From the IMG/VR virus record IMGVR_UViG_3300023179_000009, positions 310,001 to 374,000 of that record: DNA of 64,000 nucleotides; one strand, written 5' to 3'. Below the pieces are notes generated by a model. It worked only from the letters and a program-made list of their open reading frames with translations. It was not told the DNA's origin and searched no databases. The position numbers and the translations under genes were made by a program. This document shows, piece after piece, positions 1 to 64,000 of the stretch (within the stretch, counting starts at the first letter, position 1; the number at the start of each line of letters is the position of its first letter).

Positions 1-213
1 GAACCTGTTCTTTACATCGAGGACAAAAGCGGAATTCCCCGTACTCCCCTGTGGGCTTGTCTTTAAATGTGACAAACTTTGATTTTAGTTCATGTTTTTT
101 AGTCCAGTAACGGATAGTGGTTAAAGACTTGCCAGTTTTTTTACTAATTTGATTTAATGATAAATTTTGATTGATATAATTTTCAAGAATATGTTTTTCC
201 ATACTCTATAATA

Positions 214-3200
214 GTGGATTATTTTGATTTTTTATCCCTTTTTGCTATAATCTCCTTTTCATTAACTACAAGTAAGATTATGAGCGATAAAATCACAAAA
301 GATGAAATAGAATACGTAGAGATGTTGTGTCTTCAAACAAACACACCAGTTCCAAGCGATTTAAGAGAATATACAGTTAAGCAGTTGTTTGATTTTCTTA
401 GCATATTAAGAAAAAAAACAACTAATGATAATCGCACCAATGTGCAACTAGACAATCGTATGCCCAATGTATCCTCTGTAAATTTTGAAGGTGAATGATG
501 AGAGTTGTGGCAAAAACGCCCTCGGGTTGGTATGAAAGAAAAAATATCAAACTAACACCAACCGAACGACAAGAATTGTTTTATGGTTGTGATGATGTTA
601 AGCGTGAACAAATTGTGAAAAATTTTAAAGAACAATCCATTGTCAAATTAAACGATAACGAAATAGATTGTTTTGAAAAAATTTTTCAATCATTTAACAT
701 AGATGGCGAATTAGTTATTGCTAATTTGATGATTCACTCTTGTAGGGCCACAGTAGTTACCAAAAATAAGAACACGTTCACAAGGACTGAGCATCAATGG
801 TCAAGTTAACGCAAGAAGATATTGAAAATCTAAAAACGGTTCTTAACGAACAGTTTGAGAGCATACAAAGATTAATGCCTTTGTTGTATGCTACTTGCAA
901 ACAACCAAAAGATTTTCAAGAAATTTATCAAGATATTTTAGAGTGCAATACAGTGATGATGGAGATAATTGAAGGCCCAAAAGGCGGCATTGAAAAACTC
1001 ATAGATCGAACGATTTAATCGCAATGTGTGGAACATATCTTGAAAAGTCGTTTTGAAAATCACCCCACCGAAACGCTCATTCGATACCATCTAGCGTGTC
1101 AGAGAACACTAGTTGTCTTAAAAAGTGAAAACATCACTCAACTGATTGTTGAGTTACAAAATGAATTGAGTCGTAGAAATGAAACTGTTTGCAATTTTCA
1201 AGAATGAAGAATTTTTAGGAACAGTGAAAAATTTTAGTGGTGGTGGTCTTAGAGATTGGGCAAGTCAGTTCTATAAAATTCCTATTGTTGAAATCAAAGT
1301 TTATGAACTTGTTGAGGTGAAGTAAAATTCATCTAATCAAATTCTAATAGTAAAATGGTAAAATCATAGTATTACTAATTTACTATGACTAACATTTTAT
1401 TATGGATCGCTTTGTCCGCTCATGTTTTTTTTCTTTTTAGAGTAAGAAATTCTCCTGCTCAAAGTAAAAAGAAAAAAAGAATTCCAAAGCAATATATCGA
1501 AACAAAAAAATATATCAAAAGTTTAGAAAAACAAGTTGTGGATTTAGGACTTTTACAAACTAAGCCTTAAAAATGTCTCATTTAAATCTTGTTGATTTGG
1601 AACCAGAGTATCGTCAATCGGTTGTTGCTTTCCGCCAACTGCTCGATATGCTTCGTGAAGGTGTTGAAGAACCCGTAGGTGAAACATCGAAGATTGTGGT
1701 TCGTTGGCACGAATGCGATTTTATGGGATTGTGTAGCATTGATCCGATTGAAAGCGATTCTATAGATTCCAGGTACAGTTTTTTGGTTGAAAGGATTTTG
1801 AGTCGTTGGAACAATGTTGTTGGTTCAACGATTCGTTTAAACGACAAAATAGCATATCACTTAAATGTTGATAAGAGTTTGGTGTGGCGCAGTTTTTTCG
1901 ATGACGGAAAGTAAACGATGGAACAACAATGCGATGTAAATTTGTGGGTTGTTAAAGTGTTAGACAACCGAACCGAAAATTTTAATATTATCGGTGGTAT
2001 TTTTGATTCTCAAGAAAAAGCCCAAAAGTTTGTTGTCGATGCTGGATTATACAATATCGCTGAGATTGAATCTTTTATTTTGAACAATCATTATATTTGT
2101 TTTGCATCATGAAAATTCATTACATTCCTTTAAGTGAGTGCAAAAATAGATATTTGTATCGAATACACAGCCGTAATTTATCCTACGGCATCTACAATGA
2201 AAAAACTGAGGGGTTTATTGGAATAAGAAACAAGTTTGGAGATGATTATCTTTTTACTGAATATCATTATGATATTGGTATGCCTTATGGAACTGTTTTT
2301 CCAAAACAAGAACTATTTAAAATTCCCGACGATCTTGAATTAATAGAAACTTTGGGAACAATAGACAATAAATCTAAAAGATCTGTAGAATTTGATAAAC
2401 CGATAAGAGAAGGCGGGAAAGGTTGGTTTTATAGTGATACTGGAGAAAGCGACAAAGACATCCACCCTACAGCAGTACCTAACGAAAAACTTTTTGAGTT
2501 TTTGAAAGGCTTTATCATGGAAAAACAGAAGTTTTACGAATTGAGCGAAAAGATTGCTGCGTTGATGGAAAGTTACAAAATGAAAGTATATGATTTGGAA
2601 TTTATCAACGAATTGATTGAAAAAACAATCGAAAGAAACGAGAAAGAGTGTAGTTATTAATATGACATATCAAGAAATTTACAAACGATTTAAGCAAGGC
2701 AAAGACTTGAAAGATATTTCGATTTTTTCGTTATATTATGCTCTTAAATCAAACGGAGCGCAAGTTATATTGGTTAACGACAAACACCACAGACCGAAGT
2801 TGTATAATTATGTTCCTGAGACGAATCGCTTTTACACACTTGCCAAGGGTTAATAAATGAATCTCGACAACTACAAAGCCAGTCGATTTCCTGTAAAGAT
2901 TCCGAGCAATTTTGAATTTCAAGTAGACGATTATCATGAGTTTAGAAATATTCAACATATTCTTAAAACGACGGTGGGATTAAATTATAAGTTTGAAGAA
3001 GTAGGTTGCGACGGAAAGTATTATGCTGTTTTTTGGATTGGTAAAAAGCCGATCCAACTTATTAAAGCAACTAAAAAGTCTTTTGAAGATTACGTGTCGT
3101 GATTGGAGAAAATAATGGCTGACATTAATCTTCTTGATCATAGTTTTTCTACCGAAGTTTTAAAGTGTCTTTTTCAAGATGCGATGCGAAACTTTGGAAA

Positions 3201-3417
3201 GGCAAAACGCTGCATCAAAACTATGAGTTACGATATGGAACAAGGTTACATTGTAACTGATTGTAACGATGTAACATGGCAGATTATGACTGTAGCCAAG
3301 GTGCAAATTCCAACATTCAAAGTTATCAACGATAAAGACGCAAAACAATTTTGCGTTGAATGCAATCGTGGTATAATAGATCGTTGTGAAACGTGCGACT
3401 ATTTAAAAAGGATCTAA
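214..3417 (+). other. Cluster of ~10 short co-oriented hypothetical phage CDS (214-498, 495-809, 797-1018, 1385-1570, 1573-1914, 1918-2112, ~2109-2660, ~2662-2853, 2857-3102, 3103-3417)
   Basis: Tightly packed or overlapping ORFs with AT-rich codon use; no family recognised. Confidence 0.7.
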
Positions 3418-3419
3418 AC

Positions 3420-3899
3420 ATGAATGTTGAACAGTTATACCAGATTTTAGCCAAAAACCCCAATCAAACTTTAAGATGGCAACTGCCCGATGGTTTACAA
3501 GTGCCAAGCCATTATCATGTGACTGAAATAGGAAAGGTTACTAAGCGATTTTTAGATTGTGGTGGTACGGAGCGAACAGTTGAAACGTGCGTGTTGCAAC
3601 TGTGGGTTGCTAACGACACAGACCATCGACTACAAACTCAAAAACTATCAAAGATTATTGAATCGGCCCGATTTATTAGTGGTGATTTGCCGGTTGAAGT
3701 TGAACACGAATCGCCATTATTAACAGTGGTGAAAGAAAACAAATGTGTTGATGATACTACGGTAGCGATTTATCCTGTTGTGGATGTGGTTGTTGATGAT
3801 GGTTTGGTGGTTAGGTTGGGAACCAAACACACAAATTGTTTGGCACCCGAAAAGTGCGGATTAAATGTTTTGTCGTGTGGCAGTTCGGGTTGCTGTTGA
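3420..3899 (+). CDS. DUF6428-like protein (family usually found beside arsenic-resistance genes)
   Basis: HYHVTEIGKVTKRFLDCGG motif, LQLWVAND.DHRL, C-terminal HTNCLAPEKCG...SCGSSGCC. Confidence 0.65.
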   Translation: MNVEQLYQILAKNPNQTLRWQLPDGLQVPSHYHVTEIGKVTKRFLDCGGTERTVETCVLQLWVANDTDHRLQTQKLSKIIESARFISGDLPVEVEHESPLLTVVKENKCVDDTTVAIYPVVDVVVDDGLVVRLGTKHTNCLAPEKCGLNVLSCGSSGCC

Positions 3900-3944
3900 C
3901 AGCCAACAAAGTTTAAAGTAAAAAATACCAACTAAGCGTAAACA

Positions 3945-4184
3945 ATGAAACCCACTCACGGATGGCAGTATCGCATCTTTAAAAAAACCGGTCAGCACTT
4001 GGTCGATGAACCGGATACCATCTACGAGTTGCGTCAAGTTTTTGTTGATGAAAATGATGATGTTGTTCATATTGGAGAAAGTGTGTTGAGTGCCGATTCA
4101 ATCGAACAATTGAGCAACCATATTGATAAAATGCAAAAGTGTTTGCGTGAAAGTGTTTTAGATTACCACACTGGCGAAGAGTAA
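3945..4184 (+). CDS. Small phage hypothetical protein (W.YR...VLDY family; paralogue at 53314)
   Basis: ORF directly after motif copy 3924. Confidence 0.7.
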   Translation: MKPTHGWQYRIFKKTGQHLVDEPDTIYELRQVFVDENDDVVHIGESVLSADSIEQLSNHIDKMQKCLRESVLDYHTGEE

Positions 4185-4282
4185 AAAGGAATTTATTTTG
4201 ATCTTTGTTTTTGTGCCATTGTTTGTTTTTTGTTGTTTTGTTACTGGAACTTTAATCGGTCGTTTTATCGTAAATTATTAAC

Positions 4283-6883
4283 ATGAGCGTTTTGAAAATC
4301 TTTCGTGATTTAGACAGTAAAACACAAGATGCCCAAAAGATTCAAGCCGACATTGAATCTTTTTTTGAAGAGTTCTATGGTGAATTAGATGCTGATTCAA
4401 CCAATAAAGAACTACGTTTTTGGTTAAGAAAAAGTGTGTGTTTGTTGAATCAAGTAAAGAAGTTTCTTAATGATTAAACTGTGGACCGTACCAAAGTAAA
4501 AAAGTAACCCACACGGCTAATAGAACGTATATCCAAAAGTTAGGTGGACTTTTGAGCATAACATATTATATGATTATGCTAACATTTTTTTAACATAATT
4601 TTAATATTTCTCTAACAAATAGAATTTTGTATGAAAAACAATAAAAAGCAAGTTGATAATAAGAAAAAAGTCAATAACAAGAAAAAGATTGATTGTGCCG
4701 CAGAACAACAAAAGCAATATGAGAGCATGATTCTCCGACGAGGCACACAAGCCAAGTGGGGAGAAGCAGAGTTGTATTTGACTGCCGATGAGATGGAGCG
4801 TTATTACGGAGAACGATGCGAAGAATTTGAGCCGTACTGTGGATCGTGTCAGGCTTGGTTAGAATGGAACAAAACAGGTAAGGCTCGTTTGCTTTTTGAG
4901 CGTGATGTTTTCATGAAACTTTTGGAAGAAAATCGTCTTTAGGATTATTAACAAATGAGTTGTGACGTTACCGAGAATTGTTGCGTGTGCGGTAAAAAAG
5001 TATATTGTTGCGACAAAGAACAATCGGTTAATAACAATTATGTTTGTGATGTTCACCGTGATGGATGTGAAGTGAAGGATGGTGTTTGGGTGTGCAGTGA
5101 GCAGTGTGAAGAAAAGTATAACACAAAGCATTTGAACATTTTTGGATGTGAAGTGAAGGATGGTGTTTGGGTGTGCAAAGAAAAACGTGATACTCAAAAC
5201 TCGTCTATGAACATTTTATCAATTTGGGACAAGTGTTGTGCTTGTGAAAATGTTAGCGATGAAGAACTCGATTATGCTATCGGTTTTCTCCGAGATTTAG
5301 AAGAAAAATTAGACAAGTTGGGACCAACATTTCTTTTATCTAGGAAAGAAGTTTGTAGAATGTTGGATGTGTTTGAGGCGTTCGGGTTTGCTCGAAAAGG
5401 AATGAAGGATTTGTAATACCAACTAAAGTGGCACGATGGCAAAATCATTCAAACAACTAGCAGAAAAACACGCCACCCAAAAATCTAAGATCGTTGCGAA
5501 ACAACGAACCAAACAGTTATTAAGGAAGATTAGATTCAATGATTGTGTTATGCAAAAGCATTATGAATCATTGATCAAAAACGGTTATCATTGGCGAACT
5601 GCTGAAAGTAAAACCTTAAAAACATTCAAAGAATATGACAATTAATAAAGTTGCTGCTTTAAAAGCAGGAGACAATATTCTGGTGGGTGATCAAGTTTAC
5701 ACGGTGACTGGAACTCACCAGACTGGCATTCATGATTTAGATGTTTATGTGAAAAGTGAATTGGATAGGTACGAAAAGAAATTAGCATTGTTTGCTGGTG
5801 ATCGAGTCTGTGTTTTAGGTCGTTAATCTAAGAAAACGCTACAATGGCTGGATTGTTGTTGTTCGTGTTGTTGGGCTATATGGCTAGTGTACGCATTTAC
5901 GATTGGTGGAACGGATATGCGGATTTGTTTTAGTCATTAACAAAAAAATTATGAAAACTGAAACCTTAGAACTAACTCGATCAGAAATTCAGTACCTTAT
6001 GGAAATTGTCAAGGATCATATTGATAGTGGAGTTTATTGGGGCAACCAAGAGAGGTTTCATCAAATGCAAAACAATGTGTTTGATAAACTAGAAGAAAGT
6101 ATGAGTTTAATTGATCCTGAAATGAACGGATTCGATGGAAATTATTAACGGAGTTTTCGAGCGTGAAATATGGAAATTGTCTTGTAGGGGCGTTGTATCT
6201 TCTCTGGAAGAAAAGAAAAACTGAACCAAAGTTTATTTACAGATACAGAACGAATACAAAAGTTCCTCATTTTATGGTGCGAACAAAACGTAGACTTTAT
6301 CATTATAAGGTAGAACAGGATCTTTTTCCTTGGCCTTTTTGTTACGTTTTATTCAAGGGAACTTTTGAATCTTTGCCTGTGCGAGAAGAAGAAAACTTTG
6401 TTAAAGGATACAATTAATCCGAATCAAAATGTCGGTCGGTGCGTAGTAAAGTTACGGGTGTTGTGACGCCAACTAACTTCTAGGATAACACGAATGTTCA
6501 AGGATTATCAAGACTACCTGAATTTTCACAATAATGATTTGTTACCGTTCAGTGAAAAGCACAATATTGTTATTAGGAAAAAAACCCTTGAGCAGTTTTT
6601 GATAGAAAATTACAAGGATAGTGTTGAACATTATTTGATGACGCAATACAAGACTGATGCGTTTCATGATTTGTTTTTCGGCAAGGGTGATATGGATTCG
6701 GATGAGTTGACGAGGGAAGAAATTCTTTATGAACAAATGTATAACGTCGTTTGTAATCTTATTGAGGTTTGTAGAATTAGTGGCTTTGATATTAATAGAA
6801 CTTCTAGGTTGGTTTTTGATATATTGACTATCCAAGGGGTGCTAGTCAATAGTGAAGACGCTTCGGTTAATAATAAGATGTAG
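4283..6883 (+). other. Short hypothetical CDS (4283-4477, 4631-4942, 4955-5416, 5436-5645, 5635-5826, ~5951-6148, 6163-6417, 6494-6883)
   Basis: Co-oriented ORFs; 4955-5416 is Cys-rich and has an internal duplication. Confidence 0.65.
5062..5177 (+). repeat. 35-bp exact direct repeat inside CDS 4955-5416
   Basis: TGGATGTGAAGTGAAGGATGGTGTTTGGGTGTGCA at 5062-5096 and 5143-5177 (GCEVKDGVWVC twice). Confidence 0.9.
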
Positions 6884-7763
6884 ATTTGTGGGTTAGTTGC
6901 CCAAAGTGATATTTGATATGATTGTTGTGGTGGGTTATTGGCCCAAAATGTAGAGAAAAGTGTTTCTATGTATTTTAGAATAGAAATTTCCTAATGGAAG
7001 ATAAAAGTTGAGTTTTATTTGAGTTTTTGAAAAATTAAGTCTGGTCTGCCCAACTCTTGAGTCACTCTTTATTCACAAAAAATTTGCTTATAATTGCCTT
7101 TTATTTGCGTGTTTTTTGATGTTTATAGACGATTATAAGATGCTTATAATTCGATGTAACCAGGAAAAAGCAACGAAACCAACAGTCAAAAAGCAATTTG
7201 TATGCAATTAAAATCAAATCAAAAGTGACTAAAAGTGACTATATTGAATTGCCACTACCACCATGAGTGAATAGTGATCTTGAGTCGTTGAGTGAAATCA
7301 GCGACTCTTGCATTTTTGATACCAACTAGCCACCATGTTCAGTCCTTAGATTCTTATTCAAAACAAGGAATTTTCTATGTACGTTGTAGTTGCTTCTACG
7401 AACCTCACGCACTTCAATGTTTACGGACCATTTGTGAATGAAGAAATTGCCGAGAAATGGGGTGATGAAAATATCGGCAAAAATGACTTAGAGTGGTTTG
7501 TTGAAAAAGTGCAAAAGGAAATTGTTGTTGATGATCCAAACCTGCCAGAGCATCACTTGACATAGTTTTTTGATACCAACTAGCCACCCAACAAATGGAT
7601 ACGATATGTCTGCAATAGAATGGCTTAAGGAAAATGACATCGAACCAGACTCGGTAAGCGATACGCTTATTGCCCTGTTAGATGCTTGTGATGACCAAAA
7701 AGTGGCTAATATGATGCGAACCACACTGATCGCATTAGAGATTTTTGATACCAACTAGACCCC

Positions 7764-7791
7764 TTGACAACCAGTTTTTCAAGCGTACAAT
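7764..7791 (+). promoter_or_regulatory. Sigma70-type promoter
   Basis: TTGACA-N16-TACAAT just after motif 7747 and upstream of ORF 7843 (RBS AGGA). Confidence 0.55.
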
Positions 7792-7842
7792 TAGTTACTA
7801 GTAGTAACTAATTCGCCCCCACCCTCCCTTTTAGGAAACATT

Positions 7843-8328
7843 ATGTTCCGCTCTGATGATGAACGTGCTTGCGCTTATGCGACTATGAAGGTGCTGGAGC
7901 GTATGCTGGCAAAAGATGGAGTTATTCCGCCAGGATACCAGCGTGATTTTAGTGGATCTTCAGTGTGTGTTACTCTGCCACCAGACAGCATTGTAAAGCG
8001 TGAACTTGGTGAAAATGGGGATGGAACCGTACTGAAGACTGCTGTGCAGAATCTTTACGGTTATGCACTGTGGGCTTTTTTGATCCAAAAGTTGCGAAAG
8101 TTTAATCAGTGGAAACTGATTCGATCTGCTATTATCGAAAGTATGCAAGAGGTGATTGTTCGTGGCGGCAGCAATATGCGTGACGAAATCACAAAGGAAT
8201 ATCCTGAAGTTGCTAAGGAAATCGAAGATTTGCAGCGTGATCTGCAAATTCCTGATCGAATCGAAGAAACTCCTAGGAACTTTAAGAGTCCCAAGTTGCC
8301 TGCTACGGTGACGATAAAGATCAAGTAA
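7843..8328 (+). CDS. Hypothetical protein
   Basis: 161-aa ORF with RBS and upstream promoter. Confidence 0.75.
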   Translation: MFRSDDERACAYATMKVLERMLAKDGVIPPGYQRDFSGSSVCVTLPPDSIVKRELGENGDGTVLKTAVQNLYGYALWAFLIQKLRKFNQWKLIRSAIIESMQEVIVRGGSNMRDEITKEYPEVAKEIEDLQRDLQIPDRIEETPRNFKSPKLPATVTIKIK

Positions 8329-8401
8329 GGTATACTACCTAGGATCGTGTTGCTCTTTGACAATTTGCTGCGGTGATGAAATTGGAAAACATAGCGGACT
8401 T

Positions 8402-9144
8402 GTGCATTTAATGTATTGAAAAATGTTTCTGCCATACTATAATAAAGTATGGAAAAAACATTAAAATGCGTTAAATGCAGTCAAGATCGTGATGTTGGCA
8501 GAAAAATGTGTCGGCCATGCTATCTTGAATACAAGCGTTCTTTGGAAAAACAACGCTATCAAGATAATGGAAGAAATAATTACCAAAAGACCTGTGCTGC
8601 TTGTCAAACAAGTTTTGAGGCATGGCGTAAGAAACAAATTTTTTGTTCTAACTGCCATAAATTAAAACTCAAGTTTGCAGCAGAAAGCAAAAGTACCAAT
8701 CAATATGTAAATATTGGTGGTAAAAATGAACACAGATCTATTGCTGAAAATGTTTTAGGATATAAATTGTCTTATAACATGGTTATTCACCATGTAGACG
8801 ATAATCCTAAAAACAATAAAATTAGCAATTTAATGGTAATGGATCGAAGGACACATGGAAGGCTACATCAATATCTTGATTGCCAACGAGTCATCATAGA
8901 GAAATCTATGAATGAGAACTGTGGAAATTGCTGGAAAGCCCTGATAGTTCCCATGACTACAGCATGGTTGGAAACGACGGGTGCGAAAGTTATAAAACTA
9001 TGGGAAATTGGGTAATCAGCAGCCGAGCCTCTTTAAAATGAGGAAGGTTCAGAGACTTATGCTCACAGCACCTTAACGAGTAAAGTCGAAGGTGAAGATA
9101 TAGTCCAAATGAGTAATCATGATGTGAAAGCATCAATCTCATTG
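8402..9144 (+). ncRNA. Group I intron carrying an HNH endonuclease gene
   Basis: P AAATTGCTGGAAA (8925), Q AATCAGCAG (9014), R GGTTCAGAGACT (9046), S AAGATATAGTCC (9095); exon ends in U and intron ends in G. Confidence 0.9.
8449..9015 (+). CDS. Intron-encoded HNH homing endonuclease
   Basis: EHRSIAE...VIHHVDDNPKNNKISNLMVM...H; N-terminal CxxC pairs; ORF runs into the intron core. Confidence 0.85.
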   Translation: MEKTLKCVKCSQDRDVGRKMCRPCYLEYKRSLEKQRYQDNGRNNYQKTCAACQTSFEAWRKKQIFCSNCHKLKLKFAAESKSTNQYVNIGGKNEHRSIAENVLGYKLSYNMVIHHVDDNPKNNKISNLMVMDRRTHGRLHQYLDCQRVIIEKSMNENCGNCWKALIVPMTTAWLETTGAKVIKLWEIG

Positions 9145-9256
9145 AAAATCCGCTGGTCGCAAGACCTTGAGGGTTCGAGTCCCTCCCGCAGTATTAGACA
9201 TTTGCAGTATAATTCAATAACACTTATCATTATGGGAACTATTCGTTGTTCCCATA

Positions 9257-9691
9257 ATGATAAAATACTATACTGCAAGAAAATATAAGAAAAATATAGA
9301 TTGCTTACGTCAAACAGCACTAGATCATCGTGTGTATCGTAACGGATGGTCTGTGCGGAGCATACTACAAACTTATCCTCATTTAATATCAAGAATAAGT
9401 TTGGCATTTGATGGATCACAGGCAATAGGTCTGGCGATCCTAATAGACCATAAGAAATTAAATCAATATAAAATCCACTCTTTGAGTCGTCGTGAATATA
9501 ATTTCTATTTAAGCATCTGGCTAGACCCGTTAAAGAACGAACGGCGGTTAATGGTTTATGTGAAACCAGGATACCGGAAACGTGGAATCGGAACCGACTT
9601 GATTCGCAATTTACAATTGACCGGCCGAGTAACTTTCAAACAAGGCATACGGGGAACACGCACTTTCTATAGAAAAGCACTAAGTTCATGA
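9257..9691 (+). CDS. GNAT-family acetyltransferase-like protein
   Basis: Motif A: VYVKPGYRKRGIGTDLI. Confidence 0.6.
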   Translation: MIKYYTARKYKKNIDCLRQTALDHRVYRNGWSVRSILQTYPHLISRISLAFDGSQAIGLAILIDHKKLNQYKIHSLSRREYNFYLSIWLDPLKNERRLMVYVKPGYRKRGIGTDLIRNLQLTGRVTFKQGIRGTRTFYRKALSS

Positions 9692-9701
9692 ATTTCTAAA
9701 C

Positions 9702-9729
9702 TTGACAACGATTTGCGGATTGGTATAAT
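9702..9729 (+). promoter_or_regulatory. Sigma70-type promoter with extended -10, overlapped by a 26-bp palindrome
   Basis: TTGACA-N16-TATAAT with TG; ATAATGTAACTTATAAGTTACATTAT at 9725-9750. Confidence 0.65.
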
Positions 9730-9759
9730 GTAACTTATAAGTTACATTATACCAACTAG

Positions 9760-9815
9760 GCGGATATGCCGAAGCAAGTTTATGATTTGTGGGTTCGATT
9801 CCCACCCCGAGGACT
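9760..9815 (+). pseudogene. tRNA remnant
   Basis: tRNA-like 5' start GGCGGATATGCCG and T arm GTGGG-TTCGATT-CCCAC, but no anticodon arm. Confidence 0.4.
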
Positions 9816-9842
9816 TTTGATTAGATACTATATTAAATATAT

Positions 9843-9917
9843 GCCTAGGTAGCCCAACTGGCAGGAGGCGGATCACTCAAAATGATCACAGTGCGAGTTC
9901 GAATCTCGCCCTAGGTA
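9843..9917 (+). tRNA. trnL: tRNA-Leu(CAA), short variable loop
   Basis: GCCTAGG/CCTAGGT, GATCA-CTCAAAA-TGATC, GCGAG-TTCGAAT-CTCGC. Confidence 0.9.
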
Positions 9918-9988
9918 CTTGAAAAAAAGGCTTTTTAATGTCGAACCTTTATTTGTAAAAAATTGTGTTTGCCACACTACTATAGAGT

Positions 9989-10774
9989 ATGGCAAGACAA
10001 CGAAAATGGACAGATGATCAACTAATAGAGGCGGTTAAAACATCTCAAAGTTATTCGCAAGTTATTCAAAAACTTGGCTTGAAACTTTCTGGGGGAACTC
10101 ACGCCAATATCAAGTTAAATATTAGAAAATTAGGACTCGATACAGAACATATTACAGGTCAAGGTTGGTGTACTGGCGATTTTCATGTTCATTTAATTAA
10201 AAATTTTGTTAAGATACCTACTGAAAAAATATTGGTTAAGGACTCCGAATACACATCCACCCACAGACTAAAACATAGACTGTTTAAAGAAGGTTTGTTA
10301 GAACAGAAGTGCAGTAGTTGCGGATTAGGAACCAAATGGAATGGTAAATTTATTTCACTTCAATTAGATCACAAGGATGGTGATCGTTGTAACAATCAAA
10401 TTGACAACCTAAGAATTTTGTGTCCTAACTGCCACAGTCAGACCGAATCGTTTTGCGGCAAAAACATAAAGAAAAATAAAATAAATTGCCACAGTCAGAC
10501 TGACTCGTTTTGCGGTAAAAAGAAAAAGAAGAATAAAATAAAAGTCCGCAAAACAATTTGTGTTAACAAATGTGTTTTTTGTAATTTAGATTACGAAGCC
10601 AAAGATAAAAAACAAAAGTATTGTTCTTACGAGTGCCATAAAAAAAGTCTAAGGAAAATAGATCGTCCTTCAAAAGAACAATTGATAAATGAACTAGCGG
10701 AGAGTAATTATGTTCAAGTTGGAAAAAAATATGGCGTATCAGATAATGCGATAAGAAAATGGCTTAAACTCTAA
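9989..10774 (+). CDS. Free-standing HNH endonuclease between tRNA genes
   Basis: CSSCG...LQLDHKDGDRCNNQIDNLRILCPNCHSQT; C-terminal HTH-like segment (YVQVGKKYGVSDNAIRKW). Confidence 0.88.
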   Translation: MARQRKWTDDQLIEAVKTSQSYSQVIQKLGLKLSGGTHANIKLNIRKLGLDTEHITGQGWCTGDFHVHLIKNFVKIPTEKILVKDSEYTSTHRLKHRLFKEGLLEQKCSSCGLGTKWNGKFISLQLDHKDGDRCNNQIDNLRILCPNCHSQTESFCGKNIKKNKINCHSQTDSFCGKKKKKNKIKVRKTICVNKCVFCNLDYEAKDKKQKYCSYECHKKSLRKIDRPSKEQLINELAESNYVQVGKKYGVSDNAIRKWLKL

Positions 10775-10783
10775 GTTATTTCT

Positions 10784-10856
10784 GGGGCGTTCATCTAATG
10801 GTCTAAGATGTCACTCTTATAAGGTGGTCAAGAAAGTTCGATTCTTTCACGCCCTA
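10784..10856 (+). tRNA. trnI: tRNA-Ile(UAU)
   Basis: GGGGCGT/ACGCCCT, D stem ATCT/AGAT, loop CTTATAA, T arm GAAAG-TTCGATT-CTTTC. Confidence 0.8.
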
Positions 10857-11015
10857 TTTTCTACAATTTGACTCAGAAAAAAGTTCAACTCTCGTTATCT
10901 CTATTTTTTGTCATTTGACTTAAGTGTTTGATATTAAACAACTTACGTCAAATGGGAAAAACTTTCTAGTCGTAAGTCTTTGTCTGATAATACTTTAGGT
11001 TAAAGGAGCAATAAA

Positions 11016-11510
11016 ATGCCTAAGTTTGAAGTTACTATTGAGCGAGAAGTTCCTTGTTATCGTGAACGTGCTACTGTGGTAGTAGAGGCTGATTGTGCAG
11101 AAGATATTGAAGACAATTTTGATTTTGCTTTATTGGATGATATTGAATTAGATTGGGAAGAAGTTATGGAAGGTCATGGTGGTTTTCCGTGTGACTATGA
11201 CATTTGGAGCGTAGACTCTGTTGACGAATCTATGCCTACTGATATTGACTTGAAAACGTCTTAGGAACTTATCATGCGTTTGCTCATGGGCTTTGTTCAA
11301 GAGCCAAAACTTGAGATGCGTTTAAGTATAATCTGTCAGGTTTGCAAACTGAGTGTTGCGACTCGTTCCAATTTTGATGTCGTGATTCTCGGAACACGCA
11401 CCAAGTACAATGTTTGCAAATGTGGCAGAGAAATAGAATCGCCTGATACCAACTACAAGCGTAGGTGGCGATACTGGAATAAAAAAGTTAATTTCCATAA
11501 AGAGAATTAA
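11016..11510 (+). other. Two small hypothetical CDS (11016-11264 acidic; 11274-11510 Zn-ribbon-like CxxC...CxC)
   Basis: RBS GGAG upstream of 11016. Confidence 0.65.
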
Positions 11511-11511
11511 T

Positions 11512-12195
11512 ATGCCTTCACAAATTACTAAAACTGTTTATTCATTTTCTGAGTTACTCAAAACCGGAAAAGAATCTGCTATCGAACGTGCTAGATGCCG
11601 CCTGAAGGAAATTGCGCTCAGTGATGATTGGTATGAATATGAGATTTCGGTATGGAAGAGTGCATTAGAGCAAGTTGGTTTTGTCCGTCCTGAGATTAAC
11701 TTTAGTGGTTTTGGCTCTCAGGGTGATGGTGCAAGTTTTACTAGCTCGTGTGATACTGAACGATTGTTTTGGTACAGTACCCACAAGATTGTTGGCAAGA
11801 ACTGCATTAAGCCTACAAAGCGTACCGGACTAGATGAGGATTTTCTTCCGTGGCTGGTAAGTCAGATTGGCGGGCAGTATGGTTATTGTTCGGGCATCAA
11901 GCGGTTAGGATCGAAGATTATTGAAGGGCTGTCTTTTTCTGTTGATCGAATTGATAACCACTACTCGCACGAGAATACGTGTCGATTGGTTGTTAAGGAT
12001 ACGACATTGAGTGATACCGACTATGTTCGGGTACAGAACTGGGTTTCGGATCTGGAAAATCTGCGTCTCAGGATTTGTCGGGCAATTTATTCGGGACTAG
12101 AGATTGAGCATGATTATCATGTGTCCGACGACAACCTGACTTCTTTGGATGAAATTAACGGTTATCACTGGGACATTAACGGGAGGATGGAATGA
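11512..12195 (+). CDS. Conserved phage/ICE protein (family often labelled 'antitoxin of toxin-antitoxin stability system')
   Basis: VYSFSEL...AIERAR...DDWYE...INFSGFGSQGDGASF motif. Confidence 0.45.
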   Translation: MPSQITKTVYSFSELLKTGKESAIERARCRLKEIALSDDWYEYEISVWKSALEQVGFVRPEINFSGFGSQGDGASFTSSCDTERLFWYSTHKIVGKNCIKPTKRTGLDEDFLPWLVSQIGGQYGYCSGIKRLGSKIIEGLSFSVDRIDNHYSHENTCRLVVKDTTLSDTDYVRVQNWVSDLENLRLRICRAIYSGLEIEHDYHVSDDNLTSLDEINGYHWDINGRME

Positions 12196-12749
12196 ACAAA
12201 ACTACGTTCCGGGCTACGTTGGTCGAATCGAGCGATAGCGATTTTGAGGACATGGTTGATAGTGCCGGTACTCTGTGCATTAAAAATGATGCTGGTTATT
12301 TCCTTTGTGGCGGAGATTCTATAGAGTTTACGAATCATCGTGCTTCTTTTAATGGCAATACCGTTAAGGTAAAAACCAAGATTGGTAACACTTTTGTTTT
12401 TGAACTCAACAGCAAGCGTGATGTGGATGATGTGCTTCATAATCTGCAAGACGCTGCTGAGATTCTAAAGTTGATGGGATACGATTCTGCCAGCATTTCA
12501 ATTTACAATGTTGTTGAAGAAGTAGCCGAATTGGCTGGAGTATAAAATGTTCAAGAAATGGCGAGTTGATTATGTTGGTTGGGATTTAACGAATCTTTTT
12601 TCTACGGGTTCTAGACTTAATGGCGGCGGCTTTTTGGGCGGTGCTGCGCCCTATAAGTATTGGCGTGTTGGTCCGTTGATGTTCAAGCATTATTGGTAAC
12701 GAATACCAACTAGAGTGAGTGTTCCACTCACTCGTTATAAAGGATTTAT

Positions 12750-13496
12750 ATGCTCACTATCATCGACTCTGTCACGGAAGTCAGTTTGTATTCGGGTGAC
12801 GTTACGGTTGACCTTGGTTTGATTCGTAATTTGACTCATGCCGTTAGTATTTTTGGCGGTTTGAGCAAGCCTGATAAAATGCCGTGTTATTGCTACAATC
12901 TGCCAGCAAGTCGTTGTAAGATGGGCAGCAAACTGAATACGGTTCCGGGCAGTGTTTGCTACGGTTGTTACGCCGCTGACGAACTGTCGTGGGTGAAGCG
13001 TAAGAATGCTGCTAATGGCAAGTGGGCGTTGACTCGTTACACGATGCACACGGTACAGCGGGCATTGCAGCGGCGGTTTGAATCGTTGAGCGATCCGCTT
13101 TGGGTTCCCGCTATGGTTTACGCTATCAATCACTATGCCCGTAAGGGCAGTGATTATTTCCGGTGGCATGATAGTGGCGATATTCAGGACCACAATCATT
13201 TCCAGAATATCATGACTGTGTGCGAGTATACTCCTTCGGTAAAACATTGGTTACCGACTCGGGAGTATGCTATTGTCCGGGGGTTTTGTTATCCTGATAA
13301 TCTGTGCGTGCGGTTGTCTGCCCATATGGTTGATGGCATGCCGCCTGATTTTGATATACCAACTAGCACGGTAAGCACTGGGTCGCCTGTGACCGGCGTC
13401 CGTTGCAATGCTCCTTCGAATGATGGGCGTTGTGGATCGTGCCGCTGGTGTTGGGACCGTAATGTCACGAATGTGGATTATCACCATCACAATTAG
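12750..13496 (+). CDS. GP88-like Cys-rich phage protein
   Basis: YNLPASRC, GSVCYGCYA, YFRWHDSGD, HWLPTRE, C-terminal CGSCRWCW. Confidence 0.7.
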   Translation: MLTIIDSVTEVSLYSGDVTVDLGLIRNLTHAVSIFGGLSKPDKMPCYCYNLPASRCKMGSKLNTVPGSVCYGCYAADELSWVKRKNAANGKWALTRYTMHTVQRALQRRFESLSDPLWVPAMVYAINHYARKGSDYFRWHDSGDIQDHNHFQNIMTVCEYTPSVKHWLPTREYAIVRGFCYPDNLCVRLSAHMVDGMPPDFDIPTSTVSTGSPVTGVRCNAPSNDGRCGSCRWCWDRNVTNVDYHHHN

Positions 13497-13717
13497 GATG
13501 GTTTATGTGGTTGTTTGCCAGTATAGCGGATGATTCCGTTTTTGCCGGGGATTTTACCTTTGTACATAATGTCGATATAGGTAATCAGGTCGGCTGCGAC
13601 TGGGATGCCGTATAATGGTGGGTACTGACCTAGGGCATCGTTAATACTAGGATACAATCCTAGTTTGGCACCTGTCCGGGTGGCATTCTCTTTTAGCAAC
13701 CAGTCTTTAAATTTCAT
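13493..13717 (-). CDS. Small protein with capsid-targeting-like N-terminus, antisense to the array
   Basis: MKFKDWLLKE; CGTAAATA just upstream (13722-13729, minus strand). Confidence 0.7.
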   Translation of the reverse strand: MKFKDWLLKENATRTGAKLGLYPSINDALGQYPPLYGIPVAADLITYIDIMYKGKIPGKNGIIRYTGKQPHKPS

Positions 13718-13758
13718 ATTGTATTTACGATACCAACTACTGTTTCTGGAGGACCATT

Positions 13759-16700
13759 ATGACTGCCAAGGCTTTTTGTGTTGATTATAAAAGTAGCGTG
13801 ATGAATCGTATTGCCGCTGTTGATGCTATTTTGGCGGCTGAGATTGATAGTCAGGCACGTTGCTTGACGTTGGAGCAGGTAGATCGTTTGGAAAAGATTG
13901 ACCGATTTATCCAGGTACTTGTTCGAACGAACAACGGCAGGTTTTTAACGGCTGTTCAAAATGTTCGCTGGTACTGTGGATTGATTGAGAACCATTACCA
14001 GATGGTTAAGGCCGCTATCGGTTCGGAGCCTGCAAGCAAGTACAACACGGATTGGGTTCGAGATATTAGTATTCCAGTGGAGAGGGAGAATGACTGATCG
14101 TAAATTTTATCGCACGGTGATTCACGTTGAAGTGCTGAGTGAAGAGCCGTATACGTTTAGTGGCAATCTCGTGGATGTTGCCAATGATATTAGTTCGGGC
14201 GATTGCAGCGGGGTAGCCCGGACGATTCAGGAAGAAACGTGTGATGGTGCCCGGATGGCACAGTTGCTCGTGGCACAAGGGAGTGATCCTGAATTCTTTA
14301 TGTTGGATGACTCTGGAAACGATACCAACTAGCCTGATATGAATACCAAACAACTTATAGAAGTCCTTGTAAAAATTTGTGTATATGCTCAGGATCATAG
14401 TGGCGACATCTCGGCTTGGGGGCCGAGGAACAGCGACTATCTTCATGAGGCCATGGAACACACGAGTTACGTTGTGGCGTGTTTTCTGGCACAGAATACT
14501 CGTGGCGGGAATGATGGTGTTTCTTTTGACGTTGTGCTTGACAAGCTGGCTGGTCCGGTATTGTCCGAGCGGCAATGGACTCGTGTAATCACTAATCTTG
14601 TCAATGTCTTGGAGGGTAGTCATGAGCGTATTTGATTCAGTTTACGAGCGTTTACAACTTGCGGATAAGATTGCCCATTTGTTTGATTTGGAAGGCGTGC
14701 GGGTGGATGACTTGGAAGAGATTTGTGGTTTTGTCAAGAAAATGGTTGAGAACCATGACAAGGTTACCAAAGTCGCTGAGTCTAAGGCTGTGGAGGCTTT
14801 GTGTGAGTGGTACCGAAACGAAGCGGACATGGACGATATTGCCCGAGAGTACAGTCGTATACTTGGCGTTGGTCCTGTGCAGGTGAAGGGTGAGCAAGCT
14901 GCTGACAGTGACGTTTTTGAAAATGGCGAACGAATTGAATTTGAAGAACAAAACGAATCGGAGGAACAATGACCGCCACTGAAGAGATGGTTAGCGTTGA
15001 GTTTTATCTTTTGGGCGACGATTACACTTGGGACACGGACTTCATTTCGTTTCCTAAAAAGTTGTATGCCCGATACTTGAAGGATAGTAATCCTAGTCCG
15101 ATTTTGGATTGGGTTTACGCTAACGTAAAGTTTCGCAAGAACATTTGTATGGTTGGCATTTATAACGACGAGTCTGTTGACATGGAGGAAGATGATGCCG
15201 AAGTTTAAAGTACACGCTCAACGCACACAGGTGCAGTCTCAAGTGTTTTATGTTACAGCGGCTAGTCGAGAGGAACTTGAGAAGAAACTTCAAGATGTTA
15301 GTTTTGATGAGATGGATAACGTGTTTGATGAAGGGGAAGTAGACTCGATTGATTACGAGGTTATAGAGACTTCTCCTTGTAAAAGTGGCCCGTCTACCTT
15401 TGCTAGCGACGAGTTGCAAGAACAGTTGGATAATGTTTGATACCAACTAGCGACCCAGGAGGTTTCTATGAAAATCATTTCTAACGACTTGTATTGTCAA
15501 ATTGAGCGGTGGGACGATCCGGGCGATTACCCGAATGGCTTGGCTGCGGGTCCGCTGCCGAGTTATTCCTATTGTGAATTTGGTGGCGAGTTTGTTTTTG
15601 AAACTGAAAATGACGAGGAACTGAAAGAACTTGATAATGTTGATGATTGGATTGGCGATTGGGTGAGAGATCAGTGTGATATTGGCGGTCATATTTATCC
15701 TTCGTACCGTTGTGAGGTTGAGGGTAATCGTTGTGTGGTGACGATTACCGAAGCCGAAGTTGAAGAGTACGATCCGGCTGACGATTATTGATACCAACTA
15801 AGAACTTGGAGAAAAACAATGAAGACTTTTAACAAAGACTATAAGGCTCGCAACCAAATCATTTTTGGTGACAACAATACGGATAATTGGCCGGGTGGCG
15901 TTAGGCGAATCGAGTCGCTCAGTCTTAAGCAACTGAATGATTTGATTCAAAATGACTTTATTGATCTTGAAGATTGCCAGAATTGCTCTCCTACTGTCGA
16001 GGCTTTTCTAGACTTCATGAAAAAGTATCCGAAGGTTGAGGCCCACGGTTACGCCGTGAGTCACACCCGAGATGATTATCGTGTAAGTCTTGAAGGTTTG
16101 GCTTTTGCTGGCGATGTGAACAAGCAAATGCTTCTTGATTTTGTACACCTGTGTCGTGATGCTGACGAGTTTGTTGCCGATGATAACGAACTGTACGCTT
16201 GGTGGGACTGATACCAACTAAGGGCGTGGAGGTGCTACATGAATGACTTTAGAACAGATCATCTTTCTGGCGAAGCCTTGAAGATTGCAAGTGCAATTTC
16301 AGAAATGATCAAGAATGATAAGGGTGAAGATCCCCATGGTGGCGGATGTACTGCTTTTTATACACCAGAGCATTGGCGAGAGCGTGGTGAAAAATATGGC
16401 AAAGACAGCGTGTTGATTCTGTGTCACGATGGCGGTGACTTGGCTCTTTATTGCAATCTTGACTATGCCTACTATCGTGGCCAGGAGCGCATCAATAGTT
16501 GTTTGAAGAATCTTGGTTATTATGTTGAGGCTTGTACTTGTTGGTACAGTGCTGTTTATCCTCTTTAATTAATACGAACTAGTAAGTCACTCAATTATTA
16601 GGAGAATAAAAAATGGGAATGGGTAGTTTTGCTTGCGATAGTTACGTCATCAGTTACGACAATCTCAAGAAGTTGTGTCCCAAGGAAGTCGAGGCCATCG

Positions 16701-17522
16701 AGACTGCCAAGTATTGGGAATTTGTTGGCTGGGGTCCGCTTGCCAACGGCATGAGTTACAACGACACCCAGACTATTGGCGAAGGCGTCTTTGATAGCGA
16801 GGAAGAACTGAGTGATGCTCAGGTTGTGAAGGTTTGCAAGGGTTTCGAGAAGTTGGCAAAAGCATTGTGTGCCGCCTTCAAGAAACGTACTGGCGGTCTG
16901 GAGTTGTTTTTCGATCATTATAACGAAGATGAAGGTGATCGGTACGATAGCGTGGAACACAAGGATGGGTGTGTGTTCTGCGTTGGCAATATGGTGCAGT
17001 TGACTCCTGCTGGCAAGAAGTTCCAGAAGGTTGTTGAGAAGCGTCGTTGGGTTCAGTTTGGTTAAAGGGAAAAACATGAACTATCATCGTGAAGAAGAAT
17101 CCCCGGAGCGGGTTAGTTATTACGACGAAAAGTGGAATACTCGTGACGGAGAAATCGTTGAACGTAACGGGTATTTGATACTAGTTAGAGATTCGGAAAC
17201 TGGGCAGGAACTTTGGAAGTGCAATTTTGAAATTGCTTAATCACAAAGGCAAACAATGGAACGTAAACAACTAACTGCTGGTCAGAAGTATCGGGTGATG
17301 AAGGCTGGTGCTTTTCTTCAATACGAGATCCCGCATTACGGTTACTCAGAGTTTCGCTCTGTCAAACTGTCTGAGGGTGATGTGATTGAGTATGTTCGCA
17401 ACGCTTATGGTGGTGGTAGTGACGATGTGAACTACGACTACTTTTTGAGCGGCGACAAGCGAGGCAAGTTCTGGCCCAATAACTGGGGAGTTTGTGACGC
17501 CAGTTATCTTGAGCCTGTCTGA
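13759..17522 (+). other. Array cargo hypothetical CDS (13759-14097, ~14090-14332, 14339-14635, ~14622-14972, 14969-15208, 15192-15440, 15468-15791, 15819-16211, 16239-16568, 16613-17065, ~17076-17240, 17256-17522)
   Basis: ORFs with GGAG/AGGA RBS; most end in or at a motif copy; many are acidic. Confidence 0.75.
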
Positions 17523-17647
17523 TACCAACTAGGGGGCAACTGTTAAGTAACGCTTAACAGTTGCCCCCTAAGTGCTAAAACTGGCACTTATCTCAAATAA
17601 ATCGCTTTTAAGTGACGTTTTTGGCATTTAAGTACAAGGAGAAAATC

Positions 17648-18016
17648 ATGGGACTTGATCAGTACGCATTTGCTCGTCGTGGTGAGCCGGTCGAGAAGGA
17701 CGGTCAACTCGAATATCCCGACAAGGTGGAGCTTGCCTATTGGCGTAAGCACCCGAACCTTCAGGGCTGGATGGAGAATTTGTACCGGGAGAATGGTGGT
17801 ACTGAGGAGTTCAATTGTCAGGAAGTTGAACTGACTCTTGAGGATCTGGATTCTCTCGAAGCGGCCATCACTGGTACGGAACTGCCGGAAACCTGTGGGT
17901 TTTTCTTTGGCGAGAACAGCGATGATTACTACAAGGACAAGGACTTGCAGTTCATCGAGGAGGCCCGTCAGTACATTAATGATGGATACACGGTCGTTTA
18001 CTATAGCTGGTGGTGA
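17648..18016 (+). CDS. Conserved phage hypothetical protein
   Basis: MGLDQYA...YWRKHPNLQGWM...LPETCGFFFG, a pattern I recall from many phage proteins. Confidence 0.7.
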   Translation: MGLDQYAFARRGEPVEKDGQLEYPDKVELAYWRKHPNLQGWMENLYRENGGTEEFNCQEVELTLEDLDSLEAAITGTELPETCGFFFGENSDDYYKDKDLQFIEEARQYINDGYTVVYYSWW

Positions 18017-18209
18017 AAAAACATGGCAATTCATATTGAAGTTTTAAAAGATTTTATTGATGAAGCTTTTCGCTACGACTCAAACTGTAAATTCTGGGTC
18101 GTCGAAGATAATGGATATTTTTTAGTATCCAATCGGGGACATTTGATGGATCTTGGAGAACCATTTGAAGAAAATGGTGATACCAACTAGCACATCAGGA
18201 GGACCAAAC

Positions 18210-19612
18210 ATGAAACTTGGATCTGAAACTGGTAGTCTGATGAATCATGTCATGACTGGTAGCAACCAGCGTGAGCCGAAGGTTGGTGATGGTGCCACGA
18301 TCTGCATGTGGACTGATCGACATGCGGGTACGATCATCAAGGTGACTCGTTGCACGGTTACTGTGCAGGAGGACAAGGCGATCAGGACGGACACGAATGG
18401 CATGAGCGAGTCGCAGACTTACTCATACGAGCCTGATCCGAATGGTGCTACTTATGTGTTCCGTAAGACCAAGAACGGTTGGAAGTCAAAGGGCGTAGGC
18501 TTGCTGATTGGTGTTCGGCGTCACTATTACGACTATAGTTTTTGAGGAAATTATATGATTAAGTCTGCAACACAAGTAAGAGATGAGATGTTGGGTAACG
18601 ACGAGTACATGACATCTTTAGATAATAGTATTCGTCATGTCATGGACCGCATTGAATGGGCGAAGTCTCAGGGGTTTACCCGTATTTGTTTTTGCCCCGA
18701 AACACGCCACGAGGATCAAATCAGGCGAATGTTTTTGGACAAGGGCTACACGTTTAAGCCCACGGGATACAACGGTGGCGTTTGGCAACTGAGCGAAGAT
18801 ATCTGTTGGTGATACCAACTAGGAGAACACTATGGCTACTACCAAGAAAACTAAAAGTCAGCGAATGAAAAATATTGAGCAGGAAATTATTTGGTATAGG
18901 ATTCGCAAACCTATTGCTGAAGCCATGCGTAAGTGTGGCCAACTAGGCTTTGAAGTCTCAGGACATGGTTGTGGTTTTGGCGGTGAAGATTTTAGCCTTT
19001 TGAATAAGCGTAAAGATCTTTATGTGAACTTTTGCGACCGGGGAAACAGTTGCAAGGTGACTGTTAGCACTTGTGATACCACCAATGATGATGGTTATCC
19101 CATCGAGTTGATCAGCGGGACTATTGGCAAAGCCATGAAGTTTATTGAAGGACGATAATGAAACCACTACTTCAATACGACCGATACAGTAGCAGTGCCG
19201 AGTACGCAGACTACATTTATCACTTTGCAATTGGCGAAGATGGGCTTGGTGGTTTTCTCCGGGTTACTCTTAACAATGAACCCGTACAAAAGCCTTCTGC
19301 CACTCTCGACATCTGCATCAATAATGAAAGTGGCGACGAGTTGATCGAGCAGAGTTTTGAAATTGACCGAAAAGTTGCTCGTGACATGCTGGCAGTTCAT
19401 TACCCCAAACAGGAAGTTATCCAGTGATAGTTTATTCTATTGTTTATTATGATGGCGGAGTTGCAGGTTATTGTTTGCACAAGACCTACAAGAATCTTGC
19501 CGATGCTGAAAAAGAACTTGAAAAAATTGATCAATTAATTGATGACGGAGAATTTGGAAGCGACGTTAAAAGCGCTGGTGTTATCGAAATAAACTGCGCT
19601 GCTGCTGAGTGA
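18210..19612 (+). other. Array cargo hypothetical CDS (18210-18545, 18555-18812, 18832-19158, 19158-19427, 19424-19612)
   Basis: RBS and motif punctuation. Confidence 0.75.
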
Positions 19613-19738
19613 TGGTAATTTAGGGCAAAAAATTGGAAGAATAGATAGAATTTTTCACAATTTTTGCTCTTTACAAATTTCTTTTTTTGTGAATAATGTG
19701 TTTGTTCAATGGAATGGTTCCGTTGAGTTTGTTACCCC

Positions 19739-20044
19739 ATGGAGGTAGTTATGAAGAGTTTTGTTTTTGCTGCTCTTGCAGTTGTTTCGTTTTCGGCTTT
19801 TGTTAATGCCGGTGAGGAAAAGAGTGTTTTGGTCAACACTCCCACCCCGGTTGCAGCCCTGACCGTAGTAGCCGCTCCGGTAGAAACCGTTGTTGTTGCT
19901 TCGGATTGCAAGAATGGCCGCTGCTGTGCCAACGGTCGTTGTTGGCTCACTCCACGGTACGAGAGAACCGTTGCTGTTGAACGCACCTGCACCGATTGTG
20001 AGCAGTCGTACAAGCGGACAGTGACTCGTACTCGTCGTCGTTGA
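19739..20044 (+). CDS. Small secreted Cys/Arg-rich protein
   Basis: Signal peptide MKSFVFAALAVVSFSAFVNA; CKNGRCCANGRC; Arg-rich tail. Confidence 0.65.
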   Translation: MEVVMKSFVFAALAVVSFSAFVNAGEEKSVLVNTPTPVAALTVVAAPVETVVVASDCKNGRCCANGRCWLTPRYERTVAVERTCTDCEQSYKRTVTRTRRR

Positions 20045-20089
20045 TCTTGTCAGATTCCTCAAATTCCTCCTTTCGTTTGAGGGACAATG

Positions 20090-20132
20090 CAGGGGTGTGT
20101 GAGATGCGCTTCTCACACACCCCTGTTTTTTT
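20090..20132 (+). terminator. Intrinsic terminator
   Basis: CAGGGGTGTGTGAGA-N6-TCTCACACACCCCTG followed by T7. Confidence 0.8.
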
Positions 20133-20161
20133 AATACCAACTAGAAAACTACCGATTTTTC

Positions 20162-20896
20162 TTGGAGGTTTTTATGCACACAAGACGATCAGATATTGAA
20201 AAAGGTGAATGTGTTGTTCCCACGGTCAAAGGTCAGTCAGTGGTTTTTGAAAGTTACGAAGAAAATCCTGGCGGCACAAGTTACGTAAGATTTATCGACA
20301 AAGACAATAACGAACTTTTGTATTATAACTGTGAGGAATGGCGGGAAGAACCCGAACTTGTAATGGGTTGCATTATGGCCGCTATTCAAAATGGCGCTCG
20401 TGAATAAAACTTAATACCAACTAGAGGTCAGGTTCGAAACATTATTTCAAAGGAGTGAAAATGTTTTATCTTCAAATTGCTATCGGCATCGTTAGTCTGC
20501 TTGTCGGTTTTGCCCAAATTGCTAAAGAGGGAACCCCTCTTGTTCAAAAGGCTTTAATTCATCAACAGCAGGTTGCAGCACAACAGCGTGCTACTCAACA
20601 GGCTCAGATGAACATTCAATATTATTATCGTGGAAATGATAATGTTTGGCGATATTACAGCGATGCCACTGGTCGATATTGGACTCGGGTGAATGTTCAG
20701 GGTGTTGTCGAATATTGTCAGAATCACAATGGAGGCTGACATGACTCGCTATGAAATGCAAGCGTTCGTTCAAGATCAAATAAACAAAGGACTTGAAAGA
20801 ACAGACGCTATTAGGAATCTAGCCTTTCATTTAGACGAAGATGATCCTGGTGATTTTGCAGAAATATGGTTCCAGCAAAAAATTAGTGGTGAGTAA
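20162..20896 (+). other. Array cargo hypothetical CDS (20162-20407, 20455-20739, ~20741-20896)
   Basis: Follow motif copies 20133 and 20413. Confidence 0.65.
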
Positions 20897-21157
20897 TTAG
20901 TGGTCTTTACGCCAGTCGTATCGTCCACCTTTTTTACCGCTTCCGCCACGTTGTTTATCACGGTTTGTCAACATGCGTCTTGCCTTTGGTCCCTGATAAT
21001 GACCTATGGAAGTGCGACTTTGATAAACCGGCATGGGTGCTTTTCCACGAATATACAAATTCCATTGACGGCAAAACTCACGATCATCAGGATGCGGACA
21101 GTCCAGCTCATTCTTTTGTGATTCGCTAAACCATTGTTGAAAACTACGTAATGCCAT
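20897..21157 (-). CDS. Small basic protein with capsid-targeting-like N-terminus, antisense to the array
   Basis: MALRSFQQWFSE; TATAAATA at 21165-21172 (minus strand). Confidence 0.7.
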   Translation of the reverse strand: MALRSFQQWFSESQKNELDCPHPDDREFCRQWNLYIRGKAPMPVYQSRTSIGHYQGPKARRMLTNRDKQRGGSGKKGGRYDWRKDH

Positions 21158-21190
21158 AATAATCTATTTATACAAAGATTTTTAAATTAT

Positions 21191-21382
21191 CTCGCCAAGA
21201 AATCCCACTTGCTTTAGCGGGTGGTTTGAATTGGCAAAAAGTGAAAAAATTGAAAAAGACACACTACATTAAAACATACCGTAGGTACTACGGGAATTTA
21301 CGCTTGCGGACTCAATATAAAACCTATATGGTAGTTGAGGTTGAAGCAAGAAACCCAATTCCTTTAGGGGTTGGGTAGTTCA
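21191..21382 (+). mobile_element. Non-autonomous IS200/IS605-family mini-element (left-end hairpin + omegaRNA-like right end, no tnpA/tnpB)
   Basis: LE-like CAAGAAATCCCACTTGCTTTAGCGGGTGG; ACCGTAGGTACTACGGGAATTTACGCTTGCGGA; RE-like GAAGCAAGAAACCCAATTCCTTTAGGGGTTGGGTAGTTCA; preceded by TTAT. Confidence 0.7.
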
Positions 21383-21387
21383 TTTTT

Positions 21388-23623
21388 ATGACAACTAAAG
21401 ATAAAGTTTGGTTAATCGTTCTGGCTCTTTTGGACAATAGAAATACCGATCAGGAAATTATTACCCACAGCGGTAACAAGTTAAACAAAAGCGATTTAGA
21501 TCGTTTGTTTAAGTCGGCCGAAAATATTATCGACAAGGCGATTACCAAACCCGAGGAACGTCCCCGTGGTAAAATCATTACCGAGGCGTGCCGTTCCTGG
21601 CTTGATTTCTATGATTGGCCTGATTGATACCAACTAGGATGTCGAAAGGAACCCCAAAAATGCCTACTAAAAATATCCGTATCGTTTCCGGCAAAACTAC
21701 TTTTCGTAGCACCTATGCTGATAGTAATGCTCTTTGGAAGGTGATTGCTCCGAGAGGTAAGGGAACTTATCTTTGCGAAATTGTGAATGAACCCATCGAG
21801 TACGATGGTCGTATTCTCGACGGTGATTACGCTGGTGTTCAAAAGGCTTTTCTTCGTGAAGAAATTTTGCGGTCATTGAATTGGCAAAATGTTTTCGAAA
21901 ACATTCATGATGAAAGCGATAAGTTTTACAACAACCTGAGTGTTGATGACGTTGTTCATTATAATAATGGTTTTAGTCAATACGTTCGATGCAAGGTTGT
22001 TTTAGAGAACAATGAGAAAAGGTTGCTTCCGGTTGCGCTCGTGGGCATTTGGAGAGAGTACGACCTACCTCATCGTCGAATCAATGGAGAAATTGAATAC
22101 GGTTATCATGCAAGGCAGATCAATGAGCAAGTTTCCATGCGACCTAATGCTACCAATATTTGGGAGTTTAATCGCAAGGGAGCAAACCCTGCCAACCTGC
22201 TGCCGATTGATTTGAGTGTTCCCGATATGACCCCTGATCAATCCGATATTGCAAAAAAGTGGCAGACTGTTCAGGCAATTAATAGTGTTACTTCGGATTA
22301 TTCCACCGATAATCCACAAGATATTATTGATAGAGTGAAGAGTTTGCTCAATACCAACTAGTATCTCGGAGGACCAAATCATGCGACTTAATATTGGCGA
22401 TAAGGTTATTGTTAGAACCGAAAGTGGTTCAGATCGTCGTGGGACTATCCTTGCTCTCGGTCACAATCAGGATGTAAAGATTGGTGTTGGAGAACCTCAT
22501 TACTATAACTATCACGAAAAGTGGTTTGCGAGTAATAAGGTTCTTGCCTTTCACGAGTTGCCATACGAAGAGGCTGAAAAAACTTGGCAGACTGAACTTC
22601 CTCATGCTTTTGAGTATGCCAAGAAAGTGTTTGCAAAGTCTCTTCCCGATAGCATCTTGGAATTTGATGGTGAGATGATTCGTGATACTAGAAGCGGCTT
22701 TTATATCGCTGGTGCGATTATCGAGCGACGTACAATCGGTTCTGTGATGGAAATGGCCGGTTACGGTGTTTTTGCAGAGCAGGTTGTTCCTGGAATCAGG
22801 ACTTTTTCAAACGGTGATCCGGGCTATCCTGATGATGTTGAGTGCGTCGAGTTTGGAACGCATAGCACTTATCAAAGTGCCGTCATCGTGATGGCAAAAG
22901 AAGTATTTGCTAGTAACCTGCAAGCCGCTATCGAATTTGAATCAGAGCAAGAACTTGCAAAACTGTATATTGATGATACCAACTAGGTGATCGAAAGGTT
23001 ATAATTATGCTTGAATTTGAAACTATCTATGTTTATTCCGAAGACGGTCTGGTTCGAGTTGATCTCGATTGGATTGGCGAGGGAATTGACGGCGACTATG
23101 ACGAAAATGATCCGAAGGATGTTCCGCTGCTTCGTTATGGAGTGAGTCGCAAGTTTACGAAAGAGTGTGAAAACCACGAAAATTTTCAAGATGGAGAAAT
23201 TGGTGAGTGGTTTGATATTGAAGATAGCAGTTATTGCACTCAATTAATCGCAACTGCTCCTCGTGAACAATTGATTGAAGCCGCTCAATTTATTCTTGCT
23301 CATGTTGAGGATAACGTAAGGTATTTGCAACGTCAAAAACGTTTGTATGAAGCATTGAGTTGGATTTGTATTCAAGACGGTCAACCTTATTGTGAATACG
23401 GTACATTTAAGGTGTAATTATGAAGGTTTACATTGATGGCGAATCGGTAAAGGTTCAAAATGATGTGCGCATCATTTATGACATTGTTGAAAACGATCAA
23501 GAAGCCGAGTTGCATGTAGTTGCAACAAGTGAAGGTTTGATTTACGACGTTATTAACAATGAAGAAGTTGTTGCGACTATGTGTAGTTTGGCTCAAGATT
23601 TAGTCGATGATGTGATCGGCTAA
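21388..23623 (+). other. Array cargo hypothetical CDS (21388-21627, ~21660-22361, 22381-22986, 23007-23417, 23420-23623)
   Basis: ORFs bounded by motif copies; two end in ...NTN*/DTN*. Confidence 0.75.
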
Positions 23624-23859
23624 TAATCGTACATAATTAGGTAAATTAGCCTAGTTATGTACGGAGGGCGGAATGTTTCGAGTAAAATTAGAAAGACAAA
23701 TCAAACACATCGTCAGCACTATTGTCATTGAAGTAAAAGCAAAAAATGAAACACAAGCGGCTAATTTAGCAGAGCAAGTAATGGGTAAAAACTGGCGTTT
23801 CAGGGCTATTGTTCGATAATCCAAAATAAGTTATACCAACTAGTCAGCCGTGATGATTT

Positions 23860-24148
23860 TGCCCGATAGCTTAACTGGTAGAGCAAGGGATTTAACACAA
23901 AAAACTAGGATGCTTAAAAGGAAACTTTCAAAGTAGAACTGCTCAAATTCGGTGAACGGCCTGTTTCGCAAGAAACGACCCAATGCCGAGCCAAGCCGGG
24001 AAACCGGAAGGTGTAGAGACTTGACGGGCAGCACCTAAAACCACAAGGTAATGGTGAAGGCAAAGTCCAGACTACAAACCGAAAGGGTAGTGAAAACTAT
24101 AGTAGTATGTGGTTCCCTGGGTTGCAGGTTCGACTCCTGCTCGGGCAT
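23860..24148 (+). tRNA. trnQ: tRNA-Gln(UUG) split by a group I intron (exons 23860-23893 and 24110-24148)
   Basis: U1-A72 acceptor TGCCCGA/TCGGGCA; joined loop AGGGA-TTTTGGT-TCCCT; T arm GCAGG-TTCGACT-CCTGC. Confidence 0.8.
23894..24109 (+). ncRNA. ORF-less group I intron (216 nt)
   Basis: P AAATTCGGTGAA (23945), Q AATGCCGAG (23982), R GGTGTAGAGACT (24010), S AAGGCAAAGTCC (24057), terminal G. Confidence 0.88.
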
Positions 24149-24254
24149 TTTTAATTTAACTTTTATTTTTAGACCAATATCCTCTAGGTGGCTTGCTAAT
24201 CTCATAAAATTTGGCAAACATTAATTAATATGTAAAATAAATAATGACCTGTAA

Positions 24255-24335
24255 ACCAGAGTGGCGGAATGGTAAACGCAGTTGACTGTTAATCAACCGT
24301 CGAAAGACCTGTAGGTTCGAGTCCTACCTCTGGTG
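24255..24335 (+). tRNA. trnN: tRNA-Asn(GUU) with long variable arm
   Basis: ACCAGAG/CTCTGGT+G, GTTGA-CTGTTAA-TCAAC, variable CGTCGAAAGACCT, GTAGG-TTCGAGT-CCTAC. Confidence 0.85.
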
Positions 24336-24368
24336 TTAGTTGATACCAACTAAGGACACAGTTTTATT

Positions 24369-24441
24369 GGGCCTTTAGCTCAATTGGCAGAGCAAGGAGC
24401 TTTTAACTCTTAGGTTCGGGGTTCGAGTCCCCGAGGGCCCA
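24369..24441 (+). tRNA. trnK: tRNA-Lys(UUU)
   Basis: GGGCCTT/AGGGCCC, loop CTTTTAA, CGGGG-TTCGAGT-CCCCG. Confidence 0.93.
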
Positions 24442-24475
24442 CTGTCGGTTTTTCTTATCTTCTAAGAGAATCTAT

Positions 24476-27400
24476 ATGCAAATTTCAAATGATTGGTTTG
24501 CTAACGAGCGTGGTAATACTTGGTTGATGGACGATGACGGCAATCATGTGATTTGGGTCAACGTCAGCGATAAAATCAGGATGGAAATTACAATTTGTCC
24601 GCAGGATTATCCTGGTCTAAATATTTGCATCCTGAACGAGCAAGAGTCTACTGATGAGCATCTTGCAAAGCGTATTCATGGTCATTGTGTCGGATGGTAT
24701 GCCCGGAAATGTAACATTCAGGGCGTTGTTGTCGATAGTGATGACACGATTGCTGATACCTCTGAAACTGTTGATACTAACTAAGGTCGTACTTGCTACC
24801 GGCTGTTTAGACGGACATGTGCCGTCTCGAAGAAGCATAGGGTAGCCCCGATGCCGGATAGGGGCCACCCATTTTTTCTGAGGATTAAATATGAATCGCT
24901 ACAATATCGACACAGAAAACGACGACCTAATCCAGATTGATATAGATGGTAGTTGGACGGTTGAAAAAGGCGAAACAGCGATGTTTTGTATCGTCAGGAT
25001 GGAGTATCCTAGTACCAAACAATGCACTATTGGTGTAACCCACAAGGATTTAGTGCAAATTAGAGACACCATTAATCGTATTTTGGGTGATACTAACTAG
25101 CGAATCGAAAGGAGACCGTTGTGAAAAGTTCAACCCTTCCGATTTATAAAACGTGGCTTGCTGCTGCTACTCCTGAGCAGATTGATTTTGTCGATCAGGT
25201 TTATGCGATTTGCGAAGAGCATTACGAACACGGCGGAGATCGTGTTGTCGAATGTTTCGATCCTGATTTCGTTCTAGAAACATTCGAGAATATTAACGAT
25301 GTCCAGGAATTCTGTGGTCTGGCTGTAGAACAGGAACTGAATTGCCGTTGGGGCGAGGACGATGATCCTGAGCTTCAACGACACGAAGACTTTAAAAATA
25401 GCGGCAACTGGTAACCAAATAACTGCAAGGAGAAATAAAATGGGATGGATTGCTAGCGTTCCGAATTCATTTGGAAGTGGTTTTATTGAGTGTCTCGAAC
25501 AGATTGTCGAAGATAATGGGATTCTTTTACGAGAAAGTTTTAGAAAAATTCTTGCAAAAACCGCTACTGATTGGGGTCATATTGCAGGAAGTTTAAATGG
25601 AGGAAATGAATCCTACTACAATCTGTATAGGATGGGTTCAAAGATAGATGAGATAACTGAGCGGTGCCGCAATCCAGTCTTTCGCCAAGGCGATAAAGGA
25701 GTTAGGCCAGACATTGATTGGGAAAGAATTCTTAAAGATGTGAAGTGGGTTTCCGATATTGTTTTATTTGAGTTGCAGAACAACGTTGTTGCTGTTGACC
25801 CCTTTAATCGTTATGTAGAAATGGTGGATTCCCCTCATATTCCTGAGTGGAGAAGAACCAGAGAATATGTTAAATATAAGTCTTTTTCAAACGACGATTG
25901 TGCCTGATACCAACTATAGCGTCAGTTCGATTCACCCCCACACAAGGAGACTCGTATGAGCGACGACATTTGTGAGTTCATGGGCGAAGGCTATGGCGAG
26001 GCCCAGTTGGCGATTCGTGCGGCCCGTGAGGTCGAGCAGACGCTGGAACGTCTGGGAGGCGATCAGGAACTCCACTACATGGAGTATTGGCACGGTAGTG
26101 ATGATCGGTACGACGACAACTCCTACGATGCTGGGAGCCGGTGGTGCGAAACCACGCTTCGGGAAATCCTCGAAGACATGGTGATTTACCAGAAGGAGAT
26201 TCTGGTAAAGACTCCGCCGACTGATCGTTACCCCAATGGTAATTTTTATTACCAGCGGCGGGACGCTGTTCTCGACATGAGCGAGATCAACTGGCTCGGT
26301 GATGTTTCGTCCATGTTCTGCGATATGCGTGAAGGCGACGGCGGTGGCGTGTATTGCCTCTGCACCGCTGCTGAAGCCAAGGCCAAGCAGTTGGAAGACC
26401 GCCGGAAGGATTTGGAGCAAACCGCTGCCGACTTCGCCCGTCAGTGTGGTTACAAGGTGGGAACGAGGGAATATGTCCTCGCCGCCTACGAAGCTCTGGA
26501 GGATGTTCGATACGAGCGTGATCGCTGGAACGACGGCGAGACTCGTATGGAGCAGTGGGCGGCGTGCCAGTTCGCCGGGGTTGGATCGAGTGTGTATTAC
26601 GACGATCTCAACTTCGAGAATGGTCGTTATGCGGCCCGGACGGACAAGTTGCGGGATGTGTTGGATTGGTTGGAGGAGGTTTGTCCGCTCTTGATGCGGC
26701 AAATGGAGCTTCAGGTTTCGAAAAATCAGGATTATGATGAGTGATCCTGAAGTTTATCACAGTAAGTGCAAAGCACTTACTGTGATAAACTAATACCAAC
26801 TAAGATCCCGAACCCAAAAACTGGAGAAAACCATGTATCGTTTTCGTGATAATGTTTCTGGTGTCACTCATGTCAGCATCGAAAGTGTCAACAAACACTT
26901 GCACAAGATAGGTCTTGTACAAACTGTGAGGGGCTATACCTATAACAGCAAGCACGGACCTGACACTGCTGTTCTCATCAAGGGCGACAAGGGTACTATG
27001 CGACTCATGGGCCTGAGTTGGGGATATGGTGGAGAAGGACCGAGGGGATTGCACTACGTGTTGACGAAGATTGGTGTTGAGAAAAACGAAATAGATCGTG
27101 TTTTGAAAACAAGTTGGGATGATTGCGACAAGATTGGCACCAAGTGGATTGTTGATATGGATTATCCCATAATTGGTCTTTCTTAGTGTTGTTGTTGATT
27201 TGTTTATGATACCAACTAGGGTGGTGTTGGATGTGTTGTCCATCATTGTCCCAGTAAAGAAGGAGACTCGTAATGAGTAAGAATGAAGAGACGGTCGAGA
27301 AGGTCGAGAAGGTCGAGAAGGTTGCGAAGCGTGGTCGGGTTCGGATCGACGATGTGCAGTTCGTCGATGTGTGGCTGAAGCACTACAAGGCGGGTGGCAC

Positions 27401-28309
27401 GCTCCATGACGTTGCAGCCGAACTCGGTTGCAGTTATGGCGGCGCTGCCCAGAAGGCCAAGGTTCTTCAGGAGGATGACGGCGTGGAACTGCCGGAACTG
27501 ACGAAGAAGGTTCGTCGCCGGTCGGTCGATGCCGCTGCCCTGAACGACCGGATCAAGAAGGCTCTGGCCAAGTAGTTTCTGGTAGCCGGGGGAGCGTAAA
27601 AACTCCCCCGGCTACGCTTTTTTTATGAATCGAAATCTTGTTTTAGGCACTTACTACTTCAATAAAGTCGATTCTAACGATTTGCGTGTTATTGTATACG
27701 CTCTTGACGCAATCATCGGTGATAAAACAACTCCAGATAATCTCGAATCAAATGCCGTAGTGTTGAAGGATTATATTCAATCGCTTTTGCTTCACCGAAA
27801 AGAATCTGGCGATACCAACTAGGTAAACAAAGGAGTATCTCATGACCACTAAAAACATTGAAAAACCTACTCTAAAAATCATTGGTACCGATGGCAATGC
27901 TTTTGCCATCCTTGGCAAGGCTCGTCGTGTTGCAATCCAGCATAACCTCGATTGGAATGCTATTCAGGCCGAGGCCACATCCGGCGACTATAATCATCTC
28001 CTCGCCACCATGACCAAATATTTTGACGTTGAGTGATACCAACTAAAGCATCAGTTCCTCTACCTTATGGAGATTCACATGAGCAAGATTCGTCTCGCTT
28101 CCGCCCCGATGATTCATACTCCCGGTGTGATCGCATGGGCAAAAAATGGCTACCAGTTTCCTCGTGATCGTAAAAATATGGTCAAGATCATCACAGAAAG
28201 TTTTGGTCTGACCCCTGAATGTGCTCACGATTTGCTTTCTGGTCGTGTCGAGTACAAGGTCAACGACGATAGCGTTGAGTTTGAGTATGACGGTTTGGCT
28301 ATTGCTTGA
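24476..28309 (+). other. Array cargo hypothetical CDS (24476-24784, 24891-25100, 25121-25414, ~25440-25907, 25956-26744, 26833-27186, 27273-27575, 27625-27822, 27842-28036, 28067-28309)
   Basis: Roughly one ORF per motif interval, each with an RBS; 27273-27575 looks like a small HTH protein. Confidence 0.75.
27582..27624 (+). terminator. Intrinsic terminator
   Basis: GTAGCCGGGGGAG-N8-CTCCCCCGGCTAC followed by GCTTTTTTT. Confidence 0.75.
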
Positions 28310-28350
28310 TACCAACTAGGTTGTTGTTCTCTTTTACACAAAGGATTTAT

Positions 28351-28758
28351 ATGTCTAACGAAAAGAATGTTATGAGTCGTGATAAGGTTTTCGCCACACT
28401 CAAGGGCATGAATGTTGCCAAGGTTGAAGTGTTCTACAGTGGTGGAAACGATGAGGGTGGAGTGAATCAGATCGACCTTTTTGATGCTGATGGTAAGAAG
28501 ATTCGTTCGATGGAAGAGTATTACGGCGGCAGTAGCGTTTGGGATGAAGCAACCAAGGGTTGGAAGCAGGCCGAGGCTCCTACAGACGAACAGCGTCTTT
28601 CACAGGCGCTTTGCATCCCGGTGTATGACAAGTACGGTAGTTTTGCCGGTGATTTTTACGTCGATGGAACTATCACATGGGACGTTGAGAATCGCAAGGT
28701 GCGAGATCACGGAACAGAGCAGGTTAGTCACGACGAGAGTTTCGACGACGATCTTTGA
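28351..28758 (+). CDS. DUF6878-like hypothetical protein
   Basis: VEVFYSGGNDEGGV...F.G.ITWDV pattern. Confidence 0.4.
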   Translation: MSNEKNVMSRDKVFATLKGMNVAKVEVFYSGGNDEGGVNQIDLFDADGKKIRSMEEYYGGSSVWDEATKGWKQAEAPTDEQRLSQALCIPVYDKYGSFAGDFYVDGTITWDVENRKVRDHGTEQVSHDESFDDDL

Positions 28759-28824
28759 TATTGTTTGATACCAACTAGGGGGAGTGTGAACAACACTCCC
28801 CCTAGTTCCTTTTAGGAGAAGACC

Positions 28825-30850
28825 ATGAACCGTTCCAAGTTTACTGTTACTCGCCAACACCGTTGGAGCGATGGTTTGAAGATTGTCGAAGTTTCGCAGG
28901 GCGGCGTTGACTATGCCAATCCTGATGCTCTCTGCAAGAAATGGCAGGGAGAGTTTGACGAATACACCGGCATGACTGCTGCTGTCGAGGCTGCAATCGG
29001 TATCGCCAAGGCTTGGCAGGAAACGACCACCGATCAAATCTTTATCGGTGTCGGTTTTACCCATGGTATGACGATGGAGTTTGATGCTCTCACCCTGAAT
29101 GATGAAACTTTCGATATGCTTCTCGAAAAGGCTGAGAAGTTTGACGCTGATTTGCCCCGGTGTGAGCATTGTGGCGACATTCTGACCGGCGAAAACTACG
29201 GTCACGAGTTTTCGGATGGATACTGCTTCTGCTCCGAGAACTGTGCCGAGAACGCTTATCACGAAATGTTGCAGGAAGAGGTCTAATACCAACTAGGGGG
29301 GAGTAGGACATCTACTCCCCCCTTATCGGAGACAAATATGATTTTTCATTTATTCAACGGCGCTAAAACTAAAGAGGCTTGGAATCCCGAGAGCCCAGAG
29401 TTTATTGACGATTGGAAGCCGGAAGAACACACGATCAAATGCGATGCTGTCCAGGTCACCTACTGCGATCATGTCAAAGTTATTGCCGGTGACGATCTGA
29501 TCGAGTTTCACTGGGACAAAGACGGTTTCATTGAACACAATGGTGTTTTCTACGGCGATTTCATTGTAGACGTTGATACCAACTAGAAAATCAAAGGAGA
29601 CGCCATGAACATCAAAACCTGTCGGTACGTTGAAGCAACAGAGATTTTCAAAGGATTCGGACTTGCTTGGGACGTTTTTATCAACAGTGATCCTGCCTGC
29701 ACATGGGGCGATAATAACCGCTCTATGGTAACTGCTGACGTTATTATCAACGCTCTGGAACAAAGCGATTTGAACGTCGGTAATGAAGCAAAGCAGGTGG
29801 AGCAAGTTGTCAAAATCCTCGATACTCTTGAGCCTGATGTCTACGTTGATCTGGAGAACTAATACCAACTAGGTGGCTGTGTCATCCCTTACCCAAAAGG
29901 AAAATATCATGGACTACCAGACTGCATCTAACGAGTTGAATCGTGGCCGGAATGGTCGCCGCAAGGTAGACAACAATACCTATCTGTATCCCGTGAATGA
30001 TGGTATCGCCGTGCGACTTCACGCTACCGATGTGGTTGTTATTCACCCGGACAATACCTACACGCTCAATACGGGCGGGTGGCGTACCGTCACGACTAAG
30101 GATCGTATCAACAAGTTTTCACCCGCTCGTGTTTTTTCAAACAAGGGCATTTGGTACGCCGGTGAATATCCTTTTGTCGATGGCATCAAGGTTGACGCTA
30201 ATGGCATCGCCATCAACGCCGATAAGGAATCTAATAAAATCCAAAGATATAAGAACCGTCTCGATAAGATGGTTCGGGAATATATCAACGGATTTGCCCA
30301 TGACGCTTTTGAAAATGGTTTGCAGCAACCTAATAGCGGCGATTGCTGGGGTTGTCACTTTACCACTGATGGTAAGGATGATCCTATGGGAGTCGATCAT
30401 CTTTTGAGCCACTTCGAGGAAAAGTATTACGTTCCTTCGCTCCTATGGAAAGCGATCAACTCTCGTGGTTACTCGAATCCAGGTTTGATTTGGAGTTTGA
30501 TCCAGACCGACGTTGAAAAGGGGAACTTTCGCCTTTTGAATGACGTTTTGCGAGCCTATTTTCGCAAGAAAAAGCCTGCCTTGCTTGATATGATGATGAT
30601 GGTTGCCTAATACTAACTAGGGGGATGTGAGCGATCACATCCCCCTAGTTTCTTTTCTAAGGAGCACATCATGGCTGCGATTTTCGTTGATACTTTCGAG
30701 GAGCGTGTTGCCAACATCTTTGCCGGTCTGATGGTTGAGGATTTGGTTGGAGCAGAACCGAAGATTGTAAAGATGCTTATTGCTGCCAAGTATTTGATGA
30801 TCGTTGAAACCGAAGATGGCAAGCAAGTTGCACATTACAATACCAACTAG
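28825..30850 (+). other. Array cargo CDS (28825-29286, 29338-29586, 29605-29862, 29909-30610, 30671-30850)
   Basis: 29909-30610 has LNTGGW.TVTTKDRIN, related to GWSTNTTKSRLN in 41280-41603. Confidence 0.75.
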
Positions 30851-30873
30851 GCTCATACCCGAAAGGAAAACAA

Positions 30874-31245
30874 ATGGCAACTGCATATCATCACAGTTTA
30901 TCTAGTGTGAAAAAGTGGGGCGGCGAAGTCAAAGATTATCTCGCCATCCATGAATGGTTTGACGCCAGCAAGGCTTTACACGGCGATTTTCGTCACCGTG
31001 CCTTGCGGCATCATGCCGAGGGAATCCAAATGGCAATCCTACTGTTTGGACACCCGGACGATCATACAATAACTGTAAGCACGGGACGCAAAGTTCCTGT
31101 GACATGGATAGGCGAACAGCACGTTATTGAGGATTGTGGATTCATCCCCACGTTCGGGGATTGGGCAATCCAGATTCAGCCCCAACCGTGGATGAATCAA
31201 CCTGTCAAGTTGAGCAAGATTCTTGAAAAGGAGAAAGTTGCATGA
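30874..31245 (+). CDS. DUF6915-like protein
   Basis: YHHSLSSVKKWGG...YLAIHEWFDASK...DFRHRALRHHAEGI...IGEQHVIEDCG. Confidence 0.7.
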   Translation: MATAYHHSLSSVKKWGGEVKDYLAIHEWFDASKALHGDFRHRALRHHAEGIQMAILLFGHPDDHTITVSTGRKVPVTWIGEQHVIEDCGFIPTFGDWAIQIQPQPWMNQPVKLSKILEKEKVA

Positions 31246-33741
31246 CCATCGACGATGCTATCAAACAACTTGAAAGCGAAAAGCAAGGCGGCACCAAAAA
31301 CATCATTTTTGCATGGTGGGATGCGAGTTGTTTTGGTCGTAAAGATGATGATGATTGGGGTGCTGTTTGTGATATTGTTGAAGATAAAATGGATTGGTCT
31401 GACGCCCACGACCAAATAACTGATCTAATCAACCTATCCGAAAGTGATACCAACTAGACAACCGAAAGGAACCCTATATGAGCAAAGATGGTTGGATACT
31501 TTGGGATTACGGTCAAGGCAAACCTTTTTACGACGGTATTCCCACGGTATACGATACAGAGCGTGAGGCTCTGCTAGAGATTGCCGATTATGTTTCAACT
31601 CGCATCGACGAGTTTGTGAGTGGTGATCGAGAAGAACTGGACACCGAGTGTGATGCCGTCGCTGTCCCAGTCACAGTGCATCCAGACGGTTTTATTAGCG
31701 GCGAAGATTTTGAATGGTCACCTAATACCAACTAGAAGCACGAAAGGAGAAATCAATGGCTTTTACAGCAGTGGGTTTTAGTGCTGAACACGAAGGTTTC
31801 TGTGCTTCTCGTAGTGTTGCCACTGATGTTCCACAGTCTGTTGCCGATTATCTGAAAGTAGAGTTTGGTCTGTATTTCGACCAGATTCTTCTGATGAAGA
31901 ACGGTGATGATTCGCCTGAAGTGGTTCATCACTGGAGTATCGGTGAGGAATACGACGAGCAGTGATACCAACTAGGTGTGCATGAGTTCGATAACCTCTT
32001 ATGGAGAAAACCATGAGTGTCAATCTTGATCTGTTTCGTAGCACGAAGGGTCAGTATCTCCCGGCTGCTTGGCGTAAGCCGGTCAAGCCTGCGGCTGCTC
32101 ACAAGAGCCGGGAGTTGGTCAAGCGTACCAGCGGAATCTTTCGGGCTGGTATCGACTTTAGCCATCTCGGCATGATCGAGGAGGCGATTCGTGACGGTGA
32201 ACGTGGTGAAGTTGGCGAACTGCCGTGGGGCGAGTGGGAGAAAGATGGTTTTCCCTACTTTATTGCCCACAAGGGTAATCGGTACATTCGCCTGTATCCT
32301 CCGTATCGCCGGAACGACGAGGGCAAACTGGAGCCGTGTTGGGCTAATGCCCAACTGGTTGTTCAGTATTGGGTTGATGGAGTGGAAGTGGATCGTGACA
32401 CTTTCAAGTCTTTCTTGACTCCCAGCGATGCCAAGTCGATGGAAAATGACCCGCCTTGCATCACGGTCAACATCGACCACCTGGAAGTGCTTGGCGAGAC
32501 TGACCCGAATCGACCCCGGCGGCGTGCGGCTTGATACCAACTAGGGGGGTGTGAATAACACCCCCCTAGTTTCTTTTATGAAACTTGACATAAGAAAGGA
32601 CTTATATGTGTAAGTGTGCTTTTACAACTTGGGATCTTTTGGATTCTATCAACAAGCGTCGTGCAAAACTTGGCTTGGATGAAATGCCATATCAAAATAT
32701 GCTCATGTTTTACCGAGTAATCCAGCCATTTCTTCCTCCTGATACTATCATTGGACGTTCTTACATCTTTCGCAAGGGCAAGATGCGTCGTATCGTAGCG
32801 GCGCTGTATAAAAAGCCCTATCGAAAAGTTCCACGAGTTGATTGGTACTCTTGGAAGGTTGCCTGATACCAACTAGGGGGGTGTGAATAACACCCCCCTA
32901 GTGGAAACATATGCTACCTCTCGCCGTAGTAGATGGAGTAACAGCCCAGCCGTGTGTAAATAGCGGGTATTGTTGCAAACAACGCCCTTGCCCGTTTGGC
33001 GAAACTCTCCCCAACCAAACCGTTTGTAAACACTTGGAACCAATGAATAATGAAGGACACCCCCGGTACACTTGTGGCATCGCAGCGTTCATTATCACAC
33101 AGCCCGGTTGGGAAATGTCTCCAGCCTTTGGGGCGGGATGTAGCAGTACCATCGGCAACCGAGATCGACAGATTATCCTTAGAGAACTTCGCTCTCAAAA
33201 GCATGGTTGAAGGTTTGATATTTTTCATCATGAGCGGTGATTGTATCAAACTTGCAATGTATCGTGCCGAACACACTTGTATGCAAGCGGGTTTAGATCC
33301 CGAGGAGTTCATGCCGATTATTCAATCGGTCATGAATAACTTCCAGTCAACAACCAAGAAAAACCCGATGAGTTCCATGTTCTGATACCAACTAGAACAG
33401 AACTTTGGAACACAAAACTTGACACAACCGATATAAGGGATATAATCGGTTTTTATTGGAGAAATCAAATGAATGAATGGCCTTATGGTGATTACATCTA
33501 TAAAAGCAATCACCAGGATAAGTTCATAAAGAAGTTCCCCAAAAAGGTACGACCATATCTACATAAAGTTCTAATGTATTTGGAACTTGAATATGGCGTT
33601 CATGTAAAACTATTGAGTCCTGCCGCCATAGCCATGACCGATGGTGTTCCTTGGGGCGGCAAAACCGTTCCTGAATCGGCTCGTTTGATTATGGAAGGTT
33701 TATGGCAGCAAGGTTACCCCAGACCGGATTTTGAAGAATAA
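31242..33741 (+). other. Array cargo CDS (31242-31457, 31478-31735, 31756-31965, 32001-32534, 32606-32866, 32911-33210 Cys-rich, ~33202-33385, 33469-33741)
   Basis: Motif-delimited ORFs with RBS. Confidence 0.75.
33419..33446 (+). promoter_or_regulatory. Sigma70-type promoter with overlapping inverted repeat
   Basis: TTGACA-N16-TATAAT; AACCGAT...ATCGGTT flanks the -10. Confidence 0.6.
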
Positions 33742-33773
33742 ATACTAACTAGAGGACTGCTCAACTTTTAAAT

Positions 33774-33845
33774 GCCCCGTTCGTATAGAAGTTAGTATAT
33801 CGGGCTTTCATCCCGAAGACGCCGGAGCGTTACCGGCACGGGGTA
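33774..33845 (+). tRNA. trnE: tRNA-Glu(UUC) with non-canonical T loop
   Basis: GCCCCGT/ACGGGGT, TCGGG-CTTTCAT-CCCGA, T arm GCCGG-AGCGTTA-CCGGC. Confidence 0.8.
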
Positions 33846-33848
33846 CTT

Positions 33849-34454
33849 TTATACTTGATTGTGTTTGATTACTTTTTTGCAAAGTTCGAAAAACTCCTCT
33901 ACCAAAAGATCGCCTTTGGCTTGATTTGCTTCTCTGCAAGCAATTTGACAATTATTCAAAGAATCATCTCCCCCTCTAGACCTGGGGACAATGTGATCTA
34001 GGTGATAAGACCTGGGTTTATTTAAATTTATAGGTATTCCCGTCAAATAGCATACTGGGTTTTTTCCTATTTTTTCAAGTAAATCTTTTGATGAAAACAT
34101 AAATTCTCCATATGTTGTGTCTTTGTTTTGAAAAAAACGGGCCATTTTAATTCTCAATCTCTTAATTATTTTTTCATTATCAATTTTGTCTTGTTTTGAT
34201 AAGTTATAATGTTCATTTGTGGCTTTGTTTACAAGCGAGCAAAAACGATTTATTTTGAACTGTAGAGGATTTATCTTTCTTCTTTTGTTGTTGCGAGCAA
34301 GGCTTTTTTCTTTCTGGCCTGCCCCACAATGAAATGAAATAGTTCCCTTTGAACACCCCAAGACATTTTCGATATAATTGTAAGAATGACCTTGACTTCT
34401 TAGTTCGATTATTTTATTCTTAAATTCTCCATACATAACACTTGAACTCCCCAA
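33849..34454 (-). CDS. HNH endonuclease
   Basis: CYLTG...YHLDHIVPRSRGGDDSLNNCQIACREANQAKG; N-terminal HTH-like segment. Confidence 0.88.
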   Translation of the reverse strand: MGSSSVMYGEFKNKIIELRSQGHSYNYIENVLGCSKGTISFHCGAGQKEKSLARNNKRRKINPLQFKINRFCSLVNKATNEHYNLSKQDKIDNEKIIKRLRIKMARFFQNKDTTYGEFMFSSKDLLEKIGKNPVCYLTGIPINLNKPRSYHLDHIVPRSRGGDDSLNNCQIACREANQAKGDLLVEEFFELCKKVIKHNQV

Positions 34455-34532
34455 GCATATATAAGCCTGAGGAATTCAAAAAAAGTTGCCCGATACCAAC
34501 TAGAACACCAGTTCGGTACTCTGGAGTATGTC

Positions 34533-35123
34533 ATGCTTGTTATAGGTGATGTTCACGGTCATCATGCCGACTATCTCGACTTGATTGATAATGTCGAAAC
34601 TTCTGTGCAGGTCGGTGATTTTGGACTTAGTTGGGAAATACTAACTAAGGCTAATGTCGATCCAACAAAGCATCGTATCATTGGTGGCAATCATGATAAC
34701 TACTCTGTGGCTCATACCTTTCCTCATTATCTTGGGGATTTTGGCTTGGTCACTCACGGAGGAGTAACTTTCTTTTTCGTGAGAGGCGAGCGCAGCGTTG
34801 ACGCCCACCTGCGAACAGAAAACATTAGTTGGTGGCGTAACGAAGAACTTGACATGGCAACGGCATATAACGCTGTTGCGGCATATGAGGCATCTCAGCC
34901 TGATATTGTTATAAGTCACGGTTGTCCTGCGGATGTTCTTCCTTTTTTTGTAACCAATCCATCCAAGTATCATCCCAGCAGAACAGCACAGTTGCTCGAT
35001 GTGATGCTAGAGATTCATCGGCCACAGTTGTGGCTTTTTGGTCACCACCACACGAGTGAAATTCTTACAGATCGTGGCACAGTATTTCAGTGTCTCAACG
35101 AACTAGAAACTGTGAATATCTAA
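34533..35123 (+). CDS. Calcineurin-like metallophosphoesterase
   Basis: GDVHG, QVGDFG, GGNHD, SHG, FGHHH motifs. Confidence 0.9.
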   Translation: MLVIGDVHGHHADYLDLIDNVETSVQVGDFGLSWEILTKANVDPTKHRIIGGNHDNYSVAHTFPHYLGDFGLVTHGGVTFFFVRGERSVDAHLRTENISWWRNEELDMATAYNAVAAYEASQPDIVISHGCPADVLPFFVTNPSKYHPSRTAQLLDVMLEIHRPQLWLFGHHHTSEILTDRGTVFQCLNELETVNI

Positions 35124-35150
35124 TACCAACTAGGATATCAGGAGGACCAC

Positions 35151-38100
35151 ATGAAAGATCACGGTTGGACTAGGTGCAAAGATCAACTGCCCGAACCGGG
35201 CCAAATCGTTTATTACTTCGGGCCTTACATCGGCATTGGAATCGGCCGATTTGACCCGACGATACAAACTCAATGCTGTCACGAGGATGAAAATGGCCAC
35301 ATTGTTTACGAAGAAATGTCGCAGAAACTTATCGACATGATCAACCACAACAAGTTCATCAACAATAACTTTGGTGTGGTTGATGCTGATGATGCCCCCT
35401 TCTGGCGTGAATACGATGAAAAAGACGCCAAGGGTTGGTGCCCGATTCCTCCCGATTACATCACTCTCGAAGAAAGGTTGGAAAAAGATGCGCAACGATG
35501 AAAAGCCCCAGTTTGATCCTGATAGCGACGATGAGTACGACTATCTGAAGGAAAACTGGGTTCTCGGTGACGAACCTATGACCGAAGCCCAACGCCGAGA
35601 AAATGAAGCGTGGGATGAAGAGTGTCGCCGCAATAAGTGGTGATACTAACTAGGTGGGTGTTATCTTCACTTCACAGGAGTTTCAAATGGATCTTGCAAC
35701 CAGCAGCAATCTGAACGAACTGATCCGAAAGACAATCAAGCAAGAATGCGCTCCGGTAGATGTCCGTGCTCGATTTGTCGAGATGCTCGATGATTCATGG
35801 GCTGAGAATGATTTCCTCCGGACGTTTCATCTTACAGCCTCGACCGTAATCGAGGAATGTGATCCGACGATGTTTCAGCAGGAACTGCTGAACTTCACGG
35901 ACTCGTGCGATGATCTTATCGAGATCGACGAAGAGTATTACGACCGTGAGGCGGTAGAGTCTGTCAAGGCCGAACTGATTCAAGAGATCGAAAGCCTCTA
36001 ATACCAACTAGGAACAAGGTGAGTGAATCACTCACCTTGTTCCTACCTTTATGAAAGGAAGCGATTATGACTTTTGATCGTTGTTGTGAACTTGCCAATG
36101 AAGGTGTTCCAGGTGTGCTGATCGACTTTTGCGGCTATGAAGTGCCGCACAGCATCCACCGGCTCACGAAGAAAGTTCTTCGTCGCCTGAAGCGTGATGG
36201 CATCGTTGTGGTCAACTATGACGATAGTTTCGGTCGAGTTGCTGCCGAGGAACTTGAGGACATCGCCGGTGCGATTGGACTCACGTTCGCCCATGTGAGG
36301 AATCATCAGTTCGTCATCGCTGATGAGGACGGCGGCAAGATCAAGGCCATGGAACTCGAAAGTACCGATCAGGACTTCGAGAACACCTAATACCAACTAG
36401 GGGGGAGGTAACACTCCCCCCTAGTTTTTTTCGAAGGAACATCATGAACCTTTATTCCGCCGCCGATTACCACACAACAAAGTCCATGCACACTCTTTCG
36501 TGGATTTACGCCCACGGTGAAGCCGAAGATTTCATGCGTCATGATGTGCTTTTGACTCCTTATCCGGTGATTCGCCCGGAACCGGGACTGTATAGTGTCA
36601 CACTGCACAATCCTCAAGGTAAAGCCAAACAGGCTTTTATGTTCGTTTGGAAATATCAAGTTTCAGATGTCAGGGGGTTGGTTGTGCTTGGTGATGATCT
36701 CGAATCGGTGGATCACTGTTGTTCAATATTCAGAAAGGCGTTTGTCACTTTGTTTGATACCAACTAGAGCATTGTTCGATCACCCTCACTAAAAGGAATC
36801 AACATGATCAACGAAGCCTTCTTCAGTATCTGCCGGGATGCCAAGCCTGCTGTGAGCGGCTACGTCAGCCTGTATATGAATGTTCCCTACTACGGTGGCC
36901 CAGAGGAGGGCGGTTGGTGGGGCAGCGATACGGTGCTGGTGGCTCATCATCACTGTGGCAACGAAGTCGAAGCCGAGGCGGTCAAAATCAAGGTCGAGGA
37001 ATATGCTCGTGAACTGAGCGATGATGCCCGAAAGGATTTTGGTCGTGCTTGTCTCGCTCAGTGTGAATGGCTTGAAGCAAGGGGGCTCGATAGTGATAGC
37101 CTGCCCGAAGTGGACGGCGAGGTGAGTTACTTTGTGGTAGTTGAGGAAGTTCCGGGCGAACACGCCTCACGGGGTTGTCGTCACTACGAGTGATACCAAC
37201 TAGGCCGCTGTTCCTTCACACCAACCGAAAGGGAAACCATGATCATCAACGGAAAAGTTGAAACGATTGACGATTTCATCGCTATGGTTGATCGGGTAGT
37301 GAGTCGCAAGACTGGCATGAGCGTGCATGATCTTCCTGATTTCGCTTTTTGCGATTATTTCGAGGAAGATATGGATTACGAGGACGCCAAAGAAGCGGCC
37401 CGTGATTGTGCTTGTGAAATATTGGCCGATCTTGGTTTCGATGAAGACGAGTGATACCAACTAGATCGGTGTTCCTTCCCTCTATCTCTTGAAAGGAGAT
37501 TCATATGGATGAGCATGATATGCACATGGAAAGTATCCTGTGGCCGTGGATTGACGACGATTCACTGGATGTTCAGGACTATGACCCGAGTTGCGACCCT
37601 AGCGACGAGGACAACTATGACGATATGGACGGCGATCACGAGAGTGGTCTAGCCTCCGCCGGTTGGGGCACTGACGAAGATTATGGTTGCCATGGAAACG
37701 ACGAGTACTAATACCAACTAGGGGGGGTGTGGATGTGCCACACCCCCCCTAGTCCCTCAAATCCAGGAGAACGACATGAAGTTCGTCACGAAGTTTTTTA
37801 CGGATTGCATCGAGACGGTTGTTCGCAAGGTTCTTGCCGATGAGCAGTTCAAGAGCATGGTTGGCGAATCGGTCAAGACCCAGTTCGACAACCTCGACTA
37901 TGGACGACTCGCAGAAGAACTGCACGAGCGAGACGTTATCAACTACCGAGAACTCGCCAAGCACGTTGATGCTGACGAGATCGCTCAAAATGTCGATACC
38001 GGCGAAATCGAGAACAAGGTAGTCGAGCAGATTGATATGGACAGCGTCACTCAGGGTGTTGTCGATGCCATTGATACCGATGACATCGCAGAGCAGGTCA

Positions 38101-38449
38101 GGGAACATATCGAGATCGACTACAGCGAGATCGAGATCGACTATCAGGCACTTGGCCGTGCGTTGGTCGATCTGGCTGCGACCCGTAGGTAATACCAACT
38201 AGGGGGGAGGTAACACTCCCCCCTAGTTCCTTTTAGGAGTTTCAAATGGATCCGGTAGCAAACAAACTCGAACAAGTTAGCATCGCTCTTGAAATCGCCC
38301 GGATTTGGGACGATTGCAATGCTGATGGAACTCTCACAACCGGCCAAATGGAAGCGGTTGCCGATCTTGCCAATCGTTTGGCCGAGTTGGTAACGGCTCT
38401 TGCCGGGTGGGAGGATTGGAAAAGCCTCAAGTCCACCTACTGCCGGTAA
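35151..38449 (+). other. Array cargo CDS (35151-35501, ~35488-35643, ~35687-36001, 36067-36390, 36444-36767, 36804-37193, 37239-37454, 37505-37711, 37776-38192, 38246-38449)
   Basis: One ORF per motif interval; several are strongly acidic. Confidence 0.78.
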
Positions 38450-38510
38450 TACCAACTAGGGGAGTGTGAGAAAAACAAATCTCACACTCCCCTAGTTTGG
38501 AGGAAACAAC

Positions 38511-38990
38511 ATGAAGGTTCTGTTTCTTGATATCGACGGAGTTCTCAACACCCCAAAAATGCTTGGGCGTTTCGGTTTTGACTTTATTGACACTGTTCTT
38601 GTGGCTCTCGTGGCAAGAATCGTCAAAGAAACCGAGTGCAAAATCGTATTATCGTCAACATGGCGAATTGACGAAAAAGATCGGTTTGTTGCTACCCGTG
38701 AACTATCCGAGCATGGATTGACTATCCATGATTGCACCCCGGTAATTACCCGTAAGCCACCCGACGATCCATCTAATCTTCTTGACGAACTTTGGGAAAC
38801 ATGGAACTGGCCCAAGCGTCACGAAGAAATACAGTTATGGCTTGATCAAAATCCTGTATCTCGATTCGCTATTCTTGATGATCTTCAAGAGGCTTGTATT
38901 GAAGGATCGTTCTTCAAGACCGACGAGAATCGTGGCATAACTGTGGAGATTGCAGAAAAGATCATTCAACATCTGAATGATACCAACTAG
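38511..38990 (+). CDS. HAD-superfamily phosphatase (Swiss-Army-knife RNA-repair type)
   Basis: LFLDIDGVLN, IVLSSTWR, FAILDD. Confidence 0.82.
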   Translation: MKVLFLDIDGVLNTPKMLGRFGFDFIDTVLVALVARIVKETECKIVLSSTWRIDEKDRFVATRELSEHGLTIHDCTPVITRKPPDDPSNLLDELWETWNWPKRHEEIQLWLDQNPVSRFAILDDLQEACIEGSFFKTDENRGITVEIAEKIIQHLNDTN

Positions 38991-39035
38991 TAGCGTGTAG
39001 TCACTGTGGCTACAACACAACCCAAAGAGGAAATC

Positions 39036-39473
39036 ATGATCAACGTCGAAATGACGGTGCGTGAGGCGGTGGAACTGCTGCACAACCTGCCCGAAGGCAA
39101 CACGCTTCGAGAGCGAGTTTTCTCGGTTCTGGAATCGCAGGTAGGCGAGGGCAAGCGAACCCTCACACTCCACAGTTTTCCTGCGGAGCGAAAGATCGCC
39201 TGCATCAAAGCCGTTCGAAACGGTATGCAGTGGGGTCTGAAGGAGTCGAAGGATTGGGTCGAAGTTGTGCAAGGCGAACGGGTCTGCACGAATCCTCATG
39301 CCATCCGCACGGATGACTATTCGTGGAACCGTTGGGATGATAGTGAGCCGTGTTTGCCGCTTGAATACGAGTGGGTGAACGGCAAACCCAACACGCTCAC
39401 GGCTCCGACCGCCACGGTACTCCAGATGGCATCGGAAATGCGGGCTGTCGGTGCGGTGGTCACCACCGCTTGA
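39036..39473 (+). CDS. Protein containing a ribosomal bL12 C-terminal-like domain
   Basis: KIACIKAVRNGMQWGLKESKDWVE matches the KI.VIK.VR...GLKEAK..VE signature. Confidence 0.6.
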   Translation: MINVEMTVREAVELLHNLPEGNTLRERVFSVLESQVGEGKRTLTLHSFPAERKIACIKAVRNGMQWGLKESKDWVEVVQGERVCTNPHAIRTDDYSWNRWDDSEPCLPLEYEWVNGKPNTLTAPTATVLQMASEMRAVGAVVTTA

Positions 39474-39535
39474 TACAAACTAGGGGAGTGTAGGAAACAC
39501 CTACACTCCCCTAGTCTTTTTCTGAAAGGACCACA

Positions 39536-40356
39536 ATGATCATCCTCGATACCGACCTGAGCAACGCTCCGGGTTGCGTTTGCAAGATTCTGAACGAGCG
39601 GGAAACTCGGAGTATCCTAGTCCAAACCGACTATGATGCTCCGGGCGTGGCCCGCACGTTCGGCTGGGATATGACCGAAGTCCAGCCGCAGAACTACGGT
39701 TACTACGGGTTGAAGTGTCATCACCGTGGCACCGATGGCACGATTGACTGCCCCGATTGTGGCGTCAAGGCTGGCACGTTCATTGCAGCCGCCATCGAGT
39801 TTATCGACTCGAATGACGGTGCAACGGCGGAAGATCCGGGGTACTTCGAGTAATACCAACTAGCAGGGTGTGGGAAAAACCTACACCCTGCTAGTCCCTC
39901 TAACAGAAAGGTCGATCATGCGAACGATTCAAGATCTGGCAAAGGAAGCCCTCCAGGTTCAGGACGCCTGCAATCTTTCCGGTGTGGTTCACGGTTTCAG
40001 CCGTGCGATCACCGAGTTGCGGGAAATCCTCCGAACAACCGGCGGAGACCTGTCAACCGATGCGGTAAATACGCATCCCATCTGCAAGATGTGGGCAAGC
40101 AAGATCCACGATTTGACACGAATGGGATTTGGTGACGCTGATAGTTTCAGTGACGCCTTCTACCAGTGTTCAAATCTCTCTGAGGGAAAGACTGCCGCTT
40201 GATACCAACTAGGGGGGAGGTAACACTCCCCCCTAGTTCTTTTTCACGGAGGAAAAGATGTTTCGACGGATTGTAGGACAACTTGCCGATTGGCATTTTT
40301 TGGTTGAAGTTCTTGTTGGTTTCACAATCATGTGGTTCGTTTTGTTGATGTTGTGA
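39536..40356 (+). other. Array cargo CDS (39536-39853, ~39918-40202, 40258-40356 32-aa hydrophobic peptide)
   Basis: Motif-hairpin-RBS-ATG architecture. Confidence 0.7.
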
Positions 40357-40401
40357 TACCAACTAGGTGGATGTTCCAACCACAACCCCGGAGAACTCAC
40401 A

Positions 40402-40950
40402 ATGAGTTACACCGCAGCCCCTGCCTGTCAGTTGTTGGCAACACATTGTTGTTGCTGTGGTCGTCCGCTGGTCGATAGTGTTAGTGTCGAACTGGGCATC
40501 GGCCCGGAATGTCGCAAAGGCGATACTGGTGGTATCGACGCTGCCACCCAGGATGATTGCAACCGGCTTACTCGTTCCGCTGCTGTTGCCGCTCAGAGTG
40601 GTAACGTGGAGCGTGTTCGAGAGATTGCCGAAACAATCGAATCGCTCGGTCTTTCGGAACTGGCAAACAAGATTCGCAAGCGTTTCGTAAACGCCGAAAA
40701 GCGATGCAAAATCACCATCGTTGACAATGGTGATATGCTTATCGTTGAAACTCCTTTCCGTAGGAAAGATTCGAGTGGCTTCATCGAAGCGTGGCGAAAC
40801 ATTCCCGGCAGGCGGTATGACCGCAACCGTAACGCCAACGTGGTTCCTGTGAATCAGAAGCGCCAGTTATGGCAACTTCTGCAACGGTTCTTCCCCGGAG
40901 AGTTTGGCAAAGGGCCACAGGGAATATTCAGAATCCCTGAGGCTGCTTGA
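40402..40950 (+). CDS. DUF6011-like Zn-finger protein
   Basis: CCCCGRPLVDSVSVELGIGPEC. Confidence 0.6.
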   Translation: MSYTAAPACQLLATHCCCCGRPLVDSVSVELGIGPECRKGDTGGIDAATQDDCNRLTRSAAVAAQSGNVERVREIAETIESLGLSELANKIRKRFVNAEKRCKITIVDNGDMLIVETPFRRKDSSGFIEAWRNIPGRRYDRNRNANVVPVNQKRQLWQLLQRFFPGEFGKGPQGIFRIPEAA

Positions 40951-41001
40951 TACCAACTAGGTGAGCGTGAGGGTTGTTCCTCACGCTCACCTAGTCCTTT
41001 T

Positions 41002-41603
41002 ATGAAAGGGTTTATCGTGGCAACCAAAGTCAAAGTCACAAATCGAATCAAGCGGCAGATCCAGGCCGAGGCTCTCCGGGCATTGCACGACCGGGGACAC
41101 TTCACCGCCGCCGAGCGGCACGCCGGAATCGAGGCTGACCGCTGCATGTGTGGCGGTTTCGTGTGGGGCACGAATCTGCTCTGCAACGAGTGTGTGATGG
41201 AACTCGCCCGCAAGCAAAAGTAATACCAACTAGGGGAGTGTAGGAATCACCTACACTCCCCTAGTCTTTCAAAGAAAGGTTGACCATGCGAAAGATCGAA
41301 AAGAAAATGATCGAGGCGATTCAGAATCGCAAGGACATGAGCCTCAACAACACCGTGGTCAAGCACGGTACAGCCACCAGCGTTGTGTTTCTCCACAATC
41401 ATCCCATTTGCATTTTCATGTGGGCTGATAATGCGGTGGCTGTCAGCAATTGTGGCTGGTCAACGAACACCACCAAAAGCCGCCTGAATGCGGTTTTGGG
41501 TTCGTTTTGTGATACGGGGATTCACCAGCACAAGCATGTCTGGTACATGGGCAAGGAAGAGTTCCGCAACGGAACTCGTGTCCCGATGAAGCAGATCGCC
41601 TGA
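41002..41603 (+). other. Array cargo CDS (41002-41223; 41280-41603)
   Basis: Motif-hairpin-RBS architecture. Confidence 0.75.
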
Positions 41604-41667
41604 TACCAACTAGGGGAGTGTAGGAATCACCTACACTCCCCTAGTTCTTTTTCCAGAAAGGGAAAAC

Positions 41668-42129
41668 ATGAAACTCATCCTGATGCGTGGCGTGAGCGGC
41701 AGCGGCAAAAGCACGCTGGCCGAAAAGATTTGCAGCGAACAGGAATTTGCTGTAATTGTTTCAACCGATCACTATTTCATGGTCGATGGTGAATACCGAT
41801 TCGACCCGAAGCGTCTCGGTGAGTATCACTCCGCTAACGTGAACCGAACCGAACAGTTCATGGTTGAACGGTGTGCGTGTATCATCGTGGACAACACGAA
41901 CACACAAGCGTGGGAAATGAAACCCTACGTCGAGTTGGCCATGAAGCACGGCTACGCTATCGAAATCCATCAGCCCGATCCGGTCAGTTTCGAGGAACTG
42001 ATGCAGCGGCAGGCAAACCGGGCCGACAGCAACAAGGCTCTGCCCGCCGAAGTGGTAAAGCGGATGCTCGACCGATTCGAGCACGATGTGACAGTGGCAA
42101 AGATTCTCCAATCGAAGCGACCCTTCTGA
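41668..42129 (+). CDS. P-loop kinase, AAA_33 / polynucleotide-kinase (N4BP2-like) family
   Basis: LILMRGVSGSGKSTLA, VSTDHYF, IIVDNTN...EMKPY. Confidence 0.82.
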   Translation: MKLILMRGVSGSGKSTLAEKICSEQEFAVIVSTDHYFMVDGEYRFDPKRLGEYHSANVNRTEQFMVERCACIIVDNTNTQAWEMKPYVELAMKHGYAIEIHQPDPVSFEELMQRQANRADSNKALPAEVVKRMLDRFEHDVTVAKILQSKRPF

Positions 42130-42186
42130 TACCAACTAGAAGGAGTGTGATAAGCACTCCCCCTAGTTCTTTTTCCAGAAAGGAAC

Positions 42187-43286
42187 ATGATGGATCACGA
42201 ACAGGCCATGCGGAATGCCATGAAGCGTGTGATGACGTTCATGGATAGCCTCTCGCCGGGGAACAGTCCCCGTGCCACAACAACTGACAGCCCGATGATT
42301 CACTTCAATGGCTGGAATCGGTGGTGTGTCAAGTTCGACACACACAGCGGTAAAAACTATCACGCATTTGGTTCTACGCTCGTCGAAGCGTTCAATCGGT
42401 TGGTCGATGAACCAACCGTGTCTGATACCAACTAGACCAGTGTTCCCTTCCCCTCTTCAAAGGAGTCTGCCATGCAGATCAATTTCCTCGGTGAGAACTA
42501 CAACGTCGAGCCGGTTGCCATGCGATACACAGACGGCAATCTGGCAATTCAAGTTCTGCGTGCCGATGGGCCTTTCGGTATGCTCTCGACCAATGTCGAG
42601 GGTGTGCAACTCGCCCCGAACGAGTTCTGCGTGAAAACGTGGAGCGAGAACGATCCGTGGGCATTGGATCTTATCCGCCAGTGTCCGCAGTTCGAGAACA
42701 CTGGACGCACGTTCCGTAGCGGGTTCGTCAGCGGCCCGATCTACCGGATGGTTGGTTGATACCAACTAGATCGATACCGAACTACGGCCCTCGTCGTTCA
42801 AGACAGAAAGGACGCTGTAGTGTCATGCCAAAGCGGTGGCCACCGCACGGCAATCGTTGCCAAAGTACACGGCAACGATCAGCACACTACGGAAATGCGG
42901 GTGCGATACCCGCCGGGGTCAGCATACACTGTAGGCCAAAAGCCGAACAACGAGGCGTCTATCCCACGCCTACAACCCCGAAAGGGGAGAGAGTGTATGG
43001 GGTCTAATACCAACTAGGGGGACATGGGGAGACAACCCATGTCCCCCTAGTTCTTTTATGAAAGGCAAACATGGTTCCACGAGAAATGTATCGGTGGGAA
43101 TATTTCCATGCGATGGGCAACAACTGCCGATTGCATGGAATGTCATCTCACGATGCCCAAACCGTGATCGATAAGGCCGCTGGTTTCGGCAACGATTTCG
43201 AAAACTTCTGGACAGGATTTCTGTACGGCAGAAGTGATCAAATCGCTTCTTTGCCAAGCAAAGATTCCGTGGTCTGGGTTTTTTAG
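42187..43286 (+). other. Array cargo CDS (42187-42435; 42472-42759 DUF4313-like; 43071-43286)
   Basis: 42472 has LAIQ...PFGMLSTN...FCVKTWSEN. Confidence 0.65.
42770..43005 (+). ncRNA. Candidate structured non-coding RNA cassette
   Basis: No RBS-supported ORF; many nested stems (see findings). Confidence 0.5.
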
Positions 43287-43385
43287 TCTGTCACATTTCG
43301 ACAGGCCGTGCGTAATACCAACTAGAACGGTATCGAGAATGGCTCTCGACGCCCACAACCCTCCTGTCCAGAAAGGACAACTGTC

Positions 43386-43700
43386 ATGAAGTTCATCCTC
43401 AATGCGTTTTCTCTAAACATGATCGGCACATTTCCGGCGACCATCACGGTCGAGGAAGTCTCGACCCACGAAGCCTGTGTCGAGGCTCACGGTGTCACCA
43501 GTGGCGTCGGCCACCCCGATACGGCGGCGGTGTTCGCTTCGATTCTCGGTACGCCCGTTCCGATGAATCGTGCAACCGTCAGTCTCGTGTCTGGTGATCG
43601 TGTGCTGGTGGGCCAATACAGTGGCCCTCGTCTGCCCGAGGGTGCAACTACGCTGCCCGAGGGTGCCACGATCAAGTGGCTCGTCGTCTCTGTCAACTGA
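43386..43700 (+). CDS. acrIII-1: DUF1874 / AcrIII-1 cyclic-oligoadenylate ring nuclease homologue (anti-CRISPR type III)
   Basis: ILNAFSLNMI...SGVGHPDTA...PMNR...LVGQYSGPRLPEG: GH, NR and RLPEG signature of the STIV B116/SIRV1 gp29 family. Confidence 0.8.
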   Translation: MKFILNAFSLNMIGTFPATITVEEVSTHEACVEAHGVTSGVGHPDTAAVFASILGTPVPMNRATVSLVSGDRVLVGQYSGPRLPEGATTLPEGATIKWLVVSVN

Positions 43701-43771
43701 TACCAACTAGCAGGGTGTGGTGATGAGCCACACCCTGCTAGTCCTTCAACCCCCAACCCTGAAAGGCAATC

Positions 43772-44149
43772 ATGCCCTACACCGCTTGCGTCCTCGAAGA
43801 GTCATCCCGCACCACGCTCGTGGAGTGGATGTATTCCAATCACGAAGTGCCCGAGCACTTCGAAATCGTCGGCCACCACTGCACCGTCGATCTGAAGCCC
43901 ATCGCCAAAAGCATGGGCTGCGATCTGGATGGCCAGCGACACGAAATGCGTGTCGTTCGTTTCGGTCGTCTCGACGGCATCATGGCTGTCGAAGTCGAGA
44001 CGGTTGTTCCCAGCAAGAACGACCGCAAGCACATCACCTTGTGCTACGACAAGCCGAATGGCTGGAAACCGAAGCAGTCGAACGACATCGTGGAATGGAC
44101 TGACATCGAACCGTTCGTTCTGCACGGTGTCGTGAAGGAATGTGCGTGA
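43772..44149 (+). CDS. 2H phosphoesterase (RNA-repair type)
   Basis: Two HxT-like motifs: HHCTV and HITL. Confidence 0.7.
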   Translation: MPYTACVLEESSRTTLVEWMYSNHEVPEHFEIVGHHCTVDLKPIAKSMGCDLDGQRHEMRVVRFGRLDGIMAVEVETVVPSKNDRKHITLCYDKPNGWKPKQSNDIVEWTDIEPFVLHGVVKECA

Positions 44150-44212
44150 TACCAACTAGGGGGATGTGATGAAAGTCACATCCCACCTTTCCTTTTCACA
44201 AAAAGGCCGATC

Positions 44213-45325
44213 ATGAACACTGATTTTCAAATGATGGTCGAGGCGCAGGTGGGTGACAAAACGGTCACCGTTTATTGCGAAACCCATGCAGAAGCGTGGG
44301 CTGCGGAAAATGCCATCCGCAACATGGCACGACAGTTCGGCTTGCAAGTGGGCACGGTGACAATCACCGTCAACGACACACCACGGTGGCGAGTCGATAC
44401 AATCTGGCTCAATCCTCCATACAGTGTTGTGCAGGATCAGTGATACCAACTAGGGGGGTGTGAACAACACCCCCCTCTTCTCTTGAAAGGAGAACGACGA
44501 TGGAAAACGAAGGCCAGATGCGAAGTAGGACATGCACGTTCGTCAACAGAACGTACATGTTCGAACACATCGAAGAGGCACTGATGTTTGCTCCTCCGGA
44601 GCAGACGATCAGCATCGAGATTCTGCCAGATGGACGCTACAGTGTTACCGAAACGTGGCGGGATGCGGAGCCTGCCGACCGCAGACGGTTCGCCAGCATC
44701 TGCAATCGTGGCGGTAACTGATACCAACTAGGGGGACACGGGGAACAACCGTGTCCCCCTAGTTCCGTTTTCCCTCAAACCAGAGAGGCCATCATGACGA
44801 TCAAAGTTCAGATTCCGGGCCGAGTCACAGCCTCTGCCCTTGTCGAGTCCGGACTCGACGCTTCTAGCAACGGAGTGCTGACATTCCACGCTTTCAGCGA
44901 CGCCATGAAAGCGAGGGTGTTGGAACTGATTGCCGCAGGGCAACACGTGGTGGTCAAGGCCACCACCGAAGTGCCCCGAACCGGCGATTGGTTCGAGCCA
45001 GCACAGTGATACCAACTAGGTGGACACGAGGACACAACTCGTGTCCCCCTAGTTTCGTTTCTCCTAACCCCGGAGTTTTTCCATGAACGATACAATCAAA
45101 TGGCGAAACTTGCCCGCCCGCATGACCCCGAAGGTCGATCCCTCGTTCGATGAACTGTGTCGTGCGATGAAGAATCGTACACAGATCACGGTCATCGGAG
45201 CATGGGGCCATCCCATCACTGGCCTCGTCAACAAAATCGAGGCAGAGGGTGGTAGCGGTCGATGCTGGAACGTGACGATCAGTCACGGCATCCACACCAG
45301 CACGATCTTCGTCCGCACGGCGTGA
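44213..45325 (+). other. Array cargo CDS (44213-44443, 44500-44721, 44794-45009, 45083-45325)
   Basis: Each ends exactly on the TGA of a motif copy. Confidence 0.78.
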
Positions 45326-45393
45326 TACCAACTAGGGGGACACAGGACACAAGCCTGTGTCCCCCTAGGTTCGTTTCCACCCCGGAGGATCAC

Positions 45394-45945
45394 ATGATCC
45401 ACATCGCTAGTTTCGTTCGGCGTCAAACCGCCGACAGTCGGTTCAGCCACTGGACGCTGGACGACAATGCTCTCGTCCAAAGGATCGAAGCCGGTCTGCC
45501 CAATGCCAAACCCGGATACCGGGATGGCGTGGTGCTCGTGCCGGTCGATCCCGATGGCTTCTTCAGTGCCACGGTCACGCTGACCAACGGCCAAAAGCTG
45601 GTGGGCGAGTTCGCCAGCCGTCGCACCGGCGAAGAGCCTCGTAAGAGTCTCGCCGCCATCGGCCAGAAGCAGCCCGCCGGTACGGTGTGGGTCGTGCTCT
45701 ACGCCCACCACGTTCTCGCTGAGAAAAACGAGAACGAGACCGATGCCGACTGGGAAGTGGTCAGCGTCAACGCCAGCCCGAGCGTGGACGCTGAACCGGC
45801 TCCCATGCCGCCGGAAACGCTGATCGCCAACCACTTCGAGTTGGATGGCGGGACGGCGACGAAGATGAGCGACAGTGACTTCGTCGCATCGCTCAAGGCC
45901 AGCGTCCTCTACTGGAAGGACAAGGCACAGGTTCAGCCTGAGTGA
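45394..45945 (+). CDS. DUF3228-like protein
   Basis: FVRRQT, KPGYRDGVVLVPV, RRTGEEP, VVLYAHHVLAE, DWEVVSVNA, PM.PET, GGT. Confidence 0.7.
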   Translation: MIHIASFVRRQTADSRFSHWTLDDNALVQRIEAGLPNAKPGYRDGVVLVPVDPDGFFSATVTLTNGQKLVGEFASRRTGEEPRKSLAAIGQKQPAGTVWVVLYAHHVLAEKNENETDADWEVVSVNASPSVDAEPAPMPPETLIANHFELDGGTATKMSDSDFVASLKASVLYWKDKAQVQPE

Positions 45946-45979
45946 TACCAACTAGAACAGTGTCGAGGGGGATGGCAAC

Positions 45980-47405
45980 GTGCTGTCCCCCTCGACGGTT
46001 CGATTCCTTCAGGAGAACAAAATGGAGTTGCACATCTACCAGCTCGGGGGTCTCGACAACGACTCCCTGATCGGCATCGCTCACGACACGCACACGATGC
46101 GGTCGCTGATCGAACTGGCCGAACGCCGGGGTGCCACGGGCGTGAGCCTGCACGGCACCGTCCCGCACTTGCGGGAGAGCGTGAGCGGTGAGTTCACGCT
46201 GGACGAGGCCAAGCGGGAATACAACAGGGCCGTCGATGCGGTCAACGCCGTCATCATGGACGGCATCGACCCGGCGTTCGGGATGCAGCCCTGATACCAA
46301 CTAGGGGACTACAGGAACGGCCTGTAGTCCCCTAGTTGCGTTCCTGCCCCGGAGACTTCGCCATGATTTCTGAAGGGCCGAACGATCTTTTCATTGAAGA
46401 CGGCGAAAGCCTGTCCTCGATCATCGAACGGATCGGCAAGAAGTGGCCCGGTGCCACACTCGATCATTGCAAGATCGAGCACAACGACTGGTTCGAAAAA
46501 ATGATCGTGAAGTTGGTATCGCCTCAGTGATACCAACTAGGGGGACACGAGGACACAACTCGTGTCCCCCTAGGCTCGTTTTCCTCAACAACAGGAGCCT
46601 TCCCCATGAAGGTGCAAAAGAAAGTTTTCCGTTTCCACGCCAAGCGTGGGCAGCAGGATATGGTGATCGAACTGCTGCGGCAGTATGGTCAACCGTGGAC
46701 GACCACGAGCGCCGAGGGCATTCGTGTGTTCGTCGAGTTGCCCGAGGGCGTCAGCAAGCGGAGCGTCGATAAGATGCTGCGTGATGCTGGTGTGCCGGGT
46801 GCGGCATCATGCCGTAACGTCCCCATCGTGGACGTTGGATATGATGCCGGAAGGATGGAGCCTGCCCTTGAACGGCTCTATCGAGCCGGATACTTGAACC
46901 GAAAGGTCAAGATCTCGTGGGGCGGCACACGGGTCACCATCGGCTATCTTCGGGCAGAAGATTACTGCGACGGGCCGGGATTCGGCTTGTACGTAGACCC
47001 CGACAAAAAGATGAACGGCTACCAACTGCCGACATCGGCAGTTCAAGGAACACCGGGACAGAAACTGCCGTGGTGTTGATACCAACTAGGGGGACACAGG
47101 ACACAAGCCTGTGTCCCCCTAGGTTCGTTTCCCCTCCAACAAGAAAGATTCTTCACATGAAGAACTTCCTCAAGCTGCTCCTCTGCTCTGTTCTGGTCGG
47201 ATCGTGCTTCGCCGCCATCATCTGCGGCTACGTGATGGTCGGAACGGCCATGGGGTATTTCCACCCCAACTACGTTCCCGAAGCGGGTGAAACGCTTCTC
47301 GGTTTCTACGTCACGCTGTACACATGCAGCGTGGCCCCATTCCCGTTGCTGGTGCTGCTCATCAGTACCAGTACGGCCGTTGCGAGTGTGTTCGAGCATC
47401 GGTGA
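45980..47405 (+). other. Array cargo CDS (45980-46294, ~46363-46530, 46606-47079, 47157-47405 membrane protein)
   Basis: Each ends on a motif TGA. Confidence 0.75.
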
Positions 47406-47415
47406 TACCAACTAG

Positions 47416-47601
47416 AACACCACACGAGTGAACACCGTCTACGGCTGGTCATCCTCACCCCCTGCTTGCAGGCGTAGAGGGTGCCAAACCGGAAGCGTGG
47501 GCCGACATGCGGGTTCGATCCCCGTAGTCGTTTCCTGTCTGGTGCGGATCATAGGGGCTGATCGTAAATGCTCCGCCAGCCGTAGACGGCTTCACCTTGT
47601 T
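47416..47601 (+). ncRNA. Candidate structured RNA with a tRNA-like T arm
   Basis: 14-bp terminal stem 47435-47448/47576-47589; GCGGG-TTCGATC-CCCGT at 47509-47525. Confidence 0.5.
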
Positions 47602-47681
47602 AATACCAACTAGGTTGGTGTCGAGTGAGTCACAACGTGTGACACACTGACGTTCGGTAGGTTTCTTTCAGGAGGATCGCC

Positions 47682-48056
47682 ATGAGCAAGCCCAAGGTCA
47701 AGTCCGAGCCCGTCGCCCGCACCGCCAAGCCCAAGTCGGCCAAGCAGTTGGCCAAGCGGGCGGCGAACATCGCTGCCTGGGAAGCCCGCAACGCCGCCCT
47801 TCGGAACGGCACCTTCAAGGGCGTGGTCGAAAAGGCCGCTGAGGCGAAGGCCCGACACGTGGCCGAGCGGATGGCCGAGACGGAGAAGGCCCGCACGATG
47901 GTGGTGACCCACATGAGCCACCCGGTCTACGGCCAACGGCTCAGCCGTTTCCTCAACGGCAGCAAGGCCGACCCGAGGTTGCTGGCCAACGTGGTGATCC
48001 CCAACTGGATCAAGACGCAGGGTATCGTCGTCGATCACGTGCGACCCACCACGTGA
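47682..48056 (+). CDS. Basic Ala/Lys-rich hypothetical protein
   Basis: AGGAGG RBS, MSKPKVK start, high-GC codons. Confidence 0.75.
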   Translation: MSKPKVKSEPVARTAKPKSAKQLAKRAANIAAWEARNAALRNGTFKGVVEKAAEAKARHVAERMAETEKARTMVVTHMSHPVYGQRLSRFLNGSKADPRLLANVVIPNWIKTQGIVVDHVRPTT

Positions 48057-48306
48057 TCTGATACCAACTAGGGGGGTGTGAGTGATGCAAGTCGCTCACA
48101 CCCCCCAGCGGGTTGACGGCCCGCCATCCTGTCCCCGTCTCGACCCCTGAGTCATCCACACTCATACGCTTCGAGTGACTCAAGTCGGGGGATGGGATAA
48201 CTGGCCGTCGCCAGTCTTCCACCTAGTGATACCAACTAGGGTGGTGTCGAGTGAGTCACAACGTGTGACACACCGACGTTCGGTAGGTTTCTTTGGGAGT
48301 CATGCC

Positions 48307-48675
48307 ATGAGCAAGACGAAGAGCAAGGTCAAGCAGCCGGAGGCCGTGGTCGAGCAGCCGGTCGCCCCGGTCGAGACGAAGAGCATCGCTTGGCCGGTCG
48401 AGGCCGAGAAGGAACTGCTCTCCTCCGGTGGCTACATCAGCGGCGGTCGTTTCTATCTGCCGATGAATCGTGCGGCGGGTACGTGCGAGTACACGAGCAA
48501 GGCTGGTCGCACGGCGACCTACTGCATCTTCCGGGCCGACACGAACGGCTACAACTTGCTGCCCATCAGCAAGAGTGGCAAGGTCGCTCACAGCGACATC
48601 AAGCAGAACGGCAAGTACCTCAACGTGGGCTTCCGTGTCAGCAGCGAACGTGTCAGCAAGGTCGTGATGCGGTAG
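48307..48675 (+). CDS. Hypothetical protein; shares leader and N-terminal style with 47682
   Basis: GGGAG RBS, MSKTKSKVK start. Confidence 0.75.
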   Translation: MSKTKSKVKQPEAVVEQPVAPVETKSIAWPVEAEKELLSSGGYISGGRFYLPMNRAAGTCEYTSKAGRTATYCIFRADTNGYNLLPISKSGKVAHSDIKQNGKYLNVGFRVSSERVSKVVMR

Positions 48676-48735
48676 TGATACCAACTAGGGGGGAGCGTGG
48701 TGAAGAGCCACGCTCCCCCCGACTGTCGAACGGAG

Positions 48736-48770
48736 TGCCGCAGGGTCGAGCGATGACCCTGCGGCACTTT
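48736..48770 (+). terminator. Intrinsic terminator near the array end
   Basis: AGTGCCGCAGGGTC-N7-GACCCTGCGGCACT-TTT. Confidence 0.6.
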
Positions 48771-49098
48771 TCGAAACTCAGAAACTCTGAGTGATACCAA
48801 CTAGAGGGGTGGGTACCCTATGCCACTGCTGGCGGATACCGCACCACCCTATTGTTTATAACCCTTTAATTTTTTATTTTTATCTAATAGGGTTTTGTTT
48901 TTCAAGAACTCTGCGGCAAAAATTTCCGCCGCCGAATTTTTCTCACCCTCTATTAGGCTCAAAAAATTATTAAAAGCCGTTTTCTGTAAAAATCGCCGTT
49001 AAAAATTTTTGCAAGTACTACTATGATTATAATGAAGACTTAAAAGTATTTTATTTCGCTTTAAAATTTGTAAAATAATTAAAAATATAAGGACAATT

Positions 49099-50577
49099 AT
49101 GGATAAAAATACAAAAAAAAATACTAGTAATAACAAAAATAAAAAAGGTTTAGATTTTAGAACTTTATCTTTTTCTTTAGTTTCATTGGGGGGTTTCTAT
49201 AGAGATTACACTAAAGGACAAGTTCAACTTCCGTCTCATCAAAATCCCAGATTTTTAGCTGGGGGGTGGAACGATAGAAAAAAGAAAAAATGGATAAATC
49301 GAATTAAAAGAGTGGCAAGTGATAAGAATCTTCCATCAAATCAAAAAGCAATAGGGGGAGTTATAACAACATATCAAATTGAAAAGAACAACTCCCAAAA
49401 TATGTCTGGAAATATTCAAGAACCAAAATTCATCAATGACGGCGCACATAGGGCAATACACGCAATTAAGGATTATTTAGAAAAAACAAAACCAGACCTC
49501 AAATTAAAGAAAAAAAACTTGAAAAAATTCAACCAACAGCAAAAAAATTATGAAAAATTTTTAAGTATGTTAGATGAAGTTTTAATTGGAGAAGAGTTCA
49601 AACTTTACAAAGATGAAGATGCCGCCATGCAGGACTTTGTAAGCCTCAACACGGAAGGTTCTCGTGCCACGGCTTATGAAATTTTAACTGGTATAATGGA
49701 AGGAAAAATAGAAAAACACTGGGGTATTGGTAAAGATAAAATTCTTTCTTTAAAAGAAAGAATAGAAAATGTCACACCAGACAGATTGATCTTCTTGGGA
49801 TTTAAACCAAAAGATGTTGGGGCAATATTGATTGGAGATAGCGATGTTAAAAAGAAACAAAAACAAAACACCATAAGAGATAGTCGTGCTTCTTTTCTAA
49901 GATTTGTGAACAAAAATATTTTCCAATCACCTTATTTCGGAATTTCTAGAAGCCGTTTTTCAGACAATACTGGACGAGGGCAAAGCGGACATAAAAAAAT
50001 AGAACCAGAACTATTTGATTTTTTTAAAAATAATAGCTTGGACTATTGCTTACAACAAATTGAGAAATGGGAGTGTTTTGCTCAAGATGCTTTTGCTTTC
50101 TATAAGCAAATTTGTAAACAAAAAGAATTTCAAGAATTTGAAATAAATTATGATGAAAATGCTATTCGGTGGTGGTTTGCAGCATTTATTTATATAAATA
50201 ATAATAATTTAGGCATTGAATTTGCAAGAAAATTCACTGAGTCTTTTCTTATCAAGCAAAAAAACGGACAACAATTAACTTATACAAATAAAAAAGGACA
50301 AATAAAAGTATTAAATTTACAATTACAAAAATTTAATAATACTTATGTAACAAGTCTTGGTTTGGATGCTATAAACCTTGAAGAAAAATCAAACAAACCT
50401 TGTAGGAAAAAGCCAAATTTAAAACCAGTGGCTGGTTTTCATAATAGTCATATAAAAAGTTTTGCAAAACACGGAGAAGGCGAAACTGTGCCCGAAAACG
50501 CAATAGAAAACAGGGCACGAGGAGTAAAAGATATGACTGTGGTTGAAAAACAAAGAATTTTGTTTGCTAATGTGTAA
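49099..50577 (+). CDS. DUF262 (ParB/Srx-like) + C-terminal HNH-like protein, GmrSD/SspE-like architecture
   Basis: LPSHQ..R...W...KKWI, IGGVI, FINDGAHR; C-terminal HNSHIKSFAKHGEGETVPENAIENRARG. Confidence 0.55.
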   Translation: MDKNTKKNTSNNKNKKGLDFRTLSFSLVSLGGFYRDYTKGQVQLPSHQNPRFLAGGWNDRKKKKWINRIKRVASDKNLPSNQKAIGGVITTYQIEKNNSQNMSGNIQEPKFINDGAHRAIHAIKDYLEKTKPDLKLKKKNLKKFNQQQKNYEKFLSMLDEVLIGEEFKLYKDEDAAMQDFVSLNTEGSRATAYEILTGIMEGKIEKHWGIGKDKILSLKERIENVTPDRLIFLGFKPKDVGAILIGDSDVKKKQKQNTIRDSRASFLRFVNKNIFQSPYFGISRSRFSDNTGRGQSGHKKIEPELFDFFKNNSLDYCLQQIEKWECFAQDAFAFYKQICKQKEFQEFEINYDENAIRWWFAAFIYINNNNLGIEFARKFTESFLIKQKNGQQLTYTNKKGQIKVLNLQLQKFNNTYVTSLGLDAINLEEKSNKPCRKKPNLKPVAGFHNSHIKSFAKHGEGETVPENAIENRARGVKDMTVVEKQRILFANV

Positions 50578-50635
50578 GTTTATGTGTTATAGCACTTGTG
50601 TTTTAATGATTAAAACACAAGTGCTACATACTTGT

Positions 50636-50956
50636 ATGAAAAAATTCAAACAACACTTAATCGAACAAGGATTCTTTGGCAACATGCTCAATCGTGCCAA
50701 AGGAATTTTCGCTCCACAAACCGATCCGAAACAACCTAGAAATGGCGATTATTTAAAAATATTCAACCTCTATAAAGACAACGGAACATACTTGTTATCG
50801 TCTATGCTAGAAGGATATCTGCTTATTAATAAAGACGGTTCTGTGCATATACAATTTGATAATAATCACACTTCTAAATTAGCAAATAACCTACAACAGG
50901 CCAAACTTGAGCCAAACGGACCAAGAAGATGGAAGATTAATCGCTATATGCAATAA
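50636..50956 (+). CDS. Hypothetical protein with capsid-targeting-like N-terminus
   Basis: MKKFKQHLIE. Confidence 0.65.
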   Translation: MKKFKQHLIEQGFFGNMLNRAKGIFAPQTDPKQPRNGDYLKIFNLYKDNGTYLLSSMLEGYLLINKDGSVHIQFDNNHTSKLANNLQQAKLEPNGPRRWKINRYMQ

Positions 50957-51186
50957 ATACGATAACTTAATTAAAAAAGGTACAAACTCTATGATCTTTC
51001 TTGTTGTTTTCGTTGCTTCGTTACTTTACATCTTATATTCAAGAAAAAAACGATCTAATCAAATTCAATCTCAATTCGTTTTGGTTACCGGAGTCTTTTT
51101 AACAATCATGTATATCGTTTGCTTGTTGTCGGGCATATGCACTATATTGAATTTCATATGGGAATGGATGTTGTAGTTTTAATAAT

Positions 51187-51795
51187 ATGATGAGTTTCAA
51201 AGAATATATTCAAGAAGTATCCTTGTATCATGGCACACACGGTGAATTTGAGTTAAAACCCCACAAAGCAAGATACGGAACTGGCGTTAGTTTCACCACC
51301 AGCCCAGAGGTTGCAAGAAATTATGGTCTTGGACGATACAAAGGTGGCAAAAAATCAAACAATCCAGTTATAAAGACAATCAACTACAGTGGCACATCGT
51401 TTAATTTTTACGAACCTGTCCCAGAACGCATGGTTTCGCTTATAAAACAAAAATTAAATCCTTACCTCTCCGAGTTCACTCCTGATAAAAAAGATTTATT
51501 CTTAAAACAAATACAGGGCTTGTGGGCCTCTAGCGGCGAACGCTTCTACAAAGAAGTTCAAAGAAGTTTCGCTAAACGAGGAACTGATCGGGAATGTAAA
51601 TTAGCTAAAAGCCGAAACGACAATTTAGAAATTTGTCAAAAATGCAGTATTTTTGACCAAATGCCTGATTTATTAAATCAAATTTTGCTTGATATCGGCT
51701 ATGATTCGTTGTGCTACGACGACACGAACGACGGCGTTTCTCATAAATGTTATTTTTTAATGCATAGTGGCCAACAAACCGGCCAAAATAAGTAA
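51187..51795 (+). CDS. ADP-ribosyltransferase-fold protein
   Basis: LYHGT...YGTGVSFTTSPEVARNY; N-terminus MMSFKEYIQE. Confidence 0.55.
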   Translation: MMSFKEYIQEVSLYHGTHGEFELKPHKARYGTGVSFTTSPEVARNYGLGRYKGGKKSNNPVIKTINYSGTSFNFYEPVPERMVSLIKQKLNPYLSEFTPDKKDLFLKQIQGLWASSGERFYKEVQRSFAKRGTDRECKLAKSRNDNLEICQKCSIFDQMPDLLNQILLDIGYDSLCYDDTNDGVSHKCYFLMHSGQQTGQNK

Positions 51796-51864
51796 AAAGT
51801 ATTGCTTTTTCCAATATTCTAAGCGGCCAACAAAACGGCCAAAATCAATAATCAAATTTATCAT

Positions 51865-51872
51865 TATAAATA
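51865..51872 (+). promoter_or_regulatory. T4-type late promoter
   Basis: TATAAATA 5 nt before ATG 51878; same 8-mer at 21165 and 57163 (minus strand). Confidence 0.6.
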
Positions 51873-51877
51873 ATTTT

Positions 51878-53161
51878 ATGAGTGAAATAAAAGGCGAATA
51901 CTGGATAACAGACGGCTCTGTGGATTTTGCTGATGGCGATATTGGCGAATGGAACCATGAAGGCAAGGCTTTGCAGTATCTCGCATCAAAACATGTAGAC
52001 GATGTATTGAATATCGCTGCTGATTTGGGCGTTGAACTTGATCACCACAGAAGCGAAGAATACCCGGCTGGCGATATCGAAGAAATCAGAAAAAAACTCA
52101 CAAATGCTGTAGAAGATAAAGAGATCGAATGGAATCTTCCTGATGGTGTGGAGCCTTTACAAAGTGTAGATCATTATCTGCAACAATCTCTAGGAATCAG
52201 TGATGAAGAATATAGCACCATGATCGGATTTGGAGATCCTGGGTTGTATTGCATGGAACACGAAGGTTGGATTGCTGTTCGTAGTAACAATGTAGAGTTT
52301 TATGGTTTTGACAATAATAAAAAACAAGAAATTATTAAAGGTTTGGATGAAATATTAGAACAAGAGGGCATAGAAGACCCGGACGAAGAAATAGAACTGC
52401 ATTTATTTGATAAAAAAACAAAAAGAAGTTGGTATGCTACACTTGCAGAACTCAAGGGCGGTTCGGGCGTTCGACCAAATATACTACCCAATACCACGTA
52501 TAATAAACCCATCTTTATTCCAACGAATAACTCTGGCCCCAAAGGAAGCGAATCGCCACGATTCACCGATATTCAAACCCGTTACAATCAGAATACTAGC
52601 GAAAACGTTCACGAATCAAACAAACCACGCAAAGGTATGAAACGTCGCTGGAGCATAGGATATAAAATAAGCATCAATTGCAACCATCCACGAGGCTTTA
52701 GCCAAAAGAACTACTGCAAACGCCAACGGCGTGGGGGCAGGTATACCGAAAGCTTTAAAAATTGGCTAAAAAACAATTTGCAAGAAAACATTGCTACAAA
52801 TGTATTGTCTGGGTGGATGTCACCTTCAGGGCGTTTTTATCCATGTCAAAGATACATGTTTGACCATTTGAATGTGATACTAACCAACCCGGAACTTGAA
52901 AATTTCATGACGCCTGAATTTAAAGATGCTCTTGAAAAGTTAAATGTTGCAAAAGGATCAGATGATGATAATCTACACGATACTTTGGAGCAAATAGCCT
53001 ACAATCAAATGTACAAAAAAGGTTATTTGAGAGTTGCCCCAGAAGGCAACACAGTTCATTTTGAAGGAACTCCACAAAGTATTTTAAATTTGTATAATAA
53101 AGCCAAAGAAATAGCCTACCAGCACGATAAAAAGGCGGAGTTTCAAAGGGTCGTTTTATGA
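51878..53161 (+). CDS. Multi-module hypothetical protein (probable virion-associated)
   Basis: Repeated GW-containing modules; internal RRWSIGYKISINCNHPRGFSQKNYC module; internal ESFKNWL. Confidence 0.7.
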   Translation: MSEIKGEYWITDGSVDFADGDIGEWNHEGKALQYLASKHVDDVLNIAADLGVELDHHRSEEYPAGDIEEIRKKLTNAVEDKEIEWNLPDGVEPLQSVDHYLQQSLGISDEEYSTMIGFGDPGLYCMEHEGWIAVRSNNVEFYGFDNNKKQEIIKGLDEILEQEGIEDPDEEIELHLFDKKTKRSWYATLAELKGGSGVRPNILPNTTYNKPIFIPTNNSGPKGSESPRFTDIQTRYNQNTSENVHESNKPRKGMKRRWSIGYKISINCNHPRGFSQKNYCKRQRRGGRYTESFKNWLKNNLQENIATNVLSGWMSPSGRFYPCQRYMFDHLNVILTNPELENFMTPEFKDALEKLNVAKGSDDDNLHDTLEQIAYNQMYKKGYLRVAPEGNTVHFEGTPQSILNLYNKAKEIAYQHDKKAEFQRVVL

Positions 53162-53313
53162 GCTTTAAAAAGTGGCTAGAAAATAATCTGTTATTAAGTT
53201 GTTCTAGGGTGATGAGTGATAATTAAAAAGCACTTACGAGAATTTAAATAACAAAAAGTTAATTTTGATTAATTTTTTGTTATTAATTTAACTATGCGAG
53301 GTGGGCGATAAAA

Positions 53314-53548
53314 ATGAGTTGGAATCATAGAATAGTGAGAAAGTTTTACAAACACGTTCATCGTGATGATACAATGTTATTTCAAATACACGAAGTTTTT
53401 TACAACCCTGACGGTTCGGTAATGTCGATCACCGAAGAACCGATAAGAATAATGGAAGAAAGCGTAGAAGATTTGCAAAAAACCTGAACGATTGCAAGAA
53501 TGTCTAAAACACCCAGTTTTAGATTACGACACTCTCAAGGAATGTTGA
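53314..53548 (+). pseudogene. Frameshifted paralogue of 3945-4184
   Basis: MSWNHRIV...EDLQKT* then ERLQECLKHPVLDYD in the +1 frame after an A6 run. Confidence 0.5.
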
Positions 53549-54418
53549 AAAATATTGATGGCTTACTTTTTGTATTGATTCAAAAGAAGGTTCGTAGTGC
53601 TTTCCAGCATTGGATCTTATCAAATCTGCTAATTTTTCAACATCTGTTGCTTCTATACAAAATTCTTGTGGATAAAAAAGTTTTTGAGATTCGGTGTAGG
53701 CTCCAGCACAATATTTTCCCAATGCTGCTGCGTCTAATTGGAACCTTCCCCATGTATAACGGTTATCCAGAGAGGCAAACATAGAACACTCGGCTGATTT
53801 TTCTAAATAATCTTGCCATCCCAAATGAGGAAAAATTTGCCAATTATTAACATTTGCCTTTTTTATAATTGAATTCAATTCTTTGGTATTGTTGCAATAA
53901 GAAACAAATTGAAATTCAGGCATTATCTGACATAGTCTTAAAGTTCCAGCGATATTTGATTCAAAAGTAAACAAGCGAGATATATTTAAACAAATTTTAT
54001 TTTGAATAATTTGTTTTTTTTCTAATTTTTGCACACGCTCAAAAGGATAAGGTGGATAAAAATCATAAACAGGTCTGTTCAGTGATTGAAATAACGGTTT
54101 TAGCTTAGATGAATGAACAAATATACCATCAAAATTTATGTCTTGTAATTTTTCATAAAACCAATGAGTGTTTAAAACACCAAAGCCAGATTCTTCTACA
54201 ATGATTAATTTTTTCCAACAATCAGGCTTAAAAACGTTATCTGTTCCGGTTGGACAACAACAGAGAACTAAATCATAAGGTTCTTTTGTTTTTTTAGACA
54301 ACACATGCCATTCACCGTCCAAACAAGCGGCAATATTTTCATAACCACTTCCTGAGTTTTCAGGGGTGTATGTTGTATCATCTATCTCCCGGCTCCAACT
54401 GCCAAAAATTATTTTCAT
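53519..54418 (-). CDS. Glycosyltransferase-like (GT-B) protein
   Basis: TWGRFQLDAAALGKYCAG motif, 299 aa. Confidence 0.5.
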   Translation of the reverse strand: MKIIFGSWSREIDDTTYTPENSGSGYENIAACLDGEWHVLSKKTKEPYDLVLCCCPTGTDNVFKPDCWKKLIIVEESGFGVLNTHWFYEKLQDINFDGIFVHSSKLKPLFQSLNRPVYDFYPPYPFERVQKLEKKQIIQNKICLNISRLFTFESNIAGTLRLCQIMPEFQFVSYCNNTKELNSIIKKANVNNWQIFPHLGWQDYLEKSAECSMFASLDNRYTWGRFQLDAAALGKYCAGAYTESQKLFYPQEFCIEATDVEKLADLIRSNAGKHYEPSFESIQKVSHQYFSTFLESVVI

Positions 54419-54430
54419 TAGTTGCTTAAA

Positions 54431-56584
54431 TCAACTATAACCAAGAGGGTTTCCTTGAACAATTGGATTGCCCGATGGTATTGGAGAACTCAAAGATTCA
54501 GGCTCGTCTGTTATGGTTTCCCCATCTTTAACCAAAGCAACCTTTCTTTTGCCTTGACTATTTATAATTTCAAAATAACCATCTCTTTGTAACGATCTTC
54601 TTTGTCCATTTTCTATAACAATAGCAGTGTCTAGACCACCTTCTCCAAAATAACTAACCGATTGAGGGGAAAAATCATAGTTATAAGTCTGAACTGACGT
54701 AAAACCACCTGCAACCTCAAGAAACTTCAACGCAATATTTTCTGCATCTTCATTGGAGAGATATTGACTATCCTTTCTTGCAATCACAAGATATGCAATC
54801 GACTTCCTTCCCGACAATCCTTGGACACAATGATCATCACTATCATCGCCATCTTCATTAATCAGTTGTGCTAGTCCAGTAGAGTCTCCTGGAACTATTA
54901 TTAGTTGATTGACTGAAGGATCGCTTCCCGATTCTCCGCCATCGCCCTCCCTGTTAACTTTGATAAAGACCGTATATGTCGATCCCTGATGGGCCACTAT
55001 AACGGCGGATTCATTTTGAGTGTTGTTGTCCGAGCCTAGATTTCCAGTGACAGAGAACTCTTCTATGTTCACATTAGTGGCCATCATTACAAACATTCCT
55101 GGATAAAGGTTAGTAAAGTAGCTACTTCCTTCTCCGAAATAAGCATCGCCAGAAGACACCTGTCCGTCCATAAAAGGATTATAAACAGGGTCGCTATTTT
55201 CGTATTCTTGGAAATTATCTTCATCCAAACAGGCAGAATGGGTGTAAGGAATGCAAGAACCTCTATCTGCATTATTTCCTTGAACATCCTCCCAAGCCTG
55301 GGTCAGATTGGTGTTCAAGAAATTTGAACCATCATACATGTCATCTCCGCCATCACCGATTCCGAAGGAAACATAACCGAACAACCTCTTGCTGGTATCT
55401 ATTTGGCCTGTAGAACTTAGCTTGAGAAAACCATATACCGCACGGTCACCAAATGAATTGAAGCCGCCAACACAAAGCACATCTCCACCGGAGGTTATCA
55501 CTATATTTTGTATTCTAGCACCCTCCCAATCGTTTGTATGGTCTCCAACTCCAATTCCTACATTGAACGATGTGTCTTTTGTGCCGTCAGTGTTGAATCT
55601 GACTATGTGGCCGCATCTTTCTCCATCTAACTCATTGAACCATCCGCCGACAACAACCTTGTTGTCGCCTTGCACAGCAACAGCTTGAACATTATCGCTG
55701 AGACCAGAGCCTGCTATTTCGAATGTTGAATCTAAACCTCCATCATTGTTTAAACGAATGACTTTGTTGCAGGGTGAGCCGTTGAATTCGCTGAACCAAC
55801 CCCCAACCAACAACTTTCCATTAGAGTCTTTTTTAATTGATGCAACTCTGCTGTTGGACGAAGCTGAAAAACCACCATCTGTTGTCCCATCGTTGTTTAA
55901 CCTTGCTATTTTTCCTGAAAATTCTCCACCGATATAAATCTTTCCATCAGAATCAACAAGAATATCATGCACTTGGCCGTTGGCTACAGTTACATTGCTT
56001 GTAAATGTTCCATCCAAAACACCATCTGAATTTAATTTTACAATTCTATCAACAGAAGTTCCATTATATTGATTAAAAGCTCCTCCAACCAAAATACTAT
56101 CGTCAGAAAGAACTCTTACAACCAAAGCATTGTTGTTAAACCCAGACTGCCCAACATTAAACGTTGTGTCAACCGATCCATCTGTATTAAGTCTGGCTAT
56201 TTTTCCGTAGGATGTTCCTCCAATACTGCTAAAATGACCAACAATGATTAATTTGCCACTAGACTGAGTAGCGACTGATCTCACAAAACCACTATCTGAT
56301 GTAGGAAAATTTGGGCATGTAAAAGTTTCGTCCAATGTAAAGTCGCTGTTGTATCTGCGAACGTTTTTTCCAAAATTATCGCCACCGTCAATGCCAACCC
56401 AAATGTATTTTCCGTTGGACAATGGATAAAATTGGCTACCAAGCGGATCATAATCTACATTATCTCCGTACTCGTTCTTAGCATACGAAAAGTCGTCCGT
56501 AAAAACTCTCAGATCTGGAACGAGATCTGTTATTTCTTCGTAATTAGAATTTAGATTCGACAGTATCTCATTAATATTTGACAT
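54431..56584 (-). CDS. Delta-60 repeat (DUF5122) beta-propeller protein
   Basis: Repeated Q/D-SDGKI.VGG.F......I.RLN.DG.LD.TF units. Confidence 0.85.
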   Translation of the reverse strand: MSNINEILSNLNSNYEEITDLVPDLRVFTDDFSYAKNEYGDNVDYDPLGSQFYPLSNGKYIWVGIDGGDNFGKNVRRYNSDFTLDETFTCPNFPTSDSGFVRSVATQSSGKLIIVGHFSSIGGTSYGKIARLNTDGSVDTTFNVGQSGFNNNALVVRVLSDDSILVGGAFNQYNGTSVDRIVKLNSDGVLDGTFTSNVTVANGQVHDILVDSDGKIYIGGEFSGKIARLNNDGTTDGGFSASSNSRVASIKKDSNGKLLVGGWFSEFNGSPCNKVIRLNNDGGLDSTFEIAGSGLSDNVQAVAVQGDNKVVVGGWFNELDGERCGHIVRFNTDGTKDTSFNVGIGVGDHTNDWEGARIQNIVITSGGDVLCVGGFNSFGDRAVYGFLKLSSTGQIDTSKRLFGYVSFGIGDGGDDMYDGSNFLNTNLTQAWEDVQGNNADRGSCIPYTHSACLDEDNFQEYENSDPVYNPFMDGQVSSGDAYFGEGSSYFTNLYPGMFVMMATNVNIEEFSVTGNLGSDNNTQNESAVIVAHQGSTYTVFIKVNREGDGGESGSDPSVNQLIIVPGDSTGLAQLINEDGDDSDDHCVQGLSGRKSIAYLVIARKDSQYLSNEDAENIALKFLEVAGGFTSVQTYNYDFSPQSVSYFGEGGLDTAIVIENGQRRSLQRDGYFEIINSQGKRKVALVKDGETITDEPESLSSPIPSGNPIVQGNPLGYS

Positions 56585-56644
56585 TTTTCCTCTTTAATTT
56601 TTAAATAATAAATGTGGGCTACACTTCAATAGATGTAACGAAAA

Positions 56645-57584
56645 TTAAATATTGTTTTGAATAAAAGCCTGAGTTGAGTTGCTTTGATCAGGGCTGTTAT
56701 TTTTTTGTTCGTGATTTCTAATATTTTCACGAACCGCATTGGCAACCTGGACGGGTGTAGCAAAAAAACTATCTTGATCAGGTCTATGCAAACGATGAGA
56801 AGCGGTGAGAGTTTCACTTCCGTATTTCATATTACCGCCAAGTTCATCTAAAGAACTAAGATTAAAAACTATATTTTTTGAACCATTTTTATGATCATAT
56901 TCTATAGGTCCAGGCTCTCGGGCAGCATACATTTGATCAATAATACCAACTGTTAACAGATAGTGGCGACCACTCTCGCTCATGCCACGATAAGTTGCCT
57001 CAATTCCCATCTTGGCACCACCGCCGTACAAACTAGGAAGTTCTTCTTTATTTTTTAATGTCCAAGTTCCCATATCGAAATAATTTAAAACTTTTTCAAA
57101 ATCATCTGGAAAATTTTCCATTGTTGCTTCAGTCAGGTATTGTTTAAAATTTCTCATAATTATATTTATATATAATTTTATGTTAACTTTTGAAGAGTGG
57201 ATACAAAAAAATCACGCTGATTTTATAGATGAGGGAAAACTAGCCGATTTTGGAAAAGCAGCAGTTGCAACGGCTGGTTTATTGGGCGGAACCCTGTTGT
57301 CTAATCAAAGTTTTGCTGATAATAACCGTCCAGTAATGCAACAAGTTTCTGCCAATCCAACACAAGCAAATTACTCACAAAATCATGGCAAAGTGCCATT
57401 TAATCCAAAAATTGGACCGCAACCAGCAAACAAAAAAGCCAACCCGCTGCAAATTTGGAAACACCAAGTTAGATATGTACAAGATGTTGAAGCGAAAATG
57501 CGAAGAGGCATGAGACCTACACCGGAGTATTTAATATTAAAACAATATTATAAAAACACTCTGCCCGACGCTCCTGTTAATTAA
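56645..57584. other. Divergent pair of hypothetical CDS (56645-57157 minus; 57180-57584 plus)
   Basis: MRNFKQYLTE and MLTFEEWIQ starts; TATAAATA (minus strand) in the 22-bp gap. Confidence 0.7.
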
Positions 57585-57863
57585 GTAGTTTGATTAGCAT
57601 AGAAATAAGGAAAAGTGCCAATCCAATCGGTAAAATGTAATTTTTTACCAACTCCTCTGGACGAATATAGACGAGATAATAGTCATAAACAGCACGTTCT
57701 ATTTCTCTTTTGCTGTATCCTTCAAGACCAGCAATATATTCTAATTGATTAAGAGTTATATCTTCTGAGTGGTATCTTTTTGCAAATTTAAGCAACTTTG
57801 CATCAGTATCAATATTTCTGTATTCGTACATAGCGGAGCCTTTCTCCGCCTTAATTAAAGTAG

Positions 57864-58454
57864 TTACATACTTGCAAATTCTGGAATCCTTTGTTTGATC
57901 ATGTTCCAATTTTGTTGAACCCAATTATGGAAATTAACTTCAGCATTTTTTGGACCACGCTCATCGGTTTTTCCGTAATTTTGCATTTCTAATTCATGTG
58001 TTGCTTCGTGAACAATTGTGCTTGCAATCTCTACAATTGCTTCTTTTGTGTCTCCCAATTCACGAACTACCCTAGCAACATTTACTCTTATGGTATCGGA
58101 AGGTTGTAGTTGTCTCTCATCGATATCTGGGAAGTACTGTTTTATTACTACTGTCGGAAGAGTTTGAAGTTTTTGGTTGATCATCATATCTTTTGGAAAC
58201 AACAACTTAAACTTGTCTACTATATCTTTGCCTATTGTACGGCGATTTTCACGACTCATGTACATGCCGTAAACCCCAGAACTAAGATTTGCTATTGTAT
58301 TGATATTTTTTAATAATTGTTGTTGAGTTGATCTTCCATATAATTGGACTAATTTAATACTTAATTTTGCTTTATTGTAAATAGATTCTATTTGAGACGA
58401 ATCCACGTTCTCTGTTCCTAGCGTTGTTTGGTTAAAAAATTCTTTAAAATTCAT
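57864..58454 (-). CDS. Putative zinc metallopeptidase
   Basis: STIVHEATH (HExxH); N-terminus MNFKEFF. Confidence 0.55.
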   Translation of the reverse strand: MNFKEFFNQTTLGTENVDSSQIESIYNKAKLSIKLVQLYGRSTQQQLLKNINTIANLSSGVYGMYMSRENRRTIGKDIVDKFKLLFPKDMMINQKLQTLPTVVIKQYFPDIDERQLQPSDTIRVNVARVVRELGDTKEAIVEIASTIVHEATHELEMQNYGKTDERGPKNAEVNFHNWVQQNWNMIKQRIPEFASM

Positions 58455-58514
58455 TTACTTTTAAAAAGATATTAGGTGTTTAAATATTATAAGATACAAT
58501 AGATAGTATAAATT

Positions 58515-59381
58515 ATGAGAGATTTTTTACAATTTCTATCCGAAGAAAGAACAAAGAATAAAAATGCTAAAATAAAAATTTTAGCCATTCAAGGTTCTGC
58601 CAGAAACGATAATTGTTGCCCTGATCACGAATCTAAAAGTTATCGATTATTAAAAAATGCAATCAAAGATAGACAAGATGTGATTTTTGATGTAATAGAC
58701 CTTTCTGTGAAGTGTGACGGAAATGTTATTCAACCTTGCAAAGCTTGCATAAGTACAGCCGGGGGCATTCATTGCCATTTTCCTTGCGATTGCTATAGTA
58801 AAGGCAGTAAAGTAAAAGATTTCATGCACGAGGAAGATGTTTATAAAAAATTAGAAGAATGCGACGGATTTGTTGTTTTTTCTCCGATTAATTGGGATGC
58901 TCCCAGTAGCGTGGTGAAAAGTTTTTTTGACCGATTGGTTTGTTGCAGCCTTACTCTAACCACACAAGATGCCAATGAAATATTGGGGGATGATTTAAAA
59001 AATAGTGAAGTGACACGACCATTAGCCAAAAGTGGGAAATATAACAAATTGTTGAAAAATCACTTGGAAGGAAAACACGCTGCCTTTTTTATGCAAGGCG
59101 ACAATGGTGCAGATGATTACGTGGATATAAAAAAACCAGATTCTTACATCGAATATACCAAAGGCAAAATCTTGAACTCTGATCCTATTCGAAGTATTGA
59201 ACCCATTGTAAAGCAAATGGTTTACTCTGGCATTTATGTAAAAGAAGGATGTGTAGATGGTTTAATATCTGGTTACGGTACAGACTATCCAACAAATGAT
59301 GACAAATTGGAGCAAGAATTATTTAAAAGATCTAGAAAAGTTGTTGATAATTTAATTGATTTTATATCAAAAAATAAATAA
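58515..59381 (+). CDS. NAD(P)H-dependent FMN reductase / iron-sulfur flavoprotein (flavodoxin-like)
   Basis: ILAIQGSAR, IQPCKACISTAGGIHCHFPCDC, DGFVVFSPINW...KSFFDRL. Confidence 0.82.
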   Translation: MRDFLQFLSEERTKNKNAKIKILAIQGSARNDNCCPDHESKSYRLLKNAIKDRQDVIFDVIDLSVKCDGNVIQPCKACISTAGGIHCHFPCDCYSKGSKVKDFMHEEDVYKKLEECDGFVVFSPINWDAPSSVVKSFFDRLVCCSLTLTTQDANEILGDDLKNSEVTRPLAKSGKYNKLLKNHLEGKHAAFFMQGDNGADDYVDIKKPDSYIEYTKGKILNSDPIRSIEPIVKQMVYSGIYVKEGCVDGLISGYGTDYPTNDDKLEQELFKRSRKVVDNLIDFISKNK

Positions 59382-59391
59382 AATAATTCAT

Positions 59392-60099
59392 TTAATCCCA
59401 ATAATTTACTTTAGACTTTTCGAAATGAACTAGATTATTTCTATTTAAAAAGTTAGAAATCATATACCTCATCATTCCAAAATAACCTAATTTTTTAAAT
59501 CTTCTTTCATCTTGTCCGAAATAATAATTTGCTATTTTAAATTTTTTAACATCATATTGCGAACTCAAGATATAATCTTCTGCTGTTTCGTATTTATTTG
59601 GGAATCCTCCCAGTTCGTCAAACTTACTTTTTCTTGTTAAAAAAAAGGCACCTATCGCAAATGGTGTAAATTTCGTAAAAATTTTATTCACCAGACCGAA
59701 TAAAATAAACAAAATGGAAGCTCTTGGATCTTTTCCGTAATTTTTGGGCGACAAACCTACTAAGTCTAAATCTTCTTTTATAATAACTTGTAGCGATTCA
59801 TAGATTGTCTTGTTGTCAAAAAACTTAACGTCTGCATCCAAAAACAACATATAAGGTTTCGTCGATATCGCCGCACCGTTGTTTCTTCCAACTGAAACGT
59901 TTCCTCCTGGGATTATTTTAAGATTTAATATATTTTTATATTCTTCTATATTTTTCAATGTGTTGTCTGTTGAGTTTGCATCTGCAACTATAATTTCAAC
60001 ATCTTGAATTTGATATTGTTTGCTTAAATCATTTAGTAGATTTGGCAAATAGTTTTCTTCATTTTTACACGGTATGATTATAGTGAGTAAATCTTTCAT
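59392..60099 (-). CDS. Glycosyltransferase family 2
   Basis: IIIPCKNEE, IIVADANSTD, GRNNGA, LFLDADV, EDY. Confidence 0.92.
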   Translation of the reverse strand: MKDLLTIIIPCKNEENYLPNLLNDLSKQYQIQDVEIIVADANSTDNTLKNIEEYKNILNLKIIPGGNVSVGRNNGAAISTKPYMLFLDADVKFFDNKTIYESLQVIIKEDLDLVGLSPKNYGKDPRASILFILFGLVNKIFTKFTPFAIGAFFLTRKSKFDELGGFPNKYETAEDYILSSQYDVKKFKIANYYFGQDERRFKKLGYFGMMRYMISNFLNRNNLVHFEKSKVNYWD

Positions 60100-60122
60100 G
60101 CATTATATTAGTATTTTATTTT

Positions 60123-60548
60123 TTAGAATACTGATTTTGTCATCTTTTTTAATGGAATTCGAAATAATATTTGCGATTCACCACCGCTGTAGTTATATTC
60201 TTTTCCACGATATTCAAAAGTAACATGATCCGCAAAAGAGTCTTCGTAATCTCTTATTATAAAATTTGCTAAACCGGGTCTTGGTAAAACTGGTGGTTTT
60301 AATTCTTTGTTTCTTTTTCTATTTAAAAAATATTGCTTTATTCTATCACGAAGATTTCGAACTTCGTGAATTGATGCTGGCTCATATCCAAAATGCTGTG
60401 CTAAATTTGCTGCTATTTCATAACAATTGCTTTCAGATTGATTCATGGCTGTTGTTCCGCCACGAATCAATTTCAATTTATCAGCAAACTGAAAGCCGAT
60501 ATCATTAACGTGTGGTAAATTTATTTCTATAAAATTTTTAAATTTCAT
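60123..60548 (-). CDS. Hypothetical protein with capsid-targeting-like N-terminus
   Basis: MKFKNFIE; TGTAAATA upstream (60553-60560, minus strand). Confidence 0.65.
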   Translation of the reverse strand: MKFKNFIEINLPHVNDIGFQFADKLKLIRGGTTAMNQSESNCYEIAANLAQHFGYEPASIHEVRNLRDRIKQYFLNRKRNKELKPPVLPRPGLANFIIRDYEDSFADHVTFEYRGKEYNYSGGESQILFRIPLKKMTKSVF

Positions 60549-60555
60549 GCTGTAT

Positions 60556-61373
60556 TTACAGCACATCATTCGAAATATATTTTTCTAAACCGACTGCCAA
60601 CTCTGGACAAAGAGTTTGAATCCATCCATTCTTCTTAGCATACAAACAACCGGGCTTGCCCGTTTCTTCACAAATTTTATAACTAATTGCTTCGGCTGTT
60701 CGCACCACGCCATGAACAAATTCATCCCCGCCTTCATAATAAAGACGCAAACCACCGAATTTTTCTTTAACCTGGGTGAAGTAAAAAGGTATTGTTTTTT
60801 TATTATTTTGTATGTGGGTTTTTATAGCAAAACAACACCTGTCGATAAGGTCATACCATCCATCGCCGCAACGAAAATAAAAAAAAGTATCTTTTAATGT
60901 CCTGGGTTCTTCCGGAAGCGGAAAAAAATCAGGATATTTTTCTACTATTTTTTCATTTAAAATTTTATTCATTTTGTATATCTTTCAAAGCCTAATTTAT
61001 TTGCTTCGTTTTCACACAAAGTTTTATACCACATATTTCGAACATGAAGTTTTCCTGGGTTGCCTGTAACTTCACAAACGCAAGAAGATAAAGCCTCGGC
61101 CATATCAACTACGCCAGATACAAAATCATCACCACCTTGACAATATAACCTAAGAGTTCCAAATTTCTCCTTAACTTGTAAAAATTGGAAGTCTATTTCT
61201 TTTTTGTTTTTATAATGATGTTTAATCAAAGAGCAACACGTTTCTATAATAGAATACCAACCATCATCGCACTCTAAACCAAAAGCAAGGCAAGACTCTT
61301 GAGGAGTCTTGCCAATGCCTTTAAAAAATTCAGGGTAGTCGTTCACTAATTTATTTTGAAGTTCTGGAGTCAT
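60556..61373 (-). other. Tandem paralogous phage hypothetical CDS (60556-60972; 60969-61373)
   Basis: Both have C.DGWY.....QVKEKFG.LRLY..GGD..V.G....AE..S...CE.TG.PG....W..TLC. Confidence 0.8.
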
Positions 61374-63232
61374 TTTTTTCTTCCTTTATGTTTGTGGTGT
61401 AAAGATATTCTGTTGCTTGAGTTCCACTATTGTATCCTTCATGCCAAATTTGACTAACACGCTCTTTTTTTAAATCTGAACTTAAAATTCCGGTCATGAA
61501 TCCTTTTAAGTCAGCATTCTCTTTTTCGTAGTTTAGATTGCCTATTGTGTTGCTGTATTCAAAGATTTGGTCATTTAAGAGACCTATTTGTTGTTGCAAG
61601 AGTCTATTTTCTCTTCTTAGACTAATCGTTTCGTAAATCTGGAACACTGCAACTTGACCCACAAGAAACAAACCGGCTAAAATGTAAAATTTTTTCATCT
61701 TAGAATTCCTTTATTCAGAACACTTCCAATGACAACCTTGACACTTGCAAGTTTTAACTTGAACCACATTCATGCCATCAGCGGTGTACATCTCTGTTGT
61801 GATTGTTAGTTCTGGATTGCTCAATGTGTATTTTGTGTTTTCTTGTTCGGCTGTAGTTTTTGCTAATGTGTTTAAAGGTGGTACTTTTTTGTTTTGTTTG
61901 AAAAACAAAAAAGTAACAAAGAAAACAAAAAGAATCAATATAAAAATTAAGCGTTTCATTTTTTAAAAATCCAATTTTCAAGTACCGACTTGATCCCAAA
62001 AAACAAAAAAGGAAAAGCTACCAAAAGATCTAAAAGATCTAAATGAGAATGGGAACAAGGGCAAATTCCCAAAAAGTGCAATAGATTTAAAAACATTTAT
62101 GCCGCCGGATTTTGTATTTTTTCTTGGGAAAAAGTTTCTTTTAGATGGGATTCAATTTCTTTTAACCCTATCTTTTTAGATGCGTTTATTATCTCCAATC
62201 GCATCTTATCTGATTGGTGTAAATTTTGCCAAACATCTCGTCTAATGGCCCAATTTTCAGAAACTACATCCTCTGAATAAGAGAAATCTTCTGTTTCTTT
62301 GGGGATTGTGTATTTTTCCAAAAATAAACTGAGTGGGACTGCGTAAATCTTGTTTTTGTAAATAAAAACATCGATACCAGCGTCTACACAAGCGTAAGAA
62401 TTTTTGTTTTGATTGGCACTGGATTTAATTAACTCTTCAATCATAAATTGTATTTGAATTTCTTTTTTGTTTTCTTTCAAAAAAGTTGTCAAATCTAATT
62501 TTTTATTATTAATTCTTTCTTTTTGGTAGATTTTTATAGTCTCCATCGTTATGCTCTCATGAGATTGAGATTGCATAATACGATTTGCTATTGTGATTGC
62601 TTGTTCGAAACAAAAAGATTTAAACGATGGCAAGAAAATTTTTTCAAAAGTGTCACAATTCATCCGGCAAGCTTTTGATAAGTAATTCATCACAGACTCC
62701 CTTCTGGTGTTTAAAAAACTAACTAAAAAATTCTACAAAAAATTTTTTGCTTGTCTAGTAAAAAATCTTTGATCTCAGGTCGCTCGGCTAACAAATGCAC
62801 CCCGGAATCCTCGGGACCGATTTGCACCATCTAAATAGTGGGTTAGGGAGTAAGCCTAATGCTTTTGTTCACGTTTTAGTGACGCACCGCCCTCAATGAA
62901 TCAAAGAATTTTTAAACAATTTGTACTTGGTTGCCGTTTATCTTTACTTTTTTAATCTCTACTTCATCGCCATTTTTGTTTTTCATTTGGCTTTTGGATA
63001 TTTCATCCAAGAGCCAAATGTTTTTTTCTTCATTTTTTTCAAAAACTATTAAATAATCTTCAAATATTGCGGCATAAGAATTGCAGTAAGCAAGTTGTCT
63101 TCCTTTTTTGTGTTCTAAATCTACAAGATTTTGAAATCTGTTTTCTCCAATCAAGTAATCTGGTCCGTTTTTTTCAAAAAAAGAATCTATTTGATTGGCA
63201 ATCAAACCCACTGCTTCTTTTTTATCGTTCAT
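61351..63232 (-). other. Hypothetical CDS (61351-61698, 61711-61959, 62097-62693, 62912-63232)
   Basis: Co-oriented minus-strand ORFs; the first two have N-terminal hydrophobic segments. Confidence 0.65.
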
Positions 63233-63441
63233 CTTTGCTTCGCCAAACTTTTAAAAATTTTATGCCAAAAATTTTCATCTTGAGCATTTCTTTGATTGCT
63301 CAGAAATAAATTCGATTTCTTCGAAGGAACGATTCCTAGCCCACGACATTTTGCACACTTTATGTTGGCACCGGATACGCTACTCCGATGCCAACCACAA
63401 CCCCTACAATTTTTGCAAACTCTGTCTTCGAAATCGTTCAT
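63229..63441 (-). CDS. Small DnaJ-type Zn-finger protein
   Basis: CKNCRGCG...CAKCRGLG. Confidence 0.6.
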   Translation of the reverse strand: MNDFEDRVCKNCRGCGWHRSSVSGANIKCAKCRGLGIVPSKKSNLFLSNQRNAQDENFWHKIFKSLAKQR

Positions 63442-63803
63442 AAAACGACTGCTGAGTCTTTTAGTTGCTTCACTGGTTTAATTTTTAATCGGACAGAGGC
63501 TGGTTTTGCCTTAACTGTGATTTCTTGCTTTGTTAAAGGAGAAATCATTTTTCTTTCTGGTCTTGCTGGTTTAATTACCTTGGTGATTTTGCAAACGCCC
63601 GGAACAGTGACTGTTCCGTTTGAATTTACTTGCTCTACAACCAAATTTTGCAAAGCCTCTAGAGCTAATTTTGATTGTTGTAGAGTAAGACCAGCAAGAT
63701 CTGCAACTTTTTGTCTTATTTGACTGGCTGTCATGTTTTTGTTTTTTTGCGTCATTTTTAAATTCTCCAAAAATTTTGGTTTCAAAAATTGAAACTTGTT
63801 CAA
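63438..63803 (-). CDS. hup: HU/IHF-family DNA-binding protein (true start probably ~63755 or later)
   Basis: MTASQI...VA...L....L...VTVPGVCKI....KPARPERKMISPLTKQEITVKAKPAS..LKIKP.K.LKD. Confidence 0.85.
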   Translation of the reverse strand: MNKFQFLKPKFLENLKMTQKNKNMTASQIRQKVADLAGLTLQQSKLALEALQNLVVEQVNSNGTVTVPGVCKITKVIKPARPERKMISPLTKQEITVKAKPASVRLKIKPVKQLKDSAVVL

Positions 63804-64000
63804 CCATCTTACAACATTAAGAAATAAAAGTCCATAGTGTTTTTAAGAATTTTTTGACGAACAAGCATCTAGACGAAAAAAATTTTTTTTGTTAAGATTA
63901 AATAACAACTCTTAATTTAAGGAAAAAAATGAAAAGAAAAGTTTGGGTTATAGAAGAAATCGAAGTTGATGGCCAAATCAACCACAGGCAAACAGAGATA

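What the first reader, a model, noticed from the sequence alone, without database searches (positions are those of the whole stretch)
23860..24148. Group I intron in tRNA-Gln(UUG)
Seen: a complete P/Q/R/S core interrupts a U1-A72 tRNA. Only splicing after U34 (exon ends in U, intron ends in G24109) gives a canonical 7-nt loop, TT-TTG-GT. Known: the classic bacterial tRNA group I intron sites are Leu-UAA, fMet/Ile-CAU and Arg-CCU. I do not recall Gln-UUG as a described site. tRNA scanners would probably miss or miscall this gene.
Basis: partly seen in the sequence, partly recalled or inferred. Interest (0 to 1): 0.7.

Follow-up and report, generated by a model that had tools for sequence, protein, structure and literature searches.

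The report
Self-splicing intron in phage tRNA-Gln
A giant freshwater phage carries a glutamine tRNA gene split in its anticodon loop by a small, intact-looking self-splicing (group I) intron, a site not seen among about 200 related introns examined here, and a sister copy in a lysine tRNA shows how a few changes in the intron's guide sequence re-aim it.

Summary
Window 23860-24148 (+) is a tRNA-Gln(UUG) gene. A 216-nt ORF-less group I intron (23894-24109) interrupts it between U34 and U35. RF00028 matches at 40.9 bits, which is significant but below Rfam's cut-off. Default ARAGORN and Rfam scans miss the gene.

Only one cut satisfies all three rules: the exon ends in U, the intron ends in G, and the loop has 7 nt. 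That cut gives loop UUUUGGU.

Supporting evidence:
- The guide sequence AACUA|GGAU pairs with both exon ends (P1 and P10).
- Across 45 related introns the guide changes with the host tRNA.
- 28 of 43 predicted core pairs show compensatory changes.
- Intron-less homologues with the same anticodon arm exist in 9 viral contigs and in marine metagenomes.
- A near-identical phage has an uninterrupted tRNA-Gln(UUG) in the same slot.

The nearest intron (91% identical core) sits in tRNA-Lys(UUU) of related phages. The family is mostly in tRNA-Leu(UAA). No second Gln copy appeared in viral, metagenome or bacterial scans.

Splicing itself is inferred. No RNA junction was seen. I rate this a new member of a known kind, of moderate to good interest.

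The parts
23860..23893 (+). tRNA-Gln(UUG) exon 1: acceptor 5' strand (U1), D arm, anticodon stem 5' strand AGGGA, loop U32 U33 U34
23894..24109 (+). Group I intron, 216 nt, IC3-like, with no ORF of its own
   Evidence: RF00028 40.9 bits. ARAGORN -i. No endonuclease domain in any overlapping ORF.
24110..24148 (+). tRNA-Gln exon 2: U35 G36 G37 U38, anticodon stem 3' strand UCCCU, variable loop, T arm, acceptor 3' strand (A72), discriminator U73
23903..23911 (+). Internal guide sequence AACUA|GGAU. GGAU (23908-23911) pairs with exon 1 AUUU to form P1, with U34.G15 at the cut. AACUA (23903-23907) pairs with exon 2 UGGUU to form P10.
   Evidence: The guide changes with the host tRNA across the family.
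23914..23931 (+). P2 hairpin, 7 bp with a GAAA tetraloop (23921-23924). Its A.C mismatch is a G-C pair in L087.
23939..23944 (+). P3 5' strand CUGCUC, which pairs with GGGCAG at 24026-24031
   Evidence: Compensatory changes. Coordinates.
23949..23989 (+). P4 (23949-23954 with 23984-23989), enclosing P5 (23958-23959 with 23979-23980) and the P5a hairpin GUUUC-GCAA-GAAAC (23963-23976)
23990..24012 (+). P6 (GCC with GGU) and the P6a hairpin CCGG-GAAA-CCGG (23996-24007)
24013..24031 (+). J6/7, the P7 5' strand (G24016, bulged A24017, GACUU 24018-24022) and the P3 3' strand GGGCAG (24026-24031)
   Evidence: Invariant across the family, in part because these bases were in my search pattern. Coordinates.
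24032..24056 (+). P8: CACC with GGUG, an internal loop resembling a tetraloop receptor, then ACC-ACAA-GGU
   Evidence: Compensatory changes. Coordinates.
24063..24068 (+). P7 3' strand AAGUCC. It pairs with 24016 and 24018-24022 and is the presumed guanosine-binding helix.
   Evidence: The assignment to G binding rests on knowledge of group I introns.
24071..24075 (+). P9.0 5' strand ACUAC, which pairs with GUAGU at 24102-24106, just before omega-G
   Evidence: By eye. L087 has UUAC with GUAA at the same places, a compensatory change.
24079..24100 (+). Small hairpin CC-GAAA-GG (24079-24086) and the P9 hairpin GUAGU-GAAA-ACUAU (24087-24100)
   Evidence: P9 has 20 and 15 double changes at two of its pairs.
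24109..24109 (+). Omega-G, the last base of the intron

Best explanation
The locus is a phage tRNA-Gln(UUG) gene whose anticodon loop is interrupted between U34 and U35 by a 216-nt group I intron. The intron has no ORF and belongs to the small tRNA type (IC3-like).

Proposed mechanism. After transcription the intron folds into the usual P3-P9 core. Its guide sequence AACUA|GGAU pairs with the last four exon-1 bases (AUUU, with U34.G at the cut) to form P1. An external guanosine cleaves after U34. The guide's AACUA then holds the first bases of exon 2 (UGGUU, P10). The terminal G24109 enters the P7 pocket, positioned by P9.0. The exons are ligated to give a 73-nt tRNA with loop UUUUGGU and the U1-A72 pair typical of bacterial tRNA-Gln. 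This is the phage's only tRNA-Gln. It reads CAA, which the 35%-GC genome uses 5.6 times more often than CAG.

What is shown: the anatomy, the unique legal cut, the co-variation of the guide with the host tRNA, intron-less homologues, and synteny.

What is inferred: catalysis, the order of steps (taken from the established group I mechanism), and charging with glutamine.

Origin. The intron is a recent offshoot of a phage-borne family that lives mostly in tRNA-Leu(UAA). Its sister copy sits in tRNA-Lys(UUU) of related phages and differs mainly in the guide and the 3' tail.
For: Intron identity:
- RF00028 full-length match, E 3.3e-9 and 9e-10.
- RNAalifold on 45 unique family members recovers P2, P3, P4, P5, P6, P6a, P8 and P9. 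28 of 43 predicted pairs have compensatory changes.
- Folding the intron alone recovers the P2, P4, P5a, P6a, P8 and P9 hairpins.

Splice site:
- There is one legal cut, TTT|TGGT.
- P1 is 4 bp and P10 is 5 bp, contiguous on the guide.
- In relatives the guide changes with the exons: Leu UUU|GAG, Lys UUAA|GAGU, Ala AUGC|GAG, Ser UUC|GAG, Asn UG|GCAG.

Identity of the tRNA:
- ARAGORN calls Gln on the spliced form.
- Nine viral contigs carry uninterrupted tRNA-Gln(UUG) genes 61-67/73 identical to it, with the same anticodon arm. One of them (L096) also has a separate tRNA-His.
- A marine contig runs from exon 1 straight into TGGTTCCC (X17). A seawater contig skips exactly 23894-24109 (X11).
- Locus L086, whose neighbouring protein is 96% identical, has an intron-less tRNA-Gln(UUG) in the same slot, before the same Asn-like and Lys tRNAs.

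Maintenance and need:
- The same allele appears in metagenomes from several studies.
- The genome has no other tRNA-Gln or tRNA-His.
- CAA:CAG is 2782:501.

Origin:
- The core is 91% identical to the L087 tRNA-Lys intron.
- Tree support is 0.999 for that pair and 0.995 for a seven-member Leu/Lys/Gln clade.
Against: - No spliced RNA was seen. The metatranscriptomes I laid hold no junction read for this gene.
- The RF00028 score is below Rfam's curated cut-off (40.9 against 50).
- P1 is weak: two A-U pairs and two G.U pairs.
- The discriminator is U73 rather than the G73 of E. coli tRNA-Gln, although the intron-less viral homologues share U73.
- P7 and part of J6/7 could not be tested by co-variation, because they were fixed in my search pattern.
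- The X11 joint is reported as 'between: not known', so that single contig is weaker evidence than the X17 contig and the nine viral loci.
Confidence: 0.85

Rival explanations
1. The host gene is tRNA-His(GUG). Splicing would occur after U33, with the intron ending at U24108, giving loop UUGUGGU.
For: ARAGORN accepts this in-silico product as tRNA-His. The genome has no other tRNA-His.
Against: - The intron would end in U rather than G. The cut-site U33 pairs with the second G of the guide, and the first base of exon 2 (G) would face a G in P10.
- Uninterrupted homologues read UUUUGGU, and one contig holds a separate His gene beside such a Gln gene.
- The syntenic gene in L086 is Gln.
- There is U1-A72 and no G-1.
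Confidence: 0.02
2. The intron is a decayed, non-splicing insertion and the tRNA-Gln is a pseudogene. A weaker form of this rival is that splicing needs a host or phage protein.
For: - Splicing was not observed.
- The RF00028 score is below the gathering cut-off.
- P1 is weak.
- A near-identical phage carries a different, intact tRNA-Gln in this slot, so the interrupted allele is dispensable for the lineage.
Against: - All core helices, the GNRA loops, omega-G and a guide matched to these particular exons are intact.
- The guide differs from that of the sister Lys intron in exactly the way needed for Gln exons.
- The allele recurs in metagenomes of different years and studies.
- It is the genome's only tRNA-Gln, in a genome rich in CAA codons.
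Confidence: 0.1
3. The match is a chance resemblance or an assembly chimera that joins a tRNA to an unrelated intron.
For: The record is a metagenome assembly.
Against: - E-values of 1e-9.
- Both exon junctions are matched by the guide.
- Independent runs hold contigs that cover upstream-exon 1-intron and intron-exon 2-spacer with 0 to 6 differences (records 10, 15 and 29).
Confidence: 0.01

Closest known systems
[quoted passage not shown]
   Same: Same insertion point (after U34, before N35), the same small ORF-less architecture, and the same conserved strings (UCAAAUUCGGUGAA, CCGAGCCAAG, GGUGUAGAGACUUGACGG, AAGUCCAG). 73-78% core identity to phage Leu copies. The intron nests inside a Leu-dominated clade.
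   Different: The host tRNA is Gln(UUG). The guide is AACUA|GGAU instead of UUU|GAG. P1 contains two G.U pairs. There is an extra P5a hairpin, shared only with L087.
tRNA-Lys(UUU) intron of related phages (L087:4676-4886, and L359)
   Same: Nearest relative. The core is 91% identical, including the P5a hairpin, with the same 34/35 position. It lies in phages that share the neighbouring 136-146-aa protein at about 70% identity.
   Different: The guide is AUAG|GAGU, roughly one inserted and one deleted base away from the Gln guide. The P9.0 and 3' tail differ. The host is tRNA-Lys. Other relatives have the same tRNA-Lys without the intron (L356, L357).
Azoarcus tRNA-Ile(CAU) and Agrobacterium tRNA-Arg(CCU) IC3 introns
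   Same: Small tRNA introns with GNRA loops on P2 and P9 and the same core strings (Azoarcus sequence from memory). The bacterial scan found CAU and CCU hosts with this core.
   Different: Those introns sit after position 36 (CUCAU|AA, UUCCU|AA). They are in cellular genomes, not phages.
Phage group I introns in protein-coding genes (T4 td, nrdB and sunY; Twort; SPO1; also the Pelagibacter phage HTVC120P capsid gene seen here)
   Same: Group I introns carried by phages. The HTVC120P capsid intron shares 74% identity with this core.
   Different: They interrupt mRNAs and often carry homing endonuclease genes. A 2014 review states that all phage introns known then were in protein genes, despite many phage tRNA genes (PMC3984707).

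Membership tests
Group I intron (RF00028) | Covariance-model match to RF00028 at or above the curated gathering score (50 bits) | tested here: inconclusive
   40.9 bits over the full model (1-253), E 3.3e-9 locally and 9e-10 genome-wide. This is significant but under the cut-off. The cut-off is a curation threshold, not a structural criterion.
Group I intron (RF00028) | Conserved core helices P3-P8 (the P4-P6 and P3-P7-P8 domains), supported by co-variation | tested here: met
   RNAalifold on 45 relatives recovers P2, P3, P4, P5, P6, P6a, P8 and P9. 28 of 43 predicted pairs show double changes. P7 is invariant and could not be tested, because it was part of the search pattern.
Group I intron (RF00028) | 5' exon ends in U, paired with G of an internal guide sequence (P1) | tested here: met
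   U34.G15, within AUUU paired to GGAU. The same rule holds, with different guides, in Leu, Lys, Ala, Ser, Asn and Leu-CAA hosts.
Group I intron (RF00028) | Intron ends in G (omega-G), and exon 2 pairs with the guide (P10) | tested here: met
   G24109. UGGUU pairs with AACUA, directly 5' of the P1 part of the guide.
Group I intron (RF00028) | Guanosine-dependent self-splicing | not testable with these tools
   No junction reads were seen in the RNA runs laid. An in vitro assay is needed.
IC3 tRNA-intron subgroup | Compact form: a single P2 with a GNRA loop, GNRA on P9, no P2.1 or P5abc extension, and a tetraloop-receptor-like internal loop in P8 | tested here: inconclusive
   L2 is GAAA and L9 is GAAA. 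The P8 internal loop is CCUAAA...UAAUGG. The subgroup criteria and the Azoarcus comparison come from memory, and no reference alignment was available.
Bacterial-type tRNA-Gln(UUG) | A cloverleaf with anticodon UUG after removal of the intron | tested here: met
   ARAGORN calls a 73-nt tRNA-Gln(ttg). U8, G18G19, U33 and T-loop UUCGA are present.
Bacterial-type tRNA-Gln(UUG) | U1-A72 first pair (recognised by GlnRS and GatCAB; established knowledge) | tested here: met
   T23860 and A24147. Shared by the nine intron-less viral homologues and by L086.
Bacterial-type tRNA-Gln(UUG) | Uninterrupted homologues and a syntenic counterpart that are tRNA-Gln | tested here: met
   L095-L103, the X17 and X11 contigs, and L086:3850-3922.
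Bacterial-type tRNA-Gln(UUG) | Charged with glutamine | not testable with these tools
   The discriminator is U73, not G73. The host is unknown.
Homing-endonuclease-bearing mobile intron | An endonuclease ORF inside the intron | tested here: not met
   The intron is 216 nt. Only mechanical ORFs overlap it, with no Pfam hit better than E 0.1. Neighbouring genes have no nuclease domain.

The most novel reading that the evidence does not exclude
This ORF-less intron lineage may be currently mobile among the anticodon loops of phage tRNAs that have U34. It could move by reverse splicing or by recombination between co-infecting phages. A change of one or two bases in the guide sequence would be enough to re-aim it from Lys(UUU) to Gln(UUG). 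The window would then hold a freshly colonised site. A further, untested possibility is that such introns benefit the phage, for example by delaying tRNA maturation or by shielding the anticodon-loop sequence from host nucleases or from DNA-level targeting.
Probability: 0.25. Interest if true: 0.75.

Novelty: new member of a known kind. Interest (0 to 1): 0.55.

Why it matters
- It adds tRNA-Gln(UUG) to the short list of tRNA genes known to host group I introns, and it does so in a phage. A 2014 review said no tRNA introns had been seen in phages.
- It is one visible tip of a sizeable, unannotated family. I found 77 viral contigs with this intron core, most of them in tRNA genes. One further copy, found by blastn, is an unannotated split tRNA-Leu in the cultured jumbo phage Atu_ph07.
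- Default tRNA and Rfam scans miss these genes, so phage tRNA inventories and codon-usage arguments are biased.
- The Gln and Lys pair has nearly the same ribozyme core with different guides. It is a natural experiment in retargeting a ribozyme, and it makes the old question of how ORF-less group I introns reach new sites directly testable.

Tried and rejected
- His(GUG) and 'Leu(UAA)' readings of the same gene. Both are rejected by the U-end and G-end rules, by P1 and P10, and by the homologues.
- Spliced RNA. Three metatranscriptomes and one DNA run were laid on the locus. They gave no junction for this gene, only an unspliced Lys-type copy from a related phage.
- A second Gln-hosted copy.
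  - A 27-mer from P5 gave no viral hit.
All were chance matches in coding DNA.
  - The bacterial scan, also capped at 120, gave no Gln host.
- A homing endonuclease in or beside the intron. None was found.
- ARAGORN's isotype calls for relatives (Pro, Thr, Phe, 'Stop'). Several were re-read as Ile?, Asn, Leu and Lys by applying the group I rules and P1/P10 pairing. L010 remains unclear.
- The count of structure pairs was not used, to avoid typing a 328-character structure string. I used RNAalifold's pair table instead.
- Derivation from the phage's own tRNA-Leu intron (window 8402-9144). Rejected, because that core is clearly different.
- Literature. Eight searches found no report of a Gln-UUG group I intron or of phage tRNA group I introns. 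The library lacks most subscription journals, so this is not proof of absence.

Full report
**What is at the locus**

The window is bases 310001-374000 of a 458,813-bp IMG/VR virus record, 91% complete by CheckV and 34.9% GC. Reading 23860-24148 on the + strand gives the two halves of a class-I tRNA. The first half runs from the acceptor strand UGCCCGA through the D arm to the anticodon-stem strand AGGGA and then UUU. The second half is UGGU, then UCCCU, a 5-nt variable loop, the T arm and UCGGGCA. The two halves are separated by 216 nt.

ARAGORN in default mode and the Rfam gathering scan list five other tRNAs in the window but not this one. RF00028 does align end to end to the insert at 40.9 bits. 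The E-value is 3.3e-9 locally and 9e-10 against the whole genome, but the score is below the curated 50-bit cut-off. ARAGORN with intron search calls tRNA-Gln(ttg) with a 216-nt intron at 34/35.

**Where it is cut**

Three in-silico products fold as tRNAs: Gln-UUG, His-GUG and 'Leu-UAA'. Group I chemistry requires a U at the end of the 5' exon and a G at the end of the intron. Among all cuts that leave a 7-nt loop, only UUU|UGGU meets both conditions.

The intron's bases 10-18, AACUAGGAU, fit this cut exactly:
- GGAU pairs with exon 1 AUUU. This is P1, with U34.G at the cut.
- The adjoining AACUA pairs with exon 2 UGGUU. This is P10.

The strongest support is comparative. I aligned 45 distinct relatives of this intron (alignment A1). 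The guide changes with the host tRNA so that both pairings are kept:

| Host tRNA | Guide (P10 part, then P1 part) | Exon 1 end, then exon 2 start |
|---|---|---|
| Leu(UAA) | UUU, GAG | CUU, AAA |
| Lys(UUU) | UUAA, GAGU | GCUU, UUAA |
| Ala(UGC) | AUGC, GAG | CUU, GCAU |
| Ser(UGA) | UUC, GAG | CUU, GAA |
| Asn(GUU) | UG, GCAG | CUGU, UA |

**Is the ribozyme intact?**

RNAalifold on A1 recovers P2, P3, P4, P5, P6, P6a, P8 and P9. Of 43 predicted pairs, 28 keep pairing through changes on both sides. One predicted four-pair helix, between exon GACU and AGUC of P7, is spurious.

In the window copy all these helices are present. They come with GAAA loops on P2, P6a and P9, a GCAA-capped P5a, and the P7 strands GACUU and AAGUC with a bulged A. 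A likely P9.0 (ACUAC with GUAGU) ends two bases before the terminal G. In the sister intron L087, P9.0 reads UUAC with GUAA, which is a compensatory change.

Folding the intron alone gives the same local hairpins, with z = -1.96.

P7 and J6/7 could not be tested by co-variation, because they were part of my retrieval pattern. The intron has no ORF of its own. ORFs overlapping it, and its neighbouring genes, show no endonuclease domain.

**Which tRNA is it?**

- The spliced gene has U1-A72, the hallmark of bacterial tRNA-Gln (established knowledge). It also has the usual U8, G18G19, U33 and T-loop bases.
- Nine viral contigs hold uninterrupted tRNA-Gln(UUG) genes 61-67/73 identical to it. They share the same anticodon arm AGGGA-UUUUGGU-UCCCU and U73. 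One of these clusters also has a separate tRNA-His(GUG).
- In a marine metagenome (X17) a contig follows exon 1 to 23893 and continues directly with UGGUUCCC. In a seawater metagenome (X11) a contig skips exactly 23894-24109, although the tool does not state whether other letters lie between.
- Locus L086 is a Logan contig whose neighbouring protein is 96% identical. It has the same gene order: a 48-aa ORF, tRNA-Gln, an Asn-like tRNA, tRNA-Lys, then a 102-aa ORF. Its tRNA-Gln(UUG) is intron-less and has a different body.
- The genome has no other tRNA-Gln or tRNA-His.
- The genome uses CAA 2782 times against CAG 501 times in long ORFs, and almost all its tRNAs carry U34.

**Where the intron came from**

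blastn and a pattern scan show that this core is common in viral contigs: 77 loci were found. Re-reading ARAGORN's calls with the group I rules, most copies sit in tRNAs with anticodon UAA at 34/35. A minority sit in Lys(UUU), Ala(UGC), Ser(UGA), Asn(GUU, after U35) and Leu(CAA, after U33). None is in Gln.

A capped scan of bacterial species genomes (120 loci) gave Leu-UAA, CAU, Arg-CCU and a few others, again with no Gln. Searches for the Gln-specific 3' junction in viral and metagenome contigs gave only chance matches.

The nearest relative is an intron in tRNA-Lys(UUU) of phages that share the neighbouring protein at about 70% identity (L087, L359). Its core is 91% identical, including the P5a hairpin that other members lack. 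The guide (AUAG|GAGU against ACUA|GGAU) and the 3' tail differ. The same Lys-hosted core, with 4 differences over 195 nt, also appears in a DNA run and a metatranscriptome of one lake sample.

Other relatives carry the same tRNA-Lys without the intron (L356, L357). Presence or absence is therefore polymorphic in this phage group.

In a FastTree of the core the Gln and L087 copies pair with support 0.999. They lie in a seven-member clade with three Leu and two further Lys copies (0.995), inside a Leu-dominated clade. The rooting is midpoint only, so I do not claim a donor.

**How it most likely works**

As in other pre-tRNA group I introns, the transcript folds and P1 forms next to the intact anticodon stem. 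External guanosine cleaves after U34. P10 and P9.0 bring exon 2 and the terminal G into place, and ligation restores the loop.

These steps follow from the established mechanism together with the anatomy shown here. They were not observed directly. How the intron reached tRNA-Gln is open. The options are reverse splicing followed by recombination, or recombination between intron copies in co-infecting phages with later adjustment of the guide. The small difference between the Lys and Gln guides shows that few changes are needed.

**Comparison with what is known, and novelty**

The kind of element is well known: small group I introns in tRNA anticodon loops. Examples are cyanobacterial and plastid Leu-UAA, fMet or Ile-CAU, and Arg-CCU.

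A 2014 review states that all phage introns known then were in protein-coding genes, despite many phage tRNA genes (PMC3984707). The tRNAscan-SE 2.0 paper notes that the tool is not designed for group I introns. I found no paper describing a Gln-UUG site or phage tRNA group I introns. The library is incomplete, so this is not proof of absence.

I therefore rate the finding a new member of a known kind. It has added interest from the unannotated phage family and from the natural retargeting pair.

Noticed in passing
window 8367-9193 (+): A second split tRNA in the same window: tRNA-Leu(UAA), cut CUU|AAAA, with a 743-nt group I intron (8402-9144). RF00028 scores 70 bits at 8868-9123. The intron contains an HNH endonuclease ORF (8449-9015; PF13392, E 5.5e-10). 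Its core differs from the Gln intron. ARAGORN finds it only when the intron limit is raised.
   Followed up: partly
window 24255-24335 (+): A tRNA with class-II shape (about 13-nt variable arm, 3-bp D stem, A1-U72, G73) but anticodon GUU (Asn). Copies 90% identical are annotated tRNA-Asn in Brevundimonas jumbo phages, and it follows tRNA-Gln in relatives. A long-arm tRNA with an Asn anticodon is unusual.
   Followed up: no
L024, L071, L019 and others (viral contigs): Many viral hosts of this intron family are 73-76-nt class-I tRNAs (short variable loop) with anticodon UAA, not the long-arm tRNA-Leu expected in bacteria. Their amino-acid identity is unclear.
   Followed up: no
L003:349-710 (Agrobacterium phage Atu_ph07, MF403008, about 112.9-113.3 kb): A cultured jumbo phage has an unannotated tRNA-Leu(UAA) split by a 278-nt intron of the same family. 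The record shows no tRNA feature there.
   Followed up: partly
L002 (Pelagibacter phage HTVC120P, 19.4-20.6 kb): The capsid gene is annotated as two CDS (gp29, gp30). They are separated by an intron whose core is 74% identical to the tRNA-Gln intron, so the same ribozyme type also occurs in a phage mRNA.
   Followed up: no
G000:C1:118256-118481 and 123151-123390 (outside the window; L004, L006): Two more strong RF00028 matches (98 and 65 bits) in the same phage genome, plus a weak one at 244963-245199. Their host genes were not resolved.
   Followed up: partly
L087:4998-5417: In the relative with the intron in tRNA-Lys, the next gene encodes a PD-(D/E)XK_5 (PF11645) protein. This could be a free-standing nuclease beside the split tRNA.
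   Followed up: no
L010 (viral contig): One family member sits in a tRNA where no cut satisfies the rules cleanly. ARAGORN says Pro(UGG), while the U-end and G-end rule suggests Ile(UAU) cut after U33. Its P1 is unclear.
   Followed up: no
window 9989-10771 (+): A 261-aa ORF with an HNH_3 domain and a weak HTH_Tnp_1 match lies between tRNA-Leu(CAA) and tRNA-Ile(UAU). It may be a free-standing homing endonuclease in the tRNA cluster.
   Followed up: no

What the first reader, a model, noticed from the sequence alone, without database searches (positions are those of the whole stretch)
42770..43005. Non-coding, highly structured cassette (~235 nt) between two motif copies
Seen: GTAGTG/CACTAC enclosing GCGGT-GGCC-ACCGC and ATCGTTGCC-N9-GGCAACGAT; a T-arm-like GCGGG-TGCGATA-CCCGC; CATACACT/AGTGTATG enclosing GTAGGC/GCCTAC, GGC-CAAAA-GCC and CCCC-GAAA-GGGG. 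No RBS-supported ORF. Inference: a novel ncRNA treated as array cargo, e.g. a decoy for defence proteins or a ribozyme-like RNA.
Basis: partly seen in the sequence, partly recalled or inferred. Interest (0 to 1): 0.6.

Follow-up and report, generated by a model that had tools for sequence, protein, structure and literature searches.

The report
tRNA-like phage RNA with conserved module
This 237-base unit of a huge lake phage encodes no protein but a folded RNA, a tRNA look-alike joined to a strongly conserved knotted tail, and the same undescribed RNA occurs once each in about a hundred other uncultivated phage contigs.

Summary
The claim of no RBS-supported ORF is wrong. A GAAAGGA box lies 6 nt before a GTG, and two frames are open across the whole unit. 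Coding is nevertheless rejected. No frame has the neighbours' codon bias, neither ORF has relatives, and related copies carry 1-2 nt indels and stops in every frame.

Window 42786-43002 is one RNA gene. It has a tRNA-like 5' domain (acceptor stem, D-position hairpin, a Y-shaped domain replacing the anticodon loop, T-arm, discriminator A, no CCA). A roughly 80-nt module (P1-P4) follows directly, with a pseudoknot between the P3 loop and the 3' tail.

A covariance model finds the T-arm plus module once in each of 110 fetched contigs. Across 62 distinct sequences, 96% of cells pair and 21 of 29 pairs show compensatory changes. Nothing matches in Rfam 15, in GenBank phages or in the literature searched.

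A related array lacks exactly this unit, so it behaves as array cargo. Function is untested. My leading inference is a 3'-end-processing element that releases a non-decoding tRNA mimic. The main rival is a stable decoy RNA.

The parts
42759..42769 (+). Upstream boundary motif ATACCAACTAG. Its first A is the last base of the TGA stop of the preceding ORF (42472-42759).
   Evidence: 86 copies with at most 1 mismatch in the window, all on +, against 0.84 expected; 83 exact copies in the genome, all forward.
42770..42785 (+). 16-nt leader before the tRNA-like domain. Its CCGAAC-UAC resembles the conserved leader of relatives (GAACAUAU, AACAUUAC, GAACAAUGA).
   Evidence: pairwise alignments to L119 and L127.
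42786..42791 (+). Acceptor-stem 5' strand (GGCCCU). It pairs with 42915-42920 (6 bp, two of them G-U). The seventh pair is a C-C mismatch.
   Evidence: MFE; the 7-bp acceptor stem covaries across relatives; homologous position.
42792..42814 (+). Hairpin in the D-arm position (CGUC...GACG). It has diverged from the canonical D-arm of relatives and contains the RBS-like GAAAGGA.
42817..42890 (+). Y-shaped domain replacing the anticodon stem-loop. Closing stem 42817-23 with 42884-90, hairpin A 42826-42852, hairpin B 42853-42879.
   Evidence: The same architecture is seen in single-sequence folds of relatives. This sequence is lineage-specific, with about 91% identical copies only in run X13.
42897..42913 (+). 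T-arm: a 5-bp stem with the 7-nt loop UGCGAUA.
   Evidence: all five pairs covary in the family; covariance model R1 scores window 42888-43006 at 122.7 bits.
42914..42921 (+). Acceptor 3' strand (CGGGGUC) plus discriminator A42921. No CCA is encoded.
42922..43002 (+). Conserved 3' module.
- G42922.
- P1: 42923-30 with 42992-99.
- GUA/UAC: 42931-33 with 42971-73.
- P2: 42934-36 with 42942-44.
- J2/3 GAACAACGA: 42945-53.
- P3: 42954-58 with 42966-70.
- P3 loop: 42959-65.
- UACAA: 42971-75.
- P4: 42976-79 with 42984-87, GAAA loop.
- AGAG: 42988-91.
- Pseudoknot: C42963-65 with G43000-02.
   Evidence: alignment A1. (alignment A2: 96.3% of cells paired, 21 pairs with compensatory changes). (pseudoknot).
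43007..43052 (+). Downstream boundary motif (43007-43017), running into a 17-bp hairpin followed by a T-rich tail. This is terminator-like and is the probable 3' limit of the transcript.
42820..43017 (+). Open frames judged spurious: GTG 42820-43017 (65 aa) and ATG 42825-43007 (60 aa).

Best explanation
SHOWN. Window 42786-43002 (+) is a non-coding RNA gene, carried as one motif-bounded unit of the phage's small-gene array. It is a divergent but full-length member of a widespread, undescribed RNA family of uncultivated phages, present once in this genome.

The RNA has two parts.
- A tRNA-like 5' domain: acceptor stem, D-position hairpin, T-arm and discriminator, with no CCA. Two hairpins replace the anticodon loop, so it cannot decode.
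- A roughly 80-nt module that starts directly after the discriminator. It has helices P1 to P4 laid out like a small cloverleaf, near-invariant junctions (GUA, GAACAACGA, UACAA, AGAG) and a pseudoknot between the 3' end of the P3 loop and the bases just after P1.

INFERRED. [quoted passage not shown] It would do so either by self-cleavage at the discriminator/G junction or by presenting a tRNA-shaped substrate to RNase P or RNase Z. The released tRNA mimic then engages host tRNA-binding machinery or defence proteins. The unit is probably transcribed with the array and ends at the terminator-like hairpin at 43012-43052.

My confidences: about 0.9 that it is a functional-family ncRNA rather than a gene for a protein, and about 0.35 for the processing mechanism specifically.
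For: Not coding.
- Codon log-odds trained on 28 neighbouring ORFs give +0.30 +/- 0.11 in frame (minimum +0.02). The three frames here score -0.35, -0.15 and -0.34.
- No homologues and no Pfam hits.
- 1-, 2- and 5-nt indels inside the conserved block.
- No frame is open across relatives.

Family.
- 9 metagenome relatives at 78-92% nucleotide identity over the 3' half.
- 5 more viral contigs.
- At least 118 viral contigs with the looser core pattern.
- Model R1 hits 72 of 100 and 23 of 45 further loci, one per locus. The held-out locus L122 scores 114.6 bits and the window 122.7 bits.
- One copy in the 459-kb genome.

Structure.
- A1: 99.2% of cells paired, 7 pairs with compensatory changes, 0 of 500 shuffles as good. 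RNAalifold predicts the same helices independently.
- A2: 96.3% paired against 75% shuffled and 41-49% slid. 21 of 29 pairs have two-sided changes, and G-U pairs are frequent.
- The acceptor stem covaries.
- Pseudoknot: 91% and 86% pairing at its first two positions, with 6 pair types at the second. 34 of 58 sequences have at least 3 contiguous pairs, against 15.3 +/- 2.7 after shuffling.

For a processing role.
- The module begins 0-1 nt after the discriminator in all members, and no CCA is encoded.
- It lies in phage tRNA clusters. In some phages it follows canonical tRNAs and is followed within about 5 nt by the next tRNA.
- Theta ribozymes abutting phage tRNA 3' ends are a precedent (PMC10879173).
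- Its size, multi-stem junction, pseudoknot and invariant positions fit published heuristics for self-cleaving ribozymes (PMC10085705).

Cargo behaviour.
- The unit is exactly absent from a related array.
Against: - No expression, cleavage or binding data exist. No RNA run held the stretch.
- Only one tRNA-like gene per genome carries the module, which is odd for a general processing device.
- The very high conservation of the P3 stem and junctions exceeds what RNase P or RNase Z recognition needs, and could equally reflect a protein- or ribosome-binding surface.
- P3 invariance in the broad set is imposed by my search pattern. It was free to vary only in the 15-member subfamily.
- The fold matches no known ribozyme class.
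- Alignment A2 was fitted to the model structure, which inflates pairing somewhat.
- In this phage the D-arm lacks the usual GG loop, the acceptor stem has one mismatch, P2 is 3 bp and the pseudoknot only 3 bp, so this copy could be impaired.
Confidence: 0.55

Rival explanations
1. A stable chimeric RNA. [quoted passage not shown] The whole molecule of about 220 nt acts as a decoy or sponge for host tRNA-binding proteins, such as tRNA-targeting defence nucleases or transferases, translation factors or processing enzymes. It might also act as a self-assembling scaffold.
For: - The L-shape determinants (acceptor stem, D-arm and T-arm) are kept while the anticodon loop is replaced.
- There is one copy per genome.
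- It sits among small early-type genes.
- Near-invariant module sequence suggests a specific binding surface.
- A pseudoknot placed right at the 3' end is the kind of structure that could resist 3' exonucleases (this last step is inference).
- Recurrent palindromic loop hexamers in the Y domain could allow loop-loop pairing.
Against: - In some phages the module follows ordinary tRNAs with normal anticodon loops and lies between two tRNA genes. That fits a processing unit better than a fixed chimera.
- Enrichment of palindromic hexamers is weak (z about 2).
- No partner protein has been identified.
Confidence: 0.3
2. A decaying relic. This phage's copy is a non-functional remnant of the RNA family, kept only because it sits in the array.
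For: - The D-arm has diverged.
- There is a C-C mismatch at the base of the acceptor stem.
- P2 is shortened and carries a C-A mismatch.
- The pseudoknot is only 3 bp.
- The unit is dispensable in a related array.

Against: - All 66 invariant columns of A1 are intact here, and the R1 score (122.7 bits) lies within the family range of 114-141.
- The remodelled 5' domain keeps perfect 7- and 9-bp helices and the family's four-arm layout.
- A version about 91% identical exists in another population (X13), and a near-identical copy was seen in a 2011 run.
Confidence: 0.1
3. A small protein-coding unit (65 aa from GTG 42820, or 60 aa from ATG 42825), with the RNA structure being incidental.
For: - An RBS-like GAAAGGA sits at the usual spacing.
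- Both frames end at the boundary motif, as neighbouring ORFs do.
- Two frames are open over 79-85 codons.

Against: - Codon scores are about 4 sd below the neighbours'.
- No homologues (this word search sees only 0.55-1.75 times the query length) and no Pfam hit.
- Relatives have frame-breaking indels and stops in every frame.
- Substitutions preserve base pairs, not codons.
Confidence: 0.03
4. A DNA-level element: a structured recombination or replication site in single-stranded DNA, comparable to an integron attC site.
For: It lies in a unit array with boundary motifs and shows a presence/absence polymorphism.
Against: - G-U pairs are frequent and would be A-C mismatches on the other strand.
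- Loops are GNRA and UUCG tetraloops.
- It has tRNA-like architecture and sits in tRNA clusters of phages that lack this array motif.
Confidence: 0.02

Closest known systems
Theta ribozymes (minimal HDV-like ribozymes next to phage tRNAs; PMC10879173)
   Same: - A compact structured RNA encoded in phage genomes.
- It starts with a G directly at the 3' end of a tRNA or tRNA-like gene that lacks encoded CCA.
- There are typically one or a few per genome.
- Some associated tRNAs carry suppressor-type anticodons (L145 UUA).
- A pseudoknot joins the P3 loop to the bases right after P1, recalling HDV P1.1.
   Different: - The topology is a nested four-helix junction plus one pseudoknot, not the nested double pseudoknot.
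- There is no P2 pseudoknot and no G-U wobble at position 1.
- It has a P4-like hairpin between P3 and the P1 3' strand.
- HDV-family Rfam models give no match.
- Self-cleavage is untested.
- It comes from aquatic rather than gut viromes.
Phage-encoded tRNAs and tRNA-like RNAs
   Same: - A covarying 7-bp acceptor stem, a D-arm, a T-arm with a T-loop and a discriminator base.
- It lies among tRNA genes.
- The Rfam tRNA model matches some relatives' 5' domains at 39-43 bits.
   Different: - The anticodon loop is replaced by a 27-92 nt insertion that folds into two hairpins.
- ARAGORN calls them only with its intron option, and the anticodons it assigns are inconsistent.
- The window copy is not called by ARAGORN at default settings or by Rfam.
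Bacterial and phage Y RNAs of the YrlA type (tRNA mimics bound by Rsr/Ro60); comparison from my own knowledge of Chen et al. 2014
   Same: A non-decoding tRNA mimic joined to a second conserved module, also found in phages.
   Different: - In YrlA the 5' and 3' ends form the Ro-binding stem and the acceptor arm is closed by a loop. Here the acceptor stem is open and the extra module is a 3' appendage.
- No Rfam Y-RNA match.
- Presence of an Rsr gene was not tested.
PeSL motifs of T4-type phages (PMC2839356, PMC4122927), for the array that carries the unit
   Same: - Short conserved intergenic motifs with stem-loops flank small genes in hyperplastic regions.
- Related phages differ by insertion, loss and replacement of whole units at the motifs.
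   Different: - The motif here is an 11-nt invariant word overlapping the stop codon, with no sigma-70-like promoter.
- It is repeated 83 times over 93 kb.
- Units range from 33 to 64% GC.
- The phage type is unknown.
Integron gene cassettes
   Same: An ordered one-strand array of short promoterless-looking units, with heterogeneous composition and unit-level presence/absence. RNA genes can be cargo.
   Different: - The boundary is an 11-nt word with an optional perfect hairpin, not a 55-140 bp imperfect attC palindrome with RYYYAAC/GTTRRRY ends.
- No integrase was identified here; that was not searched systematically.

Membership tests
Canonical tRNA | 7-bp acceptor stem | tested here: met
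   The window copy has 6 of 7 pairs (42786-91 with 42915-20). Relatives have 7 of 7 with many compensatory changes.
Canonical tRNA | T-arm with a 5-bp stem and a 7-nt T-loop | tested here: met
   42897-42913. All 5 pairs covary. The loop is UGCGAUA here and UUCGAAU in most relatives.
Canonical tRNA | Anticodon stem with a 7-nt loop presenting an anticodon | tested here: not met
   It is replaced by a 7-bp stem that opens into two hairpins. ARAGORN and the Rfam tRNA model do not call the window copy. Relatives are called only as 'intron-containing', with inconsistent anticodons.
Canonical tRNA | D-arm with a conserved GG in the loop | tested here: not met
   Met in most relatives. The window copy has a diverged hairpin at 42792-42814.
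Theta / HDV-like ribozyme | The 5' end (G1) abuts the 3' end of a phage tRNA | tested here: met
   G42922 follows discriminator A42921. The spacing from the T-arm is fixed across the family.
Theta / HDV-like ribozyme | Nested double pseudoknot (P1, P1.1, P2, P3) with a catalytic C opening J4/2 | tested here: not met
   The covariation-supported fold is a nested junction of P1-P4 plus a single pseudoknot between the P3 loop and the tail. Rfam HDV-type models give no match at E <= 10.
Theta / HDV-like ribozyme | Self-cleavage in vitro | not testable with these tools
   This needs transcription and cleavage assays.
tmRNA | tRNA-like domain plus a tag reading frame and pseudoknots | tested here: not met
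   ARAGORN (tRNA and tmRNA search) and Rfam find none. A canonical D-arm is present in relatives, and the insertion is only 27-92 nt.
Any Rfam 15 family | Covariance-model match | tested here: not met
   Window at gathering score and at E <= 10. 27 relatives' loci at gathering score: only tRNA hits. L149 region at E <= 10.
Protein-coding unit of this array | ORF with an RBS that ends at the boundary motif | tested here: met
   GTG 42820-43017 and ATG 42825-43007, with GAAAGGA upstream.
Protein-coding unit of this array | Codon bias like the neighbours, and a reading frame conserved in relatives | tested here: not met
Motif-bounded mobile unit (PeSL-like or cassette-like) | Flanked by boundary motifs, and gained or lost as a whole between related genomes | tested here: met
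   Motifs at 42759-69 and 43007-17. A 3,617-nt contig from run X14 joins 42769 to 43032, skipping the unit, while neighbouring units are kept or replaced.
Integron cassette | attC site (imperfect 55-140 bp palindrome with conserved R and L boxes) and an IntI integrase | tested here: inconclusive
   The boundary is an 11-nt word with an optional perfect hairpin, unlike attC. No integrase search was made.

The most novel reading that the evidence does not exclude
The roughly 65-85 nt module is a new class of self-cleaving ribozyme, with P1 to P4 plus a P1.1-like pseudoknot and a conserved UACAA/AGAG core. It would mature, or regulate the release of, a dedicated non-decoding tRNA mimic in many uncultivated phages, independently of the HDV-like theta ribozymes. 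Alternatively, the whole RNA is a new tRNA-mimic effector against host tRNA-directed defences.
Probability: 0.25. Interest if true: 0.9.

Novelty: new variant of a known kind. Interest (0 to 1): 0.75.

Why it matters
If it holds up, this is a widespread phage RNA family that current catalogues miss.

- It is strongly structured, includes a pseudoknot, and is always welded to the 3' end of a tRNA or tRNA look-alike.
- That gives a directly testable candidate for a new RNA-based route of tRNA 3'-end formation, or for a new tRNA-mimic effector in phage-host conflict.
- It shows that the motif-bounded arrays of huge phages shuffle RNA genes as well as small proteins.
- It is a practical caution: the unit carries a ribosome-binding box and two open frames, so gene callers could annotate it as a hypothetical protein.

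Tried and rejected
- Rfam at gathering score and at E <= 10 on the window unit: nothing real.
- Word-based protein search of both ORFs and Pfam: nothing. The word search sees only proteins of 0.55-1.75 times the query length.
- The large representative protein search was not run. The non-coding call no longer rests on the absence of relatives.
- blastn, nhmmer and tblastn against the phage's own genome: no paralogue.
- Viral-contig scan for two boundary motifs 222-252 nt apart: none. The single 14-mer gave only chance hits. The 465-kb contig behind L075 has no array.
- Protein-guided search of viral contigs: no relative.
- GenBank phages by blastn, two queries: only short chance matches or none.
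- Thermodynamic stability as a discriminator: rejected, because most units score similarly. A first multiprocessing attempt timed out.
- Fits by inspection to hammerhead, HDV-like, twister, hairpin, hatchet, tmRNA and YrlA: core sequences or topology do not match, and the Rfam models are silent.
- T7-like RNA polymerase as reader of the boundary motif: PF00940 was not found in the genome. The control genomes do not carry it either, so this says little.
- Kissing-loop multimerisation through palindromic loops: only weak enrichment.
- RNA-level evidence: no RNA run held the stretch.
- The single read-laying run did not print the base differences of the X13 homologues of the 5' domain. Comparative support for that lineage-specific domain therefore could not be extracted.
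- Supplementary files of the virus structured-RNA catalogue PMC10690425 are not held.
Full report
**Setting.** The window is bases 310001-374000 of a 458,813-bp IMG/VR virus record, estimated 91% complete. The word ATACCAACTAG occurs 83 times exactly in that genome. All copies are on the + strand and lie between genome positions 265395 and 358804. In the dense part of the array (window about 27000-48800) each interval has the same layout: the motif, a 50-70 nt leader that often forms a perfect hairpin starting in the motif's CTAG, a GAAAGGA or AGGAGG box, and one ORF. The ORF's stop is either TGA/TAA overlapping the motif's first A, or the motif's own TAG. GC content rises from about 33% to 64% along the array, while the flanks are 31-33%. 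The finding is the 237-nt interval 42770-43006.

**The observation.** The MFE is -90.6 kcal/mol, with z = -3.5 against 200 dinucleotide shuffles. The minus strand is slightly less exceptional (z = -3.0). Stability alone is not diagnostic, because 35 units of the array average z = -3.6 owing to their leader hairpins.

The statement that there is no RBS-supported ORF is wrong. GAAAGGA at 42807-42813 precedes GTG 42820 by 6 nt; that frame runs 65 codons and ends in the motif's TAG. The same box precedes ATG 42825 by 11 nt; that frame runs 60 codons and ends in TAA at 43007. Both frames are open across the entire unit.

**Coding or not.** A codon model trained on 28 neighbouring array ORFs scores every one of them positively in frame under leave-one-out (+0.30 +/- 0.11 bits per codon, minimum +0.02) and about -0.5 out of frame. 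The three frames of this unit score -0.35, -0.15 and -0.34. Neither ORF shares words with any protein of the large collection, and neither has a Pfam match. There is no paralogue in the genome.

**Relatives.** A protein-guided scan of metagenome contigs, used only as a way to seed DNA matches, returned the source contig plus nine others. These are 78-92% identical at the DNA level over the 3' 85-115 nt of the unit. None carries the ATACCAACTAG motif. An exact pattern from the conserved block found five more viral contigs and no prokaryote genome.

The alignments show a near-invariant block interrupted by hairpins of variable length. Indels of 1, 2 and 5 nt lie inside the block. No reading frame stays open across the relatives. 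The window's frame B has stops 7-13 codons upstream of the anchor in three loci. Frame A has stops 8 codons upstream in six loci. This excludes a conserved protein.

**Architecture.** Upstream of the block every relative has a tRNA-like domain of 133-161 nt. It has these parts:
- a 7-bp acceptor stem whose two strands covary freely between phages;
- a D-arm;
- a long stem opening into two hairpins in place of the anticodon loop;
- a T-arm;
- a discriminator base;
- no CCA.

ARAGORN of 15 of these only when introns are allowed, and assigns inconsistent anticodons. At default settings neither ARAGORN nor Rfam calls the nine metagenome relatives.

The window copy has the same four-arm layout:
- leader 42770-85, resembling the relatives' conserved leader;
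- acceptor 42786-91 with 42915-20;
- D-position hairpin 42792-42814;
- Y domain 42817-42890;
- T-arm 42897-42913;
- discriminator A42921.

Its D-arm and Y-domain sequences are lineage-specific.

The 3' module (42922-43002) comprises:
- P1, 8 bp;
- a GUA/UAC mini-helix;
- P2, a hairpin of variable length flanked by GUA and GAA, which recalls a loop-E motif;
- the junction GAACAACGA;
- P3, GGCGU with ACGCC;
- UACAA;
- P4, with a GNRA or UUCG loop;
- AGAG;
- the return strand of P1.

**Statistical support.** Three results bear on this.
- On 13 sequences (A1), 99.2% of cells pair and 7 pairs show two-sided changes. No shuffle of 500 reaches this, and slid controls pair at 28-49%. RNAalifold finds the same helices on its own.
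- A covariance model of T-arm plus module (R1) scores the window at 122.7 bits and a held-out relative at 114.6 bits. It finds one copy in the whole genome.
R1 confirms 72 of the first 100 loci and 23 of the remaining 45, one copy per locus. Fourteen of the genome-contig hits are confirmed, all on MAG contigs; the rest are chance matches in GC-rich coding DNA.

On 62 distinct sequences (A2), 96.3% of cells pair, against 75% after shuffling and 41-49% when slid. 21 of 29 pairs show compensatory changes, and every pair of the T-arm, P1, P2 and P4 covaries. G-U pairs are common, which fixes the strand.

Two caveats apply. A2 is fitted to the model. The invariance of P3 and its flanks in the broad set is imposed by my search pattern, and it was free to vary only in the 15-member subfamily.

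**A pseudoknot.** A scan for non-nested covariation pointed to the last bases of the P3 loop pairing with the bases that follow P1. Counted on unaligned loops and tails, the first four positions pair in 91, 86, 66 and 60% of sequences, with six pair types at position 2. Other registers give 28-67%. 34 of 58 distinct loop/tail combinations have at least three contiguous pairs, against 15.3 +/- 2.7 after shuffling tails (maximum 25 in 1000). In the window the pairing is C42963-65 with G43000-02.

**Context in other phages.** The module lies in or beside tRNA gene clusters. Most members carry the tRNA look-alike with a 27-92 nt insertion. A few follow ordinary tRNAs: L145 (anticodon UUA), L230 (Lys UUU) and L151 (Ile GAU). 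In L145 the next tRNA starts about 5 nt after the module.

Several relatives sit in arrays bounded by a different but related word, TGTACCCTA. There are 37 copies in 14.8 kb of L129. Like the window's motif, this word is followed by N5-TGT.

**Known families.** Nothing in Rfam 15 matches the module in the window, in 27 relatives' loci at gathering score, or in L149 at E <= 10. blastn of two versions against 50,697 GenBank phage records finds nothing relevant. A full-text search for the core words finds only unrelated primers.

The nearest concept is the theta ribozymes. These are minimal HDV-like ribozymes whose G1 abuts phage tRNA 3' ends (PMC10879173). The position is the same, but the fold differs: here there is a nested junction plus one pseudoknot rather than a nested double pseudoknot. 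The module does fit the published heuristics for ribozyme candidates, namely 50-80 nt, a multi-stem junction or pseudoknot, invariant positions and covariation (PMC10085705).

**Cargo behaviour.** The stretch is held by lake and freshwater metagenomes of at least five studies from 2011 to 2023. Laid contigs show three things.
- A 662-nt contig from a 2011 run covers the unit and both neighbours with one mismatch.
- Run X14 has a 3,617-nt contig that is a 92-95% identical array. In it the sequence passes from 42769 directly to the next unit's leader, so this unit plus one motif is missing. Two neighbouring units are replaced by unrelated sequence of 204 and 346 nt.
- Run X13 has short contigs with about 90% identical copies of both halves. 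One of them joins the module to the canonical type of upstream domain.

This is the pattern described for PeSL-mediated modular shuffling in T4-type phages (PMC2839356, PMC4122927). The motif here differs, however, and no sigma-70-like promoter is seen in it. The motif plus hairpin plus T-run after the unit scores as terminator-like (43012-43052).

**Mechanism.** What is shown is that this is a conserved, structured, non-coding RNA, and that it has a tRNA-like part, a pseudoknotted module and a fixed junction at the discriminator.

[quoted passage not shown] It would do so by self-cleavage or by offering a small cloverleaf-shaped substrate to RNase P or RNase Z. The released molecule cannot decode, so it would act as a tRNA mimic. 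I put about 0.35 on this and about 0.3 on a stable chimera acting as a decoy. The remainder goes to a relic copy, coding, or a DNA-level role.

**Steps not taken.**
- The large representative protein search, protein structure prediction and complex prediction were not used. The question ceased to be about a protein.

Noticed in passing
window 1084-48804 (genome 265395-358804): An array of 83 exact copies of ATACCAACTAG (86 with at most 1 mismatch in the window alone). All are on the + strand, usually preceded by TG or TA so that the motif overlaps a stop codon. GC of the units climbs from about 33% to 64% towards the 3' end, where the array stops abruptly at 48804 before 31% GC phage backbone. 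The gradient would fit ordered acquisition at the 3' end followed by amelioration, but this was not tested.
   Followed up: partly
L119, L120, L127, L129, L130, L131: Other phage contigs that carry the RNA have equally dense one-strand arrays, bounded by a related word (TGTACCCTA with extended flanks). L129 has 37 copies in 14.8 kb. As in the window's motif, the word is followed by five variable bases and then TGT. This suggests a shared intergenic signal family (TACC..CTA[G/T]-N5-TGT) in a clade of phages. Whether it is a promoter or a processing signal is not established. PF00940 (T7-like RNA polymerase) was not found in the window's genome.
   Followed up: partly
window 42140-42423, 43394-43693, 44184-44498 (run X14): In a 92-95% identical array from another metagenome, whole units are replaced by unrelated sequence (204 and 346 nt) or skipped, with joints at or near the boundary motifs. 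This is direct evidence for unit-level shuffling.
   Followed up: partly
window 47416-47602: Another unit without a convincing ORF (only a GTG frame with no RBS). It contains a T-arm-like hairpin at 47509-47525. R1 scores it weakly (13.9 bits), and the whole unit gives z = -4.1. It may be a second tRNA-like RNA or a remnant of one.
   Followed up: partly
window 9843-9918, 10783-10857, 24255-24442, 33774-33846: Five tRNA genes (Leu-CAA, Ile-UAU, Asn-GUU, Lys-UUU, Glu-UUC) lie inside the motif-bounded region. Some start 20-30 nt after a motif copy, so RNA genes are regular cargo of the array.
   Followed up: no
window 8449-9123: A group I intron (Rfam, 70 bits, 8868-9123) overlaps the end of an HNH-endonuclease ORF (8449-9015). 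A second HNH ORF lies at 9989-10774.
   Followed up: no
window 43386-43700: The unit two places downstream encodes a 104-aa protein with an STIV B116-like domain (PF08960, E = 8e-9). The unit upstream (42472-42759) has only a weak DUF4313 hint.
   Followed up: no
family loci: The conserved leader just before the acceptor 5' strand (GAACAAUGA|G) is nearly the same word as the module's junction before P3 (GAACAACGA|GGCG). It could be a shared recognition or cleavage context, or a trace of duplication. This remains unexplained.
   Followed up: no
family loci, Y domain: The hairpin loops of the inserted domain often carry palindromic hexamers: TGATCA in 15 of 73 sequences, ACTAGT in 12 and TCTAGA in 10. 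The window copy has GGCC and GUAC loops. Overall enrichment of palindromic hexamers is only about 2 sd above shuffles, and relatedness is not controlled. Loop-loop dimerisation is therefore a lead, not a finding.
   Followed up: partly
L145, L149/L225, L272: Some tRNA parts attached to the module have stop-codon-reading anticodons as called by ARAGORN: UUA in a canonical 73-nt tRNA, and CUA and UCA in insertion-bearing ones. This echoes the suppressor-tRNA link of theta ribozymes. The calls on insertion-bearing genes are unreliable.
   Followed up: no
L260, L276, L265 (MAG contigs): In some contigs binned with candidate-phyla-radiation and other bacteria, the model matches only the module (model positions 37-114) without a T-arm upstream. 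The module can therefore occur detached from a tRNA-like gene. Whether these contigs are phage or chromosome is unknown.
   Followed up: no

What the first reader, a model, noticed from the sequence alone, without database searches (positions are those of the whole stretch)
43386..43700. AcrIII-1-type ring nuclease carried as a single array unit
Seen: DUF1874 hallmarks NAFSLNM, S.VGH.DTA, NR and RLPEG, bounded by motif copies 43314 and 43699. Known: AcrIII-1 (DUF1874) degrades cyclic tetra-adenylate and neutralises type III CRISPR signalling; the GH histidine and the Arg/Glu residues are catalytic or ligand-binding. Inference: direct evidence that the array stocks anti-defence genes, which makes the ~80 unknown neighbours candidates for new anti-defence proteins.
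Basis: partly seen in the sequence, partly recalled or inferred. Interest (0 to 1): 0.75.

Follow-up and report, generated by a model that had tools for sequence, protein, structure and literature searches.

The report
Ring-nuclease gene in phage cassette array
A 459-kb freshwater phage carries a well-conserved AcrIII-1-type (DUF1874) ring-nuclease gene as one unit of a >100-unit, one-directional array of single-gene cassettes, each headed by the same 13-base promoter-like motif at which related phages have reshuffled the cassettes.

Summary
Window 43386-43700 (+) encodes a 104-aa DUF1874/AcrIII-1 protein: it passes Pfam's cut-off, a confident model matches the AcrIII-1 structures, the catalytic His and 7 of 8 other mapped cA4 contacts are kept, and a homodimer is predicted. 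T-R-ATACCAACTAG copies bound it on both sides, and the downstream copy supplies its stop codon.

The window lies in a 458,813-bp virus record. The motif has 110 copies (up to 1 mismatch), all on the + strand, confined to genome 265-359 kb. Copy density and GC (0.36 to 0.60; rest of genome about 0.33) rise toward an abrupt right end.

My best reading is that the motif is a -10-type promoter element for a phage sigma factor. A Y-R pair sits exactly 7 nt after it in 83/110 copies, it precedes tRNA genes, and its first copy heads an operon encoding a sigma factor. It is often followed by a terminator-like hairpin.

Independent metagenome contigs carry the same arrays with cassettes added, lost or reordered, and junctions fall in the motif. 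The closest known analogue is the PeSL modules of T4-type phages.

"The array stocks anti-defence genes" is only partly supported. One Acr-family member, its constant 2H-phosphodiesterase neighbour and RNA-repair enzymes fit. About 80% of the cassettes are unknown. No activity, transcript or host evidence exists.

The parts
43313..43325 (+). 13-mer TAATACCAACTAG heading the AcrIII-1 cassette (promoter-like, proposed -19..-7)
   Evidence: sharply bounded logo T-R-ATACCAACTAG from 110 copies, with nothing conserved upstream of it.
43331..43332 (+). T-A (Y-R) pair at the fixed offset after the motif; proposed -1/+1 of transcription
   Evidence: Y-R at this offset in 83/110 copies, against 5-40 (mostly 10-26) at other nearby offsets. 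This is inference; no 5' end data exist.
43333..43349 (+). Short, degenerate hairpin (TCGAGA-ATGGC-TCTCGA). Related arrays have a full G5...C5 hairpin here.
   Evidence: L127 has GGGGGAGTCGAG/CTCGACTCCCCC and L130 has GGGGGCGTCGAG/CTCGACGCCCCC, a compensatory change.
43371..43377 (+). Shine-Dalgarno-like GAAAGGA, 8 nt before the ATG
   Evidence: The same 5' leader is conserved in L127.
43386..43700 (+). DUF1874 / AcrIII-1-type ring nuclease ORF, 104 aa
43698..43710 (+). Next 13-mer TGATACCAACTAG; its TGA is the ORF's stop codon
43707..43741 (+). Perfect 14-bp hairpin (CTAGCAGGGTGTGG / CCACACCCTGCTAG) of the next unit, starting inside the motif
   Evidence: minimum free energy about -31.7 kcal/mol.
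43772..44149 (+). 125-aa 2H phosphoesterase, the constant downstream neighbour of the AcrIII-1 cassette
   Evidence: adjacent in L127, L130, L131, L174; invariant H36-x-T38 and H87-x-T89; pLDDT 97, CNPase catalytic-domain fold, TM 0.62-0.72; weak tRNA_lig_CPD match.
1084..48804 (+). The part of the motif-delimited cassette block inside the window (86 motif copies). The block starts at genome 265,395, which is 44.6 kb left of the window.
49099..50577 (+). 492-aa DUF262 (GmrSD_N) + HNH-like ORF, the first gene after the array's abrupt right end. Whether it belongs to the system is unknown.
   Evidence: language-model and structure look-alikes only; a lead.

Best explanation
The ORF encodes a functional-looking DUF1874 homodimeric ring nuclease. 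It would cut cyclic tetra-adenylate using His43 as general acid, blunting cA4-dependent type III CRISPR effectors of the unknown host.

It is packaged as a self-contained expression cassette. The parts, in order, are: the 13-mer T-R-ATACCAACTAG, read as a -10-type promoter element spanning -19..-7; a Y-R start 7 nt after the motif; an optional GC-rich hairpin plus T-run; a Shine-Dalgarno site; and the ORF, whose stop codon is the first triplet of the next 13-mer.

I infer that host RNA polymerase carrying a phage-encoded sigma-70-family factor reads these promoters. The gene for one such factor sits in the operon behind the first motif copy.

The hairpin would terminate read-through from the upstream unit. 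A transcript begun at the Y-R lacks most of the 5' arm and so escapes termination.

Because every unit carries the same 13-mer, and often similar hairpins, recombination at these modules adds, deletes and permutes cassettes among related phages. This works like the PeSL modules of T4-type phages.

Shown: family membership, array anatomy, and cassette-wise shuffling with junctions in the motif. Inferred: promoter function, the sigma pairing, the hairpin's insulating role, and anti-CRISPR use in vivo.
For: Gene:
- Pfam over cut-off and PDB sequence hits.
- 3,089 homologues; the 120 listed all carry PF08960.
- AlphaFold2 model with pLDDT 96.8. Foldseek top hits are 6scf, 2j85, 2x4i and 2j6b at TM 0.75-0.81, followed by Csx1-Crn2.
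- SIRV1 gp29 contact residues N8, S11, N13, H47, T50, R66, Q81, R85 map to N6, S9, N11, H43, T46, R62, Q77, R82. All are invariant in 47 homologues.
- Dimer score 0.67 against a best control of 0.00; that mark was reached by 20 of 30 proteins solved as pairs of one chain and 1 of 23 solved as single chains.

Promoter reading:
- The logo is sharply bounded.
- Y-R sits exactly 7 nt after the motif in 83/110 copies.
- All copies are on the coding strand and confined to one 94-kb block.
- The motif precedes tRNA genes by 26-32 nt.
- There are three phage sigma-70-family genes, one in the first motif-headed operon. That arrangement and the motif family persist in a relative whose sigma is only 47% identical.
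- Another huge phage has an analogous array with a TATAAG-containing module at the same place.

Hairpins:
- 52% of 241 copies fold at -18 kcal/mol or lower, against 2.9% of shuffles, with 94 distinct 5' arms.
- Terminator-like sites: 30 found against 13.6 ± 4.5 expected.
- Mean folding energy is -28.7 kcal/mol for the full hairpin and -5.6 from the proposed start.

Shuffling:
- Independent contigs share the motif with cassettes inserted, lost or permuted.
- 22 of 53 internal homology-block starts lie within -5..+2 of a motif start, against about 2% expected.
- A 2011 sample lacks several cassettes and carries a roughly 10% diverged AcrIII-1 unit between near-identical neighbours.
Against: - No transcript data: no listed RNA run holds the stretch.
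- The motif does not resemble any sigma-70 consensus, and sigma-70-like promoters are not enriched.
- Which sigma, if any, reads the motif is a guess.
- A promoter alone does not explain why 49 of 60 ORFs in the right 25 kb end in the motif's own stop codons, nor the smooth GC gradient.
- The identical motif occurs in a 56% GC element in which no sigma gene was seen in the parts held.
- For the protein, S49 of gp29 is Asp45 here.
- The host and any type III system are unknown.
- SIRV2 gp37 was reported not to work as an Acr in native infection.
- The family also includes cellular Crn2.
Confidence: 0.6

Rival explanations
1. The 13-mer, with or without the hairpin, is primarily a site-specific recombination site of an integron-like gene-capture platform. 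New, foreign high-GC cassettes enter at the right end and old ones ameliorate toward the left. The recombinase is supplied in trans, for example by the small serine recombinase that sits in the first unit of the same-motif arrays of the 56% GC element, or by the DUF262-HNH-like nuclease at the array end.
For: - Junctions between arrays lie in the motif.
- GC, GC3 and unit density form a monotonic gradient with an abrupt right end.
- ORF ends are fused to the motif.
- A resolvase (PF00239, E 1e-27) and ArdC are the first units of the class-B arrays.
- A nuclease-like ORF lies at the boundary.
Against: - No tyrosine, serine or Y1 recombinase is found in the 459-kb record.
- The motif is a single half-site with no inverted partner.
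- About half of the copies lack a strong hairpin.
- The motif also heads tRNAs and long operons, including the sigma operon.
- The fixed Y-R is not explained.
- Cassettes are also shared with an array that uses a different module.
Confidence: 0.15
2. The block is transcribed as long polycistronic RNA. The 13-mer is an RNA processing site that lies immediately after each stop codon. The adjacent hairpins protect the new 5' or 3' ends of monocistronic mRNAs and of tRNA precursors.
For: - The motif abuts stop codons.
- Hairpins start inside the motif and are structurally conserved with varied sequence.
- tRNAs are interspersed.
- All copies lie on one strand.
Against: - No candidate sequence-specific RNase was identified.
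- About half of the units lack a strong hairpin.
- The Y-R at a spacing typical of -10-to-start is better explained by initiation.
- The analogous array in L200 has a TATAAG-type module at that place.
Confidence: 0.12
3. The DUF1874 protein is a real family member but does not serve as an anti-CRISPR here. It could degrade another signal, act on its product together with the neighbouring 2H phosphodiesterase for nucleotide salvage or RNA repair, or bind a host protein, as reported for SIRV2 gp37.
For: - A report that gp37 is not an Acr in native infection and inhibits a host methyltransferase.
- Constant pairing with a CNPase-like 2H enzyme.
- RNA-repair genes are abundant in the block.
- No host CRISPR information is available.
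Against: The cA4-contact residues and the catalytic His are invariant across the subfamily. The family's biochemical activity is established for viral members, including a bacteriophage member.
Confidence: 0.25

Closest known systems
AcrIII-1 / Crn2 (DUF1874, PF08960): SIRV1 gp29, STIV B116, AFV3-109, phage THSA-485A homologue
   Same: Same Pfam family and same fold (TM about 0.8). The catalytic His and 7 of 8 other listed cA4 contacts are kept. A homodimer is predicted. The gene is viral.
   Different: - 20-33% identity to the solved archaeal-virus proteins.
- S49 is replaced by Asp.
- A subfamily-specific duplicated LPEGAT segment follows the Arg loop.
- The setting is a bacterial-type (Shine-Dalgarno) huge phage from lakes.
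- Neither activity nor in-vivo role has been tested.
PeSL (promoter-early stem-loop) regulatory cassettes of T4-type phage hyperplastic regions (PMC2839356, PMC4122927)
   Same: Short conserved promoter and stem-loop modules flank small, mostly unknown, non-essential ORFs. Indels, replacements and reordering between related phages are bounded by the modules.
   Different: - The module here is a 13-mer unlike any sigma-70 promoter.
- The hairpin lies after, and overlaps, the promoter-like element rather than before it.
- There are over 100 units in one 94-kb, one-directional block.
- Stop codons are built into the motif.
- There is a strong foreign-GC gradient.
- The same motif occurs in an unrelated 56% GC element.
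- Promoter and terminator activity and mini-circles have not been shown.
Integron cassette arrays
   Same: A long co-oriented array of single-gene cassettes of varied composition. Content and order vary between relatives, junctions fall at a repeated site, and a compositional polarity suggests ordered accretion.
   Different: No IntI or other recombinase in the phage. No attC-type imperfect palindrome with R/L cores. Cassettes appear to carry their own promoter. tRNAs and long operons are also headed by the site.
Anti-defence islands in the leading region of conjugative plasmids (PMC11541004)
   Same: A co-oriented cluster of small genes that includes anti-defence functions. ArdC appears in the same-motif array of the 56% GC element, and an Acr-family gene appears here.
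   Different: A phage, not a plasmid. No evidence that this block enters first or is read from single-stranded DNA. The repeated element is a 13-mer, not an Frpo-type long hairpin.
2H phosphoesterases (CNPase, LigT, tRNA-ligase CPD domain) - for the neighbouring ORF 43772-44149
   Same: Two invariant H-x-T motifs; predicted fold matches the CNPase catalytic domain (TM 0.62-0.72).
   Different: Only 125 aa, roughly 60% of the CNPase domain. No Pfam hit over cut-off. Substrate unknown: A2>P from cA4 cleavage, or other cyclic nucleotides.

Membership tests
AcrIII-1 / DUF1874 (PF08960) | Matches the family HMM above the curated cut-off | tested here: met
   35.9 bits against a cut-off of 26, E 8.3e-9; phrog_5063 at 5.7e-19.
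AcrIII-1 / DUF1874 (PF08960) | DUF1874 fold | tested here: met
   AlphaFold2 pLDDT 96.8. Foldseek: 6scf, 2j85, 2x4i and 2j6b at E 2e-8 to 5e-6 and TM 0.75-0.81.
AcrIII-1 / DUF1874 (PF08960) | Absolutely conserved catalytic His (H47 of SIRV1 gp29) | tested here: met
   H43 aligns with H47. Its role is taken from 10.1101/778746. It is invariant in 47 homologues.
AcrIII-1 / DUF1874 (PF08960) | cA4-contacting side chains (N8, S11, N13, S49, T50, R66, Q81, R85) | tested here: met
   7 of 8 are kept (N6, S9, N11, T46, R62, Q77, R82); S49 is D45.
AcrIII-1 / DUF1874 (PF08960) | Homodimer with the ligand site at the interface | tested here: met
   Model only. ipSAE 0.67 against a best control of 0.00; the mark was reached by 20 of 30 proteins solved as pairs of one chain and 1 of 23 solved as single chains. 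The interface includes residues 7-11, 13, 75, 77 and 79. The result may reflect memory of solved homologues.
AcrIII-1 / DUF1874 (PF08960) | Cleaves cA4 to A2>P / A2-P | not testable with these tools
   Needs an enzyme assay.
AcrIII-1 / DUF1874 (PF08960) | Neutralises cA4-dependent type III CRISPR during infection (needs early expression and a susceptible host) | not testable with these tools
   Host unknown and no RNA data. See the caveat.
PeSL-type regulatory cassettes | A repeated short intergenic module before small ORFs of a variable region | tested here: met
PeSL-type regulatory cassettes | The module contains a strong sigma-70-like early promoter | tested here: not met
   No sigma-70 consensus in the motif; sigma-70-like sites are not enriched (9 found against 8.4 expected). 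A different promoter type is inferred from the Y-R spacing.
PeSL-type regulatory cassettes | A stem-loop that can terminate transcription | tested here: inconclusive
   Pattern and energy only. About half of the units lack a strong one. No functional test.
PeSL-type regulatory cassettes | Differences between related phages are bounded by the modules | tested here: met
PeSL-type regulatory cassettes | Excised mini-circles | not tested
Logan contigs cannot show them.
Integron | IntI tyrosine recombinase next to the array | tested here: not met
   PF00589 is absent from the 459-kb record while the control rang in 14 of 14 genomes.
Integron | attC sites (imperfect palindromes with paired core sites) | tested here: not met
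   Only a one-sided 13-mer is conserved. Hairpins are optional and are perfect palindromes of varied sequence.
Integron | Co-oriented cassettes whose content and order vary between relatives | tested here: met

The most novel reading that the evidence does not exclude
The block is a phage-borne gene-capture platform. A 13-base module serves as both promoter and recombination site, letting a huge phage accrete foreign single-gene cassettes (GC3 up to 0.9 in a 33% GC genome) in a polar fashion at one end. Many of the cassettes would be counter-defence genes. The same module is shared with a separate 56% GC element that carries a serine recombinase and ArdC. In effect this is an integrase-less, or trans-served, 'integron' of phages, whose ~100 cassettes (mostly of unknown function) form a library of candidate anti-defence proteins.
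Probability: 0.2. Interest if true: 0.9.

Novelty: new variant of a known kind. Interest (0 to 1): 0.62.

Why it matters
The ring nuclease is an ordinary new member of a very large family: 3,089 homologues, many of them in phages.

What matters is its packaging. The unit boundaries in this array are exact. The same cassette pool is seen reshuffled in lakes sampled from 2011 to 2025. At least one known anti-CRISPR family, a cyclic-phosphodiesterase partner and RNA-repair enzymes sit among roughly 100 small proteins, most of them of unknown function.

If the 13-mer is a sigma-specific promoter, it gives a ready handle for expressing and screening each cassette, and a clean case of promoter-mediated modular evolution on a scale not described for T4-type PeSLs.

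If it is also a recombination site, it would be a new kind of gene-capture system in viruses.

Tried and rejected
- Megablast of the AT-rich flank against GenBank phages found no match.
- IMG/VR scans with a 17-mer (no hit) and a 14-mer found only single chance matches inside coding sequence, including one on a 465-kb contig. Own or near records are hidden there.
- A literature search for the motif returned only unrelated primer-type hits. Searches for a prior description of such arrays found none.
- The T7-type RNA polymerase search was uninformative because the control did not ring.
- No RNA polymerase beta subunit was found.
- No tyrosine, serine or Y1 recombinase was found in the phage.
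- Most 'joints' and loose ends in the laid contigs were other units sharing motif and hairpin, mapped to the wrong copy. I did not count them as rearrangements.
- No RNA run was listed as holding the stretch.
- Rfam finds no known family at the motif or hairpins.
- Comparing the AAA+ genes beside the phage array and the class-B array gave only generic similarity: 22% identity, E 1e-5.
- The precomputed 'AcrVA2-like' label on a relative's 384-aa ORF was not reproduced for the same-size ORF of this genome.
- I rejected a T7-like promoter resemblance, an attC resemblance and an IS630/REP-like origin of the CTAG-flanked hairpins. These rested on memory only or lacked the required enzyme.

Full report
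**1. The observation**

Window 43386-43700 (+) is an open frame of 104 codons with a Shine-Dalgarno-like GAAAGGA 8 nt upstream. It matches Pfam PF08960 (STIV_B116-like, DUF1874) at 35.9 bits against a cut-off of 26. It also matches the solved family members AFV3-109, SIRV1 ORF114/gp29, STIV B116 and 6scf by sequence, with E from 3e-10 to 8e-8. The flanking motif copies are at 43315-43325 and 43700-43710. The TGA at 43698-43700 is both the stop codon and the first triplet of the extended motif.

**2. The protein**

A database search returned 3,089 homologues; the 120 listed all carry PF08960. In an alignment of 47 of them, N6, S9, N11, H43, T46, R62, Q77, R82 and E85 are invariant.

The HMMER alignment to SIRV1 gp29 places these at gp29's N8, S11, N13, H47, T50, R66, Q81 and R85. 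In the preprint of the AcrIII-1 paper, H47 is the general acid, H47A causes a more than 2,500-fold loss, R85 locks the closed dimer, and the other residues contact cA4 (10.1101/778746). Only S49 differs; it is Asp45 here.

An AlphaFold2 model is confident (pLDDT 96.8). Its best structural matches are 6scf (AcrIII-1 with cA4), 2j85, 2x4i and 2j6b at TM 0.75-0.81, followed by Csx1-Crn2 fusions.

A two-copy prediction scored 0.67 against a best control of 0.00. That mark was reached by 20 of 30 proteins solved as pairs of one chain and 1 of 23 solved as single chains. The interface includes the N-terminal NAFSLN segment. This supports a dimer but may partly reflect memory of solved homologues.

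Biochemically, the ORF is very probably a cA4 ring nuclease. Whether it acts as an anti-CRISPR in this phage is not shown:
- The host is unknown.
- No transcript data exist.
- A study of SIRV2 gp37 reports that a DUF1874 protein failed as an Acr in native infection because it is made late.

**3. The genome and the array**

The window is bases 310,001-374,000 of a 458,813-bp virus record, about 91% complete. Its contig comes from a lake metagenome.

ATACCAACTAG occurs 83 times exactly, or 110 times with up to one mismatch. All copies are on the + strand and lie only between 265,395 and 358,804.

Per 10 kb, the copy number rises 3, 1, 5, 8, 7, 7, 12, 18, 23, 26 and GC rises from 0.36 to 0.53, reaching 0.59-0.63 in the last 2-3 kb. 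Both then drop at once to the genome's usual level of about 0.33. GC3 of the last cassettes reaches 0.8-0.9.

The logo is a sharply bounded 13-mer, T-R-ATACCAACTAG, with nothing conserved upstream. In the right 25 kb, 39 of 60 unit ORFs stop at the motif's TRA and 10 at its TAG.

About half of all copies, and most in the right part, are followed by a perfect GC-rich hairpin that starts inside the motif (AACTAG...CTAGTT), then a T-rich run, then the ribosome-binding site:
- Across nine arrays, 52% of 241 copies fold at -18 kcal/mol or lower, against 2.9% of shuffles, with 94 different 5' arms among 121 strong hairpins.
- A simple scan finds 30 terminator-like sites in 35-49.2 kb against 13.6 ± 4.5 expected. 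The strongest are these hairpins. Sigma-70-type promoters are not enriched.
- Rfam sees no known family there.

**4. What the motif most likely is**

A pyrimidine-purine pair lies at a fixed offset, 7 nt from the last motif base to the purine. It is present in 83 of 110 copies, against 5-40 (mostly 10-26) at neighbouring offsets, and in 60 of 76 copies without a hairpin. That is the canonical distance from a -10 hexamer to a transcription start, and it places the 13-mer at -19..-7.

Further points fit a promoter:
- The motif stands 26-32 nt before two tRNA genes, so it is not a translational signal.
- It heads long operons in the left part of the block, encoding AAA ATPases, T4-type RNA ligase 1, an SNF2 helicase and a TnpB-like protein.
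- The phage has no detectable RNA polymerase beta subunit but has three sigma-70-family genes.
- One of these (285 aa) lies in the operon behind the first motif copy, and that copy is itself preceded by TATAAT. The same 501-aa ORF / sigma / AAA+ arrangement and the same motif family (ATAC[C/T]NACTA[G/C/T]) are kept in a relative whose sigma is only 47% identical.
- A different huge phage (487-kb contig) has an analogous raised-GC array. There each small gene is preceded by a different, clearly -10-like module (…TTTTCTAG-YCTR-TTCGTATAAGAAT) and then a hairpin.

I therefore read the 13-mer as a phage-specific promoter element. The hairpin would insulate each unit by terminating read-through. A transcript starting at the Y-R would retain only about -5.6 kcal/mol of the -28.7 kcal/mol hairpin and so would not terminate itself. 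All of this is inference; no 5' ends have been seen.

**5. The cassettes move**

Contigs from other samples and studies carry the same motif, the same hairpin style and homologous cassettes. They come from JGI 3300043572 and 3300071646/7, ENA ERZ4214608 and ERZ28594094, and several further JGI lake metagenomes. One of them, L127, also carries the same right-end boundary sequence.

Between arrays, orthologous cassettes are 37-98% identical in protein. Many are present in only one array and some are permuted: 45325 and 45945 are swapped in L127, while 36757, 41223 and a 48229-like unit are displaced in L130, and L154 is extensively reordered.

Homology blocks begin at -2, -3 or 0 and end at +9 to +15 relative to motif starts. 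Blocks adjacent in one array lie kilobases apart in the other. Of 53 internal block starts, 22 fall within -5..+2 of a motif start, where about 2% would be expected. Many of the remainder begin just after the hairpin or 5' leader.

In laid contigs, a 2011 sample has zero depth over several cassettes between 44.8 and 47.0 kb while the flanks are covered 5-27 times. It also carries an AcrIII-1 unit with 24 mismatches between neighbours that have 0-1 mismatches. Most other 'joints' in that output were mis-mapped sister units, and I discounted them.

The AcrIII-1 cassette and the following 125-aa ORF stay adjacent in every array that has both.

A 111-kb, 51% GC contig (L126) carries an 89% identical AcrIII-1 gene without the motif. 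It ends at the same codon, so in the array the motif has been joined exactly to the natural stop.

**6. Comparison with known systems**

The closest described analogue is the PeSL of T4-type phages. These are composite promoter and stem-loop modules that flank small ORFs of hyperplastic regions and mediate modular shuffling (PMC2839356, PMC4122927). The differences here:
- The module is not sigma-70-like.
- The hairpin follows and overlaps the promoter-like element.
- The scale is over 100 units in one 94-kb block.
- Stop codons are built into the motif.
- There is a polar GC gradient.

The array is not an integron. No IntI or other recombinase is present and there is no attC-type site.

**7. 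An unexpected relative**

A separate class of about 56% GC contigs (36-65 kb) carries a short array of 5-7 copies of the identical motif, Y-R included. Its units, in order:
- a 126-aa ORF plus a small serine recombinase (PF00239, E 1e-27);
- ArdC (ArdcN plus metallopeptidase);
- three or four small cassettes, one of them 49-61% identical to window cassette 37505.

The array ends with ATACCACCTAG and a terminator. It is flanked by a large N6/N4 methyltransferase, a UvrD/PD-(D/E)XK helicase-nuclease, an SNase, a RuvB-like AAA+ and a reverse transcriptase.

Why two such different replicons share the module is unexplained. Possibilities are a satellite that listens to the phage's sigma, a shared host factor, or a recombination site for the resolvase. 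This keeps the integron-like reading alive at modest probability.

**8. Does the array stock anti-defence genes?**

Of 57 cassette proteins from 25.9-48.7 kb, only about 10-11 match any Pfam family: Kyano_Gp96 (two), DUF6915, HAD_SAK_2, AAA_33, DUF6011, Metallophos, DUF1874, an L7/L12 C-terminal domain, DUF3228 and DUF3072. PHROGs adds the names polynucleotide kinase, RNA ligase, metallophosphoesterase and guanylate kinase.

The constant neighbour of AcrIII-1 (43772-44149) has two invariant H-x-T motifs, a confident model (pLDDT 97.3) and a CNPase-type 2H phosphoesterase fold (TM 0.62-0.72). Its family is small: 32 homologues, all at least 58% identical. Because AcrIII-1 leaves 2',3'-cyclic phosphate ends, a functional pairing is plausible, but it is untested.

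The content is therefore compatible with a counter-defence and RNA-repair repertoire, and ArdC in the class-B arrays points the same way. Still, one known Acr family among roughly 100 units, alongside tRNAs, a sigma factor, helicases and a TnpB-like gene in the same block, is not direct evidence that the unknowns are anti-defence proteins.

**9. Verdict**

- The gene is a new member of a known family. I put about 0.85 on biochemical ring-nuclease activity and about 0.5 on in-vivo Acr use.
- The array is a new variant of promoter/terminator-module shuffling, with features no current explanation covers: the GC polarity, the motif-encoded stops, and the motif shared with a recombinase-bearing element.

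Interest 0.62.

Noticed in passing
window 43772-44149 (+): A 125-aa compact 2H phosphoesterase with invariant H36-x-T38 and H87-x-T89 and a CNPase-like predicted fold. It always sits directly after the AcrIII-1 cassette in related arrays. It could be a partner acting on A2>P, or an independent cyclic-nucleotide phosphodiesterase.
   Followed up: yes
L182 / L196-L199 (contigs of 36-65 kb, about 56% GC), e.g. L182:6488-10041: A different mobile element carries a short array with the identical ATACCAACTAG motif. Its first units encode a small serine recombinase and an ArdC anti-restriction protein. It is flanked by a large methyltransferase, a UvrD/PD-(D/E)XK helicase-nuclease, an SNase, a RuvB-like AAA+ and a reverse transcriptase.
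   Followed up: partly
L200:1-14200 (487-kb contig, another huge phage): An analogous raised-GC (0.42-0.53 against 0.33) one-directional array of small genes. It has a different repeated module (ACATTTATCC ... AAAATTTTCTAG-YCTR-TTCGTATAAGAAT plus a hairpin) and shares three cassettes (46-64% aa) with this window.
   Followed up: partly
window 49099-50577 (+): A 492-aa ORF immediately right of the array's abrupt end resembles DUF262 (GmrSD_N) + HNH endonucleases by language-model features and predicted structure. It has no Pfam hit over cut-off.
   Followed up: partly
window 8868-9123 (+): Group I catalytic intron (Rfam RF00028, 70 bits, full-length model match) inside an array unit.
   Followed up: no
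window 9843-9918, 10783-10857, 24255-24335, 24369-24442, 33774-33846 (+): Five tRNA genes (Leu-CAA, Ile-TAT, Asn-GTT, Lys-TTT, Glu-TTC) sit inside array units. Two of them start 26-32 nt after a motif start.
   Followed up: partly
genome 276,068-278,781 (L137:1068-3778), left of the window: An HTH_17 protein (347 aa) followed by a TnpB/Cas12f-like protein (541 aa; Cas12f1-like_TNB 5.9e-9) within the motif block.
   Followed up: no
genome 266,969-267,823; 158,673-159,563; 34,687-35,220 (-): Three sigma-70-family genes in the phage. One (178 aa) matched only the sigma region-2 model (the only sigma region searched for) and, from memory, is about the size of T4 gp55. Another lies in the operon behind the first motif copy, which is itself preceded by TATAAT.
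   Followed up: partly
window 51187, 56648-57157 (-), 57180, 57867-58454 (-), 58515, and ten more ORFs across the genome: 15 of 530 ORFs of at least 100 aa begin with M-x(1-3)-F-x-[EQ]-[YFWL]-[LIFV] (e.g. MKTFNEWL, MRNFKQYL). None lies in the array. This may be a shared N-terminal signal.
   Followed up: partly
L126 (111-kb contig, 51% GC): Carries an 89% identical AcrIII-1 gene in a tight operon without the motif. It has its own GC-rich repeat (…GACAGGCGGGCGGCC…, 14 copies) before some genes.
   Followed up: no
window 47603-48056 and 48229-48675: Two paralogous lysine-rich cassettes (MSKPKVKSEP… and MSKTKSKVKQPE…) with near-identical leader hairpins lie near the right end. Between them are ORF-less units (48061, 48678) made only of motif and hairpin.
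   Followed up: no

What the first reader, a model, noticed from the sequence alone, without database searches (positions are those of the whole stretch)
48689..49098. Array terminus: ORF-less triple-hairpin unit, last motif, then an AT-rich leader-like segment
Seen: the unit 48689-48792 has no gene, only three stems (GGGGGGAGCGTGG/CCACGCTCCCCCC, a 14-bp terminator-like stem, ACTCAGA/TCTGAGT). The final motif (48793) is followed by AGGGGTGG-GTACCC...CCACCCT and then ~250 bp of very AT-rich non-coding DNA. Inference: candidate insertion point (attI/leader analogue), replication origin, or physical genome end/terminal-repeat junction.
Basis: partly seen in the sequence, partly recalled or inferred. 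Interest (0 to 1): 0.62.

Follow-up and report, generated by a model that had tools for sequence, protein, structure and literature searches.

The report
End of a phage gene-cassette array
This is the conserved, gene-free closing module of a 93-kb run of about 110 small genes, each behind the same 13-letter control box, in a giant T4-like lake phage. The boundary is real and unusual, but nothing supports an integron-style insertion site, a genome end or an assembly error.

Summary
Window 48689-48792 has no ORF and folds into three perfect stems (z = -9.2). The last box is at 48793-48804, followed by a bulged hairpin and 248 bp of 27% GC non-coding DNA.

The window lies in a 458.8-kb T4-like freshwater phage (Gp23 capsid hit). 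The box T-R-ATACCAACTAG occurs about 110 times, all on one strand, over 93 kb. It usually supplies the stop codon of the gene before it and lies about 36 nt (median) before the next start codon. A G-run/C-run stem-loop often follows it. This matches PeSL promoter/terminator cassettes of T4-type hyperplastic regions, but with a single-block box that is not sigma-70-like.

Seven or more independent assemblies bridge the GC/AT junction. Whole-cassette gains and losses occur at boxes all along the array. The phage has no tyrosine or serine recombinase. The AT-rich DNA has ordinary backbone composition. So attI, physical end and artefact are not supported.

Five lineages share a conserved ~220-nt non-coding island (48776-48998). 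Cassettes differ upstream of it and genes differ downstream. I read it as the array's closing regulatory module. A T4-type promoter-plus-AT-rich origin remains an untested rival.

The 32-to-60% GC gradient that ends here is unexplained.

The parts
7318..48804 (+). The part of the box array inside the window: 83 copies of T-R-ATACCAACTAG (up to 1 mismatch), each ahead of a small gene, a tRNA gene or an ORF-less unit. The array starts at genome position 265,395, upstream of the window.
48307..48675 (+). Last protein-coding cassette (122 aa, no family hit). Its leader and first codons duplicate those of the 124-aa gene at 47682-48056.
48676..48688 (+). Penultimate box (TGATACCAACTAG).
48688..48720 (+). 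Stem-loop 1 (13-bp G-run/C-run stem), the usual post-box hairpin. The relative carries a matched one-base deletion in both arms.
48734..48775 (+). Stem-loop 2 (14-bp perfect stem) plus ACTTTTCG. It is terminator-like and identical in the 501-kb relative.
   Evidence: it fails the U-tract rule of the scan
48776..48792 (+). Stem-loop 3 (ACTCAGA aac TCTGAGT). Its CAGAAAC core is conserved in all five termini and marks the left edge of the conserved island.
48792..48804 (+). Last box of the array.
48805..48861 (+). Terminal bulged hairpin. The 5' arm varies (two forms). The 3' block GGATACCGCACCACCCTATTGT.TATAA (48834-48861) is identical in five lineages except for one T/A position at 48856. It includes CTATTG, which pairs back to the AACTAG of the last box and is an imperfect inverted copy of the box.
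   Evidence: (I3)
48851..49098 (.). AT-rich non-coding DNA with backbone composition. It holds conserved blocks at 48916-48942, 48961-48979 and 48988-48998. Lineages diverge right after 48998.
49099..50577 (+). First backbone gene (492 aa, no family or solved relative). It varies between strains: absent from the 501-kb relative and from a minor form in run X2, and replaced by other DNA in L178, L179 and X6.
48072..48227 (+). A second ORF-less, highly structured unit two cassettes upstream (z = -7.5). It is conserved in the relative and in L177 and L179; L178 was seen only for its 3' end.

Best explanation
The stretch is the downstream boundary of a one-directional hyperplastic region of about 93 kb in a T4-like freshwater megaphage.

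SHOWN. About 110 small genes and tRNA genes are each preceded by the same 13-nt box. The box usually provides the stop codon of the gene before it. Towards the end of the array it is fused to a G-run/C-run stem-loop. Relatives differ by whole units whose breakpoints lie exactly at the box. The terminus is contiguous DNA in many independent assemblies. A ~220-nt non-coding island (stem 3, last box, terminal hairpin, first ~150 nt of the AT-rich DNA) is conserved while the gene content on both sides varies.

INFERRED. The box is a phage-specific promoter of the single-block, -10-like kind, probably read by host RNA polymerase with one of the three phage sigma-like proteins. The stem-loops stop or attenuate transcripts coming from upstream, as in PeSL cassettes of T4-type phages. 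Recombination between the repeated boxes and hairpins shuffles cassettes. The ORF-less triple-hairpin unit is then the untranslated tail of the last cassette, which either stacks transcription stops or makes a short structured RNA of about 80 nt. The last box with its inverted partner closes the array and insulates the differently regulated AT-rich backbone. The conserved AT-rich blocks would be control signals for whatever gene follows.

Nothing supports an integron-type attI, a genome end or an assembly artefact.
For: T4-like phage: Gp23 capsid E = 9e-87 and a large terminase 73 kb away. Box statistics: 114 copies on + against 3 on - genome-wide, 110 of them within 260-359 kb.

Promoter-like placement:
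- The first box sits in a divergent intergenic region 41 nt before the first gene of the block. No gene lies upstream of it on that strand, and the second gene of the block is a sigma-70 region 2 protein.
- Boxes lie about 20-30 nt before tRNA-Lys and tRNA-Glu.
- The median distance from box end to start codon is 36 nt.
- There is no -35-like block. A pyrimidine (79%) then purine (90%) pair sits exactly 7 nt after the box, which is the spacing from a -10 element to a transcription start.
- Backbone genes show other upstream words.

Stem-loops: they follow the box in nearly all units after 36 kb, with stems that begin at AACTAG and end at CTAGTT plus a T-rich tail.

PeSL parallels: upstream stop codon, promoter, G-run/C-run stem-loop, SD and start codon; hyperplastic region; differences between relatives associated with the motifs (PMC2839356; PMC4122927). 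Cassette differences from the 501-kb relative break exactly at the box.

A more distant relative, LR756511.1 (capsid 83% aa identity), has the same architecture with another box, TAAAGCTGTAC. There are 56 copies in 19 kb, the box also lies before genes on the other strand, and hairpins lie upstream of the box.

Terminus: strong structure and a compensatory deletion in stem 1. A terminator-like hairpin also follows the last gene in the L176, L178 and L179 termini. The island is conserved.

Contiguity: X2 record 6 and X6 record 31 bridge the junction, as do L130, L131, L132, L176, L178 and L179.
Against: There is no RNA evidence: no listed RNA run holds this DNA. Promoter and terminator activities are therefore inferred from layout only.

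The box does not resemble any promoter consensus I can name, and no phage RNA polymerase was found.

Stem 2 has only four T's after it and fails the simple terminator scan. The T-rich tail after the terminal hairpin is missing from the L176, L178 and L179 forms because of a 29-nt gap.

A plain terminator would not need 220 nt of conserved sequence, and variable DNA on both sides hints at an extra role. In hairpin-bearing units a transcript starting 7 nt after the box would lack the 5' arm. That fits the PeSL logic but is untested.
Confidence: 0.55

Rival explanations
1. The island is a T4-type replication origin. The last box fires a transcript into the AT-rich non-coding DNA, where it forms a persistent R-loop that primes leading-strand synthesis, as at T4 oriF and oriG.
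For: T4 oriF and oriG need only about 100 bp: a phage-controlled promoter plus a downstream A+T-rich unwinding element (PMC3016281). Here the last box is followed by a long non-coding stretch, 294 nt to the next credible gene against a median of 36 nt, at 27% GC. The non-coding island is conserved in five lineages while the flanking genes vary. It holds two direct copies of AAAAAT..CGCCG (starting at 48918 and 48988; conserved blocks).
Against: Cumulative GC skew has no extremum at the junction. The AT content is the backbone norm. There is no iteron array. No replication genes lie nearby. The promoter function of the box is itself only inferred. The first ~60 nt of the AT-rich stretch are not conserved in three lineages.
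Confidence: 0.15
2. The last box and the island are a privileged entry gate for new cassettes, a functional analogue of attI that uses an unknown recombinase or recombination at the box. New GC-rich units would enter here and drift away and ameliorate, which would explain the GC gradient.
For: A conserved platform sits next to a variable array. GC3 rises smoothly towards the end (Spearman 0.79, n = 60). Boxes and hairpins are most perfect near the end. In L176, L178 and L179 the 131/132-aa homologue is the last gene, so the window carries three extra units (48061-48793) right next to the last box. Divergence jumps across the junction from 72% to 94.5% nt identity.
Against: No tyrosine or serine recombinase is present in the record, and the flanking proteins have no recombinase signature. 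Between the two close relatives the terminal five units are the best-conserved part, and turnover is internal. Units specific to the relative have the GC of their position, not a uniform donor GC. Breakpoints occur at any box. Cassettes have no attC-type inverted repeats. No close donor homologues were found for the cassettes tested.
Confidence: 0.1
3. The ORF-less units are genes for small structured RNAs. Transcripts would start after the boxes at 48676 and 48792 (and at 48059), and these RNAs, not termination, would be the selected function.
For: Structure is extreme (z = -9.2 and -7.5). There is a box in front and a terminator-like hairpin behind. The units are conserved in relatives, with a compensatory change in stem 1 and the terminal 27-nt block identical in five lineages but for one position. 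The same box precedes tRNA genes.
Against: There is no Rfam match even at E up to 5 and no RNA data. The triple-hairpin unit is absent from L176-type termini. Conservation is no higher than in neighbouring coding units.
Confidence: 0.12
4. The junction is a physical genome end, a terminal-repeat junction or a packaging start.
For: The composition break is abrupt. An inverted box pair sits at the junction.
Against: Contigs from many samples run through it. It is interior in the 458.8-kb record and lies about 9.6 kb inside the 501-kb record. The record has no end repeats. The terminase gene is 73 kb away. T4 genomes are circularly permuted without fixed ends (PMC3016281).
Confidence: 0.04
5. The join between a GC-rich and an AT-rich genome is a chimeric assembly.
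For: GC drops from 60% to 30% within a few bases. Contig depth is higher on the array side.
Against: Identical junctions appear in independent studies and assemblers. The same box runs from the 35% GC part into the 60% GC part of the array. The depth difference is explained by several strain forms that diverge after 48998.
Confidence: 0.01

Closest known systems
PeSL (promoter-early stem-loop) regulatory cassettes of T4-type phages: RB49/phi1, T4/PST, KVP40/nt-1 (PMC2839356, PMC4122927)
   Same: The phage is T4-type. A repeated intergenic module runs from the upstream stop codon through a promoter-like motif and a G-run/C-run stem-loop to the SD and start codon. The modules are concentrated in a hyperplastic region of small ORFan genes. 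Differences between close relatives are bounded by the modules. Hairpin modules are shared between non-adjacent units.
   Different: The motif is a single 13-nt block, not a sigma-70 -35/-10 pair. There are about 110 copies in one 93-kb co-directional run, against about 50 scattered copies. The identical core is only 13 nt, against about 100 nt of similarity. A steep GC gradient is present. A conserved closing island is present. Promoter, terminator and mini-circle activities are untested here.
PmSL (middle-mode promoter stem-loops) of vibriophage nt-1 (PMC4122927)
   Same: These are PeSL-like cassettes built on a phage-controlled promoter class rather than a host-type one.
   Different: PmSLs carry a MotA box (TGCTT) plus a -10 box. 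No such boxes are found here.
T4 late promoters (TATAAATA, read by the gp55 sigma-like factor); from my own knowledge of T4 transcription
   Same: It is a single short block at the -10 position without a -35 element, read through a phage-encoded sigma-like protein. This phage encodes three sigma-70 region 2 proteins.
   Different: The sequence is unrelated. The genes served are small accessory genes and tRNAs, not virion genes. The assignment of a sigma to the box is inference.
Integron platform (intI, attI, Pc) with attC cassettes
   Same: A conserved platform sits next to a one-directional array of small, unrelated, strain-variable genes bounded by a repeated site.
   Different: There is no integrase. 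There are no attC inverted core sites. Every unit has its own promoter-like box. Transcription runs towards the platform, not away from it. Turnover occurs at any box.
T4 oriF/oriG R-loop origins (PMC3016281)
   Same: A phage-specific promoter-like element is followed by A+T-rich untranslated DNA within about 100-250 bp.
   Different: There is no functional evidence. The AT content is not above background. No skew signal is present.

Membership tests
PeSL-type regulatory cassettes | Host phage belongs to the T4 superfamily | tested here: met
   Pfam Gp23 capsid hit, E = 9e-87, at genome 442 kb. The best isolate hits are T4-like cyanophage capsids.
PeSL-type regulatory cassettes | Repeated intergenic module spanning the upstream stop codon, a motif, SD and start codon, concentrated among small ORFan genes | tested here: met
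   In 63 of 83 units the stop codon lies inside the box. The median distance to the start codon is 36 nt. Only 2 paralogous pairs exist among about 95 proteins, and most of those scanned lack family hits.
PeSL-type regulatory cassettes | Motif is a sigma-70-like -35/-10 promoter | tested here: not met
   The logo shows one 13-nt block and no information from -50 to -7 relative to the box. The sequence is unlike TTGACA/TATAAT.
PeSL-type regulatory cassettes | Attached stem-loop, often poly-G / loop / poly-C | tested here: met
   Hairpins of -20 to -45 kcal/mol start at the box in most units from 28.7 kb on and in nearly all after 36 kb.
PeSL-type regulatory cassettes | Insertions, deletions and replacements between close relatives are bounded by the modules | tested here: met
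   Breakpoints against the 501-kb relative lie exactly at the box, and hairpin modules are swapped separately.
PeSL-type regulatory cassettes | Demonstrated promoter and terminator activity; mini-circles | not testable with these tools
   No RNA run holds the DNA. The one 'goes back' joint in contigs is explained by repeated hairpins.
Integron (attI platform) | IntI-type tyrosine recombinase next to the site | tested here: not met
   PF00589 and PF00239 are absent from the whole record while the controls ring. The neighbouring proteins have no such domains.
Integron (attI platform) | Cassettes end in attC sites with inverse core sites (RYYYAAC ... GTTRRRY) | tested here: not met
   Complementarity stops at AACTAG/CTAGTT, and many units have no hairpin at all.
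Integron (attI platform) | New cassettes enter only next to the platform | tested here: inconclusive
   Turnover is internal between close relatives. Terminal units do differ in L176, L178 and L179. No outgroup is available to polarise gains.
T4-type R-loop origin | Phage-controlled promoter followed by an A+T-rich unwinding element | tested here: inconclusive
   The layout fits, but promoter function is inferred and 27% GC is the backbone norm.
T4-type R-loop origin | Supports replication or R-loop formation | not testable with these tools
   This needs infected cells. GC skew shows nothing, but not all T4 origins show skew (PMC3016281).
Physical genome end / terminal repeat | Molecules end at the site; sequence is not bridged or is repeated at the other end | tested here: not met
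   The site is bridged in X2 and X6 and in six other contigs. The record has no end repeats. Raw-read pile-ups could not be examined because only contigs were available.
Intrinsic terminator (stem 2) | G+C-rich stem followed by a U-tract | tested here: inconclusive
   The stem is 14 bp and perfect, but only four T's follow it and the consensus scan does not report it.

The most novel reading that the evidence does not exclude
The conserved island would be the fixed anchor of a directional cassette-accretion system in T4-like megaphages. New GC-rich, box-flanked units would be added or duplicated beside the last box without a dedicated integrase, then drift away while their composition decays to the 33% GC backbone. 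The 32-to-60% GC, GC3 and skew gradient would then be a built-in record of acquisition order. The cassettes include likely counter-defence genes.
Probability: 0.12. Interest if true: 0.85.

Novelty: new variant of a known kind. Interest (0 to 1): 0.5.

Why it matters
If the reading is right, this phage lineage has carried the PeSL principle much further than described: one phage-specific control box governs about a fifth of a 459-kb genome and also serves as the seam for cassette shuffling. That gives three things. It gives a ready-made map of about 110 independently switched accessory genes, including a DUF1874/B116-type protein (the family of viral ring nucleases, from my own knowledge). It gives a testable pairing between a box and one of three phage sigma-like proteins, with a sister phage that uses a different box. 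It gives a natural system for studying how huge phages gain and lose genes. The closing island is a compact, conserved 220-nt element whose function (insulator, origin or small RNA) can be tested directly. I found no published description of the smooth GC gradient that ends at it.

Tried and rejected
- Single-subunit phage RNA polymerase (PF00940) and multisubunit polymerase domain PF00623: no hit in the record. For PF00940 the controls did not ring either, so that blank is weak.
- Rfam at gathering and at E up to 5 over the terminus: only noise.
- Sigma-70 promoter and terminator scan of 47.3-49.4 kb: weak matches only. The promoter-like count (4) was somewhat above the shuffle mean (1.4 +/- 1.1); the terminator count was not above it.
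- K-mers of the AT-rich segment: only low-complexity words recur in the genome.
- Exact-pattern scans gave nothing useful. Box plus G-run in viral contigs: 0 hits. A 14-mer: single chance hits only. Terminal pattern in metagenome contigs: only the source contig. The 22-nt invariant block in viral contigs: 0 hits. Box plus G-run in prokaryote genomes: four single chance hits.
- A 465-kb contig hit by the 14-mer is unrelated: 4 against 4 matches, below control.
- The 492-aa gene had no relatives in viral contigs, Pfam, PHROGs or PDB.
- The sigma protein had no match in isolate phages.
- The record behind L130 could not be opened as a genome. I walked along it with exact-protein look-ups instead.
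- Joints and loose ends at boxes in the contig lay-out are mostly other array units aligning through the shared box and hairpins. They are not recombinants.
- A scan for boxes followed by long non-coding DNA was confounded by spurious ORFs.
- Literature searches for the box sequence and for a GC gradient in phage arrays found nothing relevant.

Full report
**What is there.**
- Window 48689-48792 has no ORF longer than 19 codons.
- It contains three perfect stems: 48688-48700/48708-48720, 48734-48747/48755-48768 (followed by ACTTTTCG), and 48776-48782/48786-48792.
- RNA folding of 48676-48850 gives z = -9.2 against shuffles.
- The last copy of GATACCAACTAG is at 48793-48804, and no + strand copy follows it.
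- It is followed by a bulged hairpin (AGGGGTGG ... CCACCCT) and 248 bp of non-coding DNA up to the ATG at 49099.
- GC falls from about 60% to about 30% within a few bases.

**Context.**
The window is positions 310,001-374,000 of a single 458,813-bp virus record from a lake metagenome, which CheckV rates 91% complete. The phage is T4-like. It has a Gp23 capsid hit at E = 9e-87 and a large terminase at 431.6 kb. It has no rRNA and no RNA polymerase domain, but it encodes three sigma-70 region 2 proteins.

The box T-R-ATACCAACTAG occurs 114 times on the + strand and 3 times on the - strand. Of these, 110 copies lie between 265 and 358.8 kb, with density rising towards the end. The finding is therefore the end of an array of about 93 kb, not of a local repeat.

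**What the box is.**
- In 48 of 83 units in the window, the TGA or TAA of the box is the stop codon of the preceding ORF. In 15 more, the TAG of the box is that stop codon.
- The next start codon lies a median of 36 nt after the box, behind an SD sequence.
- The box also precedes tRNA-Lys and tRNA-Glu by 20-30 nt.
- The first box (genome 265,395) stands in a divergent intergenic region, 41 nt before the first gene of the co-directional block. It has no gene upstream on that strand. The second gene of the block is a sigma-like protein. This argues against a purely 3'-end signal.
- The logo shows a single 13-nt block and nothing at a -35 distance. The next five positions are purine-rich. A pyrimidine (79%) then purine (90%) pair follows exactly 7 nt after the box, which is the spacing between a -10 element and a transcription start.
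- From about 17 kb on, and almost always after 36 kb, the box is fused to a G-run/loop/C-run stem whose base is AACTAG/CTAGTT, followed by a T-rich tail.
- A transcript starting 7 nt after the box would lack the 5' arm of that stem. The stem could then stop RNA coming from upstream without stopping the RNA made at its own box.

All of this is inference from layout. No RNA run holds this DNA.

**Closest known system.**
This is the architecture of PeSLs (promoter-early stem-loops) of T4-type phages. A PeSL runs from the upstream stop codon through a promoter and a poly-G/poly-C stem-loop to the SD and start codon. PeSLs are concentrated among ORFan genes of hyperplastic regions and mediate modular shuffling. 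A middle-promoter variant (PmSL) is also known (PMC2839356; PMC4122927). The sigma-70-like promoter, a defining feature of PeSLs, is not met here. I therefore file the array as a new variant, not a member.

**Relatives.**
- A 501,346-bp JGI contig is collinear with window 14.8-60 kb at 80-96% nt identity. The two differ by whole units, and every breakpoint examined lies exactly at the box. Hairpins are exchanged as separate modules.
- Turnover is densest at 41.6-47.6 kb. The last five units plus the terminus (47593-49008) are the best-conserved block at 95.9%, with no change at all in 48734-48797.
- Stem 1 carries a matched one-base deletion in both arms.
- A 10-kb ENA contig has a tandem duplication of the unit pair 47603-48228.
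- A more distant phage, LR756511.1 (595 kb, capsid 83% aa identity), lacks the box but has the same kind of array with a different one, TAAAGCTGTAC. It has 56 copies in 19 kb. The TAA of the box again serves as a stop codon. Hairpins lie upstream of the box. GC is 50-55% there against a 41% backbone. The same box also lies before genes on the other strand.
- Only 2 of about 95 array proteins are shared between the two phages.
- The flanks of the terminus show no synteny with LR756511.1.

**The terminus in five lineages.**
Homologues (62-70% aa) of the 124-aa cassette gene led to short contigs from other samples. Three of them (L176, L178, L179) reach the end of the array.
- In those three, the homologue is the last gene. 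It is followed by a variable, internally compensated hairpin, the conserved CAGAAAC element, the last box and a different 5' arm.
- Then comes a 27-nt block, GGATACCGCACCACCCTATTGT.TATAA, identical in all five but for one position.
- Then comes AT-rich DNA with three conserved blocks.
- In all five, AACTAG of the last box pairs with CTATTG of this block, which is an imperfect inverted copy of the box.
- Beyond 48998 the lineages diverge into at least four continuations. The window and L176 have the 492-aa gene. The 501-kb relative has a deletion down to about 50.6 kb (to 50645), and a minor form in X2 skips 48998-50625. L178 has other DNA. L179 and X6 have yet another.
- Across the junction, L176 is 72% identical to the window on the array side and 94.5% on the AT-rich side.

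So a non-coding island of about 220 nt (48776-48998) is conserved between variable cassettes and variable backbone genes.

- Artefact or physical end. Unitigs of X2 (48244-48979) and X6 (48738-48978), from different studies, bridge the junction without a difference. So do L130, L131, L132, L176, L178 and L179. The junction is interior in both large contigs. The record has no end repeats. T4 genomes are circularly permuted (PMC3016281). Raw-read pile-ups could not be checked because only contigs were on hand.
- attI analogue. The record has no tyrosine or serine recombinase. The neighbours carry no recombinase domain. There are no attC-type sites. The window does carry three extra units next to the last box compared with L176-type termini, so change near the end is not excluded.
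- Origin. The layout resembles T4 oriF/oriG, a promoter plus an A+T-rich unwinding element. But cumulative skew shows nothing. The 27.2% GC equals the backbone intergenic median of 27.8%. There are no iterons beyond two copies of AAAAAT..CGCCG. This idea stays open.

**Conclusion.**
My best reading (0.55) is that this is the closing regulatory module of a PeSL-like array.
- The ORF-less unit is the untranslated, stop-rich tail of the last cassette, or possibly a short structured RNA.
- The last box with its inverted partner insulates the array from the backbone.
- The AT-rich DNA is ordinary intergenic DNA carrying conserved control blocks.
- Cassette turnover happens by recombination at boxes anywhere in the array.

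**Unexplained.**
GC3 of cassette genes climbs from about 0.4 to 0.7-0.9 towards the end (Spearman 0.79, n = 60). GC2 rises (0.51) and GC skew falls (-0.54). The spread within bins stays constant. Units found only in the relative have the GC of their position. The cassettes tested have no close homologues in isolate phages, and the most GC-rich one has kin only in the same kind of array. Either an age gradient with amelioration or a position-dependent mutation or conversion bias would fit. I could not separate them.

Noticed in passing
window 11000-48850 (genome 321-358.8 kb): A smooth compositional gradient runs along the array. GC rises from 33% to 60% and GC3 of cassette genes from about 0.4 to 0.7-0.9 (Spearman 0.79). 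GC skew falls to zero. Composition then drops abruptly to 30% GC. LR756511.1 shows a weaker version (50-55% against 41%). The cause is unknown.
   Followed up: partly
window 8868-9123: Group I intron (Rfam RF00028, 70 bits) inside the AT-rich part of the array region. It overlaps the 3' end of the ORF at 8449-9015.
   Followed up: no
window 9843-9918, 10783-10857, 24255-24335, 24369-24442, 33774-33846: Five tRNA genes (Leu-CAA, Ile-TAT, Asn-GTT, Lys-TTT, Glu-TTC) lie inside the array. Three (Leu, Lys, Glu) have a box 20-90 nt upstream. All five decode A/T-rich codons, not the GC-rich codons of the terminal cassettes. A further tRNA-like sequence follows the box at 23833.
   Followed up: partly
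window 43386-43700: This cassette is a DUF1874 / STIV B116-like protein (Pfam E = 8e-9, PHROG E = 6e-19). Its best isolate hits are archaeal viruses and a Thermoanaerobacterium phage. From my own knowledge this is the family of viral ring nucleases (AcrIII-1), which suggests counter-defence cargo.
   Followed up: partly
window 41668-42129; 40402-40950; 39006-39473; 45262-45945: Other cassettes with family hits: AAA_33 / polynucleotide-kinase-like ATPase (one of only two array genes shared with LR756511.1), DUF6011, a ribosomal L7/L12 C-terminal-like domain, and DUF3228.
   Followed up: no
window 49009-50644 and 54418-56643: The 492-aa gene and the 717-aa DUF5122 beta-propeller gene are missing from the 501-kb relative. 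A minor form in run X2 skips 48998-50625, with 9 other letters in between.
   Followed up: partly
window 47590-47668 vs 48216-48294; 47679-47709 vs 48304-48334; locus L131: The 124-aa and 122-aa genes share a 79-nt leader (90% identity) and their first codons, but the rest of the genes is unrelated. An ENA contig carries a tandem duplication of 47603-48228. This suggests that units arise by duplication followed by replacement of the gene body.
   Followed up: partly
window 45325/47079; 45009/46530; 36390/38192/40202; 39473/41223/41603; 32534/32866: Post-box hairpins are identical or nearly so between non-adjacent units. This is a sign of conversion or module exchange among units.
   Followed up: no
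LR756511.1 positions 1-19,500 (L144): A 595-kb relative has an analogous array with another box (TAAAGCTGTAC) and a longer conserved leader. It ends at a convergent junction with a hairpin, about 150 nt of AT-rich DNA and a structured GC-rich element. Its contig begins inside or at the start of the array.
   Followed up: partly
genome 277156-278781 (L127:7156-8781): A 541-aa ORF with Cas12f1-like TNB and IS605 OrfB HTH domains (TnpB-like) lies inside the box-bearing block. The block also holds an SNF2 helicase and a PcfJ-like protein.
   Followed up: no
window 45300-51200 in runs X2, X3, X5: Contig word depth is 2-6 times higher on the array side than downstream of 48979. This is probably because several strain forms share the array end but diverge after 48998. 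GC bias is not excluded.
   Followed up: partly
upstream regions of genes outside genome 255-359 kb: Words enriched before backbone genes include TATATATA-type words and CATAAATA / ATAAATAC, reminiscent of the T4 late promoter TATAAATA. The array box is absent there.
   Followed up: no
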